This document shows, piece after piece, positions 1 through 64,000 of a stretch of 64,000 bases of DNA. The notes below the pieces were generated by a model. It did no database searches. It saw only the letters and a program-made list of their open reading frames with translations, and was not told where the DNA came from. The position numbers and the translations under genes were made by a program. The stretch is from an uncultured bacterium (GTDB lineage Bacteria; Hydrothermota; Hydrothermia; UBA1063; CAJXJZ01): assembly GCA_913055745.1 (NCBI GenBank), contig CAJXJZ010000002.1, positions 57,564 through 121,563 on the forward strand. Reading direction: 5' to 3'. Positions within the stretch are counted from its first letter, which is position 1; each line of letters starts with the position of its first letter.

Positions 1-500
1 GCTTGGTCAGTTGAATCTACTCTAAACCGTAAATCCTGCGTATGATCTTCCCACCCCGAAGTTACACCACCACTGGCGAGAGGCACCGGCAGGTTAGAAT
101 TCGTGGTATATTGATTCCAATTTCCCTGACTAGAATCTGAGGTCTCCAAGTGGTCCGCTGTTACTGTTGAACTAAAGTTTCCACTGGCCCATGTGTCAAG
201 ATACCATGTTACAGCAGTATCGCAATAGACCTTTATGCCAACACCATTAGGGTTCTCCGTCGTGCCTGTTGTTGGATTATAGTATGCAGGGAAAGTCGCT
301 GGTGGGAATGTCACTGATGGGTCAGAAAGGTCAAAAACAACAGGGCCATCACTGACCATAAGACCCATTTGAGCGGGTATCTTAAGATAAACCTTTACAC
401 TATCCTTCAAGGGAGTAGTTACATCACTTGTTGATTGTGTCCCTGCATTGAGGCTTACTGCCCATGCACCTATTATTATGGGTATTACCCACTTCTTCAT
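1..500 (-). CDS. Secreted hypothetical protein, partial (C-terminus runs off window start). N-terminal signal peptide MKKWVIPIIIGAWAVSLNAG, Thr/Ser-rich mature region
   Basis: Reverse-strand ORF open from position 1 to ATG at 498-500; GGAGG RBS (rc of cctcc 507-511) 6 nt upstream; hydrophobic signal-peptide-like N-terminus. Confidence 0.5.
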   Translation of the reverse strand, partial: MKKWVIPIIIGAWAVSLNAGTQSTSDVTTPLKDSVKVYLKIPAQMGLMVSDGPVVFDLSDPSVTFPPATFPAYYNPTTGTTENPNGVGIKVYCDTAVTWYLDTWASGNFSSTVTADHLETSDSSQGNWNQYTTNSNLPVPLASGGVTSGWEDHTQDLRFRVDSTDQ

Positions 501-669
501 ATTACACCTCCTCGTTTATTTTTGATAATTATACTATAACCTTTGTGAAAAGTCAAATGAATAGGCTGTTCTATTGTTAAAGACATTGTTTTAATTGAAA
601 GATTGAAATTTCGTATTAGTGAGAGTTACATTAAAAGTGTATGTATTTTCGACATATGTAATTTATTTT

Positions 670-698
670 TTGACCATCCGTATATTATGCGATATAAT
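670..698 (+). promoter_or_regulatory. Sigma70-like promoter TTGACC-17nt-TATAAT driving tRNA-Cys/tRNA-Leu
   Basis: TTGACC at 670-675, 17-nt spacer, TATAAT at 693-698, ~10 nt upstream of tRNA 5' end at 709. Confidence 0.45.
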
Positions 699-708
699 TT
701 ATAACATT

Positions 709-781
709 GGCGGCGTAGCCAAGTGGTCTAAGGCGACGGTTTGCAAAACCGTTATTCCTCGGTTCAAATCCGGGCGCCGCC
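709..781 (+). tRNA. tRNA-Cys (anticodon GCA)
   Basis: Cloverleaf: acceptor GGCGGCG/CGCCGCC, anticodon stem ACGGT/ACCGT with loop TTGCAAA, T-loop TTCAAAT; 73 nt. Confidence 0.9.
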
Positions 782-788
782 TTATAGT

Positions 789-871
789 GCCGGGGTGGCG
801 GAATGGCAGACGCAGGGGACTTAAAATCCCCTGGGGGAAACCCCGTGCGGGTTCAAGTCCCGCCTCCGGCA
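789..871 (+). tRNA. tRNA-Leu (anticodon TAA), long variable arm
   Basis: Acceptor GCCGGGG/CCCCGGC(a), anticodon stem GGGGA/TCCCC loop CTTAAAA, long variable arm, T-loop TTCAAGT; 83 nt; followed by T-run. Confidence 0.9.
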
Positions 872-881
872 TTTTTAAATT

Positions 882-1145
882 ATGTTACTTAAACGAACCA
901 CAGGAAATGTCCTTTTGGTGCTAACAGTGGGTGCCGCATTTGGTACCCTTATTGGAGCAATTGTTAAGGCCATTGTTCCAGAAAGTAATGTCAAAACAGT
1001 ACTTTTTAAGGATATATCTTTTGGATTGAATAGGTTCAATCTTGACCTTGTATTTTTTAAAATGGGTTTATCGTTTCATATTGTATTTAATATCTTTACG
1101 GTGTTTTTTGTGTTTTTAATGATATATCTTCTTATCAAGCACTAA
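882..1145 (+). CDS. Candidate small (87 aa) two-TM membrane protein immediately downstream of tRNA-Leu
   Basis: ATG 882 begins 11 nt after tRNA-Leu; two hydrophobic helices (LLVLTVGAAFGTLIGAIVKAIV; FHIVFNIFTVFFVFLMIYLLI); no Shine-Dalgarno; stop overlaps stop of convergent gene. Confidence 0.2.
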   Translation: MLLKRTTGNVLLVLTVGAAFGTLIGAIVKAIVPESNVKTVLFKDISFGLNRFNLDLVFFKMGLSFHIVFNIFTVFFVFLMIYLLIKH

Positions 1146-2098
1146 TTTTTCCAAAAATGTGATTCCTCTTCTAAAACATTCACATATTCGTAGAATTTTT
1201 CTTTGATATATGTATCGTTTATTGAGCTAAGATAAAGGGCATAAATAGGAAAGATGCGTCTTGCTACCTTATGTTTGTCTTCATATTGGGAAGAGGCTTC
1301 TAAAAGTTCAAACATTATTCTAATCCATTCCCTATCGCCTATAGAGGAGTCCTCCTTACCAGAATATATTGCAGAAAGCATGGCAAAATGGTCTTCATAC
1401 ATGTGTTTTTTCCAGAATGGTGCGTATTTTCTAAAACCAGAAACAAACTCTTTTTTCAAAAATGAGACGCCGGGTATTTTGAGTTTATCCTCTCTGTTTA
1501 ATTGGATCTTTGGACTTTTGAAGGACTCTGTTTGTGCCTCACCCCTATCAAGGACCTTCATCAAAGTGGCAGAGGAGTTGATAAATTCATTCTTAATTGT
1601 CTCATAAAGTGGTTTAGTATCTGAAACTGGTTCTAAATTAATATTTTTAACCTTCAAATTGTTGTAAAGGGCATACGCAAGTATTCCAATATTAAATGCA
1701 GTAAGGCTTTTGGATGCTTCCCAAAGATGTTGCACATCTTCGTTTTTGAAAATATGTGCAGGAATAGATGTTGCATAAGAATGAAAACTTGTAAGATGGG
1801 GTCTTTTCAAAAGATAAAGGATTGAAAATACAAAAAATGTGGAAAAATGGCAGGCAGGGTGGTCAAATGGCTCATGTCCTATCCGAAGGACAGTATCTTG
1901 TTCTGAGATATTTTTAATTATGCTAAGCATCTTGGGATGAAAGTCTGTCAAAATGATTACCCTACCGTTATCCTCCACGTTTATGGTATTAGATGATGGA
2001 TTTAAGAGATCAGAACGCTCAAAAACCTGTATGTTGCCCCCGAATTTATCACGAGCAACCCTCACTAACGCCTTCTTTGTAATTAATATGCCTTCCAT
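1142..2098 (-). CDS. Hypothetical protein, 318 aa, His/Cys-rich motif RIGHEPFDHPACHF
   Basis: Long ORF with ATG at 2096-2098 and GAGAGG-like RBS; no family recognised by eye. Confidence 0.6.
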   Translation of the reverse strand: MEGILITKKALVRVARDKFGGNIQVFERSDLLNPSSNTINVEDNGRVIILTDFHPKMLSIIKNISEQDTVLRIGHEPFDHPACHFSTFFVFSILYLLKRPHLTSFHSYATSIPAHIFKNEDVQHLWEASKSLTAFNIGILAYALYNNLKVKNINLEPVSDTKPLYETIKNEFINSSATLMKVLDRGEAQTESFKSPKIQLNREDKLKIPGVSFLKKEFVSGFRKYAPFWKKHMYEDHFAMLSAIYSGKEDSSIGDREWIRIMFELLEASSQYEDKHKVARRIFPIYALYLSSINDTYIKEKFYEYVNVLEEESHFWKN

Positions 2099-2179
2099 AA
2101 TAATAGCCTCTCTTTACTAAGAAATATTATTTTAAAGTTAGTATTACGAACAGTCAAGGAATGTATTTCTTTTGGGAAT

Positions 2180-3427
2180 CTAAAACCTAATTAAATCAAC
2201 AATGGAATCTAAATCGTCTTTTGCAACAATAGGAACATCTTTTTTAGCGATACGTTTAATGGCTCTTGGGTCCTTAAGCCCATTGCCTGTAAGCAGAATT
2301 ACACAGGTCGCATCATGCGGAATTCTGTTCTCTTTGATGGCCTTCTTAAATCCTGCAAATGCTGCTCCTGCGGCAGGCTCAGTAAATATACCTGTATATT
2401 TCGCAAGTTCACTAATTGCTTCTAATATTTCTTCATCACTTACACCTATGAAAAAGCCATTTGATTCTTTTACAGATTTTAAAGCCTTTACTCCATCCCT
2501 TGGAACTCCAACGTTAATTGAATCTGCAACGGTTTCTGGATTTTCTATGAATTCAATCTCATCTGTATTGTTCTCGTAGGCTCTGAGTAAAGGAGCACTT
2601 TTTTCTCCTTGAACCCCTACCATATGTGGTATCTTTTCTATAAAACCCAGTTCTTTTAGTTCTTTGAAACCTTTATAAACACTCTCTATTATACATCCGT
2701 CGCCAACAGGAACAAAAACATATGAAGGTATGTTGTATTCAAGTTGCTCTGCTATCTCAAAGGCGGCTGTCTTCTTCCCTTCAGAAAGATAGGGGTTTAC
2801 GGCAGTGCTTCTAAGGTAAAGCCCAGTTTTTTCTGCGACTTTAAGGGAAAGGTCAAAAGATGTGTCATAATTACCATCAATCAATATAACCTTTGCATTA
2901 AATAATAATAATTGAAGTAGTTTTCCCTCTGGAATGCTCCTGGGTGCAAGGACATAAACAGGCATACCAATGGAGGCTCCAAATCCTGCCATTGAGGATG
3001 CGGCGTTCCCAGTAGATGCCACTATAATACCATTAGCGTTTGCTTCTTTTGCCTTTATTGCGGCAATGGAACTTGCCCTGTCCTTATAAGATAGTGTCGG
3101 CTCTCTGGTATCATCTTTTAGATAAAGGCCTTTTATATGGTATTTCTTTTCAAAAAACTCACTTTTAATGAGAGGAGTGTATCCCACCCAGAGTGGAGGT
3201 ATTAGTTTGGTATCTTCAAATGGGAGCAACTTAATATACCTATAATGACCAGGTAGTTCGGGAACAATCCAGTTCTTTCTATTAAATTTTTTACCTATTG
3301 CATCGTAATCGTAGAGTACTTCAAGGGTACCCTTATAAGGCCCACACACAGGACATGTGAACAGACCACTGTCCGGTGAATATACCCTTTTGCAACTTGT
3401 GCACCTAAGACCTGTTATTTTACTCAT
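2180..3427 (-). CDS. thrC: Threonine synthase with N-terminal zinc-ribbon domain
   Basis: N-terminal CxxC...CPVC zinc ribbon, PLP-lysine motif SYKDRAS, glycine-rich PLP loop; 415 aa. Confidence 0.9.
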   Translation of the reverse strand: MSKITGLRCTSCKRVYSPDSGLFTCPVCGPYKGTLEVLYDYDAIGKKFNRKNWIVPELPGHYRYIKLLPFEDTKLIPPLWVGYTPLIKSEFFEKKYHIKGLYLKDDTREPTLSYKDRASSIAAIKAKEANANGIIVASTGNAASSMAGFGASIGMPVYVLAPRSIPEGKLLQLLLFNAKVILIDGNYDTSFDLSLKVAEKTGLYLRSTAVNPYLSEGKKTAAFEIAEQLEYNIPSYVFVPVGDGCIIESVYKGFKELKELGFIEKIPHMVGVQGEKSAPLLRAYENNTDEIEFIENPETVADSINVGVPRDGVKALKSVKESNGFFIGVSDEEILEAISELAKYTGIFTEPAAGAAFAGFKKAIKENRIPHDATCVILLTGNGLKDPRAIKRIAKKDVPIVAKDDLDSIVDLIRF

Positions 3428-4331
3428 TTAGAATTTGAGTATAATCTCCTTCTCTGATTGCATCTTTTAAGTCTTTTGTTATGTGTATGGTTTTTATATC
3501 TATTTTCCCTTTCTCTACCTCTTTTAAAGAAAAGCATGTTCTCAAGAAAAATGCTGTGATATTTCTAAAAAGAACGGGGTCTTCTGAAAGCCTTTCAAGT
3601 GACAACATAGAAGAAGTCAAAGATGTTGATATAACAGGAAGGATGACCATGTTCCCTCTTTCTATTATGGATAGAAGTTCTCTTAAATCTAATGTGCTTT
3701 TGAGTTTTGAAACATATACAACATCAGGATTTAGAAAATGGGATGTTTTGATACCTTCTGCAATAGATTCTGTATCCTGGCCTACTTCTACTTGTAGTAT
3801 AAGAGATTGTTCATGACGCAAAACATAGGTTATGGGATCTTCAATAGTGAAAATAGCGAATTTACTAAACCTTGAAAGATAGTATAGAACAGCGGCTATG
3901 AAATCATAAGCAGGCTCTTCTGAAGGTGAGTGTATAAGAATAAAACCTTTTGGGTCATGAAATACGGATAGGATGGCATCTCTATCAAGTGGATTTTGCA
4001 TAATTTCCCGAAGCAGAGGTGGCATATCGTTTACTTTTTTTATGGCTATTAAGTATGAACCTCGTTGAATAGCATAAAACACTTGTAGTCTTCCGACTCC
4101 AGGTATGCCAACTGAGAACTGTCCTCTGTTCCCAAGAGGTTTGTTTACGAGTTTGGAGCGTTGTTTAAGATTGAGCAAAAGATTTCTTACATCGTCAGGC
4201 TTTATTTTACTATGATTAAAAAACTCTATCCCTCTTTTGAGCTTTACTGCAGGACTGGTGCCTGCCGCAAGTATGACTTCTTTTGCACCATATGTATCTA
4301 ATGCCTTTATAATGTCTTGAATACTCAACAT
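3420..4331 (-). CDS. PilT/PilU-like type IV pilus retraction ATPase homolog with degenerate Walker A, Walker B and His box (predicted catalytically inactive)
   Basis: N-terminal domain aligns with PilT (GAKEVILAAGTSPAVKLKRG ~ GASDLHLSAGLPPMIRVDG; IPGVGRLQVFYAIQRGSYLIAIKKV ~ VPGVARFRVNAFNQNRGAGAVFRTI). Asp box TIEDPITYV is conserved. Walker A GPTGSGKST is replaced by HSPSEEPAY, Walker B ILVGEMRD by VYVSKLKS, and His box TLHT by VISTS. 303 aa. GGGGG RBS. Confidence 0.6.
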   Translation of the reverse strand: MLSIQDIIKALDTYGAKEVILAAGTSPAVKLKRGIEFFNHSKIKPDDVRNLLLNLKQRSKLVNKPLGNRGQFSVGIPGVGRLQVFYAIQRGSYLIAIKKVNDMPPLLREIMQNPLDRDAILSVFHDPKGFILIHSPSEEPAYDFIAAVLYYLSRFSKFAIFTIEDPITYVLRHEQSLILQVEVGQDTESIAEGIKTSHFLNPDVVYVSKLKSTLDLRELLSIIERGNMVILPVISTSLTSSMLSLERLSEDPVLFRNITAFFLRTCFSLKEVEKGKIDIKTIHITKDLKDAIREGDYTQILNE

Positions 4332-4335
4332 ATAC

Positions 4336-5073
4336 TTAACCCCCTAAAAAGCCTAAAGCATGCTTATAATCTTCCGGTGTGTCTATTGAAATGCCGGAAT
4401 ATTCTACCAATACAGTCTTTATTTTAAGTCCATTCCAAAGGGCACGCAACTGTTCAAGGGATTCGGTTTTCTCTATCTGAGGCCTAGGTGATTCTACGAA
4501 ACTTCTAAGTGCCATTTTCCTATAGGCGTATATACCCAAATGTATGAAGTAGTTTTCTTTGTTGTATGTATTTTTCTCCTTTGGGGATGGAATTGGGGCA
4601 CGGGAGAAATATAGGGCAAAACCATTTTTATCTATTACTACCTTGGCAGTGTTTTTTGATAGGATTTCTTGAACACTTCTTGCCTTTCTTATGGGGGTTG
4701 CGATATCTGCCTCTTTTGTTTTGTACATGGTACTTATGAGGGTTGACAAAATAGATGGTGTTATAAATGGCTCATCTCCTTGAAGGTTGACTACTATGTC
4801 ATAATCTCTGTTTTTCACCACTTCCCAAACCCTGTCACTACCTGATGGATGGGAGGGGTCTGTCATAACGCTTTTGGCACCATATTTTTGGGCAGTTTCA
4901 GCAATACGCAGGTCATCTGTAGCAATTATCACTTCCCTGAATGCATTGCTTTTTTGGGCAGCCTCATACACCCATATAACGATGGGCTTATCTTTGAGTT
5001 TAAGAAGTGGTTTCCCATGAAGTCTCGTTGATGCGTATCTTGCTGGAATTACACAGATAGCATTGTGTGTCAA
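4336..5073 (-). CDS. kdsB: 3-deoxy-manno-octulosonate cytidylyltransferase (CMP-KDO synthetase)
   Basis: N-terminal AICVIPARYASTRLHGKPLL motif, ~245 aa; TTG start overlapping stop of upstream gene. Confidence 0.85.
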   Translation of the reverse strand: MTHNAICVIPARYASTRLHGKPLLKLKDKPIVIWVYEAAQKSNAFREVIIATDDLRIAETAQKYGAKSVMTDPSHPSGSDRVWEVVKNRDYDIVVNLQGDEPFITPSILSTLISTMYKTKEADIATPIRKARSVQEILSKNTAKVVIDKNGFALYFSRAPIPSPKEKNTYNKENYFIHLGIYAYRKMALRSFVESPRPQIEKTESLEQLRALWNGLKIKTVLVEYSGISIDTPEDYKHALGFLGG

Positions 5074-5537
5074 TATGACTTATGCCTGTTTTTTTTAAAG
5101 AAATAGAATCTTCCGCCTATTCCCCCTTCCATAAAGGCAGTGGTTTCTGGAAACAGCCTTACCCCTGGGGCTACTTCAAGGAAAATGTCGATAGGTGTTC
5201 CCTTAAGTTCATATCTAAGGCCAAGGTCAGCACGAATTCCAAAATAGGAGGATGTATCTATTTCAAAACTCAGTCCTGGTCCTGAATAAAATGTAAATCT
5301 TCCTGGTAATTCTATTTCAAAATCTTCTTGATTGGCTTGTATGTCCCATTGAAAGAGTAAGTCTGCATTGAAATGGAATCTCCCGGGAATAGCCCAGGCG
5401 AGTGCAATCTCGCTGAAGTTAGCCCGCGAGAGAATATATGAAAATGAAAGACCTGTAGGCTGCCCCAATATAAATCCTGTACCAATTGAACCACGTGAAA
5501 GTGAAAAGATTAAGGCAGTTAATAAATTCATATTCAC
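5070..5537 (-). CDS. Small outer-membrane beta-barrel protein (OmpW/OmpA-like barrel), signal peptide
   Basis: Signal peptide MNLLTALIFSLSRGS, alternating amphipathic beta-strands, C-terminal aromatic (…RFYFF); start may be ATG at 5529-5531 instead of GTG at 5535-5537. Confidence 0.5.
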   Translation of the reverse strand: MNMNLLTALIFSLSRGSIGTGFILGQPTGLSFSYILSRANFSEIALAWAIPGRFHFNADLLFQWDIQANQEDFEIELPGRFTFYSGPGLSFEIDTSSYFGIRADLGLRYELKGTPIDIFLEVAPGVRLFPETTAFMEGGIGGRFYFFKKNRHKSY

Positions 5538-5540
5538 AAG

Positions 5541-5615
5541 CGGGGCCGACGAGACTCGAACTCGCGACCTCCGGCGTGACAGGCCGGCGTTCTAACCAGT
5601 CTGAACTACGGCCCC
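5541..5615 (-). tRNA. tRNA-Asp (anticodon GTC)
   Basis: Reverse complement folds: acceptor GGGGCCG/CGGCCCC, D-stem GTTC/GAAC, anticodon stem CCGGC/GCCGG loop CTGTCAC, T-loop TTCGAGT, discriminator G. Confidence 0.9.
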
Positions 5616-5629
5616 GCGTAGTGTTAAAA

Positions 5630-5658
5630 AGTATAATATAAATGATATGAAAAGTCAA
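5630..5658 (-). promoter_or_regulatory. Sigma70-like promoter TTGACT-17-TATACT for tRNA-Asp (and downstream OMP/kdsB operon)
   Basis: On minus strand TTGACT (rc 5653-5658), 17-nt spacer, TATACT (rc 5630-5635), ~14 nt upstream of tRNA 5' end. Confidence 0.4.
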
Positions 5659-5730
5659 GTAATCCATCAAGATTTTTTCTTTGCACATCAATTGTAATGT
5701 ATAATATAACCATCAAAAAGGAGGGAAGTT

Positions 5731-6909
5731 ATGAAACTTTTGAGGGTTATACCAGAGAGTATGCTAAGAGGTAAAAAAGTCTTTGTGCGTTGCGATTTTA
5801 ATGTGCCGTTGGAAAACGGAAAGGTCAAAGACGATACGAGGATAAAAAAGGCACTTCCTACCATAGAGTATTTGATAGAAAAAGGTGCTAAGATAACCCT
5901 TGCTTCTCATCTCGGAAGACCAAAGGGCGAAAAAAAACCAGAACTCTCCCTCTTACCTGTAGCAAAGAGATTATCAGAGCTTCTGGAAAAGGATGTTGAA
6001 TTTGCTGAAGACTGTATAGGTGATGAGGTGAGTAAAAAGATAGAGGCGCTTTCTGAAGGCGATGTTTTACTTTTGGAAAACCTACGGTTTTATAAGGGGG
6101 AAGAGAAGAATGATGAGGATTTTGCAAAAAGCCTTGCTACGCCTTTTGATGTTTACATAAATGATGCCTTTGGTACAGCACATAGAAAACACGCCTCTAC
6201 CTATGGAATGGCTAAATACTTTAATGTAAAGGGTGCAGGTTTTCTCCTTGAAAAGGAAGTGCATATGCTAACTGAGATATTGGAAAATCCAGAAAAGCCA
6301 TTTGTAGTTATCCTTGGTGGTGCGAAGGTAAAGGATAAAATAGGCATAATTGAGAATCTTTTGGACAGGGCGGATGTCTTTGTTATTGGTGGTGGGATGG
6401 CATACACATTTCTGAAGGCTACTGGTAAAAAGATAGGGAACTCGCTCTTTGATGAAAAGCATTTTGATAAGGTGAAGGAGTTTCTTGAAAAGGGCAAAGA
6501 AAAGTTTGTTTTGCCAGTGGACCATGTTGTAGTTTCATCGCTTTCGGACCTTTCAGACCTTAGGGAGGTAGAGGAGATAGAAGAGGGATATATGGGTGTT
6601 GATATTGGAAGGAAAACCATTAGATTGTTTGAGGAGAAAATAAAGAATGCAAAAACGATTTTTTGGAACGGGCCAATGGGTGTTTTTGAGAAGAATGAAC
6701 TTGCAAAAGGTACTGTGGAGATTGCAAATAGTGTAAGGGATGCAACTGGTATGGGCGCTAAAACCGTAATAGGTGGTGGTGATACTGTATCCGCCATTCA
6801 TGTTGCCCGCCTCCATGATGAGGACTTTACACATGTTTCAACAGGAGGTGGTGCAACACTGGAGTTTCTCGCTGGTATTAAATTGCCTGGTATAGAAGCC
6901 TTAGAGTGA
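5731..6909 (+). CDS. pgk: Phosphoglycerate kinase
   Basis: 392 aa, N-terminal RxDFNVP motif (VFVRCDFNVPL), hinge and nucleotide-binding GGGA…GGG motifs; AAGGAGGG RBS. Confidence 0.95.
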   Translation: MKLLRVIPESMLRGKKVFVRCDFNVPLENGKVKDDTRIKKALPTIEYLIEKGAKITLASHLGRPKGEKKPELSLLPVAKRLSELLEKDVEFAEDCIGDEVSKKIEALSEGDVLLLENLRFYKGEEKNDEDFAKSLATPFDVYINDAFGTAHRKHASTYGMAKYFNVKGAGFLLEKEVHMLTEILENPEKPFVVILGGAKVKDKIGIIENLLDRADVFVIGGGMAYTFLKATGKKIGNSLFDEKHFDKVKEFLEKGKEKFVLPVDHVVVSSLSDLSDLREVEEIEEGYMGVDIGRKTIRLFEEKIKNAKTIFWNGPMGVFEKNELAKGTVEIANSVRDATGMGAKTVIGGGDTVSAIHVARLHDEDFTHVSTGGGATLEFLAGIKLPGIEALE

Positions 6910-7776
6910 GTGTTGTCCACTCATATGTGCTTTGATGTTTTTAAAGTGCATCTTTGCTACATAAGGCAATTTATCTTTCCCATATTTTTTTATAAACTCT
7001 AAGATTGCCTTGTTTACATTGGAACCTGCGCCTTTTGGAAATGACATGGAGTATTCTTTTTCCATTTTCTTCAAGTGTTCTATGTAATAAAAACGCGCAA
7101 TAATAGAAGCAAGGGCTGAGGAGAGATACCGCTCCCCTTGAGATTCAATGATAAAATCCATTGTTCTCCCTTTGGAAAACATATAACTTTTTATAAAATC
7201 AGGGTTTGCAAACATATCTATTATAACAAGATGTGCCTCTTTTTTATTTAAAATGTTCTCAATTACCCTTGCATGTGCCCATGCGAGAATTCTATTTACA
7301 TTTTTCATCTTTGCATATAGTTCATTGTATTTTTTTGGTTTTATAAGAACCACATCGTATAAAAAACTTTTTTTAATGTATTCTATTTGCTCTTCTATTA
7401 CATCATCACCTAATCTCTTACTGTCTTTTATTCCCATTTCAATGAGTTTTGGGACATCATCTTTATCAACATACGCACCTGCCACAACAAGTGGTCCAAA
7501 CACATCGCCTTTGCCAGATTCATCTGTACCTATCTGTGGAAATCTGAGTCCTTCTTTGAATGCTTGTACGAGCATATTGGAGAGGGGAGCACAGAGTGGT
7601 ATGGGATAAACCAGGGTGCCTGTAGATGGGTAGAAAATGTATTTTTCTCCTTCTATTTCAAATACTTCCTGATTTTGTGACTTCTTATATGTATCTGCAA
7701 TATTGTACAAAAGGGTGCGCACTTTGGTACGCACCCTATGTGGGAGGATTATGGACCTTATCTTTCTACTTTTCAA
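6901..7776 (-). CDS. rnhC: Ribonuclease HIII (RNase HII-family catalytic domain with N-terminal TBP-like extension)
   Basis: IGTDESGKGDVFGPLVVAGAYV active-site motif, ~90 aa N-terminal extension, 291 aa; TTG start (uncertain). Confidence 0.75.
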   Translation of the reverse strand: MKSRKIRSIILPHRVRTKVRTLLYNIADTYKKSQNQEVFEIEGEKYIFYPSTGTLVYPIPLCAPLSNMLVQAFKEGLRFPQIGTDESGKGDVFGPLVVAGAYVDKDDVPKLIEMGIKDSKRLGDDVIEEQIEYIKKSFLYDVVLIKPKKYNELYAKMKNVNRILAWAHARVIENILNKKEAHLVIIDMFANPDFIKSYMFSKGRTMDFIIESQGERYLSSALASIIARFYYIEHLKKMEKEYSMSFPKGAGSNVNKAILEFIKKYGKDKLPYVAKMHFKNIKAHMSGQHSL

Positions 7777-9958
7777 TTAAAAGTTTTAATGTCCTTTTAC
7801 CAATTTTTATTATATATCTTCCAGGTGTTAATTGATTAAAAGTTAACCTATTTTCGCCTTTATGGAGTGTGACATTTCTTTGCAATGCCAGTCTGCCAGT
7901 TATGTCAAAAACCTTTATGTCTGTGTTTTTTGTTTTTGAAGATGTGAGGATAAGAGTATTTATATAATTTGTTTGTTGCTTTAGGTTTGTGTGTTCTCTT
8001 ATACCTTCGGGTGAATGAAACTCAGGTATCTTTTTAAATGTAATGTCATCAACATATATCCCATCAAAGTTGACAGACTGGTCTGTTTCCATATAAAAGC
8101 GATATTTTAGCAACTTGCCCCTGTATTTTGTAAGGTCTATTGTTACCTTATGCCAATCTGCTGTATCATTGAATGTTTTGAGTGTCTGCCATGTTGTATC
8201 ACCTATGGTCTTTACTTGAAAATATGCATAATCATACCCCTTCTCAAGGCTGTATTTAGTGTAAAAAGAAATATAGTACATTGCTGTTGTATCTTGAAGA
8301 TAGAGTGTGTCTTTAAATTCAAGATATGATGTGTCGTTGTCATTATAGTTTCCACCCTTTGAGTCTGTGATGGAATGATATTGAGAATGGTAATCTTCAC
8401 TTGTTGTATCCCAGTGATTTGTCATAAAGTCAGAAAATCCGTTTTCAAAATCACATTGAAAAATAGGATTTATATTGCCTATAATGAGTTTTACCTCTTT
8501 TGTAGCATTGTAGTAAGGTGAAGAGACATTAAAATACATGGCTATCCATCCAGGTTCAAATGTATCAGGAAGCGTGAAGGTAAAGGAGAAAAAGGTATCG
8601 TTTTTATTGGGTAGTATGCCAAGATTGGATATGTTAAAACTTGATGGAGTTGCATCAGTTATGCCATACCTCATAAGGCTATCTGTAATAATGGACACAT
8701 TGCCACCTGTAAATTGGGAAGTTGCAGAGAGGTTTTCAATACGCACGCTGTGGGTTACACTATTTAGTGAGTCTGCGTCGTTGTTTTCAATTGCCAACCA
8801 CATACCGGCCATTTTTGCAAGAAGCATATTAAGAGGAATATTCTCGTTTATTTGTTCTAAGATAATGGATGTATCGGGTTGCCAAAAATCCTCTCCTACT
8901 TCTGCTGTATAGGCTAAAATCTTTGGGTGGGATGAATCACTGTACCACCAATCCATTGTGACACCGTTGGCATTGTATAGTAGTTCACCAGGCCTCCCTA
9001 TGGCATAACCATTAGATGCTGTAAGTCTTCTTGCAAATGCCCTCAATGTGGCATCATCTTCTGCCTCTATGTTGTCATAACCCCATGGAAACATCAAAAG
9101 GTTTGAATATGTGTGATAGTCTATAGCAACCTTTGGTTGAATGCTGTCTGTGAAATCCCTTATAGATTCTGACTCCGGTTCTGAGAATGGTGCTGGTCCT
9201 CTATAGGTGGCGGAAGAGGGATCAGGAGATGAACCTGTATCATCGTATCCCCATTGATAACTAAAGTTTCTATTTAAATCCACACCATCATCCGACTCTT
9301 CAAATATCCCATCATTATCGTTATCTCTTTTGTTCTTTCTCCAGTATCCGTCTGATGATTCGTTATACACATATCCGTCTGGATTTACAACAGGTATAAA
9401 ATAAAGTCTTCTGGAGTTTAGTACTTCAGTAACATCTGGGTCTTTACCATAGTTTCTTACAAGATACCACAAAAATCCGAACAAAGTGGATACTCCACCT
9501 GGTTCCCTTGCGTGAATACAAGCCTCGTACAAAACCGCAGGCCTTGCATCTTCATTTCCATCAAAATGAGTTGCCTCAATTGCCCATATATTTCTTCCTT
9601 CATAGGTTGTTCCAATGGAAAACTTTTGGCCTATAATATTTGGATAGAGATTGTGTAGTTTATCAAGTTCTGACACAGCCTCCTCGTATGTATAATATGG
9701 CCCAAAGTCTTTTTTAAACGGTGATTTATCCCACCATGCTTTTGTATCCTTTATTACATAAGTAAACTTCATTTTTAGTTTATCCGGATTTCTGGTATAT
9801 ATAAGAGCCTCATTACTTTTTTTATCGTAATGAATAATATCGTACCCAGACTTAAGCAGCCCTAAAAGTTCTTCTTGAGAACTTAGTTTTACTTTTACAA
9901 GGCTGTTTGCAAATAGCGTAATAGGTAAGAGAATGAATAATATGGTTTTATATTTCAT
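7766..9958 (-). CDS. Secreted zinc carboxypeptidase (peptidase M14) with C-terminal beta-sandwich domains and T9SS-type C-terminal sorting domain
   Basis: Signal peptide MKYKTILFILLPITLFANS; M14 motifs YEACIHAREPGG (HxxE), IDYHTYSNLLMFPWGY (His196 region), YTAEVGE (catalytic Glu); C-terminal ~80 aa matches T9SS CTD pattern (KVFDITGRLALQ…GRYIIKIG). ATG at 9956-9958 with AAGGAG RBS preferred over upstream GTG. Confidence 0.8.
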   Translation of the reverse strand: MKYKTILFILLPITLFANSLVKVKLSSQEELLGLLKSGYDIIHYDKKSNEALIYTRNPDKLKMKFTYVIKDTKAWWDKSPFKKDFGPYYTYEEAVSELDKLHNLYPNIIGQKFSIGTTYEGRNIWAIEATHFDGNEDARPAVLYEACIHAREPGGVSTLFGFLWYLVRNYGKDPDVTEVLNSRRLYFIPVVNPDGYVYNESSDGYWRKNKRDNDNDGIFEESDDGVDLNRNFSYQWGYDDTGSSPDPSSATYRGPAPFSEPESESIRDFTDSIQPKVAIDYHTYSNLLMFPWGYDNIEAEDDATLRAFARRLTASNGYAIGRPGELLYNANGVTMDWWYSDSSHPKILAYTAEVGEDFWQPDTSIILEQINENIPLNMLLAKMAGMWLAIENNDADSLNSVTHSVRIENLSATSQFTGGNVSIITDSLMRYGITDATPSSFNISNLGILPNKNDTFFSFTFTLPDTFEPGWIAMYFNVSSPYYNATKEVKLIIGNINPIFQCDFENGFSDFMTNHWDTTSEDYHSQYHSITDSKGGNYNDNDTSYLEFKDTLYLQDTTAMYYISFYTKYSLEKGYDYAYFQVKTIGDTTWQTLKTFNDTADWHKVTIDLTKYRGKLLKYRFYMETDQSVNFDGIYVDDITFKKIPEFHSPEGIREHTNLKQQTNYINTLILTSSKTKNTDIKVFDITGRLALQRNVTLHKGENRLTFNQLTPGRYIIKIGKRTLKLLIEK

Positions 9959-9963
9959 TGTTC

Positions 9964-11100
9964 TCACTCCTTTACAATACTTTTCCCTTCTATATAGACT
10001 TGGGTAGCCTCAGTCTTTATGTCAAAAGGATGTCCTGACCAAATAACAAAATCAGCGTCTTTTCCTCTCTCAAGACTTCCAACGCTTTTATCTATGCCGA
10101 GTAGTATGGCAGGATTGATGGTTATGGATTTTAATGCATCCAATTCATCCATCCCCTCTTTATGTGCAAGTGCTGCATATAGATTAAGGTATTTTATAGG
10201 CGTAAATGGATGGTCACTTGTTATTGCCACAGTTAGGCCATTTTTGCTTAAAATACCAGGGTTTTTAAAGGAGTTATGTTTAAGTTCAACCTTCCATGGG
10301 AAGTACATGTGTGGACCTGATATGCAACCTATAAGGTTTTTCACACCCTTTATTTCCTCTGTGGCAAGATGCCCTTCTGTGCAGTGGTCAATGATTATTG
10401 AAAGATCAAATTCCTCTGCTATTCTCAATGCGGTTAGAATATCGTCTTTTCTATGTGCGTGTGCCCTTACAGGTATTTCTTTTTTTAAGGCAAGGCATAG
10501 AGTTTCATACTCAGTGTTTTTCTCTTTCCCTCTTCTTTTATTACAGTATGTCTTCGCCTTATAAAATGCTTCCCTTATAATAGCCGCTATTGCCATCCTT
10601 GTAATAGGTTTTTTGCCTTTTGCCCCATAAGTACTCTTAGGATTCTCTCCAAAGGACAATTTAAGCCCTGCCACTTCTTTTAGTACCATATCTTTTAAGT
10701 ATCCTTCTTTTAATTTTACAACTGCCCCAATGCCTGCAATGGGATTAGAACTTCCTGGTGTAATGTAGACTGTTGTTATACCAGAGGACCTTGCCTCTTT
10801 AATTGCGGCATCCATAGGATAAAAACCATCTATGGCTCTTATGTCTGGTGTGCTTGGATTTGTGCTCTCATTCAGGTCTGCATAATCCTTACCTGCGCCT
10901 TCTTCTACCATTCCAAGATGGGTATGGGCATCCACAAGCCCTGGCGTAATAAATCTATCTTTTACATTGATAACTTCTACATTCTTGGGTATCCTTCTTC
11001 TCCTCAATACCTTTTTTATCTTGCCTTCATCTATTATCAATGTACCATTATAAAGCCATTCTTTCCCTGTAAAAATCTTTGCGCCAACAAATGCCTTCAT
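9964..11100 (-). CDS. Amidohydrolase-superfamily protein, paralog A (COG1228-like, imidazolonepropionase/dipeptidase-related); intact metal ligands
   Basis: HxH motif GLVDAHTHLGM, later RAHAHR, DHCTEGH, ITSDHPF; 378 aa; GGAGGG RBS. Confidence 0.8.
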   Translation of the reverse strand: MKAFVGAKIFTGKEWLYNGTLIIDEGKIKKVLRRRRIPKNVEVINVKDRFITPGLVDAHTHLGMVEEGAGKDYADLNESTNPSTPDIRAIDGFYPMDAAIKEARSSGITTVYITPGSSNPIAGIGAVVKLKEGYLKDMVLKEVAGLKLSFGENPKSTYGAKGKKPITRMAIAAIIREAFYKAKTYCNKRRGKEKNTEYETLCLALKKEIPVRAHAHRKDDILTALRIAEEFDLSIIIDHCTEGHLATEEIKGVKNLIGCISGPHMYFPWKVELKHNSFKNPGILSKNGLTVAITSDHPFTPIKYLNLYAALAHKEGMDELDALKSITINPAILLGIDKSVGSLERGKDADFVIWSGHPFDIKTEATQVYIEGKSIVKE

Positions 11101-11109
11101 TTTACCCTC

Positions 11110-12273
11110 CTATATCACAACACTTTGATGTTTTTTAAGGTCAAATACTATATCACCATTAATGACAGTGTATAACACCTTGTGTAATGGGTTTAAGATG
11201 GATATGTCTGTTATTACAATGTCTGCTTCTTTTCCTTTTTCTATACTCCCTATTTTATCGTCCACCCCGAGTATTTTTGCCGCATTAATCGTCATTGCCT
11301 TTATTGCCTCAAAAGAAGGCAGCCCCTCTCTTATGGCAAATGTTGCCTCAAGTGGAAGGGTATATATGGGTATAACAGGTGCGTCTGTTATAAAGGCAAA
11401 GAGAACATCGTGGTCGTAGAGCACTTTGGCGGTCTTAAATGTTATGTTCTTAAGTTCCTGCTTAATCTTTGTTGATATTGATGGACCGAGGGCACATGGT
11501 ATATGTTTTTCTTTTAAAAAATCTGCAATTAGATGTCCCTCTGTGCAGTGTTCTATGACAAATGAAAGGCCAAACTCGTTCATTATTCTCCATGCTGTTA
11601 TAATATCATCCGCCCTGTGTGAATGAATCCTTGCAGGGTATTTTTTCTGAAATACACCAACGATTGCCTCATTTTTGATGTCTATTTGCCCTTTCTTAGC
11701 CTTCTCTCTCTTTTTGAGATAGTTCTCTGCCTCTTTTAATGCCTTTTTAGCGATGTATGCATTGCCAAGCCTTGTAGATGGCATCATTTTTTTATGAGAG
11801 TAAACCCTTTTTGGGTTTTCTCCAAAAGCCATTTTAAGACCAGATGGTTCTTTTACAATCCTATCCTTTAGCGTTTTTCCGTAAGTTTTTACAGCGACTC
11901 CCAGACCACCTATAATATTTGCGCTTCCAGGGAAGATATTGACTGTTGTAATACCATTGGCATATGCATCAAAAAAGGCAGGGTCATCTGGATTTATGGC
12001 ATCTAAGGCATGAAGATGTGGGGTTATAGGCTCTGAGTATTCATTGCCATCTGCACCAGCCCATCCTGTGTTCTCTTCATATATGCCAAGATGTGTGTGT
12101 ATGTCAATGAGACCTGGATAGACATTAAGGCCCTGTATATTAATTACCTTAGCATCAGGATGATTGATGCGCTCACCTATATCTATAATGATACCATCCT
12201 TTATTAATATATCCCCTTTAAATGTTCCCCTATCTGATACACTATGGATAATGCCACCTTTAAAGAGTATCAT
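11110..12273 (-). CDS. Amidohydrolase-superfamily protein, paralog B
   Basis: GLIDIHTHLGI, RIHSHR, EHCTEGH, FITDAP; 387 aa; colinear with paralog A; GGGGGGAG RBS; ATGA overlap with upstream paralog C. Confidence 0.8.
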   Translation of the reverse strand: MILFKGGIIHSVSDRGTFKGDILIKDGIIIDIGERINHPDAKVINIQGLNVYPGLIDIHTHLGIYEENTGWAGADGNEYSEPITPHLHALDAINPDDPAFFDAYANGITTVNIFPGSANIIGGLGVAVKTYGKTLKDRIVKEPSGLKMAFGENPKRVYSHKKMMPSTRLGNAYIAKKALKEAENYLKKREKAKKGQIDIKNEAIVGVFQKKYPARIHSHRADDIITAWRIMNEFGLSFVIEHCTEGHLIADFLKEKHIPCALGPSISTKIKQELKNITFKTAKVLYDHDVLFAFITDAPVIPIYTLPLEATFAIREGLPSFEAIKAMTINAAKILGVDDKIGSIEKGKEADIVITDISILNPLHKVLYTVINGDIVFDLKKHQSVVI

Positions 12274-13406
12274 ATCTCCCCCCTTATTACAATTTCACCC
12301 TCAATCATTGTCCATACAGCCTTTGCCCTGAAGTCCATTGGATCCCCATCAAAGGCAACAATGTTGGCTATCTTGCCTTCTTCAATATTTCCCATATCCG
12401 AAAGACCAAAGATCTCGTATCCTGTGCTGGCAATGGATTTTAGTGCCTCCCATTTAGAGAGGCCTGCCTTATGTGCCAACATAGCCAAAAATCTCAATAT
12501 TTTTACAGGATTTTCGCTCTGTGCATGGGAGAGGGCAAATTTTATTCCATAATCTTTCAATATTTTACACGTCCTAAAAGTAGTATTTTTGGTTTCTGGG
12601 TCTTTACCTGCTCTCATAAGTGGTCCTAAGATGCAAGGTATTTCATATTTTTTTATAAGTTCTGGGATAAGATGGGCCTCTTCGCATCCAGAAAGTATCA
12701 ATAAAAAACGGAATTCTTCCTTAAGCATTATAGCCCTTTCTATATCTTCCCTCCTATGGACATGTATTAAAAGTGGTATCTCTTTTTTTAGCACTTTTAA
12801 AAGAAGTTTGAGGTCTTGTTTAGAACTATCCCTTTTCTTTTCTGGCCTTTTCATATAATTTCTTGCCTCTTCTAACTTTCTTCTCAAAAGTGCGTAGGCA
12901 TACATCTTTGTATTTATCTTATCCTCGCTGTGGTAGGACATAATCTCTCGTGTTAGATTTACCTTTAAGCATGCAGGCTCCTTTATGAGGAGTTCACCTA
13001 TAGAATCCCCATAAGTTTTTATAATACTACCTGCGCCTGCAATAATATTGGCAAAGCCTGGCATAACACATGCTGTTGTAATCCCCCAGGATAGAGATTC
13101 CTTTATTGCAGGGTCTTGTGGATGTATGGCATAAGATGGGAGCATATAAGGTGTTATAATAGAAGATGTTTCATCAAGGTCAAATTCTCTAAAGCCCACA
13201 CCATCTTCTGCTATCCCCAAAAAGGTATGTGGCTCTATCATCCCGTACATAAGGTAAAGTCCGTTGGCATCTACCACATTTTCATCTCGTAGGCCTTTGC
13301 CGATTTGACTTATTCTACCATCGGTGATTTCAATATCACCTTCTTTTATCTTTTCCTCAGAAAAATCAAGGTATTTGGCATTTTTAATAACCACTTTCGC
13401 CTCCAT
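12270..13406 (-). CDS. Amidohydrolase-superfamily protein, paralog C with degenerate metal-binding residues (HxH->HTF, HCTEGH->GCEEAH)
   Basis: Colinear with paralogs A/B but GMIEPHTFLG, LIHVHR, SGCEEAH, LSHAQSE; ATG at 13404-13406 (track ORF extends to TTG 13424). Confidence 0.7.
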   Translation of the reverse strand: MEAKVVIKNAKYLDFSEEKIKEGDIEITDGRISQIGKGLRDENVVDANGLYLMYGMIEPHTFLGIAEDGVGFREFDLDETSSIITPYMLPSYAIHPQDPAIKESLSWGITTACVMPGFANIIAGAGSIIKTYGDSIGELLIKEPACLKVNLTREIMSYHSEDKINTKMYAYALLRRKLEEARNYMKRPEKKRDSSKQDLKLLLKVLKKEIPLLIHVHRREDIERAIMLKEEFRFLLILSGCEEAHLIPELIKKYEIPCILGPLMRAGKDPETKNTTFRTCKILKDYGIKFALSHAQSENPVKILRFLAMLAHKAGLSKWEALKSIASTGYEIFGLSDMGNIEEGKIANIVAFDGDPMDFRAKAVWTMIEGEIVIRGEI

Positions 13407-13430
13407 GTTCCTATTGCTAATCAATAAAAA

Positions 13431-13459
13431 AGTATAAGGTTTTTATAAAGTAAAATCAA
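13431..13459 (-). promoter_or_regulatory. Sigma70-like promoter TTGATT-17-TATACT for the amidohydrolase/M14 operon
   Basis: Minus strand: TTGATT (rc 13454-13459), 17-nt spacer, TATACT (rc 13431-13436); leader ~20 nt with AGGAA before ATG 13406. Confidence 0.4.
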
Positions 13460-13533
13460 TTTAGAGTGCTATAATTTGATTATAAAAATTTTGAGTTAGA
13501 AAATTTACTTTATGCCGTTGGCTATCTTTAAAC

Positions 13534-13562
13534 TTGATTTTTGGCGTTGAATACATTATAAT
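13534..13562 (+). promoter_or_regulatory. Sigma70-like promoter TTGATT-17-TATAAT for the TPR/GGDEF-like gene (divergent from amidohydrolase promoter)
   Basis: TTGATT 13534-13539, 17-nt spacer, TATAAT 13557-13562; predicted TSS ~13569, i.e. 2-3 nt before first ATG (13572). Confidence 0.4.
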
Positions 13563-13571
13563 TTTAAGACG

Positions 13572-14468
13572 ATGCTACTTAATTCAAGAGAACTTGCGCG
13601 GAAAAAGAGAGAGATGCTTAAATTATTTTATGCGCGGAATTTTGTTAAAGCACTTCAGTTATACGAAGAAATCCTTGTTTACATAGAGAGTGACGCAGAG
13701 ATGCGAAAGATAGGTGGAGATTTGTATCTCGCTGTTGGCAATACATCTTTGGCACTTGGTGAATATCGTAAAGCGCTCCAATTATGGATGGAAGGGGCAA
13801 ATTATGAACGAGCAAGGGTCCTTGCTCAGAAGATAGCCCATCTTGCACCAGATGACCTTGATATCCATTCTACAGTGGCTGAAATATACTTGAAAAAAGG
13901 AGATACAAAGCGTGCGGTTCTGGAAATGTCAAAATATGTAGATAAAGCCCTCGCTCAAGGGAAAAAAGACCTTGCCAAGTTTATGCTTGAGAGGATTAGA
14001 AGGCGTGGCCTTACAGAGTATTTACCTGATAGGCTTAAGCAACTTCTTGGAATAAATCAGGATATTGAAAAATACTTTGAAGAAGTAAAATTGGAGCCTG
14101 AATATAAGCATTTCAATGTATATTTAAGAAAAGAAATTGCACGTGGAAATAGGTATAATCGCAGCTTTAGTTTTATTCTTATACACAGGAATAGGGAAAA
14201 AGCATTTGATACTCTGGAAAAAAATACTATAAGAGAGATCCTCACCGAAGCATTAAGAGAAGCAGATATATTCTTTATTGGTGATAAATGGTTATTCGTT
14301 CTTTTGCCTGAAACAAATAAATATGGTGCCATGCATGTGTATGATAGATTAAAGGAAGTATTAGGTGAGCAATTTCTTGATTTGAGATTTTTCCTTGCCA
14401 ATTTCCCTGATGATGGTCTTTCAGACAGTGAACTTATAAAAAAGGCTCTTACATATCAAGAGATTTAG
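13572..14468 (+). CDS. TPR-like repeat protein with C-terminal degenerate GGDEF (diguanylate-cyclase-like) domain, GGEEF replaced by GDKW
   Basis: N-terminal helical TPR-like repeats; C-terminal region RYNRSFSFILIHRNR…FIGDKWLFVLLPETN…AMHVYDRLKE follows the GGDEF domain pattern (RxxRYxxxFSLxMxDxD… GGEEFxxLLPxT) but lacks the GG(D/E)EF active site. Alternative start ATG 13614 with purine-rich RBS. Confidence 0.55.
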   Translation: MLLNSRELARKKREMLKLFYARNFVKALQLYEEILVYIESDAEMRKIGGDLYLAVGNTSLALGEYRKALQLWMEGANYERARVLAQKIAHLAPDDLDIHSTVAEIYLKKGDTKRAVLEMSKYVDKALAQGKKDLAKFMLERIRRRGLTEYLPDRLKQLLGINQDIEKYFEEVKLEPEYKHFNVYLRKEIARGNRYNRSFSFILIHRNREKAFDTLEKNTIREILTEALREADIFFIGDKWLFVLLPETNKYGAMHVYDRLKEVLGEQFLDLRFFLANFPDDGLSDSELIKKALTYQEI

Positions 14469-15976
14469 ATCTCATTTTTTATGGTCTCGTAGATGCTATC
14501 ATAAGGTACTTTTAATTCTATGAATAGTTTCTCATATCTTTTTTTAAGGGCACGATTATAAAGACGAGCCAAAGATGTACCTTTTTTATATCTCCACGAG
14601 GGAGAAATCTTAGACAGGGTATCGACTAACTGCCATTTGTGAAGGAATATAGTACTCTCGAGTTTTTTTAGCGCAAGTATTCTATCCTTCCCAAACCATC
14701 CTATATCTAATTTGTCCACTTTTTTATTATCGACCTTAAGTGGGTATACTTCGGCGTAATGGATTATGCGTTCAGTGAGTTTTTTGTTTATCTTAAGTTT
14801 TAGAAGTAAGGTATATTTGAAATCCCTGGCACTATTAAATACAGAATCTTTAACGGTATTTAATTGCGGATCCCAAAGATTTTCCGTTTTTAATTTGTTT
14901 TCGCATGACCGTGTAATTGCATACCTTACTGGTGTGTAAACCTTTTGTTGAAATACATTTTGCATAAAAAACAGTGCGAAGAAACTAATAATGCCAGAGG
15001 ATAGGGGAGTAAAGACCCACCCCAACGCAATCTTATTGAGCACACTAAGATTAATCGCCCTTCCTCCTCCCTTGGCTATGCCTATGCCTATTACACCTCC
15101 CACAACTGCCTGAGAACTTGATATAGGCACAAGGGGAAGGGGAGGAAGATGTAATGAGATCAGGAGTTTTGCAAGGCTTTCTGATGCAAACATGAAAAGA
15201 ACGAGTGATTCTGCAAGTACTACTATCAGGGCGCTTAATGGAGACAGTTTAAAAATGGATTTTCCAACGGTTTTCATAACCTTATATGAATAGGTAAAAA
15301 TGCCCAAGGCTATCGCAAGTCCACCAATTAAAAAGAGTACCTGCGTTCCAGAAAGGTGTAAAATGTAAAAAAGGTTTAAATCTTTGAATGGGTTTGCAGT
15401 AACAAACACGCCCATTACATTTGCGATATTATTTGCACCAAGGGAATAGGCTCCAAATGCACCAATGAGGATTAATAGTATTCTTGTGTACATGTCAAGG
15501 TCCAAAAGATGGATCTTTACATGCTTAAGAAGGAACATAGTGCCCTTATATAATATGTAGGAAAATATAGCGGTAATGATGGGATTTAATACCCAGGTTG
15601 AGACTATTTTAGTCAATGCATCGGTGTCAATAAGAGCACCTGCGAAAAAGTCCCATCCTACAATTGCACCTACAATAGCCTGTGTTGTGGATACAGGGAG
15701 CCCCATTTTTGTCATTGCCGCGACAGTAACAGCAGCCGCAAGGGCTACGGTAAATGACCCACTTAGTGCATTCACAGCACCTAACTTTCCTAAGGTATGT
15801 GCTGCACCCGCACCACTTATAACAGCACCTATTATTACAAATATTGAACCTATTATGGCGGCTGTTCTGAATTTTACCATTTTTGTGGCTACAGCCGTGC
15901 CAAATACATTGGCGGCATCATTGGTTCCCAATGACCAGCCTAAGAATATACCACTTAATAGATAAAACCACACCAT
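14465..15976 (-). CDS. Inorganic phosphate transporter, PiT family, with ~170-aa C-terminal soluble extension
   Basis: Duplicated PiT signature GTNDAANVFGTAV and GANNIANVMGVFV, ~10 TM helices in first ~335 aa; C-terminal 170 aa hydrophilic. Confidence 0.85.
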   Translation of the reverse strand: MVWFYLLSGIFLGWSLGTNDAANVFGTAVATKMVKFRTAAIIGSIFVIIGAVISGAGAAHTLGKLGAVNALSGSFTVALAAAVTVAAMTKMGLPVSTTQAIVGAIVGWDFFAGALIDTDALTKIVSTWVLNPIITAIFSYILYKGTMFLLKHVKIHLLDLDMYTRILLILIGAFGAYSLGANNIANVMGVFVTANPFKDLNLFYILHLSGTQVLFLIGGLAIALGIFTYSYKVMKTVGKSIFKLSPLSALIVVLAESLVLFMFASESLAKLLISLHLPPLPLVPISSSQAVVGGVIGIGIAKGGGRAINLSVLNKIALGWVFTPLSSGIISFFALFFMQNVFQQKVYTPVRYAITRSCENKLKTENLWDPQLNTVKDSVFNSARDFKYTLLLKLKINKKLTERIIHYAEVYPLKVDNKKVDKLDIGWFGKDRILALKKLESTIFLHKWQLVDTLSKISPSWRYKKGTSLARLYNRALKKRYEKLFIELKVPYDSIYETIKNEI

Positions 15977-15977
15977 A

Positions 15978-16625
15978 TTAATCCAGCCGCTTTATAACAT
16001 ATATGGATATTCTATCTCCCACATCTTCTGCATAGTCTGCAATAGATAAAAGTTTCTCAATAAATGTTGAAATATGAATCTTTTGAGCAAGATCAAGATC
16101 TTTACTATTGAATATATCCATTCTTATGCGGTTGCCCACTCTATCTGATTCCTTTTCATGAAACATTATCTTTGTTATATGGTCTCTTACTGCTGTTATG
16201 TTCTTGAAATAGGATCTTACAGTTGTAACCATCTCCTCAACAGATGCCGTACTTTCTGAAACCAGGTCAAAAACATATTTGTCAATGAAGTCTGGGATTT
16301 TTGGCCTTTCTACTTGAAACCCTAAAATGGTGTCCGCTATTATATTTAGCACATTATCCGAGTTCTCCAAAAGGGCGAGTACATCTCCTCGCGCTTCAGG
16401 AAGTAGCATTTCCGCGTAGAGTTTGTTTTCTACATCCCTCCTTAGTGTATCTGCTTTCCCTTCCAGTTTATCCACGAGTTCTGCTCTTTTTGAAAATTCT
16501 TCAAAGTTTTCCTCCAAGTAGTATCTAATGCCCTGTTTAAATTCTAATGAGGCCTGTAATATTGTATCAAGGAATTCATCTATTTTTGCCTCAAGTTCTT
16601 TTGTTCTTTTAAACACTCTGAACAC
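15978..16625 (-). CDS. DUF47 / PhoU-like PiT-associated regulator (COG1392 family)
   Basis: Helical protein immediately upstream of and 1 nt from PiT start; DUF47 proteins typically pair with PiT; GTG start at 16623-16625 with AAGGAG RBS 7 nt upstream preferred (track ORF extends to ATG 16649). Confidence 0.65.
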   Translation of the reverse strand: MFRVFKRTKELEAKIDEFLDTILQASLEFKQGIRYYLEENFEEFSKRAELVDKLEGKADTLRRDVENKLYAEMLLPEARGDVLALLENSDNVLNIIADTILGFQVERPKIPDFIDKYVFDLVSESTASVEEMVTTVRSYFKNITAVRDHITKIMFHEKESDRVGNRIRMDIFNSKDLDLAQKIHISTFIEKLLSIADYAEDVGDRISIYVIKRLD

Positions 16626-16722
16626 AATGCACTCCTTTTTAGGTGCCATATTATACAGTACACTCCTTATTTTATCAAATAAACGCCTTTTTGTTTATAA
16701 CTTAAAGGTAAAGTTCGTATTT

Positions 16723-16752
16723 CTTGACTATACCTTCATTTTATCTTATCTT
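16723..16752 (+). promoter_or_regulatory. Possible promoter TTGACT-18-TATCTT upstream of oxidoreductase genes
   Basis: TTGACT 16723-16728, 18-nt spacer, TATCTT 16747-16752; AGGAGG RBS follows. Confidence 0.25.
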
Positions 16753-16775
16753 TAATTTACTTCGTAGGAGGCAAA

Positions 16776-17777
16776 ATGGCTAAGAAAAAGGATGTAAAAG
16801 TAAATATAAACTATGATTTTTGTAAAAAGTGTGAGATCTGTGTGAGGATATGCCCTACAAATGTATTCGCACTACGTAGCGATGGCTACCCAGAGGTTGT
16901 TCATGAAGAGGAGTGTATAGATTGTGGACTCTGCCAGACCCATTGTCCAGATTTTGCGGTATGGATTCAGCATAACGAAGAAGAGATAGAACATCCCATG
17001 TGGGATTATCTTAGAAGGGAGAATCAGCCCTCTGTATGGTGCCCAGGTTGTGGTATAGGTATTATATTTCAATCTCTTCTCAGGCAGATAAAGGTGCAAG
17101 GTATCCCGAAGGATAAAATAGCGTTTGTTTCTGGTATTGGTTGTACAGGTAGAATGCCTGGATATGCAGATTTTAATACCATTCATACCACGCATGGGAG
17201 GGCTTTGGCTTTTGCCACTGGTATCAAACTTGCGAATCCAGAACTTAAGGTGATTGCTGTTTTAGGTGATGGCGATGGACTTGCTATAGGAGGAAATCAC
17301 CTAATACATGCTGCAAGAAGGAACATAGACATTACGGCCATATTGGTCAATAACTTTAATTATGGCATGACTGGAGGGCAGGTCTCTCCGACAACGCCGG
17401 AAGATTCATATACAACTACATCTCCTTATGGGCAACTTGAGCCTTTCTTTGACACAGCAAAACTTGCTATTGGAGCAGGTGCTAATTTCGTAGGAAGAGC
17501 CACTACATACCATGTACCTATAATGGACAAACTTATAAAAGAGGCTCTTTCTACAAAGGGATTTTCTCTTGTTGAGGTCTTAAGTCATTGTCCCACATAT
17601 TATGGAAGGCTCAATCATATACCATCGCCTTTTGATATGCTTAATTGGCAGAAGAAAATGGTGACAAGAAAGGATGAGGAAGGTAAGTATAAGATAGGTG
17701 TACTTCATAAAGGTGATAGGGTAAGTCTAACTGAAAGAATAGAAGAACTTAAAAAGAGGGCAAAAAATGGAAAATAA
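16776..17777 (+). CDS. 2-oxoacid:ferredoxin oxidoreductase beta subunit (TPP-binding) fused to N-terminal 2x[4Fe-4S] ferredoxin (delta) domain
   Basis: N-terminal CKKCEICVRICP…CIDCGLCQTHCP (two CxxCxxCxxxCP); beta-subunit motifs WCPGCG, GIGC, TPP motif GDGDGLAIGGNHLIHAARRNIDITAILVNNFNYGMTGGQ; AGGAGG RBS. Confidence 0.8.
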   Translation: MAKKKDVKVNINYDFCKKCEICVRICPTNVFALRSDGYPEVVHEEECIDCGLCQTHCPDFAVWIQHNEEEIEHPMWDYLRRENQPSVWCPGCGIGIIFQSLLRQIKVQGIPKDKIAFVSGIGCTGRMPGYADFNTIHTTHGRALAFATGIKLANPELKVIAVLGDGDGLAIGGNHLIHAARRNIDITAILVNNFNYGMTGGQVSPTTPEDSYTTTSPYGQLEPFFDTAKLAIGAGANFVGRATTYHVPIMDKLIKEALSTKGFSLVEVLSHCPTYYGRLNHIPSPFDMLNWQKKMVTRKDEEGKYKIGVLHKGDRVSLTERIEELKKRAKNGK

Positions 17778-18321
17778 GAAATTAGAAATAACACTTTCTG
17801 GTGCAGGTGGTCAGGGTATAGTAGTAGCCGGTTATGTGATAGTGTATGCTGCCGGTATCCTTGAAGGTAGGGAAGTTGTTCAGGTTATCTCTTATGGTCC
17901 TGAAGCAAGATTGGGCTCTTCTCGTTCTGATGTAATCATATCAGACACTCCTATTGCGTATCCAAAGGTTAAACGCCCTGATTTAATGCTTATTATGAAC
18001 CAAGAGTCGTATGATAAACTACATGGCAATCTAAAGGAAGGTGGTACATTGATAGTAGATTCAACCTTTGTTAATGGAGTATTGGAGGATTTTGCCTACA
18101 AAATACCGTTTACTCGTTATGCAAGAGAAGAGATTGGTTCACCTGTGGTTGCAAATATGATGGCGCTTGGTTTTATGGCAAAACTCACAGGAATAATAAA
18201 GATAGAAAATCTTAAGCAAGCAATACGGGATAAAGTAAAGAAGAGTTTTGTCAACTTAAACCTTCAAGCCGTAGAAAAAGGAGTGTATCTTGCAGAGGAC
18301 ATTATTAATAATAAAGCCTGA
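17767..18321 (+). CDS. 2-oxoacid:ferredoxin oxidoreductase gamma subunit
   Basis: ITLSGAGGQGIVVAG gamma-subunit signature, 184 aa, start overlaps upstream stop. Confidence 0.8.
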   Translation: MENKKLEITLSGAGGQGIVVAGYVIVYAAGILEGREVVQVISYGPEARLGSSRSDVIISDTPIAYPKVKRPDLMLIMNQESYDKLHGNLKEGGTLIVDSTFVNGVLEDFAYKIPFTRYAREEIGSPVVANMMALGFMAKLTGIIKIENLKQAIRDKVKKSFVNLNLQAVEKGVYLAEDIINNKA

Positions 18322-18688
18322 TGCCGTAAAAAAACGCGTTATTGGGAAGATTATTTCCATGCTTGAAGAACATTTTGATATAAAGGGCATTAGGATGAAG
18401 AAACTCACTCTTGATGAGGCAAAAAGGTTTTACAAGGTTCACAAAGGCAAGGACTTTTACGAAGGACTATGCGAGTTTATGGCAAGTGGCCCGAGTGTGG
18501 GGGTGCTTTTAGAGGGGGAGGATGTAATAAAGGAACTTCGTGATTTTATTGGTAGTACAGACCCTAAAAAGGCAAAAAATGGCACTATAAGGGCGTTGTT
18601 TGGCACGGATGTAAGGCAAAATGCTGTCCACGCATCAGATTCACCAGCCTCTGCAGAGTATGAGATACCCTTTTATTTTCCTGATTAG
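18290..18688 (+). CDS. ndk: Nucleoside diphosphate kinase
   Basis: RTLLIIKPDAV N-terminus and the NIIHGSD active-site region (here NAVHASD); 132 aa; TTG start with AAAGGAG RBS; 5' end overlaps gamma-subunit 3' end by 32 nt in another frame. Confidence 0.85.
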   Translation: MQRTLLIIKPDAVKKRVIGKIISMLEEHFDIKGIRMKKLTLDEAKRFYKVHKGKDFYEGLCEFMASGPSVGVLLEGEDVIKELRDFIGSTDPKKAKNGTIRALFGTDVRQNAVHASDSPASAEYEIPFYFPD

Positions 18689-18700
18689 AGAGGAGATAAT

Positions 18701-19600
18701 ATGAGCATTTTTAAAGACATTGAAGTCAGTGAGAAGTTCTTTTTGAGAAATCTTGAAGTATATCCGTTGAGATATACCAAAGGGAATGGGAGTATTTATG
18801 TGTCCCTTGATGAAGCATTAAGGGATGGTACAGCCAAGGTAAAGGATGTCTATGGGGTAAATGCTATTGGTGTATTAAACATAAATGACAGGCCCCTTTT
18901 AATGCTTGAGGGAGAGAGTCTACAAGGTGCCAGGCAGGATAGGATTGTGAATGTCACAAGTATCTTAGAACCTGAGGTTGAAACAGTTTTACCGGTGAGT
19001 TGTGTTGAACAAAACAGGTGGCAAGGGGCAAGTGATTTTTCCACTTCTTTGACTCTTGCTTTTCCTTCCCTAAGAAGCATTTTACGTAGTTCTGTATATA
19101 ATAGTCTCAAAGCGAGCAAAAAAATGGAATCTGACCAGAGTGCTATTTGGGAGGAGGTAAAGAAGACCTTAACCGTTACACATACGAGAAGCGAAACACT
19201 ATCCATGCATGATGCTTACGCCTCTTTAAAAGAAGATATACAAAGGTATGTAAGTGAGCGTGGAAACCTCAGGAATATGCATGGCTATATGGTTTTTATT
19301 GAAGAAGGACTTGTATCACTTGATGTATTTGCATCCTCTGAACTTTTAAAAAAGTACGAGAGGAAACTCTTTGAAAGTTATGCCATGCAAGGGATGCTCT
19401 ATATCTATGGGCAAAAGGACCTGAAAAAAGTCAAATTAGACCCTAAGGACTTGGATATGCTTGATTCCGTTGACTTTGAAGATTTTCAGTTGATGGAAAC
19501 GGTATATGAAAAAAGGTATAGGGGCGATTTTCTGATAAATGTAACCTTTAATAAAAATAATGAGTTTGTTTATGCTTCCGTAGTTCCATCGCATAGTTAA
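18701..19600 (+). CDS. Hypothetical protein, 299 aa
   Basis: ATG with AGAGGAG RBS; no family recognised by eye. Confidence 0.55.
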   Translation: MSIFKDIEVSEKFFLRNLEVYPLRYTKGNGSIYVSLDEALRDGTAKVKDVYGVNAIGVLNINDRPLLMLEGESLQGARQDRIVNVTSILEPEVETVLPVSCVEQNRWQGASDFSTSLTLAFPSLRSILRSSVYNSLKASKKMESDQSAIWEEVKKTLTVTHTRSETLSMHDAYASLKEDIQRYVSERGNLRNMHGYMVFIEEGLVSLDVFASSELLKKYERKLFESYAMQGMLYIYGQKDLKKVKLDPKDLDMLDSVDFEDFQLMETVYEKRYRGDFLINVTFNKNNEFVYASVVPSHS

Positions 19601-19637
19601 TTTTTGCATACGTTTATATTCAAAAAGGAGTGAAAAC

Positions 19638-20627
19638 ATGTTAAATATACCAACACATCTAAAGGGTAGAGACTATATAAGAACGCAGGACTGGTCAAAA
19701 GAAGATCTTTTGACTGTTATAAATGTCGCAGAGGAGTTGAAATATGCATTTAAGCACAACGAACCTACGCCTATCTTAAACAACAAGACCATATTTTTGA
19801 TGTTCTTTGACAAATCCACAAGAACAAGGAACGCATTTGAGGCTGGAATGACACAACTTGGTGGTCATGCACATTATATTGATGTATCCACTTCACAGAT
19901 TTCCCATGGTGAGAGTGCAAAGGATACGGGTATAATTCTTTCAAGATACGGTCATGGCATTGCCATAAGGCATGACCTTGTGCCCTATGAGGGCGAAAAT
20001 TATATGAGGGATATGGCTTTCTGGGCAGACAAACCCATAATAAATCTTCAGTCAGATATAGACCATCCTACCCAAACAATAGCAGACCTTATGACCATAA
20101 TGGAAAGGTTTGGTTCAAATTTAAGAGGACTCAAAGTGGCAGTTTCCTGGGCATATACCAGAAGTTATGCAAAACCTCTTTCAGTACCCCAGGGCCTTAT
20201 CATGCTTCTTACGCGCTTTGGAATGGATGTGGTGCTGGCACGTCCACCTGAGTATAAATTAATGCCAGAGATAGTTGAAATAGGAAAGAAAAATGCAGAA
20301 AGAGAGGGAGTTCGGTTTGAGATAGTAGATGATATGGAGTATGCATTTGAGAGTGCTGATATTGTTTATCCCAAGAGTTGGGGTGCACTCCATTTGTTTA
20401 ATAATCCAGAAGAGTCTTTAAAACTTGCTAAAAAGTACAAGGACTGGATTGTAGATAGCAAAAAGATGGAGATTACAAAGCCTCATTCTATTTATATGCA
20501 TTGCCTCCCCGCGGCTCGTGGTGAGGAGGTTACTGACGATGTTATAGATGGTCCGCATTCTGTAGTGTTTGATGAAGCAGAGAATCGTTTGCACACAGCC
20601 AAGGCACTTATGAGCCTGTTAATGTGA
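19638..20627 (+). CDS. Transcarbamylase of the ornithine carbamoyltransferase family, atypical substrate motif (SWG instead of SMG); specificity unknown
   Basis: Carbamoyl-phosphate motifs STRTR, HPTQ and OTC-type HCLP present; ornithine-binding DxxxSMG replaced by YPKSWGAL; 329 aa; AAGGAG RBS. Confidence 0.75.
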   Translation: MLNIPTHLKGRDYIRTQDWSKEDLLTVINVAEELKYAFKHNEPTPILNNKTIFLMFFDKSTRTRNAFEAGMTQLGGHAHYIDVSTSQISHGESAKDTGIILSRYGHGIAIRHDLVPYEGENYMRDMAFWADKPIINLQSDIDHPTQTIADLMTIMERFGSNLRGLKVAVSWAYTRSYAKPLSVPQGLIMLLTRFGMDVVLARPPEYKLMPEIVEIGKKNAEREGVRFEIVDDMEYAFESADIVYPKSWGALHLFNNPEESLKLAKKYKDWIVDSKKMEITKPHSIYMHCLPAARGEEVTDDVIDGPHSVVFDEAENRLHTAKALMSLLM

Positions 20628-21118
20628 GAAAGAAAACAAGGGGCGTTATCACCTATATAATTGATGGTGATGACGTCCTATTGATTTATAAGAAAAGAGG
20701 ACATGGTAAGGGTTTATTTAATGGCCCTGGTGGTAAGATAGAAGAAGGAGAGTCCCCATTTCATGCCGCTATTAGAGAAACTAAGGAAGAGGTAGGTATT
20801 GTGCCAAATAATCCAGAGATGTGCGGTTTTATAAGATTTTTTGATGAGAAAGGAGAAGATTGGGATGTGTATGTGTTTAGGTCTTATTCATTTAAACATA
20901 CATTGAAAGAATCGGATGAGGCAAAACCTGTATGGTTTAATAAAGATGCTATTCCATACTCGCACATGTGGGAGGATGATAAGTATTGGCTACCTTTTGT
21001 AATTAAAGGCGATTATTTTTACGCTGAGATTAAGTTCCTTAGTGGAAAGATGCAATGTAAAAAGATAGAAACATTACGAGTGGGGGAGTTCCATAAAAAG
21101 ATTAAAGAGTTTAATTAA
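20624..21118 (+). CDS. Nudix hydrolase
   Basis: Nudix box GGKIEEGESPFHAAIRETKEEVGI (GX5EX7REUXEEXGU); GTG start overlapping upstream TGA (GTGA). Confidence 0.8.
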   Translation: MRKKTRGVITYIIDGDDVLLIYKKRGHGKGLFNGPGGKIEEGESPFHAAIRETKEEVGIVPNNPEMCGFIRFFDEKGEDWDVYVFRSYSFKHTLKESDEAKPVWFNKDAIPYSHMWEDDKYWLPFVIKGDYFYAEIKFLSGKMQCKKIETLRVGEFHKKIKEFN

Positions 21119-21203
21119 GCCTCTTGGCATACTTACAATTTTAGTAATTTTTTATTATCTTACAAGAAATATAGTTAATAACTGGGATAGCATTGCACCC
21201 CGC

Positions 21204-21989
21204 TTGGGTACACTTGATATATGGATGTATTTTTTATCGTTGGTTGTCCTTTTTGTTGCGCAGTTTTATGTTGTAGTTTTATGGAGGTTTATCGTAAATT
21301 CTGGTAAGAACAAAATAGGTATAAAGGATGCAATATCCATCTTTTATCTCTCTGCTCTTGGGAGGTATATTCCAGGTAAGGTTTGGCAACTTGTAGGTCT
21401 TGCTATGCTTTCTGAAGGCGTTGGTATAGAATCGGAAATTGCCATTACATCTTCTTTACTATCCCAATCCCTTTCTGTTATCACAGGCATTTTAATCTCG
21501 GCAGGAACTATCACCCTATATGTAAAGTGGTACTTTGTAATACCTCTTATCCTCTTGGTACTTGTTTTCCTTTACCCTCCAGTATTTAATAAGGTGCTCA
21601 ATTTTTTTTCTATGAAAATAAGGAAAAAATCACTAAGTATGAATATCAGTCTTGTACAGGAACTTTTACTATTTTTGGGTTATTGGGTGGCTTGGCTGCT
21701 TTATGGCCTATCTTTATTTTTACTTTTTAAGGCATTTTCGCTTAACATAGGGTTGGTAAGGTCTATTCAATTTTTTGCGGTTTCATATCTTTTAGGTCTT
21801 TTTGCTGTATTTGTTCCAGGTGGGCTTGGTGTAAGAGAAGGCGTATTAACACTTTTGTTAGAAAAAACAGGTATAGCAACCTACTTAGGTTCAATGATAT
21901 CTATTTTTGAGCGATTGAATATTACTTTAACAGAGATTATTCTTGGGTTGTTTGGTCTTTTTGCGTTTCTTTTGAAACGAAAATCTTGA
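21204..21989 (+). CDS. Integral membrane protein with lysylphosphatidylglycerol-synthase-TM / flippase-like domain (UPF0104 family)
   Basis: 8 predicted TM helices; conserved LSALGRYIPGKVWQL region typical of LPG_synthase_TM-like proteins that accompany GT2 enzymes; TTG start. Confidence 0.55.
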   Translation: MGTLDIWMYFLSLVVLFVAQFYVVVLWRFIVNSGKNKIGIKDAISIFYLSALGRYIPGKVWQLVGLAMLSEGVGIESEIAITSSLLSQSLSVITGILISAGTITLYVKWYFVIPLILLVLVFLYPPVFNKVLNFFSMKIRKKSLSMNISLVQELLLFLGYWVAWLLYGLSLFLLFKAFSLNIGLVRSIQFFAVSYLLGLFAVFVPGGLGVREGVLTLLLEKTGIATYLGSMISIFERLNITLTEIILGLFGLFAFLLKRKS

Positions 21990-23412
21990 AGATTTTTCCC
22001 AATCTATTTGGTGTGGTATATAGGTTTTGAATTACTATGTTTCTTATTACCTTATCTTTCTCAGTATTTTTGGGCAATATAGGTGTAAGGATGTCTTTTG
22101 ACAGTGGATCAAAGTCATCAGATATAAATACTATGTAGTCTAAATGAGTGATACTAATCTTTTTTCTGAGAAGGTCAAATTCGTTAAATATATTGCCCTC
22201 ATAGTCTTTACCATTTAAGTATGAAAACATTCCAATTCTCCTATATGGCATTAAAACCCTTTTATCACTGATTACACTTACCTGTGGTGCCATCTCTCTT
22301 GCTGCTTCCTCTTTGTTTTTTTCCTCTATTACCCCAAATTTAATGTTTCTGTAAGTGTTTTTAAGAGCATAAAACGAAATAGTTATAAGCGAAAAAAAGA
22401 CTATGTATGAGAGTAGTGGGTGTGCAAAAGATAAAATACTCTCTGTGAAAAATGGTATTAAAAGCAATACTGGCACGATAGGAATGAAGACTTGCCTTGG
22501 AGTGAAAAAACCTGTGTATATTGAGATAAGTGATATTGTAAGCATTAGGACAATGGAAAGTGTAGCAAGAAGTATTGTTTCATATCGCCTTTTTATGAAA
22601 CTAAAGAGGAGTGTAAGAAGCAGTGTTATCAAAATGTATACACTATAAGAGGTTTTAAGCGTATTATATATTCCTGTAATTACTTGTTTTGATGTTAGCA
22701 TAGCTGCGCCGGTTATGGAAAAATAATACCCAAGCACCTTGAAAGAATAAAATGGGTCGTGTGAGAGGAAAAAATCAAAACCCAGCCATAATAAAGGCGA
22801 TAATAAGGCTAAAAGTAGGGCACATTTACACTTTTTGTAAGCAATTATGCTGTGCAATATAAGGAAGAGGGCTACTATCCATACTTCTTGTCTGGTAAGA
22901 CCACCTAAAAGAAGAAGGAGTGAAGTAAGATAAAAGTGTTCTTCTATATAAAAGTATAAACTCCATATAATGAATGTTGCAGCAATGAAAATATCGGTTC
23001 CAAATGCCATGTTTTTTATAGTAAATGGTAGTATAAAAAAGAGTATTTCCCCAAAAAGAGAAAGTATGTGATTTTTCGTTATTCTAAGTATCAGTTTGAA
23101 AATACCGTATCCCATAAAGAACATAAAAAGTACCTTTAAAAGTTCTATCCATAACAAATTGGGTGTTGCAAGCAGGCCGTATAGGAAAACAAGTAGAGGA
23201 GAGGGAGTGATTAATTGCAAGTGAAGAAATTTTCCACTTAAGAGAATATTCCAAAACCAAATATAGGCATATCCATCAGTAGATAACATAAATGAGTTCG
23301 TATAACGTAATATGAAGAAGAAGTAGGAAAAAATCGGTATTGCAAAAACGAAAAAGTATAAAAACGGTTTTAAATTTATTCTCTTTTTATGCCTTTTGTC
23401 TGTTTTTGCCAT
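21937..23412 (-). CDS. Polytopic GT-C-type glycosyltransferase (ArnT/PMT-like, polyprenyl-phosphate-sugar dependent), 491 aa
   Basis: ~11 TM helices with conserved first-loop STDGYAYIW (Asp-containing) motif, then ~130-aa C-terminal soluble domain; immediately downstream of GT2 polyprenyl-P sugar synthase. Confidence 0.55.
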   Translation of the reverse strand: MAKTDKRHKKRINLKPFLYFFVFAIPIFSYFFFILRYTNSFMLSTDGYAYIWFWNILLSGKFLHLQLITPSPLLVFLYGLLATPNLLWIELLKVLFMFFMGYGIFKLILRITKNHILSLFGEILFFILPFTIKNMAFGTDIFIAATFIIWSLYFYIEEHFYLTSLLLLLGGLTRQEVWIVALFLILHSIIAYKKCKCALLLALLSPLLWLGFDFFLSHDPFYSFKVLGYYFSITGAAMLTSKQVITGIYNTLKTSYSVYILITLLLTLLFSFIKRRYETILLATLSIVLMLTISLISIYTGFFTPRQVFIPIVPVLLLIPFFTESILSFAHPLLSYIVFFSLITISFYALKNTYRNIKFGVIEEKNKEEAAREMAPQVSVISDKRVLMPYRRIGMFSYLNGKDYEGNIFNEFDLLRKKISITHLDYIVFISDDFDPLSKDILTPILPKNTEKDKVIRNIVIQNLYTTPNRLGKIFKIFVSKETQKDQTTQE

Positions 23413-24112
23413 TTTTTAAACACCTGTTTCCCTTAATACGATACTTTAAATATGTCCATGCGCCTTGGAACCAATCTTTCCAGTTAATTTTCTTACCTTC
23501 TTTAATACTTCTTGGTGCGTATCTTATAGGTACTTCATAGATTTTCTTTCCAGAAAGGATTATTTTGGATGTGAGTTCTGCTTCAAGTTCAAAGCCTTTA
23601 GATTCAATATTAATTCCCTTTATAAAATTGCGTGGTAGGACTTTATAGCATGTATATGAGTCTGTAAGATGCGTCCCATACAATAAATTAACAAACCAAT
23701 TGATGGAATATCTTCCAAGATAATAGAGTATTGAACCTTTTGGATTAGATTTTTCAAGTAATCTTGATCCATATACAACCTCTGCCTTTCCGTCTAAGAT
23801 GGGTTTTAAGAGTTTTGGATAGTCTTCGGGAAAGTATTCAAGGTCTGCATCCTGAATGATTATGTATTCGCATTCTGCATGTTCAATGCCTGTTTTAATC
23901 GCTCCACCTTTCCCTTGATTTTTTTCGTGAAATATTATTTTAAGATATGGTTTTTCTTCTTTGAGTTTCTTGAGGATGTCACGGGTACCATCTTTTGAAC
24001 CATCATCAACTATAATAATTTCTTTTTCTATTGGCACATCTTCAACCCTTTTTAAAACCTTTAAAATCGTGTCTTTCTCATTGTAGCAAGGTATTATTAC
24101 ACAGAGTTTCAT
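23387..24112 (-). CDS. GT2 polyprenyl-phosphate glycosyltransferase (ArnC/GtrB/DPM1-like)
   Basis: CVIIPCYNE…IIVDDGSKDGT…QDADLEY (DxD) motifs of GT2 Und-P sugar synthases; 241 aa. Confidence 0.8.
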   Translation of the reverse strand: MKLCVIIPCYNEKDTILKVLKRVEDVPIEKEIIIVDDGSKDGTRDILKKLKEEKPYLKIIFHEKNQGKGGAIKTGIEHAECEYIIIQDADLEYFPEDYPKLLKPILDGKAEVVYGSRLLEKSNPKGSILYYLGRYSINWFVNLLYGTHLTDSYTCYKVLPRNFIKGINIESKGFELEAELTSKIILSGKKIYEVPIRYAPRSIKEGKKINWKDWFQGAWTYLKYRIKGNRCLKNGKNRQKA

Positions 24113-24468
24113 TGCGAAATTAGATAAACCCCGAATGTTATTAAGAAAACCCCTAATAGTCTAATAACCTTAAATGGTTCTCCAAATAGGGCTATTGATA
24201 TAAAGAATATAAGGATGTATCCAATACTCAACATAGGATATGCTACAGATAGTGGGACCTTAACAAGTGCAAGCATCCAGAAAATTGCACTGATAGCATA
24301 AAAGGTTATTCCTATCAAAGAATAAGGGGCAAGCATGAGCCTTAGGACCTTTAAGATAGAAAATGGTCTTATGGAAAAGTCTTTAAAGTGAAGCATTGAC
24401 CACTTAAGTGCTATTTGTCCTACAATATTGAACAAGATAGCAAGGTAAATGTTTTGGTATTTACCCAT
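24109..24468 (-). CDS. Small 4-TM SMR/EamA-like membrane protein (ArnE/ArnF-like flippase subunit candidate)
   Basis: 119 aa, four hydrophobic helices, position between decarboxylase and GT2 as in arn operons. Confidence 0.5.
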   Translation of the reverse strand: MGKYQNIYLAILFNIVGQIALKWSMLHFKDFSIRPFSILKVLRLMLAPYSLIGITFYAISAIFWMLALVKVPLSVAYPMLSIGYILIFFISIALFGEPFKVIRLLGVFLITFGVYLISQ

Positions 24469-25396
24469 TTTTAAAGTATTCTATGGTTTTTAACAGACCA
24501 TCTCTAAAAGGCGTCTTAGGTTGCCACCCTAATATTTTCTTGGCTTTTTCTATATCGGGTCGTCTTTTCTTTGGATCATCTTGCAATGGGGGCAAGAATT
24601 TGAAATTGGATCTTGATGAGGTGAGTTCCTTAATAATCCGTGCTGTTTCTATAACGGTGTACTCTTCTGGATTGCCTAAGTTTATCACCTCACCATCTAT
24701 ATCTTTAAGTGTGGCTATCTTAAAAATACCATCTACAAGATCATCAATATAACAATAACTTCTTGTCTGCATGCCATCACCATAAATGGTAATAGGCCTA
24801 TTTTCAAGTGCCTGGTTGATAAAATTTGGGATCACTCTACCGTCGTCTTTTTTCATTCGTGGTCCATAGGTATTAAAGATCCTAACAATTCTGACTTTTG
24901 TCTTGTATTCTCTGAAGAAAAGCATACTGAGTGCCTCACCAAACCTCTTTCCCTCATCATAAACGCTTCTTATGCCAACAGGATTTACATTTCCAAAGTA
25001 GTCCTCTTTCTGTGGGTGTACCAAAGGGTCTCCATAGACCTCAGAGGTTGACGCCTGTACAAAGACTGCGCCTTGTTTTTGGGCCAGGCGTAGCATGTTG
25101 AGTGTCCCTATGGAGTTAACACGCATGGTTTCAAGGGGAAAGTTAAAATAATCCACTGGAGAGGCAGGAGATGCAAAGTTTAGTACGATATCAGATGCTA
25201 TTTTTAGGTCCCTTTCTATGCCAAGGTCCATTTCTATGAGTTTGAATGCTTTGTTATTTAATAGGTGTTCTATATTTTCTCTACGCCCTGTGATAAAATT
25301 ATCAATACCTATTACGCTGTATCCTTCCTTTATAAACCTGTCAGCCAGATGTGAACCTATAAACCCCCCAACGCCTGTAATGATAACTTTTTTCAT
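24461..25396 (-). CDS. UDP-glucuronate decarboxylase (UDP-xylose synthase type, short-chain dehydrogenase/reductase)
   Basis: Near-colinear similarity to UXS1: ITGGAGFIGSH Rossmann, ASPASP, STSEVYGDP, YDEGKR, IFNTYGPRM, NLGNPEE; 311 aa. Confidence 0.85.
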   Translation of the reverse strand: MKKVIITGVGGFIGSHLADRFIKEGYSVIGIDNFITGRRENIEHLLNNKAFKLIEMDLGIERDLKIASDIVLNFASPASPVDYFNFPLETMRVNSIGTLNMLRLAQKQGAVFVQASTSEVYGDPLVHPQKEDYFGNVNPVGIRSVYDEGKRFGEALSMLFFREYKTKVRIVRIFNTYGPRMKKDDGRVIPNFINQALENRPITIYGDGMQTRSYCYIDDLVDGIFKIATLKDIDGEVINLGNPEEYTVIETARIIKELTSSRSNFKFLPPLQDDPKKRRPDIEKAKKILGWQPKTPFRDGLLKTIEYFKNG

Positions 25397-26697
25397 GACA
25401 TCTTTCCCATTGGATAGTATTCAAAACCCAATTTCTTTACCTTCTTAGGATTATATATGTTCCTGCCATCAACTATTATTGGTGTTTGCATGAGACTGCG
25501 GACTTTTTCAAGGTCGGCATTTTTAAATATATCCCATTCTGTGAGTATTAGGAGGGCTTCCTTGTCTTTAACAGATTGATACATATCTTTGGCATAATGC
25601 AGGAACATATTTTCAGGGTAAATCCTTTGCATATTATGCATGGCAACAGGGTCATAGAGGGTGAGTCGCCCTTTTTCATCAAGTATCCTTTTTATCACTT
25701 TTATACTCGGTGCTTCTCTTATATCATCTGTGTTGGGTTTGAAGGATAGGCCCCAGATTGCAATATGTTTATCTTTGAGATTCCATAGTGCCTTTTTTAA
25801 ATGTTTCATTAAAGTATCTATGCGAGATTCGTTTATTTCCTGCACATCTTTAAGAAGTTTAAAATCCAATCCATACTGTTTGCCAACGAAGTAGAGTGCC
25901 TTTACATCTTTTGGAAAACATGAGCCACCATAACCGATACCAGCCTTTAAAAACCTTTTACCAATTCTTTTGTCCATGCCCATGGCCTTTGCTACAAGAT
26001 CCACATCTGCTCCGGCCATTTCACAAAGGTCCGAGATCATATTGATAAAGGAGATTTTTGTTGCAAGGAAGGCATTGGACGCATGTTTAATGATCTCCGC
26101 TGTGTTTATGTCCGTCACTACCAAAGGGGCTTTTATTGGTTTATAAAGCTCTCGCAAAAGGCGTTCTGCTCTTTTGGATTTTACACCAATGACAATCCTA
26201 TCGGGCTTAAAAAAGTCTCGTATTGCTTCACCTTCCTTTAAAAATTCAGGGTTTGATGCCACTTCAAAGTCTATGGGGCGTTTTAGGTGTAGTCTCATTG
26301 TTCTTTCTATCCATTGAGCGGTTTTAACAGGCACAGTAGATTTTTCAACAATCAGTTTAAAGTTGTTTATGTGCTTTGCAACTGTTTTTGCCGCATCTTC
26401 CACCTGACTGAGGTCAGCACTTCCATCTATTCTTGATGGTGTGCCTGTGCAGATAAAAATGATGTCACCGTGCTCTATGGCCTCTTGTTTTGAAGATGTA
26501 AAAACAAGTTTTCCAGTTTTTAAATTTTTTAAGAGTAATTCATCAAGACCTGGCTCATATATGGGTGATTTTCCATCTTTTAACTTAATAATTTTGTCCT
26601 CATCTATGTCATAACCTTTTACCTCATGCCCTATCTCTGCAAGTCCTGTTGCTGTTGTTATACCAACATATCCAAGTCCTATGATTGTAACCTTCAT
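25393..26697 (-). CDS. ugd: UDP-glucose 6-dehydrogenase
   Basis: MKVTIIGLGYVG Rossmann start, catalytic GGSCFPKD cysteine motif; ATG 26695-26697 with GGAG RBS preferred over upstream ATG 26709. Confidence 0.9.
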   Translation of the reverse strand: MKVTIIGLGYVGITTATGLAEIGHEVKGYDIDEDKIIKLKDGKSPIYEPGLDELLLKNLKTGKLVFTSSKQEAIEHGDIIFICTGTPSRIDGSADLSQVEDAAKTVAKHINNFKLIVEKSTVPVKTAQWIERTMRLHLKRPIDFEVASNPEFLKEGEAIRDFFKPDRIVIGVKSKRAERLLRELYKPIKAPLVVTDINTAEIIKHASNAFLATKISFINMISDLCEMAGADVDLVAKAMGMDKRIGKRFLKAGIGYGGSCFPKDVKALYFVGKQYGLDFKLLKDVQEINESRIDTLMKHLKKALWNLKDKHIAIWGLSFKPNTDDIREAPSIKVIKRILDEKGRLTLYDPVAMHNMQRIYPENMFLHYAKDMYQSVKDKEALLILTEWDIFKNADLEKVRSLMQTPIIVDGRNIYNPKKVKKLGFEYYPMGKMS

Positions 26698-26714
26698 GTT
26701 AATCTCCATTAAAG

Positions 26715-26789
26715 TCGGGGCGAGTGGATTCGAACCACCGACCTCCTGGTCCCGAACCAGGCGCGCTATCCAAACTGCGCTACGCCCCG
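26715..26789 (-). tRNA. tRNA-Pro (anticodon CGG)
   Basis: rc folds: acceptor CGGGGCG/CGCCCCG, D-stem GCGC, anticodon stem CCTGG/CCAGG loop TTCGGGA, T-loop TTCGAAT. Confidence 0.9.
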
Positions 26790-26798
26790 ATTTAATAA

Positions 26799-26827
26799 AT
26801 TATAATGTCATTTTTTTGTTTACTCAA
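26799..26827 (-). promoter_or_regulatory. Sigma70-like promoter TTGAGT-17-TATAAT for tRNA-Pro (and possibly ugd operon), embedded in 3' end of mnmA
   Basis: Minus strand TTGAGT (rc 26822-26827), 17-nt spacer, TATAAT (rc 26799-26804), 9 nt before tRNA 5' end. Confidence 0.4.
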
Positions 26828-27855
26828 AAGATGCTATCAATCCACCCAGAGCCGAGCACATATTCGTTGTCATAAAAAACCGCGAGTTGGCCCTCTGTGA
26901 TGGTAAAAAGTGGCTTTTTTAAAACTACTCTAAGTTTGTGCTCATCTATCTTTTTTATTTGGCAAGGTACAGCGTTTTTGCTGTATCTTACCTTCACAGA
27001 GCATCTTTCAATCTCATTTAAAGGGACATAGAAAATTGGGGAGTTTATTGTAAAAGACGAACTTGCAAGGTCTTTTCTTTCCCCTAACTCTATGACTTTG
27101 TTTGTTGTATCTATATCCTTTACATATACCCTATGACCTGCTGCAAAATCTATACCCCTTCTCTGTCCTCTTGTATAACTTAGAATATCTATTCCTTCTT
27201 TGACAACAGTGTTTTTGTAAACCATCTTGCCTTTGATTTCAACATGATACCTTTTTAAAAACTCTTTTACACCTTCTTTTTTAAGAAAACATACATCCTG
27301 GCTTTCTTTATGAGACAATAATGTGGGAAATAGTTTTTGTATTTCCTTTTTTATGAACTCTTTTTTTACATGGGCAAGGGGGAATATAATTTGCCCGAGG
27401 TAATCTTGTGGGATTCTCGCAAGGAAGTATTCCTGTGATTTTGTTTTGTCAGAAGATGTTTTTAATGTCAGATAGCCCTTGTATTGTCCTATATCTGCAT
27501 AATGGCCTGATGCAACAAAGTTAAAATGCTGCTCTTTTAGGGTTTTAATAGCATAATAAAATTTAATCTCAGGATTGCATCTTGCACATGGATTTGGTGT
27601 CTTTCCCTCTTTGTAAGTAGATAAAAAGTAGTTTATTATGCGTTTTCTAAATTCATCTCTCACATCCTGTATCTCTACATCAAAACCTATTTTGTTCTTA
27701 ATTATCTCTATGTTATGCAAATCATTGGGCGTGGGTATATCATCATATATCCTTAGAACAAGTCCTTTTACAAAGAATCCTTGTTCCTTTAAATGATAGG
27801 CAGCATAGGTAGAGTCTATCCCACCAGATAAGAGAACGAGTACCTTTTTTGTCAT
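26824..27855 (-). CDS. mnmA: tRNA-specific 2-thiouridylase
   Basis: PP-loop VLVLLSGGIDST, conserved Cys pair, 343 aa. Confidence 0.85.
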   Translation of the reverse strand: MTKKVLVLLSGGIDSTYAAYHLKEQGFFVKGLVLRIYDDIPTPNDLHNIEIIKNKIGFDVEIQDVRDEFRKRIINYFLSTYKEGKTPNPCARCNPEIKFYYAIKTLKEQHFNFVASGHYADIGQYKGYLTLKTSSDKTKSQEYFLARIPQDYLGQIIFPLAHVKKEFIKKEIQKLFPTLLSHKESQDVCFLKKEGVKEFLKRYHVEIKGKMVYKNTVVKEGIDILSYTRGQRRGIDFAAGHRVYVKDIDTTNKVIELGERKDLASSSFTINSPIFYVPLNEIERCSVKVRYSKNAVPCQIKKIDEHKLRVVLKKPLFTITEGQLAVFYDNEYVLGSGWIDSIF

Positions 27856-29201
27856 CTCGGTTTATATATGTGATTGCCGATAAAACATGAATAGCAAAAT
27901 TGTGCCTCTTGGGGAGAAAGAAGTTTATATAAGTCTTCTATGTCTAAATAAATAAGTGAATCTGCTTCTATGGCTTCTTTTATGCCTTCTATATCCCTTC
28001 CATGGGCTATGAGTTCTTCTCTTGTTGGTATATCTATCCCGAAATAGCATGGAAACCTTACAGGCGGAGAGGCTATTCTCATATGCACTTCTTTGGCTCC
28101 ATTTTCTCTTAAAAGTCTTATTATTTGTCTACTGGTAGTCCCTCTTACGATAGAATCATCCACAAGTGCGATACTCTTGCCCTGTACAACATTTCTTATA
28201 GGAATGAGTTTCATCCTGACCTTTTCCCCCCTCTGGGATGGGGCAATAAAGCTCCTTCCAACATAATGATTCCTTATAAATCCGAATTCCAAGGGAATCT
28301 TGCTTTCTTCAGAATAACCAAGTGCTGCCATAATACCTGAATCTGGTACAGGTACTACTATGTCTATGTTAAATCGCTCTTTTTTTGCAAGTATTTTCCC
28401 ACTTTCCCTTCTAAATGCATAAACAGGTTTGCCAAAGACTGTTCCATCGGGCCTTGCAAAGTATATAAGTTCAAACACGCACTGATTTTTTTTATCCGAA
28501 GTGTCTATAATATGTCTTGAGATGCCCCTTTGGTTTACGATAACAAGTTCACCTGCTTTTATCTCTTCTATATTTTTAAAACCTGTCGCCCTTAGTGCAC
28601 CTTCTTCTGATGAGAATGCTACTTCACCATTTTCATTGGCCATCATAAGTGGCCGCGTGCCATGCTTGTCTCTGAAGGCAAATAGGGCATCATTTTCAAG
28701 AATAAGAATAGAGTAGGCACCCTCCACCATATTACTTATTAATTTAAATCTCTCTGTCGCTGGAAGATTCATGTATTTTGTGTACAGATGCAAAATTACC
28801 TCTGAGTCAGATGTAGAATGAAATACGCGCCCTTCCTCTAAAAGTGCTCTTCTTAGCGTGTTAGCGTTCGTAAGGTTCCCGTTATGGGCAAGTGCAATGT
28901 ATCGTTGGTGTGCAAAGATCTGTATAGGCTGAATGTTATTGAATTTGTCCTTATCCCCTGCCGTAGAATACCTTGTGTGTCCTATACCAACAAATCCTTT
29001 GAGTGTTTTCACTTTTTCATAGGGTAGTGCCTCAAGTACAAGACCAAAATCCTTTAGAACTTTAAAATTTTTTCCATTAAAGACCGCTATACCGGCGCTT
29101 TCCTGTCCTCTGTGCTGAAGGTGGAATAGACCCGTTCTTATCACAGGGCCTGGTTCCCTCTTTTTGGAATAAAGTCCGAAGATGCCACAGTATTCACGCA
29201 T
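27852..29201 (-). CDS. purF: Amidophosphoribosyltransferase
   Basis: N-terminal nucleophile MREYCGIFG, PRTase motif VDDSIVRGTT, 449 aa. Confidence 0.9.
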   Translation of the reverse strand: MREYCGIFGLYSKKREPGPVIRTGLFHLQHRGQESAGIAVFNGKNFKVLKDFGLVLEALPYEKVKTLKGFVGIGHTRYSTAGDKDKFNNIQPIQIFAHQRYIALAHNGNLTNANTLRRALLEEGRVFHSTSDSEVILHLYTKYMNLPATERFKLISNMVEGAYSILILENDALFAFRDKHGTRPLMMANENGEVAFSSEEGALRATGFKNIEEIKAGELVIVNQRGISRHIIDTSDKKNQCVFELIYFARPDGTVFGKPVYAFRRESGKILAKKERFNIDIVVPVPDSGIMAALGYSEESKIPLEFGFIRNHYVGRSFIAPSQRGEKVRMKLIPIRNVVQGKSIALVDDSIVRGTTSRQIIRLLRENGAKEVHMRIASPPVRFPCYFGIDIPTREELIAHGRDIEGIKEAIEADSLIYLDIEDLYKLLSPQEAQFCYSCFIGNHIYKPR

Positions 29202-31338
29202 CCATCAACTCGTATAGGGTTTTTATATAGTTTTCCTTTGCTTCTTCTATGGATATTACGGTATTGCCTATTTGTATATCATTTCCTCCCACTGTCCCTA
29301 TAAAGAGTGTATCAATAGAATAATCTTTTGCGAGATTTAAAACCTCTTCTTCTTTTGTGGTGGCAACTATTACCCTCTGTGGCCATTCACCAAGCCAGAA
29401 TACCTCGTCTTCTTTTATACTTGTGTGAAATCCTTTATTTCCTCTTATTGCTGATTTTATAAGTGCCATTAAAAGACCTCCCCTTTTGGGAGGAAGAGCC
29501 ATATAGGCTATCTTATCCTTTATGAGTCTTCTTACGAGTTCCAAGAGTCGTATCTCATATTCCATATCGCATATTGCCACCTTTCCACCGGTTATGCCGT
29601 ATAGAATATTAAGAAACTCGCTTGCACCAAAATCATTCATCTTTTTGCCAAGTAGAAGTATTTTGCTGTTGTCTATTGCAAAACCCACATGTGGCTTTTC
29701 ATAGAGGTTTTCCAAAAGTCCAACCATTCCTATAATAGGAGTGGGATAAATCCTTCTTGTTTCAGATGCGTTGTAAAAACTTACATTGCCTGAAATTACT
29801 GGTATTTGAAGTTTTATTGAGGCCTCTTTAATGCCTAAAACAACCTCTTTGAACGAGTAATATACCTCTGGGTCTTCTGGACTTGCAAAATTTAGCCCGT
29901 CTGTAATGGCAAGTGGCGTAGCACCAAGGGATGAAATGCTCTCTGCTAATTGGCATACAGTGTTTATTGCCCCGTTTTTTGGGTCTATTTCGCACATCCT
30001 TCCATTACCATACACAGAAACGGCAATACCTAAATCTGTACCTTTAATTCTTAAAAGTGCAGCATCGTGTTCTGCGGGCTTTATAACCGTATTTATGCCC
30101 ACCATGTGGTCATACTGTCTAAAGACCCAATCCTTTGCTGAAGTATTGTAGTGGGTTAACATTTTAAAAATGGTATTTCTGTCAATGTGCTTATCTTTTT
30201 TTATATTAATTGTTTTTGATAGGTATTTCGTATTATCTGTTTTTTTCAATTCAAGTTTAGGCTCCCTAAAACCAGAGACAACAAAATCCACTGGCAACTC
30301 GGTTTCTATTTTACCCTGGTATTTTATTCTAAGGACCTTTTCCTGTATTACCCTTCCAATCTCAGCATAAAAAAGGCCGTACTTTTTAAATACATTTATG
30401 AATTCTTCAACGCTCTCTTTTGATACTATAAAGATCATGCGTTCCTGGGATTCTGAGACAATAATTTCCCATGCTTTCATATCCTCTTCTCTTAATGGTA
30501 CCTTGTCAAGTTCAACCTCAATACCAACGCCGCTCTTTGCTGCCATTTCAGAAAGGGTTGTTGCAAGCCCGCCTGCACCTAAATCCTGCATTCCGCAAAG
30601 CCCATCAAACTCAACCACTTCCATTGTTGATTCTATGAGGAGTTTCTCCATAAAAGGGTCACCTATCTGTACGGAACTCCTTCTGTCTTCGTCTTTTTTT
30701 AGCGTTTCTGATGCAAATGATGCACCTTGTATCCCGTCCCTTCCTGTAGAGGCTCCTGCAAGTAAAACAATGTTCCCCGGCTTTCCAGCAATGGCGGATT
30801 TAAGGTTCTTAATCTTGCCTATGCCCAAGCATACCACATTGACCTGGGTATTGTCATTGTATGTCTCGTCAAATATGGTCTCACCGCAAATTGTTGGCAC
30901 ACCTATGGAGTTTCCATAGGATGAAATACCCTGTACAACACCATCAAAGATCCTTTTTATATGCGCATTTTCAGGGTCTCCAAATCTTAAGGAGTCCATA
31001 AGACATATAGGCCTTGTGCCCATGGCAAGTATGTCTCTTACAATACCACCTACTCCTGTTGCTGCACCATTGTATGGATCAATATGCGAGGGATGGTTAT
31101 GGCTCTCTATTTTAAAGGATAGTGCCAACTCGTCATTTATCTTCACAACACCTGCATTTTCTCCCATGCTGCTTAATATGCGCTCTGTTTTTGTTTCTTT
31201 AAAGTGCTTAAGATACCGTTTTGAACTCTTATAACTGCAGTGTTCGGACCATGCTACATCAAAGATTGCAAGTTCAATTTTATTGACCTCTCTTCCAAGT
31301 CGCTCTCTAATAAGGTCTAATTCTTCTTTTTTAAGCAT
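29194..31338 (-). CDS. purL: Phosphoribosylformylglycinamidine synthase II (FGAM synthase large subunit)
   Basis: 714 aa, duplicated AIR-synthase-like domains, conserved HNHPS motif (ESHNHPSH). Confidence 0.9.
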   Translation of the reverse strand: MLKKEELDLIRERLGREVNKIELAIFDVAWSEHCSYKSSKRYLKHFKETKTERILSSMGENAGVVKINDELALSFKIESHNHPSHIDPYNGAATGVGGIVRDILAMGTRPICLMDSLRFGDPENAHIKRIFDGVVQGISSYGNSIGVPTICGETIFDETYNDNTQVNVVCLGIGKIKNLKSAIAGKPGNIVLLAGASTGRDGIQGASFASETLKKDEDRRSSVQIGDPFMEKLLIESTMEVVEFDGLCGMQDLGAGGLATTLSEMAAKSGVGIEVELDKVPLREEDMKAWEIIVSESQERMIFIVSKESVEEFINVFKKYGLFYAEIGRVIQEKVLRIKYQGKIETELPVDFVVSGFREPKLELKKTDNTKYLSKTINIKKDKHIDRNTIFKMLTHYNTSAKDWVFRQYDHMVGINTVIKPAEHDAALLRIKGTDLGIAVSVYGNGRMCEIDPKNGAINTVCQLAESISSLGATPLAITDGLNFASPEDPEVYYSFKEVVLGIKEASIKLQIPVISGNVSFYNASETRRIYPTPIIGMVGLLENLYEKPHVGFAIDNSKILLLGKKMNDFGASEFLNILYGITGGKVAICDMEYEIRLLELVRRLIKDKIAYMALPPKRGGLLMALIKSAIRGNKGFHTSIKEDEVFWLGEWPQRVIVATTKEEEVLNLAKDYSIDTLFIGTVGGNDIQIGNTVISIEEAKENYIKTLYELMDA

Positions 31339-32008
31339 GCCTTTTTACCTCTTCTAATATAGATGTGAAAAATCCCATCCCTTTACCTGTTCCTAAGATC
31401 TTTTCGCTGTTTCTCTCTGGATGGGGCATAAGACCTAAGACATTGCCTTTTTTGTTTGTTATTCCAGCGATATCCCAAACAGATCCATTGGGATTGTTAA
31501 TGTATCTTAACACAACAAGGGGTTTTATATGCTCAATTTCTTCATCTTTTATATAGTATCTGCCATCAAAGTGTGCAATGGGTAAAGAAATACGCTCACC
31601 CTTGTTGAATTTATGCGTGAATGGAGTATCATTCCTTACGATTTCAACTTCCTGATCCATGCATAAGAATCTAAGGTGTATATTCCGTAAAAGTGCACCC
31701 TCTAACAAGCCTAATTCTGTTAAGATTTGAAAGCCGTTGCATATGCCCATTACAAAACCGTATTCTTTTTCTGTATATTCGTGAAGTTCCATTATAGATG
31801 GAGAAAGGTGTGCAATAGCACCTGGCCTTAAATAATCACCGTATGAGAAGCCTCCAGGTATTACAATGAAACTATATTTGTAAAGGTTTCTTTCTTCGTG
31901 CCATACCCTCTCGGCATCAAAGCCCGCAAGTTTGAGCACGTGCAATGTATCAAAATCGCAATTTGTTCCAGGAAGGACTAAGACGCCTGCTTTTGGCTTA
32001 TTCATCAC
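31331..32008 (-). CDS. purQ: Phosphoribosylformylglycinamidine synthase I (glutamine amidotransferase)
   Basis: Class I GATase, catalytic Cys in GICNGFQ, His/Glu near C-terminus (MPHPER); 225 aa. Confidence 0.9.
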   Translation of the reverse strand: MMNKPKAGVLVLPGTNCDFDTLHVLKLAGFDAERVWHEERNLYKYSFIVIPGGFSYGDYLRPGAIAHLSPSIMELHEYTEKEYGFVMGICNGFQILTELGLLEGALLRNIHLRFLCMDQEVEIVRNDTPFTHKFNKGERISLPIAHFDGRYYIKDEEIEHIKPLVVLRYINNPNGSVWDIAGITNKKGNVLGLMPHPERNSEKILGTGKGMGFFTSILEEVKRHA

Positions 32009-32249
32009 TTATCTTAAGGTTATATTCTTCTGTTAATGGATTTATAAGCAATTTTTCTGTAAGGCTCTTTACCTGTGATTCCACCTCTTCTCTTTCTTTG
32101 GCATAAAGTTCAAATTCTATGATTTTTCCCTTGCGAGTATTTTGGGCATTCACACCAAATCTCTCTATTGCCTTTTCTATGGCTCTTCCCTCTGCATCAA
32201 GAATGCCAGGTTTTAATCGTATTTCAATCTTTACCCTGTATTTTTTCAT
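31998..32249 (-). CDS. purS: FGAM synthase PurS subunit
   Basis: 83-aa protein directly upstream of purQ/purL, PurS-like ferredoxin-fold size and position. Confidence 0.75.
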   Translation of the reverse strand: MKKYRVKIEIRLKPGILDAEGRAIEKAIERFGVNAQNTRKGKIIEFELYAKEREEVESQVKSLTEKLLINPLTEEYNLKISDE

Positions 32250-33066
32250 CTGTTTCCCTTTTTTGAACCTTTATCTTTTTTATCCTCTGTCTTGTTGCAT
32301 CAAGGATTTCAAAGACAAGGTTCCCGTATTCAAACTTCTCACCTTTCTTTGGAACCCTGTCATAGGTTTCCATGATAAACCCAGCGAGAGTTGATACATC
32401 TTCACTTTCCAGTTCGTCCTTTATAAATCCCTTTTCTTTTAGGACCTTTGATGCCTGCTCAAGGTCTATTTTTGCATTAAATACAACAGCGTTTTCTGTT
32501 TCTTCCTCTACCAATACCTCTTCTTTGTCAAATTCTTCATAGATTTCACCTACTATTTCCTCAAGGAGATCTTCAAGTGTAACAAGCCCTACGACACTCC
32601 CAAACTCATCAACGACAAGACCAATGGAAATACGCTCCTTTTGAAATTCTTTTAACGCATCTATGACATTTTTGGATTCAGGCACGAAATGTGGGGGCTT
32701 TGCAAGTTCTATAACCTTTTTGGTATCAATCTCCTTGAGGTATTTTATAAGTTCCTTTATATAGAATATGCCTTTGTAACCCTCGCTATGAACTCCCAAA
32801 ACAGGGATCTTTGTATATCCAAATTTCTTGTAGACTTCTGCTGCCTCTTTTAGTGTCTTGTCTTCTTCTATGTAGATTATATCCACTCGTGGCACCATAA
32901 TATCGCCCACTTCCCGGTCTTCTATGTCTAAAAGCCTTTCCATGAGTTGATGTGTGTGCTCAGATAAAAGACCATTTTCATGGGCTATTTTTATCATTCC
33001 CTTAAGTTCATCTACAGTTTTTATACTTCCTAATATATGTCTCATCCAGTCTTTCAAACTACCCAT
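32224..33066 (-). CDS. CBS-pair + CorC/HlyC C-terminal domain protein (soluble CorC/TlyC-like, no DUF21 TM domain)
   Basis: Tandem CBS motifs (VGDIMVPRVDI…; GLVVDEFGSVVGLVTLEDLLEEIVGEI) and C-terminal transporter-associated domain; 280 aa. Confidence 0.65.
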   Translation of the reverse strand: MGSLKDWMRHILGSIKTVDELKGMIKIAHENGLLSEHTHQLMERLLDIEDREVGDIMVPRVDIIYIEEDKTLKEAAEVYKKFGYTKIPVLGVHSEGYKGIFYIKELIKYLKEIDTKKVIELAKPPHFVPESKNVIDALKEFQKERISIGLVVDEFGSVVGLVTLEDLLEEIVGEIYEEFDKEEVLVEEETENAVVFNAKIDLEQASKVLKEKGFIKDELESEDVSTLAGFIMETYDRVPKKGEKFEYGNLVFEILDATRQRIKKIKVQKRETDEKIQGKD

Positions 33067-33703
33067 TTTCCAATGCTTTAGTTATTTTGTATATACTATC
33101 TATATCCTGGCCAACTCCTCCTGATACCGTTATCCTTATTGCTTCTTCAGTTGACATATCAAGGAATTTAATAGATTTTTCCTCAGCAAAGATTAAAAAT
33201 CCTGATGTTGGGTTTGGAGTGGTGGGCACAAAAACCTTGAAATATGAATGTTCCCCTGATGTTACAGGTTTTTTTGATGTTAGAAATCCGATAGCGTAGG
33301 AGTCCTTATGGGGAAATTCTACAAGTACCACTGTATGTTTTTTCTCATCCTTCTTGTTCTTTTCCAATGCTTCCATAAAGGCATCTGTAAACTTCACCAA
33401 TGCTGCATAAATCCCTCGTAGAATAGGAACTTTGGAAAAGAAGGCATCCAATGCATGTTTTACACTTTGTCCAACATAGGCACCTGTTGCATAGATCAGA
33501 AAGATCACAATAAGCGTTGATATTATTACCTGAAAAAAGTATGGGATACTTTTAAGCCCAGGGAATATCCGGAGTATATTTGTGAAGATACCACCGAATT
33601 TTTCTATTATCCAGAGTGATACATAAAGGGTAAGGGCAACAGGACCTAAGATCCCAAGCCCTGTAATAAAGTTACGCTTTATTTTTGTTTTGTTATATTG
33701 CAT
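33059..33703 (-). CDS. DUF502-family membrane protein (COG2928)
   Basis: Two N-terminal TM helices and conserved PTTPNPTSGF motif; 214 aa. Confidence 0.6.
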   Translation of the reverse strand: MQYNKTKIKRNFITGLGILGPVALTLYVSLWIIEKFGGIFTNILRIFPGLKSIPYFFQVIISTLIVIFLIYATGAYVGQSVKHALDAFFSKVPILRGIYAALVKFTDAFMEALEKNKKDEKKHTVVLVEFPHKDSYAIGFLTSKKPVTSGEHSYFKVFVPTTPNPTSGFLIFAEEKSIKFLDMSTEEAIRITVSGGVGQDIDSIYKITKALENG

Positions 33704-35084
33704 TTTGTGATATTTTTTCTGCTACATAGTATCCTGACATAGATGCTTGAACAAGTCCCCTTGTAAGGCCTGCGCCATCTCCAATGGTATATAGCCCTTT
33801 TACCGGTGTTTCTAAATGCTCATTCAACTCCACCTTGTTGGAGTAAAACTTGACCTCAACGCCGTAGAGGAGGGTAGAATCGTCGGCAATGCCTGGGATT
33901 AGTCTGTCCATTGCATTTAACATTTCTACAATATTGGTGATATATCTATATGGAAGGGCAAAACTCAGATCCCCTGGGACAGCAGATTTTAATGTTGGAA
34001 TTACGAGATTTCTTTTTATACGAGCATCTGTTGATCTACGGCCTTTTCTAAGGTCTCCAAGTCTTTGAACAAGTACATTACCAGAAAGTAGATTTGCAAG
34101 TTTGGCTATTGAAACACCGTATGCATCAGGTGCGTCAAATGGTTTTGTGAATTTTGTGGAAACTAAAAGGGCGAAATTGGTGTTTTCAGACCTCTTCATT
34201 GAAAAACTATGTCCATTAACAGATATAACCCCATTGGCAAATTCAACTACTACCTCTCCCCAAGGATTTACACAGAAGGTTCTCACTTTATCATCAAAAT
34301 TCTTGGTATAATATACTATCTTAGGCTCATAGAATACATCGGTTAAAGGAGCAAATACCGCCTGGGGTGTCTCCACTCTCACGCCAATGTCCACATAGGA
34401 TGGTGTTGTGGGTATATGGAGTTTTTTGAGTTGGTTTGCAAGCCACCACGAACCACTTCTACCTGTTGCAACTATAACCCTATTCGCATAATAAGTACCT
34501 TTGCTCGTCTTTATTCCCTTTATATGATTATTTTCTGCCAAGAGTTCTTTAACTTCTTCCATGAATCTAAATTGTACGCCTTTGTCTTTGAGATAGTTAT
34601 ACATGTTTTGTAGCACTACATAACCAAGGTCTGTGCCCATATGCCTGAGCCTCTGTGGAACAAGAACCAGCCCCACACGCTGTGCTTTGTATTTCCATTC
34701 TTCAATCTCGTTGGCATTTCCTCCATATAGTTTCGTTGGCGCACCAAACTCTAAATAGGTATCGTCTACCTCTTTTGACAACCGCTCAAAGTCTTCCTTT
34801 GATAAGATCTCAGCAAGCCTTCCACCCACTTCAAGGGAATAGGTTAGTTTACCATCTGAGAATGCACCAGCACCACCAAAACCCTGGGTTATAGAGCATG
34901 TAGAGCACTTAAGGCAAGCAAGATTTTTATTTTTAAGTACTGGACATACCCTCTTATTGAGCGCAGGCCCTTTCTCAAATATGCAGGTAGATATACCCCT
35001 TTCTACCAAACGCTTTGCTGCAAAAAGCCCACCTGGACCCGATCCAACTATTAATACATCACACGATAATGGGTCTGTTCCCAT
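33693..35084 (-). CDS. FAD-dependent oxidoreductase (COG2509-like uncharacterised FAD dehydrogenase)
   Basis: N-terminal dinucleotide fold VLIVGSGPGGLFAA, C-terminal TIGDGAG; 463 aa. Confidence 0.65.
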   Translation of the reverse strand: MGTDPLSCDVLIVGSGPGGLFAAKRLVERGISTCIFEKGPALNKRVCPVLKNKNLACLKCSTCSITQGFGGAGAFSDGKLTYSLEVGGRLAEILSKEDFERLSKEVDDTYLEFGAPTKLYGGNANEIEEWKYKAQRVGLVLVPQRLRHMGTDLGYVVLQNMYNYLKDKGVQFRFMEEVKELLAENNHIKGIKTSKGTYYANRVIVATGRSGSWWLANQLKKLHIPTTPSYVDIGVRVETPQAVFAPLTDVFYEPKIVYYTKNFDDKVRTFCVNPWGEVVVEFANGVISVNGHSFSMKRSENTNFALLVSTKFTKPFDAPDAYGVSIAKLANLLSGNVLVQRLGDLRKGRRSTDARIKRNLVIPTLKSAVPGDLSFALPYRYITNIVEMLNAMDRLIPGIADDSTLLYGVEVKFYSNKVELNEHLETPVKGLYTIGDGAGLTRGLVQASMSGYYVAEKISQNAI

Positions 35085-35092
35085 ATTTAGTA

Positions 35093-35593
35093 CTATCTCT
35101 CCCAGATCACTCTAAGAAATTTTTGATCCTCAGAAAATTTTATTTCAAGTTCCCCTTTATGTGCTCTCTTTATGGCCTTTCCTAATCTTGATGCAAGGCC
35201 TTCTGTGGTAGTTTTGATGACGATGAAACCATTTTTATCATCTTCTATGGACATTATTCTTGAGAGTGGATTACTTCGTTCTTCTTTCTCGGCTTCATGG
35301 CGAATAAGGTTTAAGATCTCATTTTTGTGAGATGCGTCTTTTAGATAATCTCCTTTAAGATGAATTACACCCAGGGGATAATTGTCTTTTATTTTTCTAC
35401 ATGCTGGGCAATCTTTGTAATCAACACTCCCTTCTTTTTCAATCTGTTTTTTTAGATTATCGTCTTTTTTCCATGTTTTTTCATGATAAACAAGACCACA
35501 TGTAGGACATATTGTAGGGTCTTTATATTGAGTTTTATCAATATACGGGTCCTCTATTTTGAAATTAAGTCTTTTATCTCGCCTGTCTTTCAT
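35093..35593 (-). CDS. Zinc-ribbon hypothetical protein (CPTCG…CPAC), 166 aa
   Basis: Two CxxC pairs 30 aa apart; basic/acidic lysine-rich; no family recognised. Confidence 0.45.
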   Translation of the reverse strand: MKDRRDKRLNFKIEDPYIDKTQYKDPTICPTCGLVYHEKTWKKDDNLKKQIEKEGSVDYKDCPACRKIKDNYPLGVIHLKGDYLKDASHKNEILNLIRHEAEKEERSNPLSRIMSIEDDKNGFIVIKTTTEGLASRLGKAIKRAHKGELEIKFSEDQKFLRVIWER

Positions 35594-35632
35594 CTTTACC
35601 TCCTTAAGTGTTGTAATTTTACTGTATATGCT

Positions 35633-36838
35633 TTACTTATTCAACTCATCTTTCACTAACTCAGCAAGACGTCTAATACCTTCTACTATATCATCTTCCT
35701 TTGCATTGGAGAAGTTAAGGCGCAATGTGTTAAAGCCCTCGCTTCTTCCAGGATAAAAAGCAGCGCCTGGCACAAATGCTACTTTCTTAGAAACGGCTTT
35801 ATCAAGAAGTTCATAGGTATTAAACTTTTGTGGCAAACTCACCCACAAGAATAGTCCGCCCTGAGGCCTTGTCCATTTAATTTCAGGATGTTTTGGCATA
35901 TAATCTTCTAAGGACTTGAGCATTAAATCCCTTCTTCTTTTGTAAAGTGCCCTTATTTTCTTTACATGCTCTCTCAAAATACCGCGTGAACAAAGGTCAT
36001 ATACAAGCCATTGATCTAAGGTAGATGTATGAAGATCTGCTCCCTGCTTTGCCTGAGTTATCTTTGTCAAAATGTCCTTAGGTGCTGTTATCCAGCCAAT
36101 TCTTGTCCCAGGGGCAAGGGTTTTGGAGAATGTTGAAAGATAAATAACCCTTTCTTTCATCAAAGTGATTAAAGGAACAAGGTACTTACCCTCAAATCTT
36201 AACTCACCATAGGGGTCATCTTCTATAATAAGTGTATCATACTTATCAGCCAATTCTACTATCTTTTTCCTTCTTTCCTCACTTATAGTAACGCCTGCTG
36301 GATTATGAAAGTTAGGCAGTACATATATAAATTTAACCTTGTGATTTTTTAGATGTTCCTCAATTTCCTCAACTATCATCCCATCATCATCCATATTCAC
36401 GGTAAGATACTTTGGTTTAAAGGGAGTCCATGCAGATAAGGCACCAAGGTATGTGGGTTTTGAAGTAATAATATAATCTCCTTCATCAATAAAAACCTTG
36501 CCAACTAAGTCTAATGCCTGTTGTGAACCAGTGGTAATCTGAATATTTTCTACTTCTGCTGGAACATTGTATTTTTGCATATACCCAGCAAGGAATTCTC
36601 TAAGAGGGGTAAAACCCTCTGTTGTTGAGTATTGGAGCATCACCTCTCCATGCCTTGGAAGGAGGTATCTTGCTGCCTCCTCAAATTCCCTCACAGGAAA
36701 GACCTCAGGAGCGGGTAGCCCACCAGCAAATGAGATTACATCAGGCTTTTCTGTGAGTTTCAAGAGTTCCCTTATTTCTGAGGCCTTCATTCTTTTTGCC
36801 TTATTTGATAGGAACTTATCTATGTTTACTTTATTCAT
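35633..36838 (-). CDS. PLP-dependent aminotransferase, class I/II (aminoadipate/aromatic aminotransferase-like)
   Basis: Fold-type I motifs, PLP lysine in YLSTFSKTLAPGTRIGW; 401 aa. Confidence 0.8.
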   Translation of the reverse strand: MNKVNIDKFLSNKAKRMKASEIRELLKLTEKPDVISFAGGLPAPEVFPVREFEEAARYLLPRHGEVMLQYSTTEGFTPLREFLAGYMQKYNVPAEVENIQITTGSQQALDLVGKVFIDEGDYIITSKPTYLGALSAWTPFKPKYLTVNMDDDGMIVEEIEEHLKNHKVKFIYVLPNFHNPAGVTISEERRKKIVELADKYDTLIIEDDPYGELRFEGKYLVPLITLMKERVIYLSTFSKTLAPGTRIGWITAPKDILTKITQAKQGADLHTSTLDQWLVYDLCSRGILREHVKKIRALYKRRRDLMLKSLEDYMPKHPEIKWTRPQGGLFLWVSLPQKFNTYELLDKAVSKKVAFVPGAAFYPGRSEGFNTLRLNFSNAKEDDIVEGIRRLAELVKDELNK

Positions 36839-36855
36839 GATAGACTTCCCTCCTT

Positions 36856-37950
36856 TTAGGTTTTCTTTTGAGTTTTTAATGTTATCTCTCCCTTTTTTAT
36901 TTCTTTCATAAGGCTCAAGAATGCATCATAAACGATTTCTGGCTTAAGTTCTTTAAGACATTTAAAATTAAGCCCCATAGGGCATGTAAGGGGCCTTGGC
37001 GAATAATAAAAACATGGGCTACATGGGAGGTTAAGCCTTGCAATCCTATGTGGCGTTTTCCATGGTGAAACCCATGTGGGATTTGTAGGTCCAAATATTC
37101 CCACAACGGGCAACCTTAGGGCTGATGCAAGGTGCATGAGGCCTGAATCATTGCTTATAAACGCATCCATATATTTCATAATTGAAGCAGTTTCGCGAAT
37201 GCTTTTTGTATCAACAATAATAGATTTTGTGCTGTTTTGAAGATTTTTGTGAATAAACTCTTTTAAAGGACGCTCTTCTGGACCTCCAAATATAAATATT
37301 ACCGCACTTTTATTGAATTCTCCAAGCATTTTACACAGTTTTACAAAATGTTCAAGTGGCCATCTTCTTTTATCGTGGTTTTTAAAAGAACTCGTTCCAG
37401 GATGTATACCTACTTTAAATGCATCCTTGTATGGTGCTATATATTCTGAACCAAAATGAAGTTCCTCTTGGGTTAAAAATAATTGCAGAGGATAAATCTT
37501 GGGTGATGTGATATTGAAAAACCTGAGTAGGTTGATGTTCTCTTCCACTACATGAAGAGAATAGTCTTCTTTTATTTGCCATGATTTCAAGAAATTAAAA
37601 TTTAATGGGCTGTTTTTAATGTATTTATGCCCTATGATCTTTTTGGGAAGGAGCATAAAAGCGAAAAGATTGTATTCTCTTCTATTAGAGGGATAGAAGT
37701 TAATGACCACATCAAATTTCCTTATATATTTTCGGATAAACATAAAGGTTTCAATTTTGCTCTTCTTAAGCATAGGAAAATAAACGATATCATCTATATA
37801 AGGGTTATTCAAAAGCACATCCCGTGTTGTGGGGAAAAAGGTAAAAACTGTTATGTTATAATCAGGGTATGTTTCCTTTAATACTCTGAGGGCAGGAGTG
37901 AACAAAAGTGTATCACCAATACCATACAAAGGGGATATTCCTATTTTCAT
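36856..37950 (-). CDS. Glycosyltransferase family 9 (LPS heptosyltransferase-like) with C-terminal Cys-rich tail
   Basis: GT9 N-terminal GIGDTLLFTPALRVLK and C-terminal HLASAL…PVVGIFGPT motifs; extra C-terminal CSPC…C…C segment. Confidence 0.7.
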   Translation of the reverse strand: MKIGISPLYGIGDTLLFTPALRVLKETYPDYNITVFTFFPTTRDVLLNNPYIDDIVYFPMLKKSKIETFMFIRKYIRKFDVVINFYPSNRREYNLFAFMLLPKKIIGHKYIKNSPLNFNFLKSWQIKEDYSLHVVEENINLLRFFNITSPKIYPLQLFLTQEELHFGSEYIAPYKDAFKVGIHPGTSSFKNHDKRRWPLEHFVKLCKMLGEFNKSAVIFIFGGPEERPLKEFIHKNLQNSTKSIIVDTKSIRETASIMKYMDAFISNDSGLMHLASALRLPVVGIFGPTNPTWVSPWKTPHRIARLNLPCSPCFYYSPRPLTCPMGLNFKCLKELKPEIVYDAFLSLMKEIKKGEITLKTQKKT

Positions 37951-38002
37951 GTATCCTAAAGTTTAAAACCAAATGTCCGAATTTTCAACTATAAGGTTAT
38001 GC

Positions 38003-38031
38003 TTGTTATTCCGCTTACTATAAATTATAAT
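38003..38031 (+). promoter_or_regulatory. Sigma70-like promoter TTGTTA-17-TATAAT for metG; predicts leaderless or near-leaderless transcript
   Basis: TTGTTA 38003-38008, 17-nt spacer, TATAAT 38026-38031; ATG at 38039 has no Shine-Dalgarno. Confidence 0.35.
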
Positions 38032-38038
38032 TTATCCT

Positions 38039-40021
38039 ATGAAAAAGATACTCGTAACATCTGCTCTACCTTATGCAAATGGTCCATTACATATAGGACA
38101 CATAGCAGGTGCTTATCTTCCTGCAGATATATACACAAGGTATCAGAAATTAAGGGGTCGTAATGCTATTCATATATGTGGAACGGATGAGCATGGTGTG
38201 GCTATTACCATAAGGGCGGACAGAGAGGGCAAAACGCCAAAAGAGATAGTGGACTTTTACCACGAAAGAATAAAAGAAGACTTTAGGCTAATGCGTATAG
38301 AGTTTGATAACTTCTCCCGTACCACTTTGCCACTTCACTATGAGACAGCCAAAGAGTTCTTTTTAAGACTGTACGAAAAGGGGTATATAAGTAAAAAAGA
38401 AACCGAGCAGTATTATTGCCCAAACTGTAAGAGATTCCTACCAGATAGATATGTAGAAGGGACATGCCCTTATTGTGGATATGAAAAGGCAAGAGGAGAC
38501 CAGTGCGATAACTGTGGTAGATGGCTTGAGCCAAAGGAACTTATAAATCCAAGGTGTGCCATTTGTGGCACGACTCCTGAACTGAGAAAGAGTTTCCATT
38601 ACTACTTGCTTTTAAGCAAACTAGCGCCTAAACTTAAAGCATATCTTGATACAAAAAAGTCTTATTGGAAGCCCGAGGTTATAGGACTTGCTCTTTCCTG
38701 GATAAGGGAAGGACTAAAGGATAGGGCTATTACAAGGGACCTTAGTTGGGGAGTACCTGTGCCATTAAAAGAGGCTCAAGGAAAAGTCCTCTATGTGTGG
38801 TTTGATGCACCCATAGGGTATATATCCTCCACCAAGGAGTGGGCCATTAAAAAAGGAGATCCAGACCTTTGGAAAGAATGGTGGCAAGACAAAGAAAATA
38901 CAAAACTCGTGCATTTTATAGGAAAGGATAATATTGTTTTTCATGCTTTAGTTTGGCCTTCTATGCTCCTGGGACATGGCGATTATGTTCTTCCAGACAA
39001 TGTGCCAGCCAACTACTATCTCAATCTTGAGGGTTCAAAGATTTCAACTTCAAGAAATTGGGCTATATGGATAGGTGACCTTGCCAGGCTTTATCCAGCA
39101 GATTATATTAGATTTGCTCTTACCTACTCAATGCCAGAAACGAAAGATTCCGACTTTACTTTTGCAGATTTTAAAGAAAGGATAAACAATGAACTTGTCA
39201 ATAACTTTGGCAATTTTGTAAATAGAACTTTGAGTTTCATAGTAAAGTATCTTAAAGGAAGAGTAGGACCACTTACAGATAAAGGAAGTGGGGAAGATGC
39301 CCATATACTCTCTCTTGTGGAAAAAGCACCTTATGAGCTCGGTAATCTCATTGATACATATAATTTTAGGAAAGGCCTGAAATATATCATGGAACTTTCT
39401 GCCAGTGGAAACAGGTATTTTGATAAGATGGCTCCATGGATAAGTAGAAAACAAGACCTAAATCGCACAAAGAGAACGCTTTCTGTATGTTATGCCCTCA
39501 TTCGTACGCTTTCTGTTTTAATAGAACCTTACCTTCCAGATTCGGCACAAAAAATAAGAAAGATGATAAAGAGCAACCTGCGCAATTGGGAAAAGGCAGC
39601 AGATTGGAGCATTCCAACAGAGATTGAGATAGAAAGGCCAGAAGTCCTTTATAAAAAGGTAGAAGAAGAAAAGATAGAGATTAAGGAGGAAAAGATGGAT
39701 TATATAACATTTGATGAATTCAAAAAACTCATTATTAAAATAGGAAGTATAAAAAATGCTGAAAAAGTTGAAGGTGCTGATAAACTATTAAAATTAACTG
39801 TAGATTTAGGTGATAAGGAAATTACCCTTGCGGCCGGTATAGCAGAATACTATGAGCCATCAGAACTTATTGGTAAACAGATACCTGTATTAGTAAATCT
39901 TGAGCCCAAGAAAATAAGGGGTATTTTATCACAGGGTATGATGCTTGCTGCAGATGAGAAGGGACGCCCTATACTATTGCACCCTGAGAAAGAGGTGAGG
40001 CCTGGCTCAAAGGTGCGCTAA
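38039..40021 (+). CDS. metG: Methionyl-tRNA synthetase with C-terminal tRNA-binding (EMAP/Trbp111-like) domain
   Basis: HIGH (PYANGPLHIGH), KMSKS-equivalent (KISTS), zinc knuckle CPNC…CPYC…CDNC…CAIC, C-terminal OB-fold; 660 aa. Confidence 0.95.
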   Translation: MKKILVTSALPYANGPLHIGHIAGAYLPADIYTRYQKLRGRNAIHICGTDEHGVAITIRADREGKTPKEIVDFYHERIKEDFRLMRIEFDNFSRTTLPLHYETAKEFFLRLYEKGYISKKETEQYYCPNCKRFLPDRYVEGTCPYCGYEKARGDQCDNCGRWLEPKELINPRCAICGTTPELRKSFHYYLLLSKLAPKLKAYLDTKKSYWKPEVIGLALSWIREGLKDRAITRDLSWGVPVPLKEAQGKVLYVWFDAPIGYISSTKEWAIKKGDPDLWKEWWQDKENTKLVHFIGKDNIVFHALVWPSMLLGHGDYVLPDNVPANYYLNLEGSKISTSRNWAIWIGDLARLYPADYIRFALTYSMPETKDSDFTFADFKERINNELVNNFGNFVNRTLSFIVKYLKGRVGPLTDKGSGEDAHILSLVEKAPYELGNLIDTYNFRKGLKYIMELSASGNRYFDKMAPWISRKQDLNRTKRTLSVCYALIRTLSVLIEPYLPDSAQKIRKMIKSNLRNWEKAADWSIPTEIEIERPEVLYKKVEEEKIEIKEEKMDYITFDEFKKLIIKIGSIKNAEKVEGADKLLKLTVDLGDKEITLAAGIAEYYEPSELIGKQIPVLVNLEPKKIRGILSQGMMLAADEKGRPILLHPEKEVRPGSKVR

Positions 40022-40024
40022 CTC

Positions 40025-40915
40025 TTGAAAAAGAGCAGCCTATTCGTCATATTTTTTTTAAGTGTAGTAAGTTGTAGTCATAAAAGTCCTGTAAAAGAGA
40101 GCAAAGACCTTGTAAAAAAAGGTGAGTACAAAAAGGCAATAAAGTATATAAGAGAGGTATCAAAAGAGACATCTTATTCAGAGCAGGATGAGTTAAATAT
40201 CTTGCTGGGCATAAGCTATTTGAGGACAAGGAAATATGGAAAAGCAAAGGACATACTATTTTCTTTGTCTCCCAAGAGCGCGAGCCTTAAAAAACTTCTG
40301 AGTAAAGCACTTTTAGAATTGGGAGATAGCGCAAGGAAGATTGGTTATACAAAGATGGCAGAGCAGTCTTATGAGATAGCCCTCGTTAATGACCCCGAAA
40401 TAAAACTCGGAAGGCGTTACTTATTACTCATAAATCAGTCATATGGGATGGGTGATTGTGAACTTGTTGTGCGGTTTTCTGATAAGTATATTGGTGAGAC
40501 ACAAGATACCCAGAGTGTTTTTACAAAATATGTAGAATGCCTTTATGAAGATGGAGAATGGGACAAAATTGACTCCCTCAAAGAGTATTTTATATCCCAT
40601 AGGCGCATAGATGATTTGGGATGGGCATTGGGAGACGCCCTATACAATATTGCTGTATCTAAACTAAGTATGGGTTTTGTAGAAGATGCAAAAGATGTGC
40701 TTCTTGAATTTACAACTAAGATAAGGTCTCCTCACATATTAATGGATGATGCGTATTTTCTACTTGGAGGTATATATGAGGAGATGGGATATCCTGATAG
40801 TGCTCTTTCTATGTACTATAAATGTATGAAAGAGAGTTTAACGAATAGATCACCTCTTTATAAAGCATCCACTAGCAAGGTTAAGGCATTGAAAGATGAG
40901 ATGGGCCTTCATTAG
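40025..40915 (+). CDS. TPR-repeat lipoprotein
   Basis: Lipobox FFLSVVSC after TTG start; helical TPR-like repeats; 296 aa. Confidence 0.5.
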   Translation: MKKSSLFVIFFLSVVSCSHKSPVKESKDLVKKGEYKKAIKYIREVSKETSYSEQDELNILLGISYLRTRKYGKAKDILFSLSPKSASLKKLLSKALLELGDSARKIGYTKMAEQSYEIALVNDPEIKLGRRYLLLINQSYGMGDCELVVRFSDKYIGETQDTQSVFTKYVECLYEDGEWDKIDSLKEYFISHRRIDDLGWALGDALYNIAVSKLSMGFVEDAKDVLLEFTTKIRSPHILMDDAYFLLGGIYEEMGYPDSALSMYYKCMKESLTNRSPLYKASTSKVKALKDEMGLH

Positions 40916-40969
40916 TCTAACATTTGTGCTTTTTTTTTAGGTTGTCATAGAGAAGGAAAAAGGCCACTT

Positions 40970-42484
40970 TTGCCCACAGAGAATAAAAAGTCCCTTGATT
41001 CTTTACTCCTTGACCTTTCAAAAAAGTATTATAAGAGCGAAAAGAAGGCACGAGGTGCGCTTTTTGTACGGGTTGACTTGCAAGAAAGAAAAAAGATAAA
41101 TATTGTTTTGAAAGGTGCCGCTTTGATAAAGGATGCACGAGGTAATGTGATAAAGTTAAGTAACAAGAGTTTCAGTTTTATATATGATGGTAATGGAAAA
41201 GAGGATATGTTGTATTATGCTATCCTTCTTATATCTTCTGATAGACATGAGGCGATGGGTTTAGCAAATACTTATGAAAGAGAGGGTTATAACATAAAGG
41301 TTAAAGAGAGAAAAATTGGCAATCTCCCAGTGCAGTACATCTTGTATACAGGACCATTTAAATGCATGAAAGACCTTAGAGAAAAGTCGCCATCTCTTGT
41401 AATAAAGGTTGTAAAGCAAATAGGAAATGCAATGGATACTCCTTTGTTATTTGTTATAGATGGAAAGAAATATACACTATATGGAAGGATAAAGATAAAA
41501 AACAGTGGTATAATTACATTAAAAGGCGTAAATAATTCAAATGACCTATATTCTGGAGCCACCTCATCAACTATTATTAAGAGAGATGTAGAGATTATCC
41601 CATTACAATCAAAACTTAGGATAGTATCTTGTATGCCTATTGAAGAATATGTACTCGGTGTGGTTAAATCAGAGATAGGTGAGGATGCGCCCCATGAAGC
41701 AAAAAAGGCTCAAGCAGTGGCAGCAAGAACAAACATTATAAGAAGATTATGGAACAGTTCTGGGTTTTCCGACTATGATATTAAAAGCGATGTATTTTCA
41801 CAAGTGTACAATGGTTCTGAAGATTATAGCAAGGAAACAAAGAGGGCTGTTGTTGAGACATCAGGCAAGATACTGACTTATGATGGAAAGCCCATAGAGG
41901 CATTGTTCCATGCCATGTGTGGAGGGCATACAGAGAATTCAGAGAATGTATGGTCTTCATATGTGCCTTATTTAAGAGGGGTTCTTGATGAGGGTAAAGG
42001 GCATAGAAGTTTTCCATTGAGCAATGAAAAGATGGTAAGAAGATGGATAGATGCCAGTCCTGACGTGAATTGTAAAAAATATGGTGGAAGGTACTGGCGA
42101 TGGCAATTTAAATACACACCTTCGCAACTTGGCCACATAGTCAGCGTAAAAACAGGTAAGTACATAGGAAAAGTGATAGATATAAAGGTTTTAGAAAGGG
42201 GGATCTCAGGTAGGGCAAAGAAGATAGAAATTTTAGGGACTCTTGGTTATGTAGTGGTAAATAAAGACCTTGATATAAGAAGAGCGCTTTCCTGGACATC
42301 ACTTCCATCTTCCCTCTTTTATGTCAAAAAACACGCTGGCAACTTTATAATTATTGGTAGGGGTTTTGGTCATGGCGTTGGTATGTGTCAGATTGGTGCT
42401 ATGGGTATGGCAGATAAGGGATATGACTATAAAGCAATATTAAAACACTATTACAAAGATGTCAAGCTGGAAAAGATATATTGA
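40970..42484 (+). CDS. SpoIID/LytB-domain protein (peptidoglycan-associated)
   Basis: Central SpoIID-like region (…VAARTNIIRRLWN…EALFHAMCGGHTENSENVW…); 504 aa; start uncertain. Confidence 0.65.
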   Translation: MPTENKKSLDSLLLDLSKKYYKSEKKARGALFVRVDLQERKKINIVLKGAALIKDARGNVIKLSNKSFSFIYDGNGKEDMLYYAILLISSDRHEAMGLANTYEREGYNIKVKERKIGNLPVQYILYTGPFKCMKDLREKSPSLVIKVVKQIGNAMDTPLLFVIDGKKYTLYGRIKIKNSGIITLKGVNNSNDLYSGATSSTIIKRDVEIIPLQSKLRIVSCMPIEEYVLGVVKSEIGEDAPHEAKKAQAVAARTNIIRRLWNSSGFSDYDIKSDVFSQVYNGSEDYSKETKRAVVETSGKILTYDGKPIEALFHAMCGGHTENSENVWSSYVPYLRGVLDEGKGHRSFPLSNEKMVRRWIDASPDVNCKKYGGRYWRWQFKYTPSQLGHIVSVKTGKYIGKVIDIKVLERGISGRAKKIEILGTLGYVVVNKDLDIRRALSWTSLPSSLFYVKKHAGNFIIIGRGFGHGVGMCQIGAMGMADKGYDYKAILKHYYKDVKLEKIY

Positions 42485-43541
42485 GTATCTTAGAAAGACA
42501 GCAAGGGTAGATGGAGCGTATCTTGCATCCTCAGAATATATCCCATATAAAAGGGTATGGCTTAGAGATCACTCTATGATAAGTTATCTCCTCCTCCAAA
42601 TGGGGTATGATATACAATCTGAAATAAACTGGATTTCTACATTACTTGCCAAAGAGCATAATAAAGTAAAAAGAATATTATCCATACCAAAAGAAAGTCC
42701 AGAATTTTATAAAGATGAAAACCATCCGAGAGCGAGATATTCAGCCAAAATGCAAAGATATAATGAAGATTGGCTTGAGCGGCAGTATGATGGTATTGCG
42801 TTATCTATGTTATTACTTATTGAATATCATCTACGTTCTGGTGGTAAAATACCCTCTTTTTTAAAAGACTATCTTGACTATCTTTTTTATGTTTATGATA
42901 CTCCGTGTGCATCCTTATGGGAAATGCACGAAGAGTATCTTCATGCATACACTGTAGGTCTTATAGCCTACACATTAGAAAGGGCTTCTCTAATTTATCC
43001 AGGTTTTTTAGAAAAATCAGAGTATGTAAAAGACTTTTTCTTTTCACGGTTTCTCGTAAATAATGAGATAAAGGCTATGACGAATCTTAGAAAATATGGT
43101 ACATGTTCATCTGTTTTACTCTTAATTACGCGATTTGATATATTTAAAAACAAGGTATCTTTAAAAGACCACATTTTTGACAAAATCCAGGAGAAACTCT
43201 CTCCCTGTGGTATTGGATTATACAGGTTTATCATAGAGGAGAAAAATGAGAAGGATACATATTTTGGCGGAAATCTTTGGTATATTACCACTTACTGGAA
43301 GGCAAATTATCTATTGAATAAAAGGCGTCTTCGGGAAGCTCAGGATATACTGTCCTGGTATGTTGATTTTCCACTTGGAGAACAGATTAAGGATACAAGG
43401 TATATCTTAGATAAGAACATGTATTATTGGTGGATTGAAAAAAGCAAGAAGGAAAACAATGGTATCCCCGGGCCTGCGAGTGCACTATCTTGGAGTATTG
43501 CTGAGAGGGCTTTTCTTGAGTATAAGATGGAAAATCTATGA
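42459..43541 (+). CDS. Glycoside hydrolase family 15-like (alpha/alpha)6-barrel protein
   Basis: GH15 signatures YKRVWLRDHS (YxxxWxRD) and LWEMHEEY (LWEE-type catalytic Glu); 360 aa. Confidence 0.5.
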   Translation: MSSWKRYIEYLRKTARVDGAYLASSEYIPYKRVWLRDHSMISYLLLQMGYDIQSEINWISTLLAKEHNKVKRILSIPKESPEFYKDENHPRARYSAKMQRYNEDWLERQYDGIALSMLLLIEYHLRSGGKIPSFLKDYLDYLFYVYDTPCASLWEMHEEYLHAYTVGLIAYTLERASLIYPGFLEKSEYVKDFFFSRFLVNNEIKAMTNLRKYGTCSSVLLLITRFDIFKNKVSLKDHIFDKIQEKLSPCGIGLYRFIIEEKNEKDTYFGGNLWYITTYWKANYLLNKRRLREAQDILSWYVDFPLGEQIKDTRYILDKNMYYWWIEKSKKENNGIPGPASALSWSIAERAFLEYKMENL

Positions 43542-44648
43542 AGAGGGTCATAGTCATTGTTATCATATTCAGGTTATATGACCTTTTGTTACCTTACATG
43601 CTTTCAAAAACTTCTCTCCCATTTAATAAAACAGTGTATCTTTCTATATTTCACTGGCCTTCTTTTGATGTAATAAACGCTGAATCTTATTACAAAACCT
43701 TTGATAGCCAACATTATCTCTATCTTTCAGAAAAATGGTATACCAAATATCCATCACAGCATAATGCCTTTTTCCCTCTCCTTCCATTTTTATCAAAATC
43801 TTTTCATTTTTTACTAAGTCTTATTTTTGGTCAGGGATGATTTTTGTAAACATTATCTCTTTGTTAGGCCTTTATTTGTTTTATATTTACTTGGACACTG
43901 ATGAACAAAAAAAGGTGCCGGTTTTTTGCTTCTATTAACTTTCCCATATTCTTTCTTTTTTAGCCGTATATATACTGAATCCCTCTTTTTCCTGTTGATT
44001 TTGCTTTTGATGTATGGGTTCAAAAGGGGCATAAAATGCCTTATTTTCATTGCATCCCTTTTATTGCCACTTTCAAGACCACAAGGGGTGATAATAGGCT
44101 TAGCAGTTTTTTTCATGTATATTTTTGAAAAGAAAAGGCGTAAGTTGTTTGTTTTGAGTTTTTTGGGGTTTTTAATGGGAAGTGTCTTATATCTTTTGAT
44201 TATGTACTTTTCTACAGGGGATATATTAGCAGCACTACATGCACAGAGTTTATATCCAAGAGTAAATCCTATTAAAATGCTTATAAATCCATATAGATGG
44301 CTAAAAGAAAACTTTATCTATCCTTCATATGCCCTTAGGTATCTCGGCATTGGTAATTTTATTAATGAGCGTATCATATTTTTGTTTTTCTTGTTGACCT
44401 TGATTTTTGGAAAAAAATACCTTTTATTGGGCGAGTACATATTGCTTATAACGTTGGGCCTTTTTTCGGCACTAACTGACCATTTTATGTCATTTTCAAG
44501 GTTTCTTTTGCCTTTATTCCCTTTTTATATTGTCCTGTGGGGCATGCTGAGAAATAAAAAAATTTTGTATTATCTTGTTCTGACGTTTTTTGTTATTGAT
44601 CATTTTTTACTTTTAACATTACATTCTCTATCTTATTTTGTTGGATAA
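43538..44648 (+). pseudogene. PIG-V-like (GT76) polytopic mannosyltransferase split by two frameshifts (frames 2 -> 1 -> 0); possible pseudogene or homopolymer sequencing errors
   Basis: ORF 43538-43840 carries the PIG-V-family-like motif HNAFFPLLPFL. Frame +1 is open 43801-43935 and encodes a TM helix (MIFVNIISLLGLYLFYIYL). ORF 43926-44648 continues as a multi-TM protein. Frame junctions coincide with the T6 run at 43806-43811 and the A7 (43907-43913) and T6 (43922-43927) runs. Confidence 0.5.
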
Positions 44649-44650
44649 AA

Positions 44651-44675
44651 AACCGCCTTTTAAGGCGGGTTTTTT
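44651..44675. terminator. Bidirectional rho-independent terminator between convergent genes
   Basis: aaaaaaCCGCCTTttAAGGCGGgtttttta: 7-bp GC-rich stem, flanked by A-run and T-run; T-run overlaps stop codon of minus-strand gene. Confidence 0.6.
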
Positions 44676-47520
44676 ATTTGGGTCTTGTTATAACTATTGG
44701 TTTGTATGCGGTTTTATGTGTTCCATCAGGCATTAACATGTCAATTTTTACTATATAATATCCTATGGGTACTGTTTTACCCTTTGCATCATCAAGTCTC
44801 CACTCGGCATTCTGGGGTCCCATCCTCCTTGCTCCATATATATCTTTTATGAGATTACCCCTTACATCGTATATTTTAAGTGAATAACTGCCATCCTGTG
44901 GGCCTTGTACATTAATAGTGCAAAAGCCCTCAGAAGTTTTATCTACCACATTTGGACTTACGGATAATGCCAGTTTTTCTGAGGTTTGGGCAGAGCGTTT
45001 TTCAATATCACTTTGGAATCTTGGTAGGACCTGGTATCCATCTGTATATGGAGCCTCGTCATCGTATTGCCCTGCTATACCCCGTATCTTCACCATATCA
45101 CCCTTTCTTAAAGAAGATACATCAATACCTGTCGTCTTATAAACATAAACGGTAATAGGTGCTGTACCGTTCCAAACAATCATGTTATACCCAGAGCCCT
45201 GAACATACGGTGAGTTGTCCAAAACACCTTCAAAACTCACTAAGGCGCCCTCAATGCTTTCCCATATACCATGTGATTTGCCTATATCTATGGGTTGTGG
45301 GGGGCTTGTGTGACCTACATAAACTATGTCATCCTCACTTTCTGGCACTATTTCAGTAAGGCCATTGTATTCTGTTACAGTGCCTTTTACAATAACAACA
45401 TCTCCTGTATCAAAACTCTGAATAGGTGAGTGATAAAATACCTCAATACCAGAGGAGTCATCCTGTATCCAGAGGTTCGTCTTAGTAGTGGAAAATTTGG
45501 CATTGGGCCCTACCACGATACCACCAACGGTGAAGGTCTTACCTGTATCTTCTGGTGTTACACCATCTTCACCAGGTTTTTGTACTTCAGAAATTGGCGT
45601 TGTGACATATAGTCTAAATGGGCTTTGTAACATTTCTTGAAGGTGTAGAGTATCTGTTTCTGATGTTTTCACAGTTATCTGAAGCGTTCCCTCTGTATCT
45701 GGTGCAATGATGTTAACACCCACCTTAACAGTGTCTTTTGTGAAGTTGTATAGAGTTAAATGGTAGTACTGGTCTATGGTGTAACTTGCACCTAAAACTG
45801 TAATACTGCTTGTGTCCGCCCATGTATCAAAGAAAAATCTTGCAGCATTTAGATTGGATAGGTCTTTTGTTAGTAAGAATGTAACATGCGTATTATCACC
45901 TTTATGAAGATAAGGAGGTTGTATTGAGAGTTTTCCAGAGCCATCTCCTGCTGCATTTATATCCCGAATGCCCCTTGGAACTATTTGATATCCTTCAAAA
46001 TATCCGTTGCTTGAGTCAGGATCGTATTGTGAGATTACACCTTTTATGGTCATCTCACCTCGGGGAATGGGCTTTCCCACAAGGTCACAAGATGGGTCAA
46101 CATATAGGGTATAACTTCCGGTCCCATCAGAAATGGGTATTGTAGAGCCCGATTGAAAACTTGTAGATGTTGTTGTAACATGGTTGATTTCAACAAACAT
46201 CCCCTCATACGCTTCACCACCCTGGGCAAGAGCCTCGCATGTTGTAACCCTGGGATAAACATTGTGCCCTGGGTCCTGGTATAAGAGGGTAGCATTGTCA
46301 AGCTCAACTACGCCGTTGTATTCAGTTACATACCCTGTAATAATAACACTGTCTCCTTGCAAAGGTGGAGTTACAGGGTCGTATAATACAACACCTCCTG
46401 TATTATCCTGCATATAGTATTTCTTACCAAAATCACCTGCAACAGTTACTATCCCCTGTATCTTAACGGTTTGACCAATAAATACTGAATGTCCCATCTC
46501 ATCAAGTATATGAAGGTATGAAATGGGTATGATCCTATCCCCGGGATTTACTAAGTATTTAGAGATACTTGAAACAGTTTCTGCATTATGGGTATCTTTT
46601 ACCTTGAGTTTAAAATATACATTGCTATTCTCTGGATATCTGGGTATGTAGTAAACATAAAAACTGTCATTTTCTATGTGGTTTAATGTATCAGAGCCAC
46701 TAAGTATTGAAATAGCTGTGTCAATAGTCTGAAAACTATCAAGTGAGACAAAGAGCGTATCAGAAGTTATACTATCCTGTGCATCCCTATCTACAACCTT
46801 ATATTTTACCTCAACCATTTCATCAGATGCTGGCAATTTTGGTGAGAATGAAATGAGATTGACAAATGGTGGGGTATTCATAGTATCTAATTCAACATCC
46901 TGTGCATTCCTGGGCTCAATCCTATAGTTTCCATAGGCATAATAGATTGTCCCAGTTATATTGTATTTTTCTCCAACCTGTATGCCAGTGGCTGACCATC
47001 CAAGGTCATCCACCATTAAACTATCTGTACCATCATTTACATACCATTCACCAAAAGTGTCAGGTAGAGAGGTACATATTGCGTGCTGAACTTTTACAAA
47101 AACGCCTTCAAATGCCTCATTGTTTAAACTATCACAGGTTGCTATATAGGGCTCAGGTAGTGATACACCACTTGCAAGGATATTCACTGTGTCGCCATGA
47201 AGTTCTGTAAGCCCCCTGTATTCTTCTACAAGACCTGTAACCTCAACGCTATCTCCCACTGAAACGGTGGGATTTACGCCGGTATAGACAAACACTCCAT
47301 GCCATGGGCCTGAGGCTGGATATTTTTCTTCTAATGTGAAGCCTTTTACCTTTGTATTTACATATACACCTGTCACCACTCCGTATGTGGTTATAGTTGA
47401 ATCTGCGTACGGTGATGCTGATGTGTGCCCTTGGAGTTCTTCTATTGTAATTACCTGCGCTGCATTTGCAAAGCCTATTGCAAAAAACACCAAAGCAATG
47501 TATTTAAGATAACGCATCAA
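44674..47520 (-). CDS. Large secreted repeat protein (948 aa): signal peptide, >=3 tandem OB-fold-like modules (YhcR/extracellular-nuclease-type), C-terminal T9SS-type sorting domain
   Basis: Signal peptide MMRYLKYIALVFFAIGFANA. Three repeats share the pattern G-V-VTGVY…GF-LQD/EE…GD-V-VTG-V-EY-GLTEL…EG-FV. C-terminal ~80 aa beta-sandwich (SYSLKIYDVRGNLI…YIVKI). Confidence 0.6.
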   Translation of the reverse strand: MMRYLKYIALVFFAIGFANAAQVITIEELQGHTSASPYADSTITTYGVVTGVYVNTKVKGFTLEEKYPASGPWHGVFVYTGVNPTVSVGDSVEVTGLVEEYRGLTELHGDTVNILASGVSLPEPYIATCDSLNNEAFEGVFVKVQHAICTSLPDTFGEWYVNDGTDSLMVDDLGWSATGIQVGEKYNITGTIYYAYGNYRIEPRNAQDVELDTMNTPPFVNLISFSPKLPASDEMVEVKYKVVDRDAQDSITSDTLFVSLDSFQTIDTAISILSGSDTLNHIENDSFYVYYIPRYPENSNVYFKLKVKDTHNAETVSSISKYLVNPGDRIIPISYLHILDEMGHSVFIGQTVKIQGIVTVAGDFGKKYYMQDNTGGVVLYDPVTPPLQGDSVIITGYVTEYNGVVELDNATLLYQDPGHNVYPRVTTCEALAQGGEAYEGMFVEINHVTTTSTSFQSGSTIPISDGTGSYTLYVDPSCDLVGKPIPRGEMTIKGVISQYDPDSSNGYFEGYQIVPRGIRDINAAGDGSGKLSIQPPYLHKGDNTHVTFLLTKDLSNLNAARFFFDTWADTSSITVLGASYTIDQYYHLTLYNFTKDTVKVGVNIIAPDTEGTLQITVKTSETDTLHLQEMLQSPFRLYVTTPISEVQKPGEDGVTPEDTGKTFTVGGIVVGPNAKFSTTKTNLWIQDDSSGIEVFYHSPIQSFDTGDVVIVKGTVTEYNGLTEIVPESEDDIVYVGHTSPPQPIDIGKSHGIWESIEGALVSFEGVLDNSPYVQGSGYNMIVWNGTAPITVYVYKTTGIDVSSLRKGDMVKIRGIAGQYDDEAPYTDGYQVLPRFQSDIEKRSAQTSEKLALSVSPNVVDKTSEGFCTINVQGPQDGSYSLKIYDVRGNLIKDIYGARRMGPQNAEWRLDDAKGKTVPIGYYIVKIDMLMPDGTHKTAYKPIVITRPK

Positions 47521-49031
47521 TTATGCCTCCTTTTCCTTAGTGTATAAAAATTATTATACACCAAAAATACAAGGACAATCAAGAAAGAGATAAATACTAT
47601 AACATCCCCAATATCTGTATAGATAGTATTTCTCTTTACAAGAGGTACATCGCATGTGATAAGCCCTTTTGTGAAAAGAGGAAGTTTTTTTAGGACCTTA
47701 CCCTCAGGGGAGATTATACATGATACACCAGTCTTTGCAGAACGTACCACATACCTTCCTGTTTCAACGGCTAAAAGACGAGACATTTGAAAATGTTCTA
47801 AAGGGCCATTTGATTTACCAAACCAACCATCGTTTGTTATAACAAAGAGTATTTTTGCACCCATTTTTGCGAGTTTTCTTGCAATTTCTGGGAATATGGA
47901 CTCAAAGCAAATGAGTATGCCCATTTTATGATTATTAAAATCTACGGTTTTTATCCTACCAGGCCAAAAATCACCCCATCCTAAGTTTATTTTATTAAGT
48001 GGAGAGGGCAATTTATCTTGATATGGCAGCCATTCACCAAAGGGCACAAGATGATGTTTGTCGTATAGGTCAACAACATGACCGTGGCTAAAGAGCATGG
48101 CAGTGTTAAAAATCCTATATGTTCCATTCTGATTCCTCTTGTCCTGTGTGCCAAATAATATGCTTGCACCTGTAATATGCTCAATCTCTTCTATCAATTT
48201 CTGTGCTCTAAATGAATAGCGGAAATAGCCAGGGATTGCAGATTCAGAGAGCACAATAAGTTGAACAGAGTAAGGTTTTATCTTTTTTGAAAGGTATATG
48301 AGGGAGTCTCTTGTTTGTAACCACTCCTTAGGGTCATAGATATTCTTGGGAAGTATGTTGGGTTGAAGTATCCCTATTCTTATGTGTTCTTTTGATTGCT
48401 CTTTCAATCTTTTAAGATTCATTTTAAGAATATTTCCGGTGAGTATTACTATAAAGAGCAGGATAGCAGTGCTCCATATATGTTTTTTATTAGGTCTTTC
48501 CCATACGATATAAAACAGATATCCAGTTAGCACTATAATAAAGGATATGAAATAGGGACCTAAGAAGGATGCAAGAGACAATATGGTAGTGCTTTCTAAT
48601 TGAGAATAGTACAGGTTCATCCAGGGAAAGCCCAATGGGCCTTGTGATTTAATATATTCAAGGATAACCCAGAGAGAGGGAATAAAAATGAACCCCCATT
48701 CTTTGTCAAGGTATTTTTTTACTCCTATGAGGAAGATGGCAGGATACAAAGAGAGATATAGGGGAAGAAGTAAAAGGCCCATGATAAGATATTTTTCAAC
48801 GCCTGGTTCTGTTTGGAGATGCAGAATCCAGAATGTGTGAAAGGCATAGAAGGGATAGAAAAGCAAGAGTCCTTTTAGAAAGATCTTTGTATCACAGTGT
48901 TTTAAAAACAGAAAGAGTATAAAAAATGAGATAGGTGCAAACAGGTAAATATTAAAGGGATAAAAAGAAGAAAGGTATAAAATCACAAAAAGGACAGCCA
49001 AAAATAGGCTGCCCTTTTTAATCTTTGGCAT
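47517..49031 (-). CDS. lnt: Apolipoprotein N-acyltransferase
   Basis: N-terminal multi-TM domain + CN-hydrolase domain with E-K-C triad (…LSESAIPGY…; CFESIFPE); 504 aa. Confidence 0.85.
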   Translation of the reverse strand: MPKIKKGSLFLAVLFVILYLSSFYPFNIYLFAPISFFILFLFLKHCDTKIFLKGLLLFYPFYAFHTFWILHLQTEPGVEKYLIMGLLLLPLYLSLYPAIFLIGVKKYLDKEWGFIFIPSLWVILEYIKSQGPLGFPWMNLYYSQLESTTILSLASFLGPYFISFIIVLTGYLFYIVWERPNKKHIWSTAILLFIVILTGNILKMNLKRLKEQSKEHIRIGILQPNILPKNIYDPKEWLQTRDSLIYLSKKIKPYSVQLIVLSESAIPGYFRYSFRAQKLIEEIEHITGASILFGTQDKRNQNGTYRIFNTAMLFSHGHVVDLYDKHHLVPFGEWLPYQDKLPSPLNKINLGWGDFWPGRIKTVDFNNHKMGILICFESIFPEIARKLAKMGAKILFVITNDGWFGKSNGPLEHFQMSRLLAVETGRYVVRSAKTGVSCIISPEGKVLKKLPLFTKGLITCDVPLVKRNTIYTDIGDVIVFISFLIVLVFLVYNNFYTLRKRRHN

Positions 49032-49038
49032 CCTATAT

Positions 49039-50037
49039 TTATTTAAGATCTTGCTCTTTCAATAAATCTCCAGAGAAGTCAGCCTCTTTAAGGAGTATTT
49101 CTGCATCCAACATCTTTCCTGTGGCTTTTTGAATCTCGGACGGATCAATTTCATAAGATTTTCTAAACTCTGGCAACTTAATATTTACATCCTCTTTCTT
49201 TACACCGACCTTAGCAATTACAGAATCTATATCAAAATATTCGTTTGCAATTTGCAAGGCTTTGTCTGGATTATTCCTTATAAAATCAATGGCTTTTGTT
49301 ATTGCCTTTAGTATTCTCTTTGTAGGTTCAGGGAAAAACTGCATATTTGCCTGGGATGTATACCCTGCACTTAAAATAAATGGTGCAGATACATAATTTT
49401 CAAGGAATCCATCTTCTGTTACCTTGAGTTTTTTAGATGCGGCAAGGATCTGTGCCTCTGGGGTTCTGGCAATGAGATAATCAACATTTTTGTCAAAGAG
49501 CGATGTTAATACTTCAGTTTGTGATTGTGGCAGTGTTTTTACCTTTGTAGGATCTCCTCCGGCATTTTTTACTATATACTGTACCCACCTATTGTCCTTT
49601 GTCCTTGAATAGTATCCAATGCGTTTTCCTTCAAGGCTCTTTATGCCTCTGTATCTTGTGTCTCTCTGCGTGATAAGTTTGGTCTGAGGATTGTCAACAG
49701 ATGCTACTGTGGCATAAATTATTTTAAATGCTTCTGGTTTAATGGCTCCTTTGTATGCAAACATCTCCATACTGGTTCCGAAAGCGGCCTGCGCTGAGCC
49801 ATTTCTGACTGCATCTACTTCATCACCATTGATACCAGCTTCAACCATGTCAACCTTCACTTTGAGGGAATCAAAGTATCCCTCTTTTTCTGCTACAAAT
49901 AAGGGGAGTGCACTTATATCTTTTACATATAGAACCTTTCCTTCCACCTCTTTTTTTGACTTTATCACAGGATATTCTATTACAAAAACCAAAACGGCTG
50001 CAAGTATTATATCTATTATAGCAAGCAATGCTCTCAT
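49039..50037 (-). CDS. Periplasmic substrate-binding protein (NMT1/SsuA/TauA-like ABC transporter SBP)
   Basis: N-terminal membrane anchor/signal, two-lobe SBP pattern; 332 aa; no cognate permease/ATPase adjacent. Confidence 0.5.
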   Translation of the reverse strand: MRALLAIIDIILAAVLVFVIEYPVIKSKKEVEGKVLYVKDISALPLFVAEKEGYFDSLKVKVDMVEAGINGDEVDAVRNGSAQAAFGTSMEMFAYKGAIKPEAFKIIYATVASVDNPQTKLITQRDTRYRGIKSLEGKRIGYYSRTKDNRWVQYIVKNAGGDPTKVKTLPQSQTEVLTSLFDKNVDYLIARTPEAQILAASKKLKVTEDGFLENYVSAPFILSAGYTSQANMQFFPEPTKRILKAITKAIDFIRNNPDKALQIANEYFDIDSVIAKVGVKKEDVNIKLPEFRKSYEIDPSEIQKATGKMLDAEILLKEADFSGDLLKEQDLK

Positions 50038-50087
50038 CTATATCCTCCTTTGCGTTTATTATACACTATAATCGCTGTTAATAAAAG

Positions 50088-51425
50088 TTAAAGAGTCCAT
50101 TCTGTTTTATCACGACCATCCTTAACTTTGATTCCAAGTTTGTTAAGTTCATTTCTAATCATATCAGCATAAGCAAACTGTTTATCCCGGCGGAGTGCAT
50201 TTCGCACTTTTAATATAACTTCCATAATCTTATCAAGTTTTTCGGATGTTTTACTTTCTTTTGGTTCAAAACCCAAGACTTTTAAAAGGAAGGCTGGCGT
50301 ATGTGGGTCTTCTGGATGTTCTTTTATATATGAAAATATCTTTCCTATGGCCTTTGGTGTATTTAGGTCTTCATCCATGTGTTTTTCAAACTCAGATATA
50401 AGTTCTGCATTGAGTGTGGTATTTTGATAAAAATGGGCTTTGTGCATTGTATTTTCCAACTTTTTCCATGCCTCTTCAGTGCTTTTTAAAAACTCCTCTG
50501 TGTAATCCATAGGCGATCTATAGTGTTTTTGCAGGACAAACAGTCTTACTGTGTTTGGGTCGTATTCTTTTAATATGTCTTCTATAGCGAAGAATAGTCC
50601 TGTTGATTTGGACATCTTTTCCCCTTTAATCTGCATAAAACCAATATGTACCCAGTAGTTTACAAACTTTTTACCATAAGCTGCTTCAGACTGTGCAATT
50701 TCATCCTCATGATGAGGAAAGATAAGGTCCTGCCCTCCCATATGAATATCAAAGGGCTGACCGAGAAAATGGGTTGACATAGCAGAGCATTCAATATGCC
50801 ATCCTGGTCTTCCCTTACCCCACGGTGAATACCAGTATGGTTCTCCCTCTTTGTGTTGTTTCCAGAGGGCAAAATCAAATGGATTTTTCTTTTCTGGATC
50901 AGGCTCTACTCTTGCTCCTTCTTTGAGCTCATCCAGTTTCTTTCCAGAGAGTTTGCCATAGCCTTCAAATTTTGACACATCAAAATATACATTTTTTGAG
51001 GGCGTTAGATAAGCGTATCCTTTCTCTAACAGGATATTGACCAGTTCAATGATTTCTTGAATGAACTGCGTGGCTCTGGGAAAATGGTTAGCCTTCTTTA
51101 TATTGAGTTTTGATGCAGCAGAAAGATACTCATCTGTGTATCTATGACCTATATCACGCCAATCTGTTCCTTCACTATGCATTTTTTCAATGATTTTATC
51201 GTCTATATCAGTAAAATTTTGTACATAGTCAACATGATAACCTCTGTATTCTAAATACCTTCTAAGTACATCACCCACAAGGAAACTCCTTATGTGACCC
51301 AGATGTGGCCTATCCTGAACAGTCATACCGCACATGTATATGCCAACCTTGTCCCTTTTTATGGGCTTAAACTCTTCTACCTTTCGTGTTAATGTATTAT
51401 AGAGTTTCATATCATTAGCTTTCAC
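50088..51425 (-). CDS. cysS: Cysteinyl-tRNA synthetase
   Basis: HIGH (PHLGHIRSF), zinc-binding CGMT…C…, KMSKS; 445 aa. Confidence 0.95.
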   Translation of the reverse strand: MKANDMKLYNTLTRKVEEFKPIKRDKVGIYMCGMTVQDRPHLGHIRSFLVGDVLRRYLEYRGYHVDYVQNFTDIDDKIIEKMHSEGTDWRDIGHRYTDEYLSAASKLNIKKANHFPRATQFIQEIIELVNILLEKGYAYLTPSKNVYFDVSKFEGYGKLSGKKLDELKEGARVEPDPEKKNPFDFALWKQHKEGEPYWYSPWGKGRPGWHIECSAMSTHFLGQPFDIHMGGQDLIFPHHEDEIAQSEAAYGKKFVNYWVHIGFMQIKGEKMSKSTGLFFAIEDILKEYDPNTVRLFVLQKHYRSPMDYTEEFLKSTEEAWKKLENTMHKAHFYQNTTLNAELISEFEKHMDEDLNTPKAIGKIFSYIKEHPEDPHTPAFLLKVLGFEPKESKTSEKLDKIMEVILKVRNALRRDKQFAYADMIRNELNKLGIKVKDGRDKTEWTL

Positions 51426-53073
51426 TTATTTTTTTCGCAACATATTCAAATACCTTATTTGCTCGTGTTTCAACCTCATTGAGTATTTTCTTTGCCTCAT
51501 CATTGGTATGTGTAGCAAATTCCCTATCCTTTAAAGAATTCGTATTAATTATGACATTGAGATATGCCCCTTTTGCTGCAGAGAGGGCAAAGATTGCTGC
51601 AACCCCTGCATCACTAACCGAGTTTATGTTCCCCTTTTCCGCTACAACTTCTGCAAGTTCCAAAAGTTTTTGAGTCTCTCGCAAAACAGATAAAGGAACC
51701 AAAGTGGCTTCTTTTGTGGCGCTCTCAATAGCTTCTTCTCTTATCTTTTTATCTTCTTCTGTCTTCTTAGGAAGTGAGAATGCATCCATAACACGGGAAA
51801 AAGCCTCTGTGTCCTTGTCAATAAATTCAAGATACTTATCCTTAAGTTCTTGTGCTCTTTGAGCGATTTCATCCATTTCGTCCCATACTTCTTTGTATTT
51901 CTTTTTCCCAAATGTTAGATTTGCAACCATAGAAGATAGTGCGGCAGATAGAGCACCCGAGAGTGCAGAAACGCTTCCTCCACCTGGTGCAGGTGAATCT
52001 GTAGATAGTTCATCTGCAAACTCCATGAGGTTCATTCGTCTAAGTCTCTCACGAGTGGGATCTTTGAGCCTATAGTCAATTATTTTCTTCTGAGGCTCAA
52101 ATGGAGCGACATCGGAAAGCCCAAGTGATTTAATGGCAATATCAACGATTTCCTTTTCTGGTATTCCTGCTATTTTCCCCTGTTTTTTTAGGAAGTGTTT
52201 ACCTGTATCAAGAAGCGCGTCCAAAGGAACAAGACCTACAATTTCGCTCCCTGTTACCCTGAGTCCTAACTTTCGTGCTTCTTCTTCTGCTGTCTCAAAG
52301 ACTTTCCACAAAGGCGTTTCTTTATAGTTGGTAAGATTTATGGATATTTGGGCTATACCGTATTCATCAATATACCATCCTATTGCGCGTACATGTTTGA
52401 GTTTTCCGGGCACCCTTTTCTTTGTTCCATCTTCCTGTTTCACTAACTTTCCTTTTTCCCGGATCTCTTTTGCTATTTTGTGAGCCAATTTTCTGTCTTT
52501 TGTATTAAGGTTGATATTATAGGCAATGAGAAAATCACGGGCACCTATGACCATTGCACCAGATTTTGGGTTGAAAACAGCATCCCCATAGTCGGGTGCC
52601 CATTCTGGGTCTTTTAATTTTTCTTCGAGCCCTTCATATTCTCCTTTTCTTATTTCCGCAAGAGACTTTCTTTGTGGTTTGGTGGCTGAATATTCGTACA
52701 TGTACACAGGCACATGAAGCTCTTTTGCCACCCTTTCTGCTACCTCGTGGGAGAGTTTCACCACCTCTTCCATAGTAATATTTTTAACAGGAACAAATGG
52801 CACTACATCCACCGCACCGAGCCTTGGGTGCTCGCCTTTATGCTTTGTCATGTCAATGAGTTCCAAGGCCTTTTTAATTGCCCTAAATGCCGCCTCTTTT
52901 ATGCCATCGGGATCACCTGCGAATGTAACTACTGTTCTATTGGCTGCTTCTCCTGGGTCAACATCAAGGAGAACGACATTATCAACATTTTTTATCTCAT
53001 CTGTAATAGCCTTTATTACATCGGGATTTCTACCTTCACTAAAATTGGGAACGCATTCTACGATTTTATTCAT
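51415..53073 (-). CDS. ftcD: Bifunctional glutamate formimidoyltransferase / formiminotetrahydrofolate cyclodeaminase
   Basis: N-terminal VECVPNFSEGR formiminotransferase motif, C-terminal cyclodeaminase helical domain; ATG 53071-53073 with GGAGG RBS (track ORF extends spuriously over tRNA-Gln). Confidence 0.8.
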   Translation of the reverse strand: MNKIVECVPNFSEGRNPDVIKAITDEIKNVDNVVLLDVDPGEAANRTVVTFAGDPDGIKEAAFRAIKKALELIDMTKHKGEHPRLGAVDVVPFVPVKNITMEEVVKLSHEVAERVAKELHVPVYMYEYSATKPQRKSLAEIRKGEYEGLEEKLKDPEWAPDYGDAVFNPKSGAMVIGARDFLIAYNINLNTKDRKLAHKIAKEIREKGKLVKQEDGTKKRVPGKLKHVRAIGWYIDEYGIAQISINLTNYKETPLWKVFETAEEEARKLGLRVTGSEIVGLVPLDALLDTGKHFLKKQGKIAGIPEKEIVDIAIKSLGLSDVAPFEPQKKIIDYRLKDPTRERLRRMNLMEFADELSTDSPAPGGGSVSALSGALSAALSSMVANLTFGKKKYKEVWDEMDEIAQRAQELKDKYLEFIDKDTEAFSRVMDAFSLPKKTEEDKKIREEAIESATKEATLVPLSVLRETQKLLELAEVVAEKGNINSVSDAGVAAIFALSAAKGAYLNVIINTNSLKDREFATHTNDEAKKILNEVETRANKVFEYVAKKISES

Positions 53074-53094
53074 AGAACCTCCTTGGGTTGCAAA

Positions 53095-53166
53095 CTGGGG
53101 CGCCAGGATTCGAACCTGGATCGCAGGATCCAAAATCCTGTGTCCTGCCCATTGGACGACGCCCCA
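53095..53166 (-). tRNA. tRNA-Gln (anticodon TTG)
   Basis: rc: TGGGGCG acceptor (U1:A72 as in E. coli tRNA-Gln), anticodon stem CAGGA/TCCTG loop TTTTGGA, T-loop TTCGAAT, discriminator G. Confidence 0.85.
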
Positions 53167-53340
53167 GTTGCTATAAATTTTATTATAATTCAATGGGACA
53201 GTCAATTTATAGGCCTCATTAATAAATTTATAGGGATACCTTTATACGCTTTTTAAAACTATTCGTTATGTTTTTAATGATTTATGTTTAATAGATGAAC
53301 ACCTCTCCGTCCAATATGTATTTTGAGAAATGCCGACTGC

Positions 53341-53369
53341 TTGAATATTCGTTCCTTTTACCTTATACT
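53341..53369 (+). promoter_or_regulatory. Sigma70-like promoter TTGAAT-17-TATACT for tRNA-Phe
   Basis: TTGAAT 53341-53346, 17-nt spacer, TATACT 53364-53369, 10 nt before tRNA 5' end. Confidence 0.4.
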
Positions 53370-53379
53370 ATTGACACTT

Positions 53380-53452
53380 GCCAGGGTAGCTCAGTTGGTA
53401 GAGCACGGGACTGAAAATCCCGGTGTCCCCAGTTCAATTCTGGGCCCTGGCA
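53380..53452 (+). tRNA. tRNA-Phe (anticodon GAA)
   Basis: GCCAGGG acceptor, D-stem GCTC/GAGC, anticodon stem CGGGA/TCCCG loop CTGAAAA, T-loop TTCAATT; followed by T-run. Confidence 0.9.
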
Positions 53453-53473
53453 TTTTTTAGTCTACATTCCATT

Positions 53474-54595
53474 CTATTCTTTATTCTTGTTTCTTCTCCT
53501 GAAAATAGCAGGCCTTCTGTTCCTTCCTCTACGTTCAGTAACATGAGTTCTTCCCTCATCTGAGAGATCGGGCATTCCCTCATGTTTGGTTTTCTCTTGT
53601 AAAGACTTTTCATTATCTTTCCCCTGTGTTGCTATTATCGTGACTTCAACATCGTAATCTGGCTCTTGGCCATAAGGGAACTTGCCAGTACCAAAAATCA
53701 CTTCCTCATTTTCGTTGTCTATTGCATTTGTCCTTTCTTTTATGTAGTTTATGGCTTCGTTTATTTTTCTAAGTGTCATTTTTTCTGACACACCGGTAAA
53801 GGATACTAAGATGTTTTTTGCATTGATCATAGTACCGTCTTTGATTAGAGGATTATCAATCGCCTGTTTTACAGCATCTAACACAGCGTTTTCACCCTTA
53901 CCTACGCCACTTCCCATTATCGCCCGTCCGCCATTTTTGATGGTTGTTTCAAGGTCTGCAAAGTCCACATTTACATAGCCTACCTGAAAGATTATAGAGG
54001 TTATTCCTCTTACGGCATAATAGAGCATATTGTCTGCAATATGGAATGCCTCTTCATGAGATATATCCTCAGATGCGATTTCCAGAAGTTTCCCGTTCTC
54101 TATTACAAGGAGGGTGTCAACACGGTCTTCAAGTTCTTCTAAGGCACTTAGTGCCTTTTTCATGCGTTTTTTTCCTTCAAATGGGAAAGGTAGTGTCACA
54201 ATGCCGATACTTAGGATACCCATCTGTTTCGCAAGTTCTGCCACAACTGGAATACCACCTGTGCCTGTTCCTCCACCAAGTGTAGCAATAAGTATAAGGA
54301 GATCGGTGCCTTCAAGGGTCTTTTTCATTTTTTCACTGGATGCCTCCATTGCCGTTTTGCCCTTTTCTGGGTCTCCGCCTGCTCCAAGGCCAGTCCCTAA
54401 GATTATTTTCTCATGTGCAAGGGTGACAGACAATGCTTTTTGGTCTGTATTGGCTGCAATTAGATAAGCGTTTTTGAGGTTTTGCTTGTAAATATAAGTT
54501 ATAACATTGGAGCCACCGCCCCCTATGCCCAATACTTTGAGATTTGCTGGTACATTTTGTTCTTCAGGTGTATTTTTCTCATTTACAATAAACAC
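53474..54595 (-). CDS. ftsZ: Cell division GTPase FtsZ
   Basis: Tubulin signature GGGTGTGG (LGGGTGTGGIPV), T7 loop; 373 aa; GTG start. Confidence 0.95.
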   Translation of the reverse strand: MFIVNEKNTPEEQNVPANLKVLGIGGGGSNVITYIYKQNLKNAYLIAANTDQKALSVTLAHEKIILGTGLGAGGDPEKGKTAMEASSEKMKKTLEGTDLLILIATLGGGTGTGGIPVVAELAKQMGILSIGIVTLPFPFEGKKRMKKALSALEELEDRVDTLLVIENGKLLEIASEDISHEEAFHIADNMLYYAVRGITSIIFQVGYVNVDFADLETTIKNGGRAIMGSGVGKGENAVLDAVKQAIDNPLIKDGTMINAKNILVSFTGVSEKMTLRKINEAINYIKERTNAIDNENEEVIFGTGKFPYGQEPDYDVEVTIIATQGKDNEKSLQEKTKHEGMPDLSDEGRTHVTERRGRNRRPAIFRRRNKNKE

Positions 54596-54605
54596 TTTTT
54601 ACCCC

Positions 54606-55871
54606 CTAAATATTAGTTTTAAAAAAGTCTTTGATGTTTTCTATAAACATTTCAAATTTTCCCTCTCTATCAAGTTCACCTATAGGGTCATTTTTTAATT
54701 GTTCATACTTATATTCTACTGCACCCCATAAAGATGCAAAAGAGGGAGTGTTCATATCTTGTGGGACTTTTTTCCATCTCAGACTTCCAATATTACATGG
54801 CAGTTTGAATATCTCTTTACCTACCTCTTTTATACCGGGTAAAAGGCTTGTCCCTCCTGTAAGGACCACGCCTATAGAGATTATGTCAGTTGTAATATTG
54901 CCCTTTCTATCAGCATAAAATAAGTGGTTTTTTCTAAGTTCATCTCGTACCTCAAGAAAAATATCTTCAACTCTGGCCCTGATTATGTCGGCGAGTTCTT
55001 TTTTGCTTACGACTTTTTTATCACCATCAAATACTTCAATAGGAATTGTAGATTTCTTGTCTACTGTTTCTGTATCACAGGTACCGTGTTGGAGTTTTAA
55101 TTTCTCAGCATCACTTTTTCTAAGGTGTAATACCTGTGCAATATCGTTAGTAATGTCTTGTCCACCTGTTTCCAATGTCTTTGTAAAAATGAGGGTACCT
55201 TCTTCCCAAACAGCGATATCAGTTGTATCTTTGCCTATATCTATCAAAATAACTCCTGTGTCTCTATCTTCATTAATGAGAGCACCGTAAGATGCCATTA
55301 TTGGTTGGTAAAGGTACTCTTTCGCTCTGATGTTAGAAGAAAGCAAGGCTATTTCAATATTACCAAGATGCGTAGTATCAGCAGTTAAGACAAATGCATC
55401 CACCTCAAGCCTCACACCCATCATATTGTAAGGCTTTTTAACAGGTTTATCATTTACATAGTAGGCACTGGGAAAGATTGATACAATTTCTTCCTCCTTG
55501 GGAAGGTGTATCTCCTTAGCCTGTTTTAGTGCGTTTTCTACATGTTTTCTACTTATTAGGCGTTCTTTGTGGTTGTTCTCTCCGATGGTGGTGATGCCTT
55601 TTGAGGGCCTGTTTTGGAGATGACTTCCTGTTATTAGGACACTGGCTGATTTTGGCATTTTCACGCCCTTTACCTTTAGTCTCCTTAGGAGTCTCTTAAT
55701 AGAGGTTTTTGTTTCATCTATGCTTACGACAACTCCGGCTGATATACCTGTCGTAGGTTCAAATCCTGATGAATGTATAATCATATCACGGTCTTTAATC
55801 TCCCCTAAAACACCGGATATTTTGCTTGACCCAATTTCTATTAAAAGAAAAGGTTCTCCTTTTCTTCCCAT
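54606..55871 (-). CDS. ftsA: Cell division protein FtsA
   Basis: Actin-like ATPase fold, position between murB and ftsZ; 421 aa. Confidence 0.9.
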   Translation of the reverse strand: MGRKGEPFLLIEIGSSKISGVLGEIKDRDMIIHSSGFEPTTGISAGVVVSIDETKTSIKRLLRRLKVKGVKMPKSASVLITGSHLQNRPSKGITTIGENNHKERLISRKHVENALKQAKEIHLPKEEEIVSIFPSAYYVNDKPVKKPYNMMGVRLEVDAFVLTADTTHLGNIEIALLSSNIRAKEYLYQPIMASYGALINEDRDTGVILIDIGKDTTDIAVWEEGTLIFTKTLETGGQDITNDIAQVLHLRKSDAEKLKLQHGTCDTETVDKKSTIPIEVFDGDKKVVSKKELADIIRARVEDIFLEVRDELRKNHLFYADRKGNITTDIISIGVVLTGGTSLLPGIKEVGKEIFKLPCNIGSLRWKKVPQDMNTPSFASLWGAVEYKYEQLKNDPIGELDREGKFEMFIENIKDFFKTNI

Positions 55872-55873
55872 GG

Positions 55874-56728
55874 CTAATCACTCCTTAAAATTATAACTTC
55901 AGGCTCAAGTTTAATCCCGAACCTTTTATACACTGCGCTTTTTGCTGTGTTCATAAGTGATATTATATCCAAGAAAGTGGCCCTATTGGTGTTAACTATA
56001 AAATTTGCGTGCTTTTCTGATATCTTTGCATCACCTATCTGATACCCTTTGAGATTACATCTTTCAATGAGATATCCTGCGCTATTTGCATCTGGATTTT
56101 TAAACACAGAGCCAAATGTCCTTTGACCCACAGGCTGTGTTCTCCTCCTTTGTTCTTTCACCTCTTGTATTTTTTGCATTATTCTTGAAGTACTACCCTT
56201 TGCAAGGCGTAGGTTTACCTCTGTGATTATCCAATCTCTTTTTATGTTTGTATTTCTGTATGAAAAAACGAGGTCCCTTGTTCCCAGTCTCCTAAATCTT
56301 CTGCCATCAAAAATCTCAATCTCAGATACTACCTCACCTATCTCTTTTCCAAAAGAGCCTGCATTCATCATTACAGCCCCACCGATCTCACCAGGAATTT
56401 CTGCGAGTTCTTCTATGCCAGAGAGACCTTCCTTTATTAGCACATTAATGAGCCTTGGTAGTTTGAAGGATGAGGATACCCTTACCCGGGTTCCTTCTAT
56501 GTTCAAGAAAGCATAAGTTAACTTAATTATGGCTATATTCAGGTCTTTGTCATCAATAAGTAGGTTTGACCCACCTCCCATTACAAAGTACGAAAGTCCC
56601 TTTTCTTTTATGAAATCCAATGCCTTTTTAAGTTCTTCTTTTAGTTCTATTTCAATGAAATACCGTGCTCTACCACCTACCTTTATGGTGGTATACCTAG
56701 ACAATTTAATTTCCTGTTTAATCTTCAT
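55874..56728 (-). CDS. murB: UDP-N-acetylenolpyruvoylglucosamine reductase
   Basis: FAD-binding domain (VMGGGSNLL), 284 aa, dcw position. Confidence 0.9.
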   Translation of the reverse strand: MKIKQEIKLSRYTTIKVGGRARYFIEIELKEELKKALDFIKEKGLSYFVMGGGSNLLIDDKDLNIAIIKLTYAFLNIEGTRVRVSSSFKLPRLINVLIKEGLSGIEELAEIPGEIGGAVMMNAGSFGKEIGEVVSEIEIFDGRRFRRLGTRDLVFSYRNTNIKRDWIITEVNLRLAKGSTSRIMQKIQEVKEQRRRTQPVGQRTFGSVFKNPDANSAGYLIERCNLKGYQIGDAKISEKHANFIVNTNRATFLDIISLMNTAKSAVYKRFGIKLEPEVIILRSD

Positions 56729-58091
56729 TTAGAAAGCGCTCACCTATTTTATATACATTACCTGCACCTTGGGTTAAAAGCAGGTCTCCTTTTTTTATTT
56801 CCTTTTTCAACTCCTTAAGGCACCCCTCTTGTGAATTTAGCATTTTCACATGCTTATGCCCGGCTCTCTTTACAGCATTGTATATAAGTTCATGCGTTAT
56901 CCCTTCAATAGGCCTTTCACCTGCAGGGTATATGGGAAGGATATAAACAAGGTCACTATCCATAAATGCAGGTCCAAATTTCTCATAGAGGTCGCGTGTT
57001 CTTGTGTACCTGTGTGGTTGGAACACGACCACAATCCTTCCCTTCCAAAAGTTTTTTATAGCATTTAATGTTGTAATAATTTCTGTTGGATGGTGTCCAT
57101 AGTCATCTATTACTAAGATGCCATTTTTTTCTCCCTTTACCTCAAGTCTCCTTTTTACTCCTTTGAAATGCTCAAGACCTTCAATTACCTTATTTATAGG
57201 AATATTCAGTTCAATGGCAACAGCAATTGCTGTAAGTGAGTTTACCACATTGTGTATACCTGGAATATTTAGGTGAACCCTGCCAATGTTTTTAGAACCA
57301 ATGTAAAGGCTATAAGAAGAAGAAAAACCTTCTAATTTAATGTCTTCTGCCCGTATCTCAGCCTGTCTTGATATGCCGTATGTGATCTTTTTTCGCTCAA
57401 TTAAAGGAAGGATGCTTGTATTGGTCTCCCAGTCAAGGTTGATTATGCAAGACCCATAAAAGGGTACTTTATTGGCAAATTCTACAAAAGCCTGCTTAAT
57501 ATGTTCTAAGTTGCCGTAGGTATCCACATGCTCAAGGTCTATATTGGTTATGACAGCTATGGTAGGGAATAATTTGAGGAAGGACATATCAGATTCATCA
57601 GCCTCTGCAACGAGAAAATTGCTTTTTCCTACTCGTGCACCACTCTGCGCACCCATCACCTTCCCACCCACTATTACAGTGGGGTCAAGGCCTGCATGTG
57701 TCAAAACCTCACCAAGCATAGATGTGGTGGTTGTTTTACCGTGTGCACCTGATACGGCAATTGAATATTTCATTCTCATGAGTTCTGCCAGCATTTCTGC
57801 CCTTTTTATCACAGGAATCTGCATCTCTCTTGCGGTTTTTACCTCAATGTTATCTTCTTTTATAGCACTTGATATAACCATTACATCGGCCATATTGACA
57901 TTTTCAGGTTTATGTCCTATGAAGATTTTGATGCCTATGGACCTAAGATAATCTATTACTTCACTTTCCTGTATATCAGAGCCTGTTATTTCAAATCCAA
58001 GATTGTGTAGTATCTCTGCAATACCGCTCATCCCGGCACCACCAATGCCAACAAAGTGTATCTTTTTATACTTTCCCCAAATCATGTTCAA
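56718..58091 (-). CDS. murC: UDP-N-acetylmuramate--L-alanine ligase
   Basis: N-terminal HFVGIGGAGMSG, P-loop GAHGKTTTT; 457 aa. Confidence 0.9.
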   Translation of the reverse strand: MNMIWGKYKKIHFVGIGGAGMSGIAEILHNLGFEITGSDIQESEVIDYLRSIGIKIFIGHKPENVNMADVMVISSAIKEDNIEVKTAREMQIPVIKRAEMLAELMRMKYSIAVSGAHGKTTTTSMLGEVLTHAGLDPTVIVGGKVMGAQSGARVGKSNFLVAEADESDMSFLKLFPTIAVITNIDLEHVDTYGNLEHIKQAFVEFANKVPFYGSCIINLDWETNTSILPLIERKKITYGISRQAEIRAEDIKLEGFSSSYSLYIGSKNIGRVHLNIPGIHNVVNSLTAIAVAIELNIPINKVIEGLEHFKGVKRRLEVKGEKNGILVIDDYGHHPTEIITTLNAIKNFWKGRIVVVFQPHRYTRTRDLYEKFGPAFMDSDLVYILPIYPAGERPIEGITHELIYNAVKRAGHKHVKMLNSQEGCLKELKKEIKKGDLLLTQGAGNVYKIGERFLNED

Positions 58092-59121
58092 TCTCCTTCA
58101 ATATTATATCTTCTGCATTATGTGGAAAGAGTTCTCCAAGTTTTTTCCCTATACTTGGTGCATGTTGCTCTAAGGTATCCAAGGCCTCTTTCAGCGTCTT
58201 TTCATTCAGTTCACCCTCATTTATTAAAAGGCCTGCACCATGCTCTTTTACATATAGAGCATTATAGTACTGGTGATTATCCTGTGCATACGGGAATGGA
58301 ACGAATATGACAGGTTTTTTGTGATAAGAGAGTTCATATATAGTTCCTGCGCCTGCCCTTGCAATTATATAATCTGCAGCGCTGTATAAAATGCCTGGTT
58401 TTGGATGAAATGGAATAAGATAATGGTTTTCTCTACGCTCACCAAATACTGATGAAAGATTTTTATGATGCCTTCCTGTTTGAACAATAAAAAAGAATGT
58501 TGGAAATTTAATGGATAGTTTAAGGATTTTTTCTGCGAATCGGTATGCACCAAGGCTACCTCCCAAAACAAGGATAACTTTATCATGGGTTCTTATACCT
58601 AAGGATTTTTTGGCATCTTTTTTGCAAAGTGTGGTCTTTGCCTCTTCTCTTATGGGGTTTCCAGAGAATACTGAAGGCCCTTGTAGATAACTTTCGCTAT
58701 CTGGAAAACTTATGAATGTTTTTGTCTTTCGTTTTGAGAAAAACCTTGTAACTCTCCCAGGTATGGAGTTTTGTTCAAGCATATATGTTTTAATGCCCTT
58801 TAATCTCGCCGCCAGGAGAATAGAGAAAGAGGCAAAACTACCTGTTCCTATAACAAAATCTGTATGTTTAAGGATGAAAAATCCCTTAATGAGCAGTATG
58901 AAAAGTTGTATAGCATGCCAAAGTCGCTTTAATATATTGCCACTTAGGGGTGAATTAGCGCTATAATACCTTGTTGTGATACCTGGCGCGGGAAGTTTGC
59001 CCATTTTGTTTCCAACAATAATGTACTCTATCTGGTATCCAGACTTTTCAAATACCCTTCCTATGGCTATTGCAGGAAATATATGACCACCTGTTCCTCC
59101 TGTTAATATCACTCCCTTCAT
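58066..59121 (-). CDS. murG: Undecaprenyl-PP-MurNAc-pentapeptide-UDPGlcNAc GlcNAc transferase
   Basis: N-terminal LTGGTGGHIFPAIAI motif; GT28; 351 aa. Confidence 0.9.
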   Translation of the reverse strand: MKGVILTGGTGGHIFPAIAIGRVFEKSGYQIEYIIVGNKMGKLPAPGITTRYYSANSPLSGNILKRLWHAIQLFILLIKGFFILKHTDFVIGTGSFASFSILLAARLKGIKTYMLEQNSIPGRVTRFFSKRKTKTFISFPDSESYLQGPSVFSGNPIREEAKTTLCKKDAKKSLGIRTHDKVILVLGGSLGAYRFAEKILKLSIKFPTFFFIVQTGRHHKNLSSVFGERRENHYLIPFHPKPGILYSAADYIIARAGAGTIYELSYHKKPVIFVPFPYAQDNHQYYNALYVKEHGAGLLINEGELNEKTLKEALDTLEQHAPSIGKKLGELFPHNAEDIILKEIEHDLGKV

Positions 59122-60218
59122 AACTCTATCCCTTCCTCTATTTCATACGATAACCTCAATAATACGCCAGCAAGAAACATATGAACAAGTATTGCAAGTT
59201 TACCATAACTAACAAAAGGTAATACCACACCTGTTGGTGGTATTACCCCTGTGTTTATACCCACATGTAGAGCTGCCTCAAGTGAGAGCAAAAATGTGAT
59301 ACCAACCGCTAAGCTAGATTTGTAAGTGGATAGTATATGCCTTTTTGCAATGCGGAAGCCCTGAACAGTAATAACAATGAAAAGGAGGATGATGCCTACG
59401 CTCCCTATTAAACCAAATTCCTCTGCAATTAATGCGTATATAAAGTCATTGCTTATTTCTGGGAGATAGTTGTATTTTGCAAGGCCTTTGCCTGGTCCCT
59501 TGCCGAGGACATGACCATTGGCAATGGCTATTTTTGCCTGTTCTACTTGATACAGCTCAGAATTTTGCCCTTTTCCCATTTTCCCAAGTATCCTGTTTTT
59601 TGCGTGAGGGTATGAGAATACCAATAATGCAAAAATCGCTCCCCCGAGCACTATTGTGGCTATAACGTAACGTACTCTTGTACCTGCAAAAAAAATCATT
59701 GCAAATGCAGTGGCAAAAATAACAAATGCAGCTGAGATACTGGGTTCAATGGCAACAAGTAGACTTGTTAAAGCCGCTATAATAGTTAATTTAATAAAGG
59801 TCTTTAACCCTTTGAGGCTATCTTCCCATTCATCCAAAAGGTCGGCAAGAAATAAGATAATAGAGGCCTTTGCAAGTTCAGAAATCTGAACCTTGAAGTG
59901 CCAGATCTTAAGCCATCGTTTTGCGTGATTGATTGTTGTGCCTTTTATGAGCACAAGTATAAGAAGCAAAATAGTAGTCACAAAAAGAGGTCTTGTTATC
60001 ACTCTCCAATAATCTGTTTTAATGGCCATACCAATGAACAGGGCTATTGTTCCAATAGAAAGGGTTAAAATAGCCTGCGTTGTAAAAAACGCGCTCTTAG
60101 AATAAAAAGTGGATGAATATAGTGCTGCCATACCAAAGGATATAAGAAAGGCTATTGCAGTAAAAAGTGTAATATCTATCCTTTTACGCTCTCTTCTTAA
60201 CACTTCTTCTGAAATCAT
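59118..60218 (-). CDS. ftsW: Lipid II flippase / SEDS family FtsW
   Basis: SEDS 10-TM pattern; start taken at ATG 60216-60218 (GGAGAGAGGAG RBS) rather than track's upstream 60287. Confidence 0.85.
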   Translation of the reverse strand: MISEEVLRRERKRIDITLFTAIAFLISFGMAALYSSTFYSKSAFFTTQAILTLSIGTIALFIGMAIKTDYWRVITRPLFVTTILLLILVLIKGTTINHAKRWLKIWHFKVQISELAKASIILFLADLLDEWEDSLKGLKTFIKLTIIAALTSLLVAIEPSISAAFVIFATAFAMIFFAGTRVRYVIATIVLGGAIFALLVFSYPHAKNRILGKMGKGQNSELYQVEQAKIAIANGHVLGKGPGKGLAKYNYLPEISNDFIYALIAEEFGLIGSVGIILLFIVITVQGFRIAKRHILSTYKSSLAVGITFLLSLEAALHVGINTGVIPPTGVVLPFVSYGKLAILVHMFLAGVLLRLSYEIEEGIEL

Positions 60219-61494
60219 CTCCTCTCTCCTTGTAGTTTTTATACATGTCATAACTTGAACATCCAGGCGATAAAAGCACCGTATCACCTTCTCTGCCGTA
60301 TTTGAGCGCGATATCTATCACCTCATCCATAGAGTTTGCCAAATAAATAGGTTTTGTACCACTAAGTTCCCTTATAATACGCGGCCTTGCCTCTCCAATG
60401 GCAATTATAAACCTTGCCCTTTTTTTAATATCATCTCTGAGTATACCAAAGGACAGGTTTTTGTCCTCTCCTCCTAAAATCAATATAACATTTTTTTCAA
60501 ATCCCTTAAGTGCCCATAGAACTGCGTGAGGGTTTGTGCCCTTTGAATCATTGTAAAACTTTATTCCGTTTATTTCGCCTATATACTCTATTCTATGGGG
60601 AAGGCCCTTAAATGTTCTAAGTACCCTCCGAATAATATCCATATCTTTATGGTATAGATACGATGCAACAGAGGCGAATAAAGCGTTGTAGATGTTATGC
60701 AGGCCTCTTATTTGCATCTCATCGCTATCTATAATAGGTACAGGCTTTTCTATATTTAGATAGAGCGTCTTGCCCTGGTAAAAAGCACCTTTTACCTTTT
60801 TTTCAATGCTCACAAAGAAAACTCTACTTTTTGCTTTGTCTTTAAAACTCCTTGTGTTTTTGTCATCATAGTTTAAGATAAGGACATCAGAAGGTGTCTG
60901 GTTCATGAAAATCTTACTCTTGGCGTATTTATATTCCTCAAATGATTTATGCCAATCAAGATGGTCTTCCTCAAGGTTTAGAATCATGCCTATATCAGGT
61001 CGGAAGGTGTCAATGGTCATAAGTTGAAAACTTGATGTCTCTACCACGAATGTACCACTTTTCCCTGCATATTCAGAAAGTGGTATCCCTACATTCCCTG
61101 CCTTTTTTGACCCTTTTATCATCTCGTGGATAAGGTTTGTTGTGGTGGTTTTTCCATTTGTCCCTGTTATAGCAATATATGTCCCATCTGTTAATCTATA
61201 TCCCAGTTCAAGTTCAGATATAAGGGGTATTTTGATAGAAATAAGCCTTTTTATAAGAGGATTGTGTATACAAACAGATGGAGAGAGCACGACCATATCA
61301 TTTTGAAAGATCCGAGATGTGTGCCCATATTCTTCTATGTCTATTTGCTCCAAGTGATGTCTAATTTTCCCTCTGTCAGATAAAAGCACCTTTGCTCCCA
61401 TTCTTAAAAGGGCAGAACTTGCTGCAATACCTGACCTTCCCGCACCAAGAACAGCGATTTTTTTACTTCCAATAGACTGTTTAAATCCTATCAT
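60184..61494 (-). CDS. murD: UDP-N-acetylmuramoylalanine--D-glutamate ligase
   Basis: KIAVLGAGRSGIAA N-term, P-loop GTNGKTTTT; start at ATG 61492-61494 (ATGA overlap with mraY stop). Confidence 0.9.
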   Translation of the reverse strand: MIGFKQSIGSKKIAVLGAGRSGIAASSALLRMGAKVLLSDRGKIRHHLEQIDIEEYGHTSRIFQNDMVVLSPSVCIHNPLIKRLISIKIPLISELELGYRLTDGTYIAITGTNGKTTTTNLIHEMIKGSKKAGNVGIPLSEYAGKSGTFVVETSSFQLMTIDTFRPDIGMILNLEEDHLDWHKSFEEYKYAKSKIFMNQTPSDVLILNYDDKNTRSFKDKAKSRVFFVSIEKKVKGAFYQGKTLYLNIEKPVPIIDSDEMQIRGLHNIYNALFASVASYLYHKDMDIIRRVLRTFKGLPHRIEYIGEINGIKFYNDSKGTNPHAVLWALKGFEKNVILILGGEDKNLSFGILRDDIKKRARFIIAIGEARPRIIRELSGTKPIYLANSMDEVIDIALKYGREGDTVLLSPGCSSYDMYKNYKERGDDFRRSVKKRA

Positions 61495-62570
61495 CTTATC
61501 TTTATTAAGGTTAATGCCATAATAGATGAAAGAAGGGACAAGATACACATTCTTGTAACTATCTTAGGTTCTTTCCATCCAAGATGCTCAAAATGATGAT
61601 GAATGGGTGCCCTTTTGAAGAACCTCCGTGTACCGCCGCTCCTGCGAAAGACATATACTTGAATAATTACAGAGAGTGCCTCTACGAAGAACACAAAACC
61701 TGCTATGGGAAGGAGTAATTCTTGCTTTGTTAGGATGGACATAATCGCAAGTGCACCTCCTAAGCCTTGTGAGCCTGTATCGCCCATAAAAATCTCTGCT
61801 GGGTAGGCATTGTACCATAAAAAGCCGAGTATGGCTCCTGCAATAGAACTTCCGAATATAGCAAGTTCACCTATCTCGTTTATTTTCATAAGATGTAAAT
61901 ATGCTGCAAGTACCTTGTGTCCCTCAAAATAAGCAAGGAGAATAAATACCCCAATTACAGGGATTAAGGTACTTGCTGCAAGCCCATCAAGCCCATCCGT
62001 TAGATTTACAGAGTTTGTAGTGCCTACAAAGACAAACATAACGAAGAGGATGTAGAATATGCCAAAATCAAGGTTTATGTTTTTAAAGGATAAAAACTGG
62101 GTTTTTGTCACGATATTGGATGGGTACATCTTATAAAGCGATAGAACCACAATGCCTGATAGAACAAATTGGAAGATAAGTTTTGTCCTGATTGATAGTC
62201 CTTTTTTCTCTTTGCCTTTTAGTTTTACTATATCATCATAAAGTCCCATCAATGCCATGTACAATGTTACAAAGATGGCAACATATACATACATAACATT
62301 GAGTTTTGCCCAGAGTAAAGTGGCAATGATACTGGATGTTAGAAGAACTATGCCACCTGAAGTTGATGTTCCGCTTTTTTGTTGATGGGATTTTGGTACC
62401 CTGTCCGATATCCTTTCTTTCATCAAAGGATGTTTTATTAAGTAAGGAGTAAATATCAAGGTAAGAAGAAGTGCTGTTATGAATGCTCCACCACTACGCG
62501 TAGTAATGTATCTGAAGATATTGAAGAAAGAAACATGTGATTTTAACGGGTATAGAATATAGTAAAGCAT
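61491..62570 (-). CDS. mraY: Phospho-N-acetylmuramoyl-pentapeptide transferase
   Basis: Polyprenyl-phosphate N-acetylhexosamine-1-P transferase motifs (…NLTDGLDGLA…); 359 aa. Confidence 0.95.
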   Translation of the reverse strand: MLYYILYPLKSHVSFFNIFRYITTRSGGAFITALLLTLIFTPYLIKHPLMKERISDRVPKSHQQKSGTSTSGGIVLLTSSIIATLLWAKLNVMYVYVAIFVTLYMALMGLYDDIVKLKGKEKKGLSIRTKLIFQFVLSGIVVLSLYKMYPSNIVTKTQFLSFKNINLDFGIFYILFVMFVFVGTTNSVNLTDGLDGLAASTLIPVIGVFILLAYFEGHKVLAAYLHLMKINEIGELAIFGSSIAGAILGFLWYNAYPAEIFMGDTGSQGLGGALAIMSILTKQELLLPIAGFVFFVEALSVIIQVYVFRRSGGTRRFFKRAPIHHHFEHLGWKEPKIVTRMCILSLLSSIMALTLIKIR

Positions 62571-63899
62571 TTAGAGGTGCTCCTTCAATTTCTCTATGAC
62601 ACGCTCAAGTGCCATCTTTCTTGAGCCTTTAACAAAAATTATACCTTCTTTATGTTCTGTGAGTTTTTCCACGAGGTCTTCAATATCTTCAAAAAATCTC
62701 TTTGTCTTTAACCTATATGCACCCTTTATATACTCCTTTCCCAACTCTCCAGTGGCATATAGGATGGCACAAGGGATATTTTCTGCAAGGTATCTGCCTA
62801 TATTTTCATGCAGCATGGGCCCCTTTGGACCGAGTTCAAGCATGTCTCCAAAAACGAAGATCTTCTCTTTCTTAGTATTAAGGTCTTTTGCTGTATCTAT
62901 TAAAGCCTTCATGGATTCAGGATTTGCGTTATATGCATCGTTTATAATAGTGAATTTCCCTATCTTTGACACCTCAAATCTCATGGGGGATGGAGTAAGT
63001 TTTTTAACTTCATCTTTCATATCATCTATAGGGACACCTAAGATCTTTGCAAGTTTTATGGCACCTGTGAGGTTAGTAATAATGTGTTTGCCTAAGAGTC
63101 GTGTTGTGTAGGTCTCTTTTTCTATTTCAAAAACTGTTTTCTCAGCATCCATTTCTATGATCTTTGGCGTATCGTAGTATATAACCCTCACCATCTTAGG
63201 AATGGCAGATTCAAAAAAATCAAGAAAAGGTGTATTTTTATTCAGAACAGCAATATCAAACATCTTAAGTGCCTTAAAGAGTTTTGCCTTTTCTATAGCA
63301 ACCTCTTCTTCTGTGTGTAAAAACTCAAGATGTGATTTTCCGACCTTTGTAAGTAGTGCAATATCAGGTGGAGCGATGGATATAAGATAGTCCATTTCAT
63401 AGGGCCTGCTTATACCGTATTCAAGAACAAGAAAATCGTCGTCTTCGTGGGCATTTAGGATGGAAAGTGGAAGGCCGATAAATCCATTTTGGCTTTTTTG
63501 AGTCTTTGACACCTTGTATTTTAACGAAAGCAATCTATGAAGAATATCCTTTGTTGTTGTTTTACCAACAGAACCTGTTATCCCTATTATCTTTGCTCTA
63601 AGTCTTGTAAGGTATGATTTTGCGAGTCGGCCCATTGCCATTACAGGCTCATCAACGAGTATAGAAGGCACGTCCTGTGTCTTTTTAAATTCAGGCACAA
63701 CAGCACATACCGCGCCTCTTTCTACAGCGTCTTTTGAAAATGTGGCACCATCAAAACGTTCTCCCCTTATCCCAAAAAACAGATCACCCTGTTTCACAGT
63801 TCTTGAATCAATTGAAATGCCATTTATGACCTCATTTCCTTTTAATCTGTAAAGTTTTCCTCCCATTATTCTTGCCGCTTCCTCTGTTATGTATTTCAT
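62571..63899 (-). CDS. murF: UDP-MurNAc-tripeptide--D-Ala-D-Ala ligase
   Basis: Mur ligase P-loop GITGSVGKTTTK; 442 aa. Confidence 0.9.
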   Translation of the reverse strand: MKYITEEAARIMGGKLYRLKGNEVINGISIDSRTVKQGDLFFGIRGERFDGATFSKDAVERGAVCAVVPEFKKTQDVPSILVDEPVMAMGRLAKSYLTRLRAKIIGITGSVGKTTTKDILHRLLSLKYKVSKTQKSQNGFIGLPLSILNAHEDDDFLVLEYGISRPYEMDYLISIAPPDIALLTKVGKSHLEFLHTEEEVAIEKAKLFKALKMFDIAVLNKNTPFLDFFESAIPKMVRVIYYDTPKIIEMDAEKTVFEIEKETYTTRLLGKHIITNLTGAIKLAKILGVPIDDMKDEVKKLTPSPMRFEVSKIGKFTIINDAYNANPESMKALIDTAKDLNTKKEKIFVFGDMLELGPKGPMLHENIGRYLAENIPCAILYATGELGKEYIKGAYRLKTKRFFEDIEDLVEKLTEHKEGIIFVKGSRKMALERVIEKLKEHL

Positions 63900-64000
63900 A
63901 TACCCTCCACTATTTCTTTTGCTATTTTTCTATCATCAAAAGGATATTTTTTTTCATTAATTTCCTGAAAGGGTTCATGTCCCTTTCCTGCTATTATCAA
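63896..64000 (-). CDS. murE: UDP-MurNAc-L-Ala-D-Glu--2,6-diaminopimelate ligase, C-terminal fragment (runs off window)
   Basis: C-terminal …IIAGKGHEPFQEINEKKYPFDDRKIAKEIVEG*; TGA overlaps murF ATG (ATGA). Confidence 0.7.
   Translation of the reverse strand: MIIAGKGHEPFQEINEKKYPFDDRKIAKEIVEGI

What the first reader, a model, noticed from the sequence alone, without database searches (positions are those of the whole stretch)
3420..4331. PilT-like retraction-ATPase homolog lacking Walker A/Walker B/His-box
The 303-aa protein is colinear with PilT/PilU. The N-terminal domain is conserved, including a PGVGRLQVFYAIQRG block like PilT VPGVARFRVNAFNQNRG, and the Asp box TIEDPITYV is retained. The nucleotide-binding P-loop GPTGSGKST is replaced by HSPSEEPAY, Walker B ILVGEMRD by VYVSKLKS, and the His box TLHT by VISTS. 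The protein cannot bind or hydrolyse ATP in the canonical way. It is co-oriented and overlapping with thrC (8-nt overlap) and kdsB, not with pilus genes. A catalytically dead PilT paralog could act as a regulator or adaptor of a type IV pilus/T2SS-like motor, or may have been repurposed.
Basis: seen in the sequence. Interest (0 to 1): 0.6.

Follow-up and report, generated by a model that had tools for sequence, protein, structure and literature searches.

The report
Conserved catalytically dead PilT-like protein
A gene in an uncultured WOR-3 bacterium encodes a well-conserved copy of the pilus-retraction motor PilT that has lost every residue needed to burn ATP; it belongs to a widespread, undescribed family of such "dead motors" whose job is unknown.

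Summary
Window 3420..4331 (minus strand) encodes a 303-aa protein homologous to PilT over both domains (Aquifex PilT E=7.5e-30; AlphaFold pLDDT 95, TM 0.83-0.88 to PilT/PilU structures). It has no P-loop anywhere.

It is not decaying. Orthologues in candidate division WOR-3 are all 303-304 aa and 61-87% identical, as conserved as the neighbouring kdsB and thrC, with saturated synonymous sites (pN 0.09-0.24).

It belongs to a large uncurated family of 275-314-aa Walker-less PilT-like proteins. The family occurs in WOR-3/Hydrothermae, Aquificota, Lentisphaerae and Kiritimatiellia, and databases mislabel members as PilT or TadA. The family separates from active PilT in a tree (bootstrap 76/100).

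None of the loci examined places it in a pilus operon. In the WOR-3 clade it always follows kdsB, even at 32-37% identity. The thrC link is younger.

Most likely it is a nucleotide-independent structural or regulatory subunit that uses retained PilT surfaces. Its partner, whether pilus machinery or envelope biogenesis, is unresolved. I rate it a new variant of a known kind, of moderate interest.

The parts
3420..4331 (-). ORF X: 303-aa Walker-less PilT-like protein (pseudo-ATPase)
   Evidence: ORF list. PDB phmmer hit to Aquifex PilT, E=7.5e-30. AF2 model pLDDT 95.2, pTM 0.90. Foldseek top hits are PilT/PilU, TMq 0.83-0.88.
4020..4331 (-). N-terminal PilT N2D-like domain (about res 1-104)
   Evidence: Colinear alignment to PilT residues 2-101. 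Model secondary structure.
4035..4103 (-). Conserved block PGVGRLQVFYAIQRGSYLIAIKK (res 77-99). R81, Q89, R90 and G91 are kept. The arginine-finger positions are Q83 and K98.
   Evidence: Mapping onto P. aeruginosa PilT R80/R82/R97. PilT-Gm Arg-83 lies next to the nucleotide site (PMC6858323). Arginine fingers are conserved across the whole family (PMC5424180).
3903..3932 (-). Destroyed Walker A: HSPSEEPAYD (res 134-143) in place of TGPTGSGKST
   Evidence: G133->E, G135->P, K136->A, S137->Y, T138->D (P. aeruginosa numbering).
3822..3848 (-). Asp-box remnant TIEDPITYV (res 162-170). E164 and D165 are kept. The third acidic residue is T168.
   Evidence: E164 is present in 78 of 78 Walker-less sequences and 27 of 27 active PilT. 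Pa E163 -> T168.
3696..3725 (-). Destroyed Walker B and catalytic Glu: DVVYVSKLKS (res 203-212). G->S208, E->K209, R->K211, D->S212.
3627..3662 (-). Destroyed His box ERGNMVILPVIS (res 224-235). H->N227 and H->I234. E224 and G226 are kept (Pa E219 interface/pore-loop Glu).
   Evidence: The role of E219/E220 at packing-unit interfaces is from PMC6858323. Pore-loop-1 Glu is from PMC5424180.
3441..3470 (-). Remnant of the AIRNLIRE helix (LKDAIREGDY, res 288-297). The protein ends 6 residues later and lacks about 45 C-terminal residues of PilT.
   Evidence: Alignments. R293-E294 align with Pa R294-E295.
4340..4345 (-). Shine-Dalgarno-like AGGGGG, 8 nt upstream of the ATG, inside the last codons of kdsB
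   Evidence: Read directly from the sequence.
4336..5073 (-). kdsB (CMP-Kdo synthetase), immediately upstream. This is the conserved partner gene.
   Evidence: TIGR00466 201.7 bits against cut-off 155.2. kdsB-X adjacency seen.
2180..3427 (-). thrC (threonine synthase), overlapping the 3' end of X by 8 nt
   Evidence: TIGR00260 212.3 bits against cut-off 167.1. Adjacency only in the 44%-or-more identity group. Absent in L020 and L022-24.
5070..5537 (-). orf155, a small OMP-like protein and first gene of the putative operon
   Evidence: Conserved in 5 WOR-3 loci at 70-84% identity. Only a weak DUF3996 hit.
1142..2098 (-). orf318, a conserved protein of unknown function downstream, probably with its own promoter
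   Evidence: 40-46% identity in 4 loci. No Pfam, NCBIfam or PADLOC hit. Promoter-like site at 2157..2129.
5630..5658 (-). Sigma-70-like promoter match upstream of tRNA-Asp and orf155 (weak evidence)
   Evidence: 10 of 12 matches. No minus-strand terminator-like site between 5537 and 2180.

Best explanation
X is a functional, non-catalytic descendant of the PilT/PilU retraction ATPases, that is, a pseudo-ATPase.

Shown:
- It keeps the complete two-domain PilT fold.
- It has lost the whole catalytic apparatus: P-loop, both arginine fingers, the third Asp-box acid, Walker B Gly, catalytic Glu and both His-box His.
- It has also lost the last ~45 residues.
- It is under purifying selection as strong as that on neighbouring housekeeping genes.
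- It belongs to an old, multi-phylum family of 275-314-aa Walker-less PilT-like proteins.
- In the WOR-3/Hydrothermae clade it sits directly downstream of kdsB, with abutting or overlapping reading frames.

Inferred mechanism:
- It cannot bind or hydrolyse ATP. It therefore acts through protein-protein contacts, as a nucleotide-independent PilT-fold oligomer or subunit.
- Several residues remain conserved: the first Asp-box Glu E164, R81, Q89/R90, Q180, E182, D186, the interface/pore-loop Glu E224, and R293-E294 of the AIRNLIRE helix. These suggest that the inter-domain cleft and some packing-unit and pore surfaces of PilT are preserved.
- The most economical role is a static, non-motor ring or subunit. 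It would dock on a PilT partner, either the PilC/GspF-type platform or an active PilT/PilB, and modulate or cap it.
- In WOR-3 it would be expressed constitutively with envelope-biogenesis genes.

Confidence that it is a selected pseudo-ATPase of this family is about 0.9. Confidence that its partner is a type IV pilus or T2SS machine is about 0.35.
For: Homology and fold:
- Aquifex PilT E=7.5e-30, colinear alignment.
- TIGR01420 is the best NCBIfam hit.
- AF2 pLDDT 95.2, pTM 0.90.
- Foldseek gives TMq 0.83-0.88 to PilT, PilT2 and PilU over about 310 columns.

Motif loss:
- No P-loop in X or its orthologues.
- Residue-by-residue map against P. aeruginosa PilT. The recalled PilT sequence was validated on 13 published residue numbers.

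Selection:
- Ten full-length orthologues of 303-304 aa with the same replacements.
- pS 0.74-0.83 (saturated) against pN 0.09-0.24. The only unsaturated pair gives dN/dS 0.13.
- X is 64-75% identical between genomes in which kdsB is 61-69% and thrC 65-73%.

Family:
- 74 Walker-less proteins of 240-330 aa among the top 150 representatives.
- 113 of 114 further short homologues lack Walker A.
- Taxa named by the sources: WOR-3, Hydrothermae, Aquificota (Thermocrinis albus, Hydrogenivirga), Lentisphaerae, Kiritimatiellia.
- No curated model fits these proteins.
- The Walker-less versus active split has NJ bootstrap 76/100.

Context:
- kdsB-X adjacency at 100-32% identity.
- Good SD and ATG.

Plausibility of a pilus link:
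- The only cultured WOR-3 strain is piliated (PMC12285271).
- PilT binds PilC, and interface residues such as R294 matter for that binding (PMC6858323).
- A Walker-A-less PilT1 exists inside the Bdellovibrio pil operon (PMC4237445).
Against: - No member examined lies next to pilB, pilT, pilC, pilM-Q or prepilin genes. This holds for the window and WOR-3 loci and for Aquificota loci. Only the PVC loci have pseudopilin genes 3-7 kb away, and these may be incidental.
- I could not check whether the WOR-3 genomes that carry X encode an active PilT, PilB or PilC.
- Oligomeric state, partner binding and absence of nucleotide binding are all untested.
- Contexts differ among clades: kdsB in WOR-3, RR-GGDEF in PVC, solitary and convergent with lysA in Aquificota. 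A single shared partner is therefore not evident.
- Monophyly rests on a simple NJ tree with 76% support, and fast-evolving sequences may attract each other.
- The alignment after the His box is ambiguous, so the fate of the closed-interface Arg (Pa R239) is unclear. One alignment places it on S244 and another on R247.
Confidence: 0.55

Rival explanations
1. X has been repurposed for envelope or LPS biogenesis and has nothing to do with pili. A PilT-fold scaffold is co-expressed and possibly complexed with KdsB, for example to organise CMP-Kdo supply at the inner membrane.
For: - kdsB-X adjacency, with abutting or overlapping ORFs, is the only context feature kept across the whole 300-aa clade. 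X identity falls to 32-37% and kdsB to 44-47%, while both flanks change.
- Other envelope genes lie nearby: kdsD-like SIS+CBS, LptC, Wzz, Wzy_C and GT9 in L020; GT9 and MlaD in L014; a small OMP-like orf155 heads the operon in the window.
Against: - The ~280-aa sister clade shows no kdsB link.
- Adjacency within one phylum-level lineage can be inherited synteny.
- thrC in the same operon shows that unrelated housekeeping genes are co-transcribed here.
- No precedent exists for a PilT-fold protein in Kdo or LPS pathways.
Confidence: 0.2
2. X is a small-molecule sensor. The former nucleotide cleft binds a different ligand, such as c-di-GMP or another phosphorylated metabolite, and relays it to partners.
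For: - In three independent PVC loci the family member is immediately followed by a REC-GGDEF-REC protein. A PAS histidine kinase and an LRR protein lie just upstream.
- Cleft residues R81, Q89, R90, E164, Q180, E182 and D186 are invariant or nearly so family-wide even though catalysis is lost.
Against: - No signalling genes lie next to X in WOR-3 or Aquificota.
- No known c-di-GMP-binding motif was identified.
- The loop replacing the P-loop is not conserved across the family.
- The conserved cleft residues may simply hold the two domains together.
Confidence: 0.12
3. X is still an NTPase that uses a non-canonical, migrated set of catalytic residues.
For: - Some annotated pseudoenzymes later prove active (general point made in PMC10211241, listed).
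- E164 and D165 of the Asp box persist, and K98 replaces an Arg finger.
Against: - Every phosphate-binding and catalytic element is gone at once: P-loop Gly/Lys/Ser/Thr, catalytic Glu, both His, both Arg fingers.
- The replacing loop is acidic (SEEPAYD), which is unfavourable for binding phosphates.
Confidence: 0.04
4. X is a decaying pseudogene or an ORF-calling artefact.
For: It scores below the Pfam and NCBIfam cut-offs.
Against: - Intact 303-304-aa ORFs occur in at least 10 genomes or metagenomes.
- Synonymous sites are saturated and non-synonymous divergence is low.
- Conservation equals that of kdsB and thrC.
- The structure prediction is confident.
- A strong SD precedes the ATG.
Confidence: 0.01

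Closest known systems
PilT/PilU type IVa pilus retraction ATPases (NCBIfam TIGR01420; structures 2EWV/2GSZ Aquifex PilT, 3JVV P. aeruginosa PilT, 5FL3 Thermus PilT2, 9N32 PilU)
   Same: - Same two-domain fold and colinear sequence.
- No PilB/GspE-type N1 domain or zinc motif.
- Retains R81, Q89, the first Asp-box Glu, the Q-x-E-x-G-x-D block, the interface/pore-loop Glu E224, and the IRE of AIRNLIRE.
   Different: - No Walker A, arginine fingers, catalytic Glu or His box.
- The third Asp-box acid is lost.
- About 45 C-terminal residues are missing.
- It scores 93.6 bits against the 319.1 cut-off.
- It is not associated with pilus genes.
Bdellovibrio bacteriovorus PilT1 (Bd1510), a PilT paralogue reported to lack Walker A (PMC4237445)
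   Same: A PilT paralogue without a nucleotide-binding P-loop, proposed to regulate or stabilise the pilus rather than power retraction.
   Different: - PilT1 is reported to keep a Walker B box and sits in a pilB-pilT1-pilC-pilS-pilR operon.
- X has lost Walker B as well and lies between kdsB and thrC.
Uncurated family of 275-314-aa Walker-less PilT-like proteins. Examples are Thermocrinis albus 'PilT-like protein' P0253 and Hydrogenivirga 'twitching motility protein' P0188/P0202. Others are Lentisphaerae 'TadA' P0163 and Hydrothermae MCD6132273.1 / UniRef100_A0A7V5HNB7.
   Same: - X is a member: same architecture and same wholesale motif loss.
- Shared family-specific residues: G70, F72, G75, G80, Y86, H173, G193.
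- One bipartition in the tree.
   Different: - X belongs to the longer (300-314 aa) basal clade, which keeps the AIRE remnant and E224 and is linked to kdsB.
- The ~280-aa clade ends earlier, mostly keeps Arg finger 1 (R in 56 of 63) and has other contexts.
ArlH/FlaH of the archaellum, a KaiC/RecA-like partner that binds the PilT-superfamily motor FlaI but is a poor ATPase or none (comparison from my own knowledge, not tested here)
   Same: Conceptual analogue: a degenerate RecA-fold ring protein that modulates a type IV filament motor by binding it.
   Different: It belongs to a different family (KaiC-like, retains Walker A) and is encoded inside the archaellum operon.
Full-length (338-421 aa) PilT-like proteins with Walker A Lys->Arg (GxxxSGRST) and a degenerate Walker B, seen among the hits (P0050, P0083, P0102, P0110, P0112, P0122, P0135, P0151)
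   Same: PilT-clade proteins that are predicted to be catalytically impaired.
   Different: They keep a recognisable P-loop, the Asp box and full length. This is a separate and probably independent route to inactivity.

Membership tests
PilT/PilU retraction ATPase (TIGR01420 / Pfam PF00437 T2SSE) | Two-domain fold: N2D (PAS-like) plus RecA-like CTD | tested here: met
   AF2 pLDDT 95.2. Foldseek TMq 0.83-0.88 to PilT and PilU chains.
PilT/PilU retraction ATPase (TIGR01420 / Pfam PF00437 T2SSE) | Walker A GxxGxGK[ST] | tested here: not met
   The aligned segment is SPSEEPAYD. No such motif occurs anywhere in the protein.
PilT/PilU retraction ATPase (TIGR01420 / Pfam PF00437 T2SSE) | Atypical Walker B followed by the catalytic Glu (hhhhGE) | tested here: not met
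   VVYVSK: G203->S208 and E204->K209.
PilT/PilU retraction ATPase (TIGR01420 / Pfam PF00437 T2SSE) | Asp box (T-I-E-D-P-I-E) | tested here: inconclusive
   TIEDPIT: E164 and D165 are kept and the third acidic residue is T168. The motif is partly retained.
PilT/PilU retraction ATPase (TIGR01420 / Pfam PF00437 T2SSE) | His box with two conserved histidines | tested here: not met
   H222->N227 and H229->I234.
PilT/PilU retraction ATPase (TIGR01420 / Pfam PF00437 T2SSE) | Two N2D arginine fingers (Pa R82 and R97; PilB-Gm R271 and R286) | tested here: not met
   Q83 and K98 in 11 of 11 WOR-3-group sequences. Definition from PMC5424180 and PMC6858323.
PilT/PilU retraction ATPase (TIGR01420 / Pfam PF00437 T2SSE) | AIRNLIRE helix and C-terminal helical region | tested here: not met
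   Only DAIREG remains, and the protein ends 9 residues after R293-E294. About 45 residues are missing.
PilT/PilU retraction ATPase (TIGR01420 / Pfam PF00437 T2SSE) | Score above the curated family cut-offs | tested here: not met
   TIGR01420 93.6 against 319.1. PF00437 13.3 against 24.9.
PilT/PilU retraction ATPase (TIGR01420 / Pfam PF00437 T2SSE) | Homohexamer that binds the PilC platform and powers retraction | not testable with these tools
   No multimer modelling, model coordinates or experiments were available.
Walker-less PilT-like family (uncurated, defined here) | PilT-clade homology, length 275-314 aa, no P-loop, catalytic Glu or His box | tested here: met
Walker-less PilT-like family (uncurated, defined here) | Family-wide invariant or near-invariant residues: R81, Q89, R90, G91, E164, H173, Q180, E182, D186. 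Family-specific residues: G70, F72, G75, G80, Y86. | tested here: met
   All are present in X.
Walker-less PilT-like family (uncurated, defined here) | Groups with the other Walker-less proteins rather than with active PilT in a phylogeny | tested here: met
   NJ tree, bipartition present, bootstrap 76/100. Support is moderate and the method is simple.
Bdellovibrio PilT1-type (Bd1510) | Lacks Walker A but keeps Walker B; encoded in a pilB-pilT1-pilC operon | tested here: not met
   X lacks Walker B and has no pil neighbours. The description of PilT1 is from PMC4237445.

The most novel reading that the evidence does not exclude
The Walker-less PilT-like proteins are an ancient, nucleotide-free ring family that left the pilus machinery altogether. 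In WOR-3/Hydrothermae the ring would work with KdsB in outer-membrane (Kdo/LPS) biogenesis. In PVC bacteria it would work with a diguanylate-cyclase signalling module. That would be a new cellular role for the secretion-ATPase fold.
Probability: 0.2. Interest if true: 0.8.

Novelty: new variant of a known kind. Interest (0 to 1): 0.55.

Why it matters
PilT-superfamily ATPases are textbook rotary motors, and every conserved motif is thought to be essential. A large family that is conserved at housekeeping level yet has discarded all of these motifs, while keeping the fold, shows that the scaffold has a second, energy-independent use.

If the protein docks on the PilC/GspF platform or on active motors, it would be a new class of built-in regulator of pilus or secretion dynamics. 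It would operate in deep-branching thermophiles (Aquificota, WOR-3) and in PVC bacteria. If it works with KdsB or c-di-GMP modules instead, the role is new for this fold.

Practically, hundreds of database entries named "twitching motility protein PilT" or "TadA ATPase" are mis-annotated. These entries inflate inferences of twitching motility from metagenome-assembled genomes.

Cultured hosts exist: Thermocrinis albus, Hydrogenivirga, and possibly the WOR-3 isolate sy37. The question is therefore experimentally tractable.

Tried and rejected
- **Arginine fingers.** I first read the invariant R81 and R90 as the two arginine fingers. I then mapped X onto P. aeruginosa PilT, using a sequence checked against 13 residue numbers published in PMC6858323, and used the 15-residue spacing of PilB-Gm R271/R286 and PilT-Gm Arg-83. 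The fingers turned out to be Pa R82 and R97, which are Q83 and K98 in X. The claim that the fingers are retained was dropped.
- **Phosphate-mimic loop.** I considered that the acidic SPSEE loop mimics phosphate and locks a closed state. The loop is acidic only in the 60%-or-more identity WOR-3 group, not in P0013-P0018 or the 280-aa clade. It is therefore not a family mechanism, and it could not be checked without model coordinates.
- **Closed-like model.** TM-scores are higher to the all-closed 6OJX and to AMP-PNP/AMP-PCP chains (0.86-0.88) than to some chains of OCOCOC hexamers (0.76-0.79). This is suggestive only, because I could not assign open or closed states to individual chains.
- **Pa R239 (closed interface).** Two alignments disagree (S244 or R247), so it was not used.
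- **Failed or empty look-ups.** The exact-sequence look-up of the window protein found nothing. The alignment A3 was too diverse for locus search. PADLOC gave no hit.
- **Literature.** Searches for a described Walker-less PilT family found only Bdellovibrio PilT1.
- **Tandem modelling.** I considered modelling a linker-joined tandem to probe oligomerisation.
- **Aspartate-family link.** thrC in WOR-3 and lysA in Aquificota both belong to the aspartate family. I judged this coincidental. lysA is convergent, and thrC is absent from the deeper kdsB-X loci.
Full report
**1. The observation**

The ORF at window 3420..4331 lies on the minus strand, starts with ATG and encodes 303 aa. An AGGGGG Shine-Dalgarno sits 8 nt upstream of the start, inside the last codons of kdsB (sequence).

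phmmer against PDB sequences gives Aquifex aeolicus PilT (2gsz/2ewv) at E=7.5e-30, followed by Thermus PilT2, P. aeruginosa PilT and PilU. The alignment is colinear over residues 2-233. It puts TGPTGSGKST on HSPSEEPAYD and VGEMRD on VSKLKS. TIGR01420 (PilT/PilU) is the best NCBIfam model but scores 93.6 bits against a cut-off of 319.1. Pfam T2SSE scores 13.3 against 24.9. A regular-expression scan finds no [GA]xxxxGK[ST] anywhere in the protein.

The 8-nt overlap with thrC is real. With kdsB there is a 4-nt spacer in this window, while orthologous loci overlap by 4-8 nt. thrC and kdsB pass their NCBIfam equivalog cut-offs.

**2. How dead is it?**

I aligned X, its relatives and 27 active PilTs with P. 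aeruginosa PilT. The result is a residue map.

Lost in X (P. aeruginosa numbering first):
- Walker A: G130->S135, G133->E138, G135->P140, K136->A141, S137->Y142, T138->D143.
- The third Asp-box acid: E163->T168.
- R176->V181 and R194->F199.
- Walker B: G203->S208.
- Catalytic Glu: E204->K209.
- R206->K211, D207->S212 and T220->R225.
- His box: H222->N227 and H229->I234.
- Both arginine fingers: R82->Q83 and R97->K98, in 11 of 11 sequences of the WOR-3 group.

The fingers are defined by PilB-Gm R271 and R286, which lie 15 residues apart (PMC5424180), and by PilT-Gm Arg-83 next to the nucleotide site (PMC6858323).

About 45 C-terminal residues of PilT are absent. The protein ends just after a DAIREG remnant of the AIRNLIRE helix.

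Kept in X:
- R81 (Pa R80), Q89, R90/G91.
- The first Asp-box Glu E164 and D165.
- Q180, E182, G184, D186.
- E224 and G226. Pa E219 is a packing-unit interface residue. Its Aquifex equivalent, E222, is the conserved pore-loop-1 Glu.
- R293-E294. Pa R294 is an open-interface residue whose mutation lowers PilC binding.

**3. Fold**

AlphaFold2, run with a 68-sequence family alignment, gives mean pLDDT 95.2 and pTM 0.90, with no disordered segment. Foldseek against the PDB returns only PilT, PilT2, PilU and PilT4 at the top, with TMq 0.83-0.88 over about 310 columns. DotB, PilF, GspE and PilB follow. The whole two-domain PilT architecture is therefore retained.

**4. Not a pseudogene**

The 5.8-billion-protein search found ten full-length orthologues at 61-87% identity. 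All are 303-304 aa and carry the same replacement motifs. Record titles identify the lineage as candidate division WOR-3.

In codon comparisons of six genes, synonymous sites are saturated (pS 0.74-0.83) while pN is 0.09-0.24. The only unsaturated pair gives dN/dS of 0.13. Between the same genome pairs X is 64-75% identical, kdsB 61-69% and thrC 65-73%. X is therefore constrained like a housekeeping enzyme.

**5. It belongs to a large, undescribed family**

An exhaustive HMMER search of 1.84 billion representatives gave 4813 hits. Among the best 150, 74 are proteins of 240-330 aa without a Walker A. A profile search returned 1311 proteins at E<=1e-15. The top 120 are almost all 274-297-aa proteins, and 113 of 114 short ones lack Walker A.

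Source names place these proteins in several groups:
- Aquificota: Thermocrinis albus DSM 14484, Hydrogenivirga, Aquificaceae.
- Lentisphaerae and Kiritimatiellia.
- Candidatus Hydrothermae and WOR-3.

They are annotated variously as "twitching motility protein PilT", "TadA" or "hypothetical". No Pfam or NCBIfam model fits them. They sit far below the TIGR01420 cut-off, and only some barely pass PF00437.

Family-wide invariants are G80, R81, Q89, R90, E164 and Q180. Near-invariants are G70, F72, G91, H173, E182 and D186. Several of these residues (G70, G75, Y86, H173, G193) are characteristic of the Walker-less proteins and not of active PilT.

In an NJ tree of 83 sequences the Walker-less proteins form one bipartition against active PilTs, with bootstrap 76/100. 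The 300-314-aa proteins (X, P0013-P0016, P0018) form a clade sister to the ~280-aa proteins. A single old loss of catalysis is thus the favoured reading. Support is only moderate and the method is simple.

**6. Genomic context**

The window region reads tRNA-Asp, orf155 (a small OMP-like protein), kdsB, X, thrC, then orf318 of unknown function after 82 nt. A promoter-like site lies upstream of tRNA-Asp and orf155. No terminator-like site lies on that strand through thrC.

| Group | Identity to X | Context |
|---|---|---|
| Five WOR-3 genomes | 64-75% | Five-gene block orf155-kdsB-X-thrC-orf318 conserved |
| P0013 | 44% | kdsB-X-thrC persists, flanks differ |
| Hydrothermae P0014, and P0016 | 32-37% | Only kdsB-X persists (4-nt overlap, or a small ORF between); thrC replaced by a convergent CCA-adding enzyme; kdsD-like, LptC, Wzz, Wzy and GT9 genes nearby in L020 |
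| Aquificota | 22-30% | Solitary gene; 3' end overlaps a convergent lysA by 14-38 nt; upstream gene varies |
| Three PVC loci | 22-30% | Followed at once by a REC-GGDEF-REC protein; LRR protein and PAS histidine kinase upstream; pseudopilin genes 3-7 kb away |

No other PilT-, PilB- or GspE-like gene, prepilin signal or pilus or T2SS Pfam family occurs in the 64-kb window or in the WOR-3 loci held.

**7. Interpretation**

Shown: X is a selected, structurally intact, catalytically void PilT derivative that belongs to an old multi-phylum family.

Inferred: without any phosphate-binding or catalytic residue it must act by binding partners. Residues around the inter-domain cleft and some interface and pore residues are conserved. 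This suggests it still forms PilT-like assemblies or docks on PilT partners.

The most economical model is a static, nucleotide-independent ring or subunit that modulates a type IV filament machine. Three observations fit this model. A Walker-A-less PilT1 exists in the Bdellovibrio pil operon (PMC4237445). The first cultured WOR-3 strain carries pili (PMC12285271). Aquificota are known to have T4P with an active PilT (2EWV).

No context evidence ties X to pili, however. The deep kdsB linkage favours an envelope-biogenesis role in WOR-3, and the PVC context favours a c-di-GMP-linked signalling role. These remain live rivals. I could not determine whether the genomes carrying X encode active PilT, PilB or PilC, nor test oligomerisation or ligand binding.

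**8. Novelty**

Literature searches found no description of this family. The nearest precedent is the brief note on Bdellovibrio PilT1. I rate the finding a new variant of a known kind: a PilT-superfamily pseudo-ATPase that has lost the entire catalytic apparatus, is truncated, is widespread and lies outside pilus loci. Interest is moderate (0.55). The family is real, conserved and mis-annotated, and cultured hosts make it testable. Its function is still inferred.

Noticed in passing
L005 10001-12879; L007 10001-12875; L009 10001-12890 (PVC metagenome/MAG loci): In Lentisphaerae/Kiritimatiellia-type loci the Walker-less PilT-like gene is always followed by a ~670-aa REC-GGDEF-REC protein. Upstream lie a weakly OMP-like 241-aa protein, an LRR protein (283-319 aa) and a PAS histidine kinase. 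BirA and prepilin-type genes are nearby. This may be a conserved signalling module.
   Followed up: partly
L016 10001-11975; L017 6001-8014; L018 6001-8011; L019 6001-8011 (Aquificota): In Aquificota the family member is a solitary gene. Its 3' end overlaps the 3' end of a convergent lysA (diaminopimelate decarboxylase) by 14-38 nt in all four loci, while the upstream gene varies (accA, cysS, DUF3417 and others).
   Followed up: partly
Proteins P0050, P0083, P0102, P0110, P0112, P0122, P0135, P0151 (hits): This is a separate class of full-length (338-421 aa) PilT-like proteins. The Walker A lysine is arginine (GxxxSGRST) and Walker B is degenerate, while the Asp box is intact. It looks like a different and probably independent route to an inactive PilT.
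   Followed up: partly
Proteins P0023, P0031, P0034, P0038, P0039, P0052, P0082 (hits): These are tandem PilT-PilT fusion proteins of 716-741 aa. Each carries two complete modules, both with Walker A motifs.
   Followed up: no
window 1142-2098 (-): orf318 is a 318-aa protein conserved downstream of thrC in four WOR-3 loci (40-46% identity). It has no Pfam, NCBIfam or PADLOC match and has its own promoter-like site.
   Followed up: partly
window 5070-5615 (-): tRNA-Asp (5540-5615) ends 3 nt before the start of orf155. orf155 is a small, conserved (70-84% identity) beta-barrel-like protein with only a weak DUF3996 hit. It overlaps kdsB by 4 nt.
   Followed up: partly
window 35093-35593 (-): A 166-aa bacterial ORF matches the Pfam NMD3 family above its cut-off (32.9 against 24.9 bits). 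NMD3 is normally a eukaryotic and archaeal ribosome-export adaptor. The match probably covers the zinc-ribbon part only.
   Followed up: no
window 18701-20627 (+): An ARPP-1 domain protein (PF20208, 207 bits) sits directly upstream of an ornithine/aspartate carbamoyltransferase-like gene and a NUDIX hydrolase.
   Followed up: no
window 7766-9967 (-): A 733-aa M14 zinc carboxypeptidase carries a MAM-like domain and a T9SS-type C-terminal sorting domain (Por_Secre_tail, just below the cut-off). This hints at type IX secretion in this WOR-3 genome.
   Followed up: no
window 44674-47520 (-): A 948-aa secreted protein carries DUF5689 and an OB-fold nucleic-acid-binding domain. The apolipoprotein N-acyltransferase gene (Lnt, 47517-49031) lies next to it.
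   Followed up: no

Follow-up and report, generated by a model that had tools for sequence, protein, structure and literature searches.

The closest described relative of the amidohydrolases analysed here is 3OOQ from Thermotoga maritima MSB8, a structural-genomics entry and the only full-length relative having a structure. It is encoded by a single-copy gene and assembles into a homo-oligomer of dihedral symmetry (10 chains in the PDB entry). The characterised peptidase-type enzymes of COG1228 include the Arg/Lys carboxypeptidase Cc2672 (3mtw), Sgx9260-type prolidases (3feq, 3n2c), an Xaa-Pro dipeptidase (2qs8) and ochratoxin amidohydrolases (8ihq). Pseudomonas PyrC′ is an inactive dihydroorotase-like subunit. 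Further precedents within the amidohydrolase fold are the DHOase-like domain of fungal CAD (5nnl) and the latent Aquifex DHOase, which is activated when complexed with ATCase (3d6n); 5nnl and Aquifex entries were also returned by our structure searches. In all three, catalytic residues are gone or the protein has no activity by itself, and each is kept as a structural partner in a hetero-oligomer. Among carboxypeptidases, the M14A enzyme carboxypeptidase T of Thermoactinomyces vulgaris is the relevant reference, and the combination of an M14 domain, an InhA-like MAM domain and a Por_Secre_tail occurs in hundreds of proteins from WOR-3, Hydrothermales, Latescibacterota, TA06, Chlorobi and Bacteroidales.

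We analysed a 64-kb stretch of DNA (the window) that differs from the 3OOQ case in carrying three paralogues (C, B and A), one of them without catalytic residues. They are followed by genes for an M14 carboxypeptidase and RNase HIII.

Organization of the gene cluster

The features of the locus are as follows.

13431-13459, minus strand: probable promoter TTGATT-17-TATACT with conserved 5′ leader containing GGAGG (scan, block conservation)
12270-13391, minus strand: gene C, predicted catalytically dead 3OOQ-family paralogue, 373 aa from GTG 13391 (family HMM)
11110-12273, minus strand: gene B, predicted active-type 3OOQ-family amidohydrolase, 387 aa (family HMM, 13 invariant residues)
9964-11100, minus strand: gene A, predicted active-type 3OOQ-family amidohydrolase, 378 aa (family HMM)
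7766-9958, minus strand: M14 carboxypeptidase T-like secreted protein, 730 aa (Pfam, NCBIfam)
~8846-9673, ~8039-8272 and ~7781-7957, minus strand: M14 domain, MAM-like domain and T9SS type-A C-terminal domain of this protein (Pfam, NCBIfam)
6901-7776, minus strand: rnhC, RNase HIII (TIGR00716, 177.5 bits; cut-off 161.2)
7714-7737, minus strand: conserved GC-rich hairpin within the 5′ end of rnhC (RNA MFE)

The positions and spacings of the four minus-strand ORFs C, B, A and M14 given in an earlier sequence-only reading were reproduced. The C stop and the B start share an ATGA overlap, B and A are separated by 9 nt holding GGAGGG, and AAGGAG precedes the M14 ATG at 9958, which follows A after 5 nt. 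These spacings agree with the operon proposed in that reading, and the run continues further: the M14 stop is overlapped by 11 nt by the start of rnhC, the final co-directional gene. The resulting gaps along C-B-A-M14-rnhC are -4, 9, 5 and -11 nt. In the related locus L001 the N-terminus of RNase HIII is kept from its TTG start onward. For gene C, the GTG at 13391 is the more probable start; it lies five bases 3′ of GGAGG and is kept in relatives, whereas an ATG at 13406 is not.

The promoter proposed earlier at 13431-13459 has 9/12 consensus matches. A scan found 29 such sites against 27.4 expected and is not significant alone. However, the block TTGATT-17-TATA(A/C)T is kept in L001 and L092, although their upstream genes differ. 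The 5′ leader of C had no Rfam match. No terminator-like site was detected between the genes of the C-B-A-M14 run. A terminator would not fit into gaps of 9 nt or less, and with the promoter block kept in relatives a single transcript for these four same-strand genes is likely, with rnhC probably included behind the shared upstream promoter.

A, B and C are members of the 3OOQ-typified family

The three proteins were recovered by the family HMM with E-values of 2e-180 (B), 9e-180 (A) and 4e-96 (C). Their pairwise identity is 34-40%, with A and B at 40%, and they carry no signal peptides, in agreement with the earlier description as three co-linear paralogues. Superfamily membership is evident from Pfam PF01979/PF07969 (A 84.1, B 68.9 and C 31.9 bits; cut-off 25), and structure models of A and C superpose on the (beta/alpha)8-barrel superfamily fold of 3OOQ. 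The match to 3OOQ reached E 1.6e-98 for A and 1.6e-103 for B (profile E 7e-161). Besides full-length homology, A and B possess the family residues E152, N153, K155, R168, H216, T241 (serine in Hydrothermota A, see below) and D350. C also matches the 3OOQ-type family over its full length, yet most family-conserved residues are missing. By homology, A, B and C thus belong to this widespread amidohydrolase family. Sequence blocks described before as common to the paralogues were only partly so: GITT is present in all three, but FGENPK is restricted to A and B and KEIP to A and C. Family relatives that bear signal peptides and are exported also exist.

A, B and C are roughly equally far from the characterised peptidases of COG1228, from HutI and from deaminases. 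The peptidase-type enzymes favoured in the sequence-only reading do come next after 3OOQ among structural neighbours, by a small margin that is negligible over deaminases and HutI, but their similarity is confined to the terminal 60-90 residues (E 1e-14 to 1e-18), they do not have the core 3OOQ-family motifs, and the curated model NF051886 gave only 52-63 bits against a cut-off of 500. The equivalog threshold for HutI was not reached either (TIGR01224: A 63, B 54.7 bits; cut-off 298). In the NCBIfam search, none of the three proteins approached an equivalog threshold.

Gene C encodes a predicted pseudoenzyme

Residue conservation was judged against 82 single-copy family members. H59, K147, K155, R168, H214, H216, T241, D296 and D350 are present in 82/82, and H61, E152, N153 and H239 in 81/82 each. 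B has all 13 of these residues. A keeps the family residues with second-shell substitutions R217S, T241S and E242D in Hydrothermota, where B is unchanged. The ligand layout reported earlier for A and B was confirmed (HTH, H(A/S)H, HCTEGH, D296), and both have the HxH, Lys, His, His and Asp required for catalysis (H59, H61, K147, H214, H239, D296). From this full residue set of a binuclear metal centre we read A and B as active cytoplasmic hydrolases.

C differs, a point whose consequence had not been drawn before. H61, H239 and D296 are replaced by F, G and A, so the catalytic set is incomplete; moreover, E152, N153, K155, T241 and D350 are absent. The structure model of C has a pLDDT of 86.9 and a TM of 0.93 to 3OOQ, a confident fold that is partly expected as the alignment included active relatives. 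Judged by its residues, C is a catalytically dead pseudoenzyme of the amidohydrolase fold.

The C-B-A module is old and C is retained

We compared six lineages: the window, L001, L092, L091, L004 and L010. The order C-B-A is present in 6/6, with spacings of -16 to +1 nt for C/B and 8-10 nt for B/A. H61, H239 and D296 are missing from C in 6/6 lineages, and the C orthologues of the five other lineages are degenerate to an equal or greater degree. In neighbour-joining trees, simple distance trees that carry no support values, each of A, B and C has an orthologue clade of its own that includes the window, L001, L004 and L010. Gene order and tight spacing are accordingly placed by these comparisons before the split of WOR-3 and Hydrothermota. 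B is the most conserved of the three (55-81% identity across lineages). The ORF of C is intact in all lineages, and nearer relatives still share 77, 63 and 46% identity in C, which argues that the gene is retained and not decaying. The proposal that triplication served to diversify the substrate range therefore fails: C is dead in every lineage, and the triplication is old and fixed in order.

Pairing of active and dead copies recurs elsewhere in the family. In L095 a dead gene overlaps an active gene by 7 nt, and L097 contains four genes plus a two-domain fusion in which active and dead units alternate. Dozens of fusions of 770-1500 aa are arranged as [dead]-[active]-[dead] or [active]-[dead], and fused family proteins comprise two to four domains. 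Dead copies are spread over at least three separate clades of the neighbour-joining tree. Co-retention, fixed order and fused homologues, the genomic signs of an enzyme-pseudoenzyme hetero-oligomer, are thus all present.

The explanation we favour, with some reserve, is a cytoplasmic hetero-oligomeric hydrolase with C as non-catalytic subunit, co-transcribed with unrelated neighbours. B and A would be the hydrolases with a binuclear metal centre, and C, having kept the fold and lost the catalytic residues, would join B and/or A in a hetero-oligomer that descends from the 3OOQ-type dihedral homo-oligomer. In the DHOase-like systems the partner is the non-homologous ATCase, whereas the presumed partners here are paralogues of the same family. 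Translational coupling by the ATGA overlap and the strong Shine-Dalgarno sites may keep the subunits in proportion. Transcription from the promoter at ~13431-13459 probably spans the triplet, M14 and rnhC, the latter two as neighbours of convenience in a compact genome. Our best guess for the substrate is an anionic small molecule, an amide or cyclic amide that may stem from peptides.

The M14 carboxypeptidase is a lineage-restricted neighbour

The M14 protein had been described as a secreted carboxypeptidase with a T9SS-type domain, which proved correct. Peptidase_M14 (PF00246) scored 220.6 bits (cut-off 21.6), and the protein further contains a signal peptide (MKYKTILFILLPITLFANS, read by eye from the sequence), a short pro-region and an InhA-like MAM domain. 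The C-terminal sorting domain passes TIGR04183 (24.6 bits; cut-off 23) and falls just short of PF18962 (25.0; cut-off 27), which the orthologues P0158, P0160 and P0162 carry. Sorting domain and Sec signal peptide together are those of a T9SS type-A cargo; T9SS components were not recognised within the 64-kb window. The M14 domain aligned to carboxypeptidase T (3qnv) over 275 residues with E 1e-47. HARE, DLNRN, YHTYS and TAEV match the motifs HxxE, NR, H and E, so that the zinc ligands and the catalytic Glu of M14A are shared with the Thermoactinomyces enzyme. The protein is therefore an active-looking carboxypeptidase T-like enzyme on sequence grounds. Compared with M14-MAM-CTD cargo of the FCB group, nothing is distinctive but its position after the triplet in a narrow clade.

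Only the window, L001 and L092 have the gene at this position; these relatives share at least 74% identity. M14 is missing at the triplet in L091, where rnhC follows gene A directly, and in L004 and L010, where tsaD follows the triplet. M14 homologues elsewhere lie in unrelated contexts and do not adjoin amidohydrolases. Since M14 is confined to a narrow clade and the triplet is elsewhere followed by rnhC or tsaD, it looks like a recent neighbour and not a pathway partner. An ordinary T9SS cargo gene probably entered between A and rnhC.

The sequence-only reading had instead combined these genes into one pathway operon, in which the secreted M14 trims peptides outside and the amidohydrolases finish dipeptides or N-acyl amino acids inside. 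Its active-looking secreted carboxypeptidase stands, and the tight spacing and shared promoter agree with it. Peptidase and peptide-transport genes also recur beside family members in other phyla: Peptidase_C26 occurs in 7 loci and M55 in 4, L095 has M29 and M20, and L083, L039 and L064 have a Dpp transporter. In addition, the gene immediately upstream of the L010 triplet encodes an S8 peptidase with a T9SS tail. A tie to proteolysis and a peptide-type substrate for the family are thus possible, against our view of unrelated neighbours. Nevertheless, we consider the pathway unlikely. Besides the absence of M14 from three of the six loci and from the surroundings of other amidohydrolases, the scores come nowhere near an equivalog threshold, C is ruled out as a diversified enzyme, and no peptide transporter or amino-acid catabolic genes adjoin the cluster in the window. 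Furthermore, if spacing linked M14 to the pathway, RNase HIII would equally belong, being coupled as tightly without a link to peptide breakdown.

Other roles for the amidohydrolases

Against a hetero-oligomer it may be argued that A and B each form their own homo-oligomeric enzyme and differ in substrate and that C is a non-assembling binding or regulatory protein, or a relic without a role. Identity between A and B is only 40%, each has persisted as a clade of its own, and the second-shell substitutions seen in Hydrothermota A and not in B would fit distinct specificities. The fixed order, the overlapping stop and start codons and the strict co-retention of C over deep divergence make such independence improbable, and the independent pairing and fusion of dead with active copies in other family members favours physical partnership.

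Opening the rings of cyclic amides and carbamates is chemistry typical of the amidohydrolase superfamily. Among about 84 loci in the neighbour survey, the most recurrent neighbour of the family was tsaE (21 loci, always on the same strand). In nine Clostridia loci it comes immediately downstream of the single-copy homologue, at -11 to +20 nt. tsaB/tsaD were found in 22 loci, and tsaD follows the triplet of a different phylum at 1 nt (L010) or 7 nt (L004). Threonylcarbamoyl-AMP decays to threonine and a cyclic oxazolidinone (PMC7913687), so the family might be t6A-linked housekeeping that possibly hydrolyses this product, with the triplet as its WOR-3 version. This seems very improbable, as the support comes entirely from gene context, a single inherited block of housekeeping genes could account for the Clostridia cases (Tex, rplM-rpsI, mazEF and alr are nearby), members from Bacilli, Arthrobacter and Thermotogae have other neighbours, no tsa gene is present at the locus in the window clade and L091 or within the 64-kb window, and exported relatives are unfit for a cytoplasmic tRNA-linked role.

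The hairpin at 7714-7737 is located 30 nt 3′ of the M14 stop and has an MFE of -23.2 kcal/mol (z -4.5). It is terminator-like by scan, with a T-tail that is weak or absent in relatives. L091 keeps the structure with a wholly different stem sequence.

Gene organization and upstream region of the amidohydrolase triplet

The ORF map of the window contains five closely packed genes on the minus strand. Three amidohydrolase paralogues, designated C, B and A in transcribed order, are followed by a carboxypeptidase gene and rnhC.

12270-13424, minus strand: amidohydrolase C (mechanical ORF; probable start 13391)
11110-12273, minus strand: amidohydrolase B
9964-11100, minus strand: amidohydrolase A
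7766-9967, minus strand: M14 carboxypeptidase with signal peptide and T9SS tail (ATG at 9958)
6901-7776, minus strand: RNase HIII (rnhC)

The junction spacing described in the sequence-only reading was confirmed. C and B overlap by ATGA with GGGGGGAG just before, B and A are separated by a 9-nt gap containing GGAGGG, and A and M14 by a 5-nt gap with AAGGAG upstream. The start of rnhC and the stop of M14 share 11 nt; from this start on, the rnhC N-terminus is conserved. A scan found no terminator-like site between the genes of the run, and the proposed operon layout is likely. Close packing at this locus links genes unrelated in function, as in the rnhC/M14 overlap, and the triplet is probably co-transcribed with incidental neighbours.

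The promoter proposed upstream of C is, as a match alone, no better than chance (29 sites versus 27.4 expected in the window scan). It is nevertheless plausible, since the sequence upstream of C, aligned with that of three relatives, shows conservation of a TTGATT-17-TATA(A/C)T block and of a leader with GGAGG-N5-GTG at its end. Given this leader, GTG 13391 is most likely the start of C, giving a predicted protein of 373 aa; ATG 13406 further upstream is not conserved among the aligned relatives. Searched in Rfam for riboswitches and other RNA elements, the region upstream of C gave no match even at E ≤1, and across the whole window Rfam reported six tRNAs and nothing else.

In two triplet-bearing loci of relatives, L001 (1-5700) and L092 (1-4703), C is immediately preceded by the dcw genes murC-murB-ftsA-ftsZ and a radical SAM gene. 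In the window these genes (53474-58091) are located 40 kb from C, and a divergent TPR gene (13572-14468) takes their place upstream. The conserved promoter block, in the interval 13392-13571 between C and the TPR gene, ends just short of the rearrangement breakpoint.

The paralogues belong to the family of Thermotoga maritima 3OOQ

A, B and C each scored above the cut-off of Pfam Amidohydro_1 and matched the family HMM with E values of 9e-180, 2e-180 and 4e-96, respectively; their mutual identity is 34-40%. None came near an equivalog threshold in NCBIfam. The Caulobacter Xaa-Pro dipeptidase model gave 52-63 bits (cut-off 500). The sole full-length relative with a solved structure is 3OOQ (E 1.6e-98 for A, 1.6e-103 for B), a T. 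maritima structural genomics entry titled just 'amidohydrolase'. When the family profile was compared with structures, 3OOQ was found at 7e-161 and all others at 1e-18 or worse, the latter covering generic N- or C-terminal 60-90 residues alone. A list of other amidohydrolases gave closely spaced comparison values (putative prolidase 2p9b, 26.6; 3feq, 26.5; Cc2672, 25.9; an adenosine deaminase, 25.5; HutI, 25.5; CRMP, 24.5; isoaspartyl dipeptidase, 24.3), and the peptidase type leads over HutI and the deaminases by a margin too small for use. The check proposed in the sequence-only reading, whether the paralogues cluster with peptidase-type enzymes or with HutI or deaminases, favours neither side clearly; the proteins make up a family of their own.

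Two specific identities suggested by genes elsewhere in the window were rejected. HutI was considered on account of the formiminotransferase-cyclodeaminase (FTCD) gene at 51415-53205, and the score against TIGR01224 (63 bits) was far under the cut-off of 298. Dihydroorotase was considered on account of the carbamoyltransferase gene at 19638-20627, and the DHOase match was confined to the generic N-terminal segment.

The family is very common. More than 8000 relatives are detectable, members occur in Clostridia, Bacilli, Actinobacteria, Thermotogae, Chloroflexota and the FCB group, and a crystal structure (3OOQ) has existed since 2010. A literature search on 3OOQ returned a docking benchmark as the one match and no functional study; searches on amidohydrolases with tsaE or gene neighbourhood, and on WOR-3 with T9SS peptidases, yielded nothing relevant. 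As the exact sequence of protein A has no database record, context was drawn from relatives.

Gene C encodes a predicted pseudoenzyme

Conserved residues were surveyed in 82 single-copy family members from Clostridia, Bacilli, Arthrobacter, Thermotogae, Chloroflexota and others. H59, K147, K155, R168, H214, H216, T241, D296 and D350 (family positions) were invariant in 82/82, and H61, E152, N153 and H239 were each present in 81/82. A and B retain every one of these residues. In C, positions 61, 239 and 296 are F, G and A, respectively, and the FGENPK motif is missing. Its orthologues in five further lineages are degenerate to an equal or greater extent, Hydrothermia C lacking both HxH motifs, and K147 is the sole residue of this set that is universal among them. 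Despite these losses C is an intact ORF in every lineage examined. Window C shares 77, 63, 46, 33 and 34% identity with its orthologues, compared with 81-55% for B and 78-51% for A, and its structural model (pLDDT 86.9) superposes on 3OOQ with a TM score of 0.93. Judged by its residues and its retention, gene C is a predicted conserved pseudoenzyme. The earlier proposal of diversification by triplication is therefore wrong for C, whose catalytic residues are lost.

In a distance tree, A, B and C form three separate orthologue clades, each with representatives of the window, L001, L004 (Hydrothermia) and L010 (WOR-3), and triplication is therefore older than the divergence of these WOR-3 and Hydrothermota lineages. 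The triplet keeps a fixed order and spacing (C/B -16 to +1 nt; B/A 8-10 nt). Of 79 loci sampled outside this lineage, 77 have a single copy. The triplet is best read as a conserved cytoplasmic module from an uncharacterised amidohydrolase family, made up of two predicted-active subunits and one that is dead in having lost catalytic residues. We infer that the subunits form a hetero-oligomer.

Active and dead paralogues are paired across the family

A profile of C orthologues searched against 1.84 billion representative proteins gave 8080 matches. Many of the top matches are proteins of 770-1500 aa with signal peptides and two to four family domains. Scoring of each domain at six canonical positions revealed the order [dead]-[active]-[dead] in three-domain proteins, including those of 1300-1500 aa, and [active]-[dead] or the reverse in two-domain proteins. 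Single-domain dead proteins form at least a dozen clusters; one such dead gene, in L095, has a 7-nt overlap with a fully active paralogue. Among exported relatives, strict active/dead alternation extends over arrays and fusions with as many as six family domains (L097 and the proteins P0278, P0283, P0286 and P0289, among others). L097 (787-8484) contains four tandem family genes and a two-domain fusion, all with signal peptides, in the order active, dead, active, dead and active-dead. In the distance tree, exported dead and exported active domains are sister clades, and separate origins are seen for the cytoplasmic dead copies (the WOR-3 C clade, the L095 clade and scattered singles).

The protein of 3OOQ is a dihedrally symmetric homo-oligomer, and its entry contains ten chains. 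Taken together with this, the fusions, arrays and coupled pairs suggest that dead paralogues of the 3OOQ family physically partner active ones, Rosetta-stone-type evidence that is not proof for the proteins of the window. Should the paired paralogues truly form hetero-oligomers, the family would offer a clear natural example of a homo-oligomer turning into an enzyme/pseudoenzyme complex after duplication, and for such members function assignment from singly expressed subunits could fail. Amidohydrolase-fold pseudoenzyme partners and T9SS M14 cargo are already known kinds, and novelty within these is modest. The main value lies in the family-wide recurrence of active/dead pairing, a more useful result than M14 or the operon, and in a very common family without assigned function.

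The M14 gene is probably a recent neighbour of the triplet

The M14 protein has a putative Sec-type N-terminus, a catalytic domain whose nearest match is carboxypeptidase T (E 1e-47) and in which the zinc and catalytic motifs align, an InhA-like MAM domain and a type-A T9SS tail, which passed TIGR04183 and was marginal in Pfam. This architecture is frequent in the FCB group. The order triplet-M14-rnhC was found in L001 (78% identity for A) and L092 (74%). L091 (57%) has triplet-rnhC with M14 missing, and L004 and L010 have triplet-tsaD. Among the loci compared, linkage of M14 to the triplet is confined to close relatives, and its insertion between A and rnhC in a single clade is the simplest history. 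M14 homologues in a Hydrothermales genome and another MAG have no amidohydrolase alongside; that of the MAG adjoins a C25 T9SS peptidase gene. Elsewhere the window is a mosaic of housekeeping genes, and neither a peptide transporter nor an amino-acid catabolic cluster adjoins the run. The 'two-compartment peptide-trimming pathway' suggested earlier is not supported by conservation, and the M14 gene and operon layout are ordinary.

Large T9SS-tail proteins are encoded just upstream of the triplet in two lineages, an S8 peptidase of 946 aa in L010 (273-4616) and a 1067-aa protein with no further domain in L091 (145-3348).

A GC-rich hairpin (7714-7737, minus strand; MFE -23.2 kcal/mol, z -4.5) lies about 40 nt inside the 5′ end of rnhC. 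Four lineages share it, namely the window, L001 (~11357-11382), L092 and L091 (~8272-8297), and the L091 stem is wholly different in sequence with complementarity still perfect (GCGGCTCGCAG/CTGCGAGCCGC). An intrinsic terminator cutting off rnhC was rejected, as the hairpin sits inside the conserved rnhC frame and lacks a consistent T-tail, relatives having none. An attenuator or a processing site is possible, as is an rnhC start downstream of the hairpin.

Genomic context points to two possible substrate classes

Recurrent adjacency to t6A genes and to peptidases provides two concrete, testable substrate hypotheses. Peptidase_C26 was found upstream of a family gene in 7 loci and M55 nearby in 4, L095 is flanked by M29 and M20, and Dpp-type transporter sets occur in three loci (L039, L064, L083). 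Next to the triplet, peptidases are represented by the upstream S8 T9SS protein of L010 and by M14 in the window. A cluster of ABC ATPases (18 loci) was discarded as a peptide-transport link; it pools all ABC ATPases and hence is not enriched. A peptide-type substrate is possible for the family, and none of the peptidase links is general. The substrate class of the triplet enzymes is something that we infer.

The most frequent neighbour of family genes is tsaE (21 loci, same strand in all), and tsaB and tsaD were near them in 22 loci. In nine Clostridia loci (L006, L033, L035, L042, L043, L051, L061, L067, L087) tsaE lies immediately 3′ of the family gene (-11 to +20 nt), a single-copy amidohydrolase being followed by tsaE-tsaB-(rimI)-tsaD. 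Separately, in the WOR-3/Hydrothermota lineage, tsaD follows the triplet after 1 nt (L010, 8127-9116) or 7 nt (L004, 9130-10119). The link to t6A genes spans phyla; the window itself contains no recognised tsaD, tsaE or tsaB. Decay of TC-AMP, the labile intermediate in t6A synthesis, yields threonine and a cyclic oxazolidinone (PMC7913687), and opening of the oxazolidinone ring by the amidohydrolase superfamily is chemically plausible. A repair role in t6A synthesis, an idea to which we give a low probability, would account for the position of the gene just ahead of tsaE in many Clostridia and of tsaD in WOR-3 and Hydrothermota; the Clostridia adjacency may be one inherited housekeeping synteny. 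In a joint reading, which we consider very improbable as a whole, 3OOQ-type proteins would be widespread, unrecognised obligate-oligomer hydrolases that repeatedly evolve enzyme/pseudoenzyme paralogue assemblies (coupled genes, alternating arrays, two- to four-domain fusions), and their conserved cytoplasmic job would perhaps be housekeeping or repair tied to t6A synthesis, e.g. opening of the oxazolidinone from threonylcarbamoyl-AMP decay.

Other genes in the window

The FTCD gene (51415-53205, minus strand) encodes all three domains (FTCD_N, FTCD, FTCD_C) and suggests histidine or formiminoglutamate catabolism; hutH, hutU and hutI were not recognised in the window. A 948-aa protein (44674-47520, minus strand) with a DUF5689 domain and an OB-fold (tRNA_anti-codon) match is possibly a secreted nuclease or nucleic-acid-binding protein. 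An ARPP-1 domain protein (ARG and Rhodanese-Phosphatase-superfamily-associated; E 3.5e-61) is encoded at 18701-19600 on the plus strand, and its gene adjoins the carbamoyltransferase gene (19638-20627) and a NUDIX gene.

Follow-up and report, generated by a model that had tools for sequence, protein, structure and literature searches.

A single gene for a membrane glycosyltransferase of the GT-C fold, 370 codons long and read in three successive frames, was found in the window, by which we mean the whole 64-kb (64,000-nucleotide) stretch of DNA that was analyzed (Table 1). Judged from its sequence, the locus very probably represents a young and genuine loss-of-function allele of this 370-aa enzyme in a bacterium of candidate division WOR-3, whose product would no longer be active. 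The gene measures 1111 nt and becomes a stop-free ORF of 1113 nt (370 codons plus the stop) once a T is inserted at both of two sites. The original prediction had proposed one glycosyltransferase gene with two 1-nt homopolymer frameshifts, to be checked against orthologs, and this was borne out by relatives that carry a single continuous 370-aa ORF, rather than separate genes, in the same gene order.

Table 1. Coordinates of the glycosyltransferase (GT) locus and its surroundings within the window.
Feature	Position	Strand	Basis or content
GH15-like gene, 360 aa	42459..43541	+	Intact in the window; adjoins the 5' side of the GT gene
Whole frameshifted GT-C glycosyltransferase gene (null allele)	43538..44648	+	Ortholog alignment, repaired ORF, synteny
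100-aa ORF, frame 2	43538..43840	+	Residues 1-84/85 authentic
Frameshift 1, T5 run	43787..43791	+	Ortholog alignment and intact same-species alleles
Middle segment, frame 1	43792..43926	+	Authentic residues 86-130, IKIFSFFTKSYFWSGMIFVN...DEQKKVPVF
GG dinucleotide, third strain-specific frameshift	43914..43915	+	One G missing in same-species contigs L007 and L008
Frameshift 2, T6 run	43922..43927	+	Intact same-species alleles
240-aa ORF, frame 0	43926..44648	+	Authentic residues 131-370, remaining transmembrane helices
Bidirectional intrinsic-terminator hairpin	44653..44668	.	CCGCC-TTTTAA-GGCGG, A and T runs on both sides

The three pieces described earlier, namely the 100-aa ORF with HNAFFPLLPFL, the open stretch in frame 1 and the 240-aa ORF in frame 0, were all re-found in the sequence. 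In its authentic part, the 100-aa ORF encodes TM1 followed by the first extracytoplasmic loop; D56 (invariant, in KTFDSQHY) and the NAFFPLLPF motif both belong to this part. The final ~15 residues of the ORF (SKSFHFLLSLIFGQG) are out-of-frame read-through. Frame 1 is free of stops until 43936-43938 and encodes MIFVNIISLLGLYLFYIYL, and the middle segment corresponds to one long helix and the start of the next in the predicted model. Further disruptions of the 240-aa ORF were observed in none of the contigs compared. Translation from the native start stops after 100 aa, so TM1 and the first extracytoplasmic loop with Asp56 are separated from the other helices. No second copy (paralog) of the gene was found within the 64-kb window.

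The strongest support for a single ancestral gene came from relatives. The three-frame reconstruction aligned to intact proteins of 370-372 aa with E-values of 1e-131 to 1e-148, over 100% of the reconstruction's own length and without gaps, and such ungapped full-length matches mean that the single-gene reading is not due to chance. Four intact orthologs with gap-free alignments were identified among proteins (P0001, P0002, P0004, P0005), and in sister species of WOR-3 an intact ortholog of 370 aa is present at 59-64% identity, again gap-free and with identical synteny; one genomic contig (L010) reached 64% identity to the reconstruction over residues 1-370. The shared gene order runs MetRS-TPR-SpoIID-GH15-GT, followed on the opposite strand by a 948-aa gene, Lnt, NMT1 and CysRS. 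Relatives thus have, at the syntenic position, one uninterrupted ORF that is collinear with the window gene, as expected if the latter is a pseudogene, and the comparison shows the ancestral state to be a single ORF overlapping the upstream GH15-like gene by ATGA. Among the orthologs compared there was no relative with a split gene, and a collection of 5.8 billion proteins contained no intact sequence above 90% identity to the reconstruction. A scan of genome contigs with the single protein found nothing, while a search of the same kind with the alignment of close orthologs found one WOR-3 MAG.

We also observed the gene in contigs from the same species. Four of these (L001, L007, L008, L009), 98.5-99.4% identical to the window, carried a broken copy in every case; they derive from a minimum of four further samples, their assemblies are of SPAdes, MEGAHIT and JGI origin, and each shows 11-108 SNPs relative to the window. 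Two further short contigs, L011 (JGI 3300011013) and L013 (ENA ERZ27248471), read T6 at site 1, GG at the dinucleotide and T7 at site 2 and remain in frame as far as codon 160 (L011) and codon 145 (L013). These two contigs cover codons 1-160 and 1-145 of the gene, and they point to a same-species allele that would be intact over its whole length. Both samples also hold broken contigs, with the in-frame and broken copies on different SNP haplotypes. A further contig, L015 (ERZ27251151), retains the GH15-like gene and ends at 43578, upstream of both frameshift sites, and is uninformative for the glycosyltransferase.

Comparison of these alleles placed the lesions precisely. Both lesions in the window are single-T deletions, from T6 to T5 at site 1 and from T7 to T6 at site 2. 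At site 1, T6 was observed in L011, L013 and L007, a mosaic of both haplotypes, the ortholog L002 reads TTTTTTAA, and the intact alleles read PFF|IKIFSFF; at site 2, L011 and L013 have T7 and each of the five null contigs has T6, with the intact alleles reading VPVF|LLLLTFP. In the orthologs the tracts are interrupted at the frameshift positions, e.g. CTTTCTC at site 2. The junctions proposed originally lay at two T6 runs and an A7 run. The T6 run at 43922-43927 was correct in both position and role, while the other T6 run lies at 43807-43812 rather than 43806-43811 and is about 20 nt away from the true site 1. The A7 run was correctly positioned (43907-43913) and is uninvolved. Both of these dismissed runs are the same in intact and null alleles.

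Tract length was linked to the surrounding SNPs at both sites. At site 1, T6 occurred with a block of six SNPs in three of three contigs and T5 with the alternative block in four of four. At site 2, T7 occurred with 43893A, 43932T and 43937G in two of two contigs, and T6 with the alternative, null-type states (43893G, 43932C, 43937A) in five of five. This linkage is drawn from a small sample of seven contigs, which are metagenome consensus sequences in which minor tract variants are invisible.

Sequencing or assembly indels, i.e. homopolymer under-calls in a gene that is in fact intact, had been offered as one explanation of the broken frame. Single-nucleotide losses in T runs are a typical error mode of some platforms, and both lesions are of this type. 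An artefact nevertheless appears exceedingly improbable, given that the same gene is broken in the four SNP-differing contigs from other samples and assemblers, and that T6 and T7 were called at the same sites in other contigs from two of those samples, so the pipelines were able to resolve these tracts. The remainder of the window contains ~55 other ORFs, all intact, despite 582 homopolymer runs of at least 5 nt. With five broken contigs, and intact contigs from two of the same samples, the disruptions are not assembly errors. A decaying pseudogene, another of the explanations put forward at the outset, gains support from these real lesions in several contigs.

Surface glycosyltransferases are classic phase-variable genes, and the third explanation offered was reversible on/off switching of an envelope glycosyltransferase by slipped-strand mispairing at the T tracts. 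In its favor, tract lengths differ among near-identical strains (T5/T6 at site 1, T6/T7 at site 2), and the JGI 3300011013 and ERZ27248471 samples each hold in-frame and broken alleles. We nonetheless consider phase variation quite unlikely. Homopolymeric contingency loci are reported (Moxon, Bayliss and Hood) to run typically to ~8 nt or more, whereas the tracts here are 5-7 nt and are interrupted in the orthologs; nor are they special in the window, where 203 runs reach at least 6 nt. Restoring expression would require two tracts, and in L008 three lesions, all to revert, and site 2 is in the OFF state in all five broken contigs. In contigs from several samples, tract state is also perfectly linked to SNPs at distances of 5-110 nt, so the alleles are stably inherited haplotypes. 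In two strains the null state is accompanied by an irreversible 935-bp deletion in the partner gene. Programmed recoding, in which two -1 ribosomal frameshifts or transcriptional slippage (one added U per run) would produce the full-length enzyme, could draw on the fact that both U-rich sites call for one type of correction (+1 nt or a -1 shift), that P-site slippage is possible, and that the corrected product is exactly the ancestral protein. In the incoming frame, however, both sites lack the canonical heptamer X XXY YYZ (A UUU UUA at site 1, GUU UUU UGC at site 2), and no downstream structure was evident (fold z-scores of -0.31 and -0.69); an Rfam scan also found no family at either frameshift site. 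No ortholog has the frameshifts, nor do the intact alleles of the same species, the extra G deletion in L007 and L008 would defeat such a program, and two successive events of low efficiency would leave negligible product, making recoding scarcely credible.

The 100-aa, 33-aa and 240-aa ORFs might instead be translated separately, by re-initiation or coupling, with their products coming together as an active enzyme. Coupling-like signals were observed at the pieces: the stop of the first ORF overlaps the ATG of the 33-aa ORF (ATGA, 43837-43840), and AAGGTG lies 8 nt upstream of a TTG start at 43926. The C-terminal 240 codons are free of stops in all contigs. Against a split functional gene, AAGGTG simply encodes K-K-V in the intact allele and no longer exists in L007 and L008, the boundaries between pieces fall within predicted helices 81-93 and 123-135, and the 15 residues that end the first ORF are out of frame. 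The split arrangement is found in no relative, and the partner GH15 gene is itself being deleted, a loss which indicates that the module is dispensable. We regard a split functional gene as highly improbable, and the loss-of-function allele remains our preferred reading.

The family of the intact protein was examined by structure and by profile searches. The AF2 model (pLDDT 94.8, pTM 0.93) has a multi-spanning membrane GT-C fold, and its best Foldseek matches are all GT-C enzymes, with sequence identities to solved structures of 7-14%. Relatives compared included ALG12/ALG9 (GT22), AglB/STT3/PglB (GT66), PIG-M (GT50), Pmt (GT39), ArnT (GT83) and PimE; unlike these, the window protein is small (370 aa) and has no soluble periplasmic domain. 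GT-C enzymes have as their hallmark an acidic motif directly behind TM1, within the first extracytoplasmic loop (PMC6801728). In keeping with this, D56 is invariant in 43 homologs and lies in the loop following model helix 2-23. No match was found when PDB sequences were searched with a profile of the 43-member family.

The protein had been described as PIG-V-like (GT76). The resemblance held, since an EL1 signature, (T/K)(W/F)DxxHY...NAFFPLxP, is shared with PIG-V / Gpi18 (PF04188 Mannosyl_trans2, CAZy GT76), but membership in GT76 was not established and the protein itself has no Pfam match. Neither the pieces nor two reconstructions matched any Pfam model at E <= 1, including PF04188 and PMT_2 (PF13231), nor did the four closest orthologs match any. 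Sixteen of the 43 homologs match PF04188 (best E-value 1.2e-12); these are more distant homologs and include ones found at E-values of 1e-38 to 1e-20. More homologs, 23 of the 43, match PMT_2 (best E-value 3.2e-8). A GPI-anchor pathway is not known from bacteria, which excludes PIG-V's own biochemical role for this protein. The best curated model was NCBIfam NF046093 (AZOBR_p60025 family cell-surface glycopolymer formation protein), matched by 23 of the 43 homologs and by the window protein at an E-value of 5.9e-9 over residues 40-212, a span that includes both frameshift sites. Its score of 32.6-35.5 bits is below the cut-off of 150, and the window protein is thus not a member. Our search found no literature on the AZOBR_p60025 family. 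On the outer face of the cytoplasmic membrane, the intact enzyme would take a sugar from a polyprenyl-phosphate donor and attach it to an acceptor of the envelope, and a carrier of the null allele would be expected to go without that envelope sugar modification.

The upstream GH15-like gene appears to have shared the fate of the glycosyltransferase. Its stop overlaps the glycosyltransferase start (ATGA), and because of this overlap the two genes are probably co-translated. A stretch of 935 bp of the GH15-like gene (42536-43470) is deleted in the null-allele contigs L007 and L008. The pairing itself was not observed in distant homologs, with no Pfam GH15 gene in the 5-kb flanks of P0013, P0021 and P0012; the 375-aa neighbor upstream of P0013 is unrelated to the GH15-like gene. 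The T deletion at site 2 was presumably the earliest lesion, because it is common to all null contigs. Secondary decay of a two-gene module that was no longer needed would then account for the T lost at site 1, the missing G at 43914 and the 935 bp deleted from GH15.

Several observations bear on the age of the allele. A comparison of the repaired null allele with the intact one across 160 codons gave seven synonymous and three conservative codon differences. The ratio of unique substitutions between the window and L002 was 1.4 for the glycosyltransferase protein and 1.3-3.6 for seven neighboring genes, and the protein branch in the window is not accelerated. All seven residues that are invariant across the 43 homologs are kept. 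Because the differences are mainly synonymous and the protein branch is unaccelerated, these comparisons of sequence indicate that inactivation was recent. Within the null gene we observed 0-1 SNPs per 1.1 kb, compared with 0.4-1.9% in the flanks; this low density is unlike that of a long-neutral pseudogene and fits a recent origin or spread. It could also be a hint of selection.

The null haplotype might be viewed not as neutral debris but as the outcome of selection for losing a surface-glycan module (GH15-like plus GT-C), kept as a balanced polymorphism and spread from one strain background to another by short recombination tracts, a reading that we consider rather unlikely. The setting would be hydrothermal WOR-3 populations in which the null haplotype occurs alongside the intact one, and an example of a cause would be escape from a phage or predator recognizing the glycan. 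The mosaic structure of L007 and the low SNP diversity of the null gene are left compatible with it.

As a recent loss-of-function allele, the locus resembles homopolymer-frameshift pseudogenes and segregating loss-of-function alleles of surface-polysaccharide genes. It shares with them 1-nt deletions in short A/T runs, several secondary lesions, the deletion of a partner gene and the coexistence of intact and null haplotypes in natural populations. Unlike those known alleles, it is known solely from metagenome consensus contigs of an uncultured WOR-3 lineage. It is an ordinary young pseudogene and reveals no new mechanism. Two "hypothetical proteins" already deposited for the MAG, one of 100 aa (cluster P0065) and one of 240 aa (cluster P0003), are fragments of a single inactivated GT-C glycosyltransferase, and both warrant annotation as a pseudogene. 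The locus also offers a clean, small case in which strains of an uncultured phylum have lost an envelope-modification module, with intact, broken and recombinant haplotypes all recoverable from public metagenomes. Downstream, the terminator hairpin separates the convergent glycosyltransferase and 948-aa genes, and the sub-threshold Rfam matches near the glycosyltransferase gene all fell on this hairpin.

A three-frame reconstruction of the glycosyltransferase (GT) protein was used as query against 5.8 billion proteins, and four intact proteins of 370-372 aa matched it at 59-63% identity and 100% coverage (E = 1e-131 to 1e-148). The window's own deposited 240-aa piece (P0003) was also recovered. 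Alignments of the reconstruction to the orthologs were gap-free across both junctions, and the orthologs shared the gene order of the window (MetRS, TPR, SpoIID, GH15-like and GT, with the 948-aa gene, Lnt, NMT1 and CysRS on the opposite strand), including the ATGA overlap between the GH15-like and GT genes. Another intact ortholog, with 64% identity over residues 1-370, was observed in a MAG titled 'candidate division WOR-3 bacterium', from which we infer that the window belongs to the WOR-3 lineage. Judged from these sequence comparisons, window 43538-44648 is one gene rather than three, as the original prediction of a single interrupted glycosyltransferase gene had held.

All three reading frames and the named sequence features of that prediction were found in the window, with the A7 run (43907-43913) and the second T6 run at the coordinates it gave, while its other T6 run lies at 43807-43812, one base from where it had been placed. 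Protein and DNA alignments to the orthologs moved the first junction from this run to a T5 run about 20 nt farther upstream. Each frameshift was a one-base loss, and adding one T to each run restored an ORF of 1113 nt (370 codons) with no internal stop and a length equal to that of the orthologs. Translation of the null allele ends after 100 aa, so that TM1 and the catalytic loop are no longer joined to the other helices.

Features of the GT gene and its downstream neighbour (window positions)
Feature	Position	Strand	Remark
100-aa ORF	43538-43840	+	contains HNAFFPLLPFL
Frameshift 1 (site 1)	T5 run 43787-43791	+	between PF(L/F) and IKIF
Open stretch in next frame	stop 43936-43938	+	encodes MIFVNIISLLGLYLFYIYL
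Frameshift 2 (site 2)	T6 run 43922-43927	+	between VPVF and LLLLTFP
240-aa ORF	43926-44648	+	
948-aa protein	44674-47520	-	conserved in all relatives

An ATGA stop/start overlap (43837-43840) connects the 100-aa ORF with a 33-aa ORF, and a Shine-Dalgarno-like AAGGTG was observed 8 nt 5' of the TTG that starts the 240-aa ORF (43912-43928). The fragments could be translated from these signals; most likely, the signals are coincidental, because the same bases encode K-K-V in the intact allele.

Seven contigs of the same species, with 98.2-99.4% identity to the window, were found by exact-sequence look-ups and one DNA-pattern scan. Both frameshift sites were read in frame in L011 and L013, and their protein was the inferred reconstruction except for F85 and three conservative substitutions; these contigs thus show the ancestral states at both sites directly. 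Two samples (JGI 3300011013 and ERZ27248471) contained intact as well as null alleles.

Alleles in the window and in same-species contigs from other metagenome assemblies
Contig	Source	Site 1	43914-15	Site 2	GH15-like gene	GT gene
Window	NCBI/ENA MAG	T5	GG	T6	present	null
L001	ENA ERZ1742225, SPAdes	T5	GG	T6	present	null
L009	JGI 3300011013	T5	GG	T6	not covered	null
L008	ERZ27248471	T5	G	T6	935 bp deleted	null
L007	ERZ27251151	T6	G	T6	935 bp deleted	null
L011	JGI 3300011013	T6	GG	T7	present	in frame to codon 160
L013	ERZ27248471	T6	GG	T7	present	in frame to codon 145
L015	ERZ27251151	not covered (ends at 43578)	not covered	not covered	present	

In this WOR-3 bacterium, two single-T deletions have turned a GT-C glycosyltransferase gene into a genuine pseudogene that is young and segregating. 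Decay was among the options originally proposed, and it was borne out by the lesions shared among null contigs, the intact alleles and the GH15 deletion. The pseudogene adds one more example to a well-known phenomenon; its chief practical value is an annotation fix for two deposited 'hypothetical proteins', and the GT/GH15 locus provides a small case of an envelope-modification module lost at strain level.

Sequencing or assembly indels, another of the proposed options, were excluded since the contigs came from several assemblers and were separated from one another by SNPs, the same pipelines called both T6 and T7 elsewhere, and about 55 other ORFs of the window were intact despite 582 homopolymers of at least 5 nt. 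Phase-variable expression, in which T-tract slippage would toggle the gene, was disfavoured by the linkage of tract length to flanking SNPs at both sites. The T6 state of site 1 was linked to 43679A, 43681C, 43708T, 43742T, 43744T and 43756G in 3/3 contigs and T5 to the alternative SNP block in 4/4, while at site 2 T7 was linked to 43893A, 43932T and 43937G in 2/2 contigs and T6 to the alternatives in 5/5. The tracts are also short and ordinary for such an AT-rich genome, reversion would require two or three lesions to be repaired simultaneously, and in two strains the null state goes together with an irreversible loss of most of the partner gene. L007 was a mosaic, in which an intact-type 5' block including T6 precedes null-type 3' sequence. 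This arrangement points to recombination and not to tract switching, probably through exchange of a short homologous tract within the pseudogene. On this linkage pattern, the null state is a stable allele, not a switch. Programmed frameshifting, by which the ribosome would bridge the frames, was unsupported: neither an X XXY YYZ heptamer nor downstream structure (z = -0.31 and -0.69) was found at the sites, Rfam gave no match there, and the shifts were conserved neither in the orthologs nor in the intact alleles. The intact-type block of L007 (window 43679-43791) is no shorter than 108 nt, comprises six SNPs and the site 1 T6, and is identical to the haplotype of L011 and L013; the rest of the gene is null-type.

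Ten of 160 codons differed between the repaired null and intact alleles, seven synonymously and three conservatively (I9L, A48T, T69S). The ratio of unique substitutions in the GT protein, window versus the sister-species ortholog (L002), was 1.4, compared with 1.3-3.6 for seven neighbouring genes, so the window branch showed no acceleration, and all seven residues invariant across 43 homologs were kept (7/7). Because the differences were mostly synonymous, the branch unaccelerated and the invariant residues retained, purifying selection must have acted on the gene until recently. The most parsimonious order would begin with T7 to T6 at site 2, since this deletion is common to all null contigs; T6 to T5 at site 1, the G deletion and the GH15 deletion would then be secondary decay. 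Within the broken gene, the window and L001 differed by 1 SNP per 1111 nt, against 0.4-1.9% in eight neighbouring genes (flanks 37926-50649), and L008 showed zero SNPs to the window. Such a low density would not be expected of a neutral pseudogene, and the null haplotype may have arisen or spread very recently.

Most of the upstream GH15-like gene (window 42536-43470) was missing from L007 and L008. This presence/absence polymorphism swaps 935 bp for a 30-nt filler (L007 5540-5569; L008 about 1018-1047). The gene was kept in the short contigs L013 and L015, from the same two ENA samples as L008 and L007, respectively; L015 stops upstream of both frameshift sites. At the locus of a more distant homolog (P0013), a 363-375-aa protein with no Pfam family (L016 3860-4987, L017 3896-4987) is encoded upstream of the GT gene. 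This protein is unrelated to the GH15-like gene, and the GH15-GT pairing is therefore confined to the close WOR-3 clade.

A confident AF2 model of the GT protein (pLDDT 94.8, pTM 0.93) contained about 11 long helices. D56, in the loop following TM1, was invariant among the 43 homologs and matches the acidic motif in the first loop that is the hallmark of GT-C enzymes (PMC6801728). No Pfam model matched the protein itself, while PMT_2 was found in 23/43 homologs and PF04188 (PIG-V) in 16/43; the PIG-V resemblance originally noted thus stands, and the GT76 membership is unsupported. Among curated models the best match, to the 'cell surface glycopolymer formation protein' family NCBIfam NF046093, scored 35.5 bits, below the 150-bit cut-off. 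A GPI role is implausible in a bacterium, and the intact enzyme likely moves a sugar from a polyprenyl-phosphate donor onto an envelope acceptor.

A perfect bidirectional terminator hairpin (44653-44668) lies between the convergent GT and 948-aa genes. It drew sub-threshold Rfam matches to Leu_leader (30 bits), Phe_leader and RNAI, which are probably mere terminator resemblance. The window differed from all other contigs at 44660 and 44661 in the hairpin loop and at 44667 in the stem base. The 948-aa protein, with an OB-fold (tRNA_anti-codon), DUF5689 and a weak C-terminal FlgD_ig-like domain, may be a secreted or surface nuclease-like protein.
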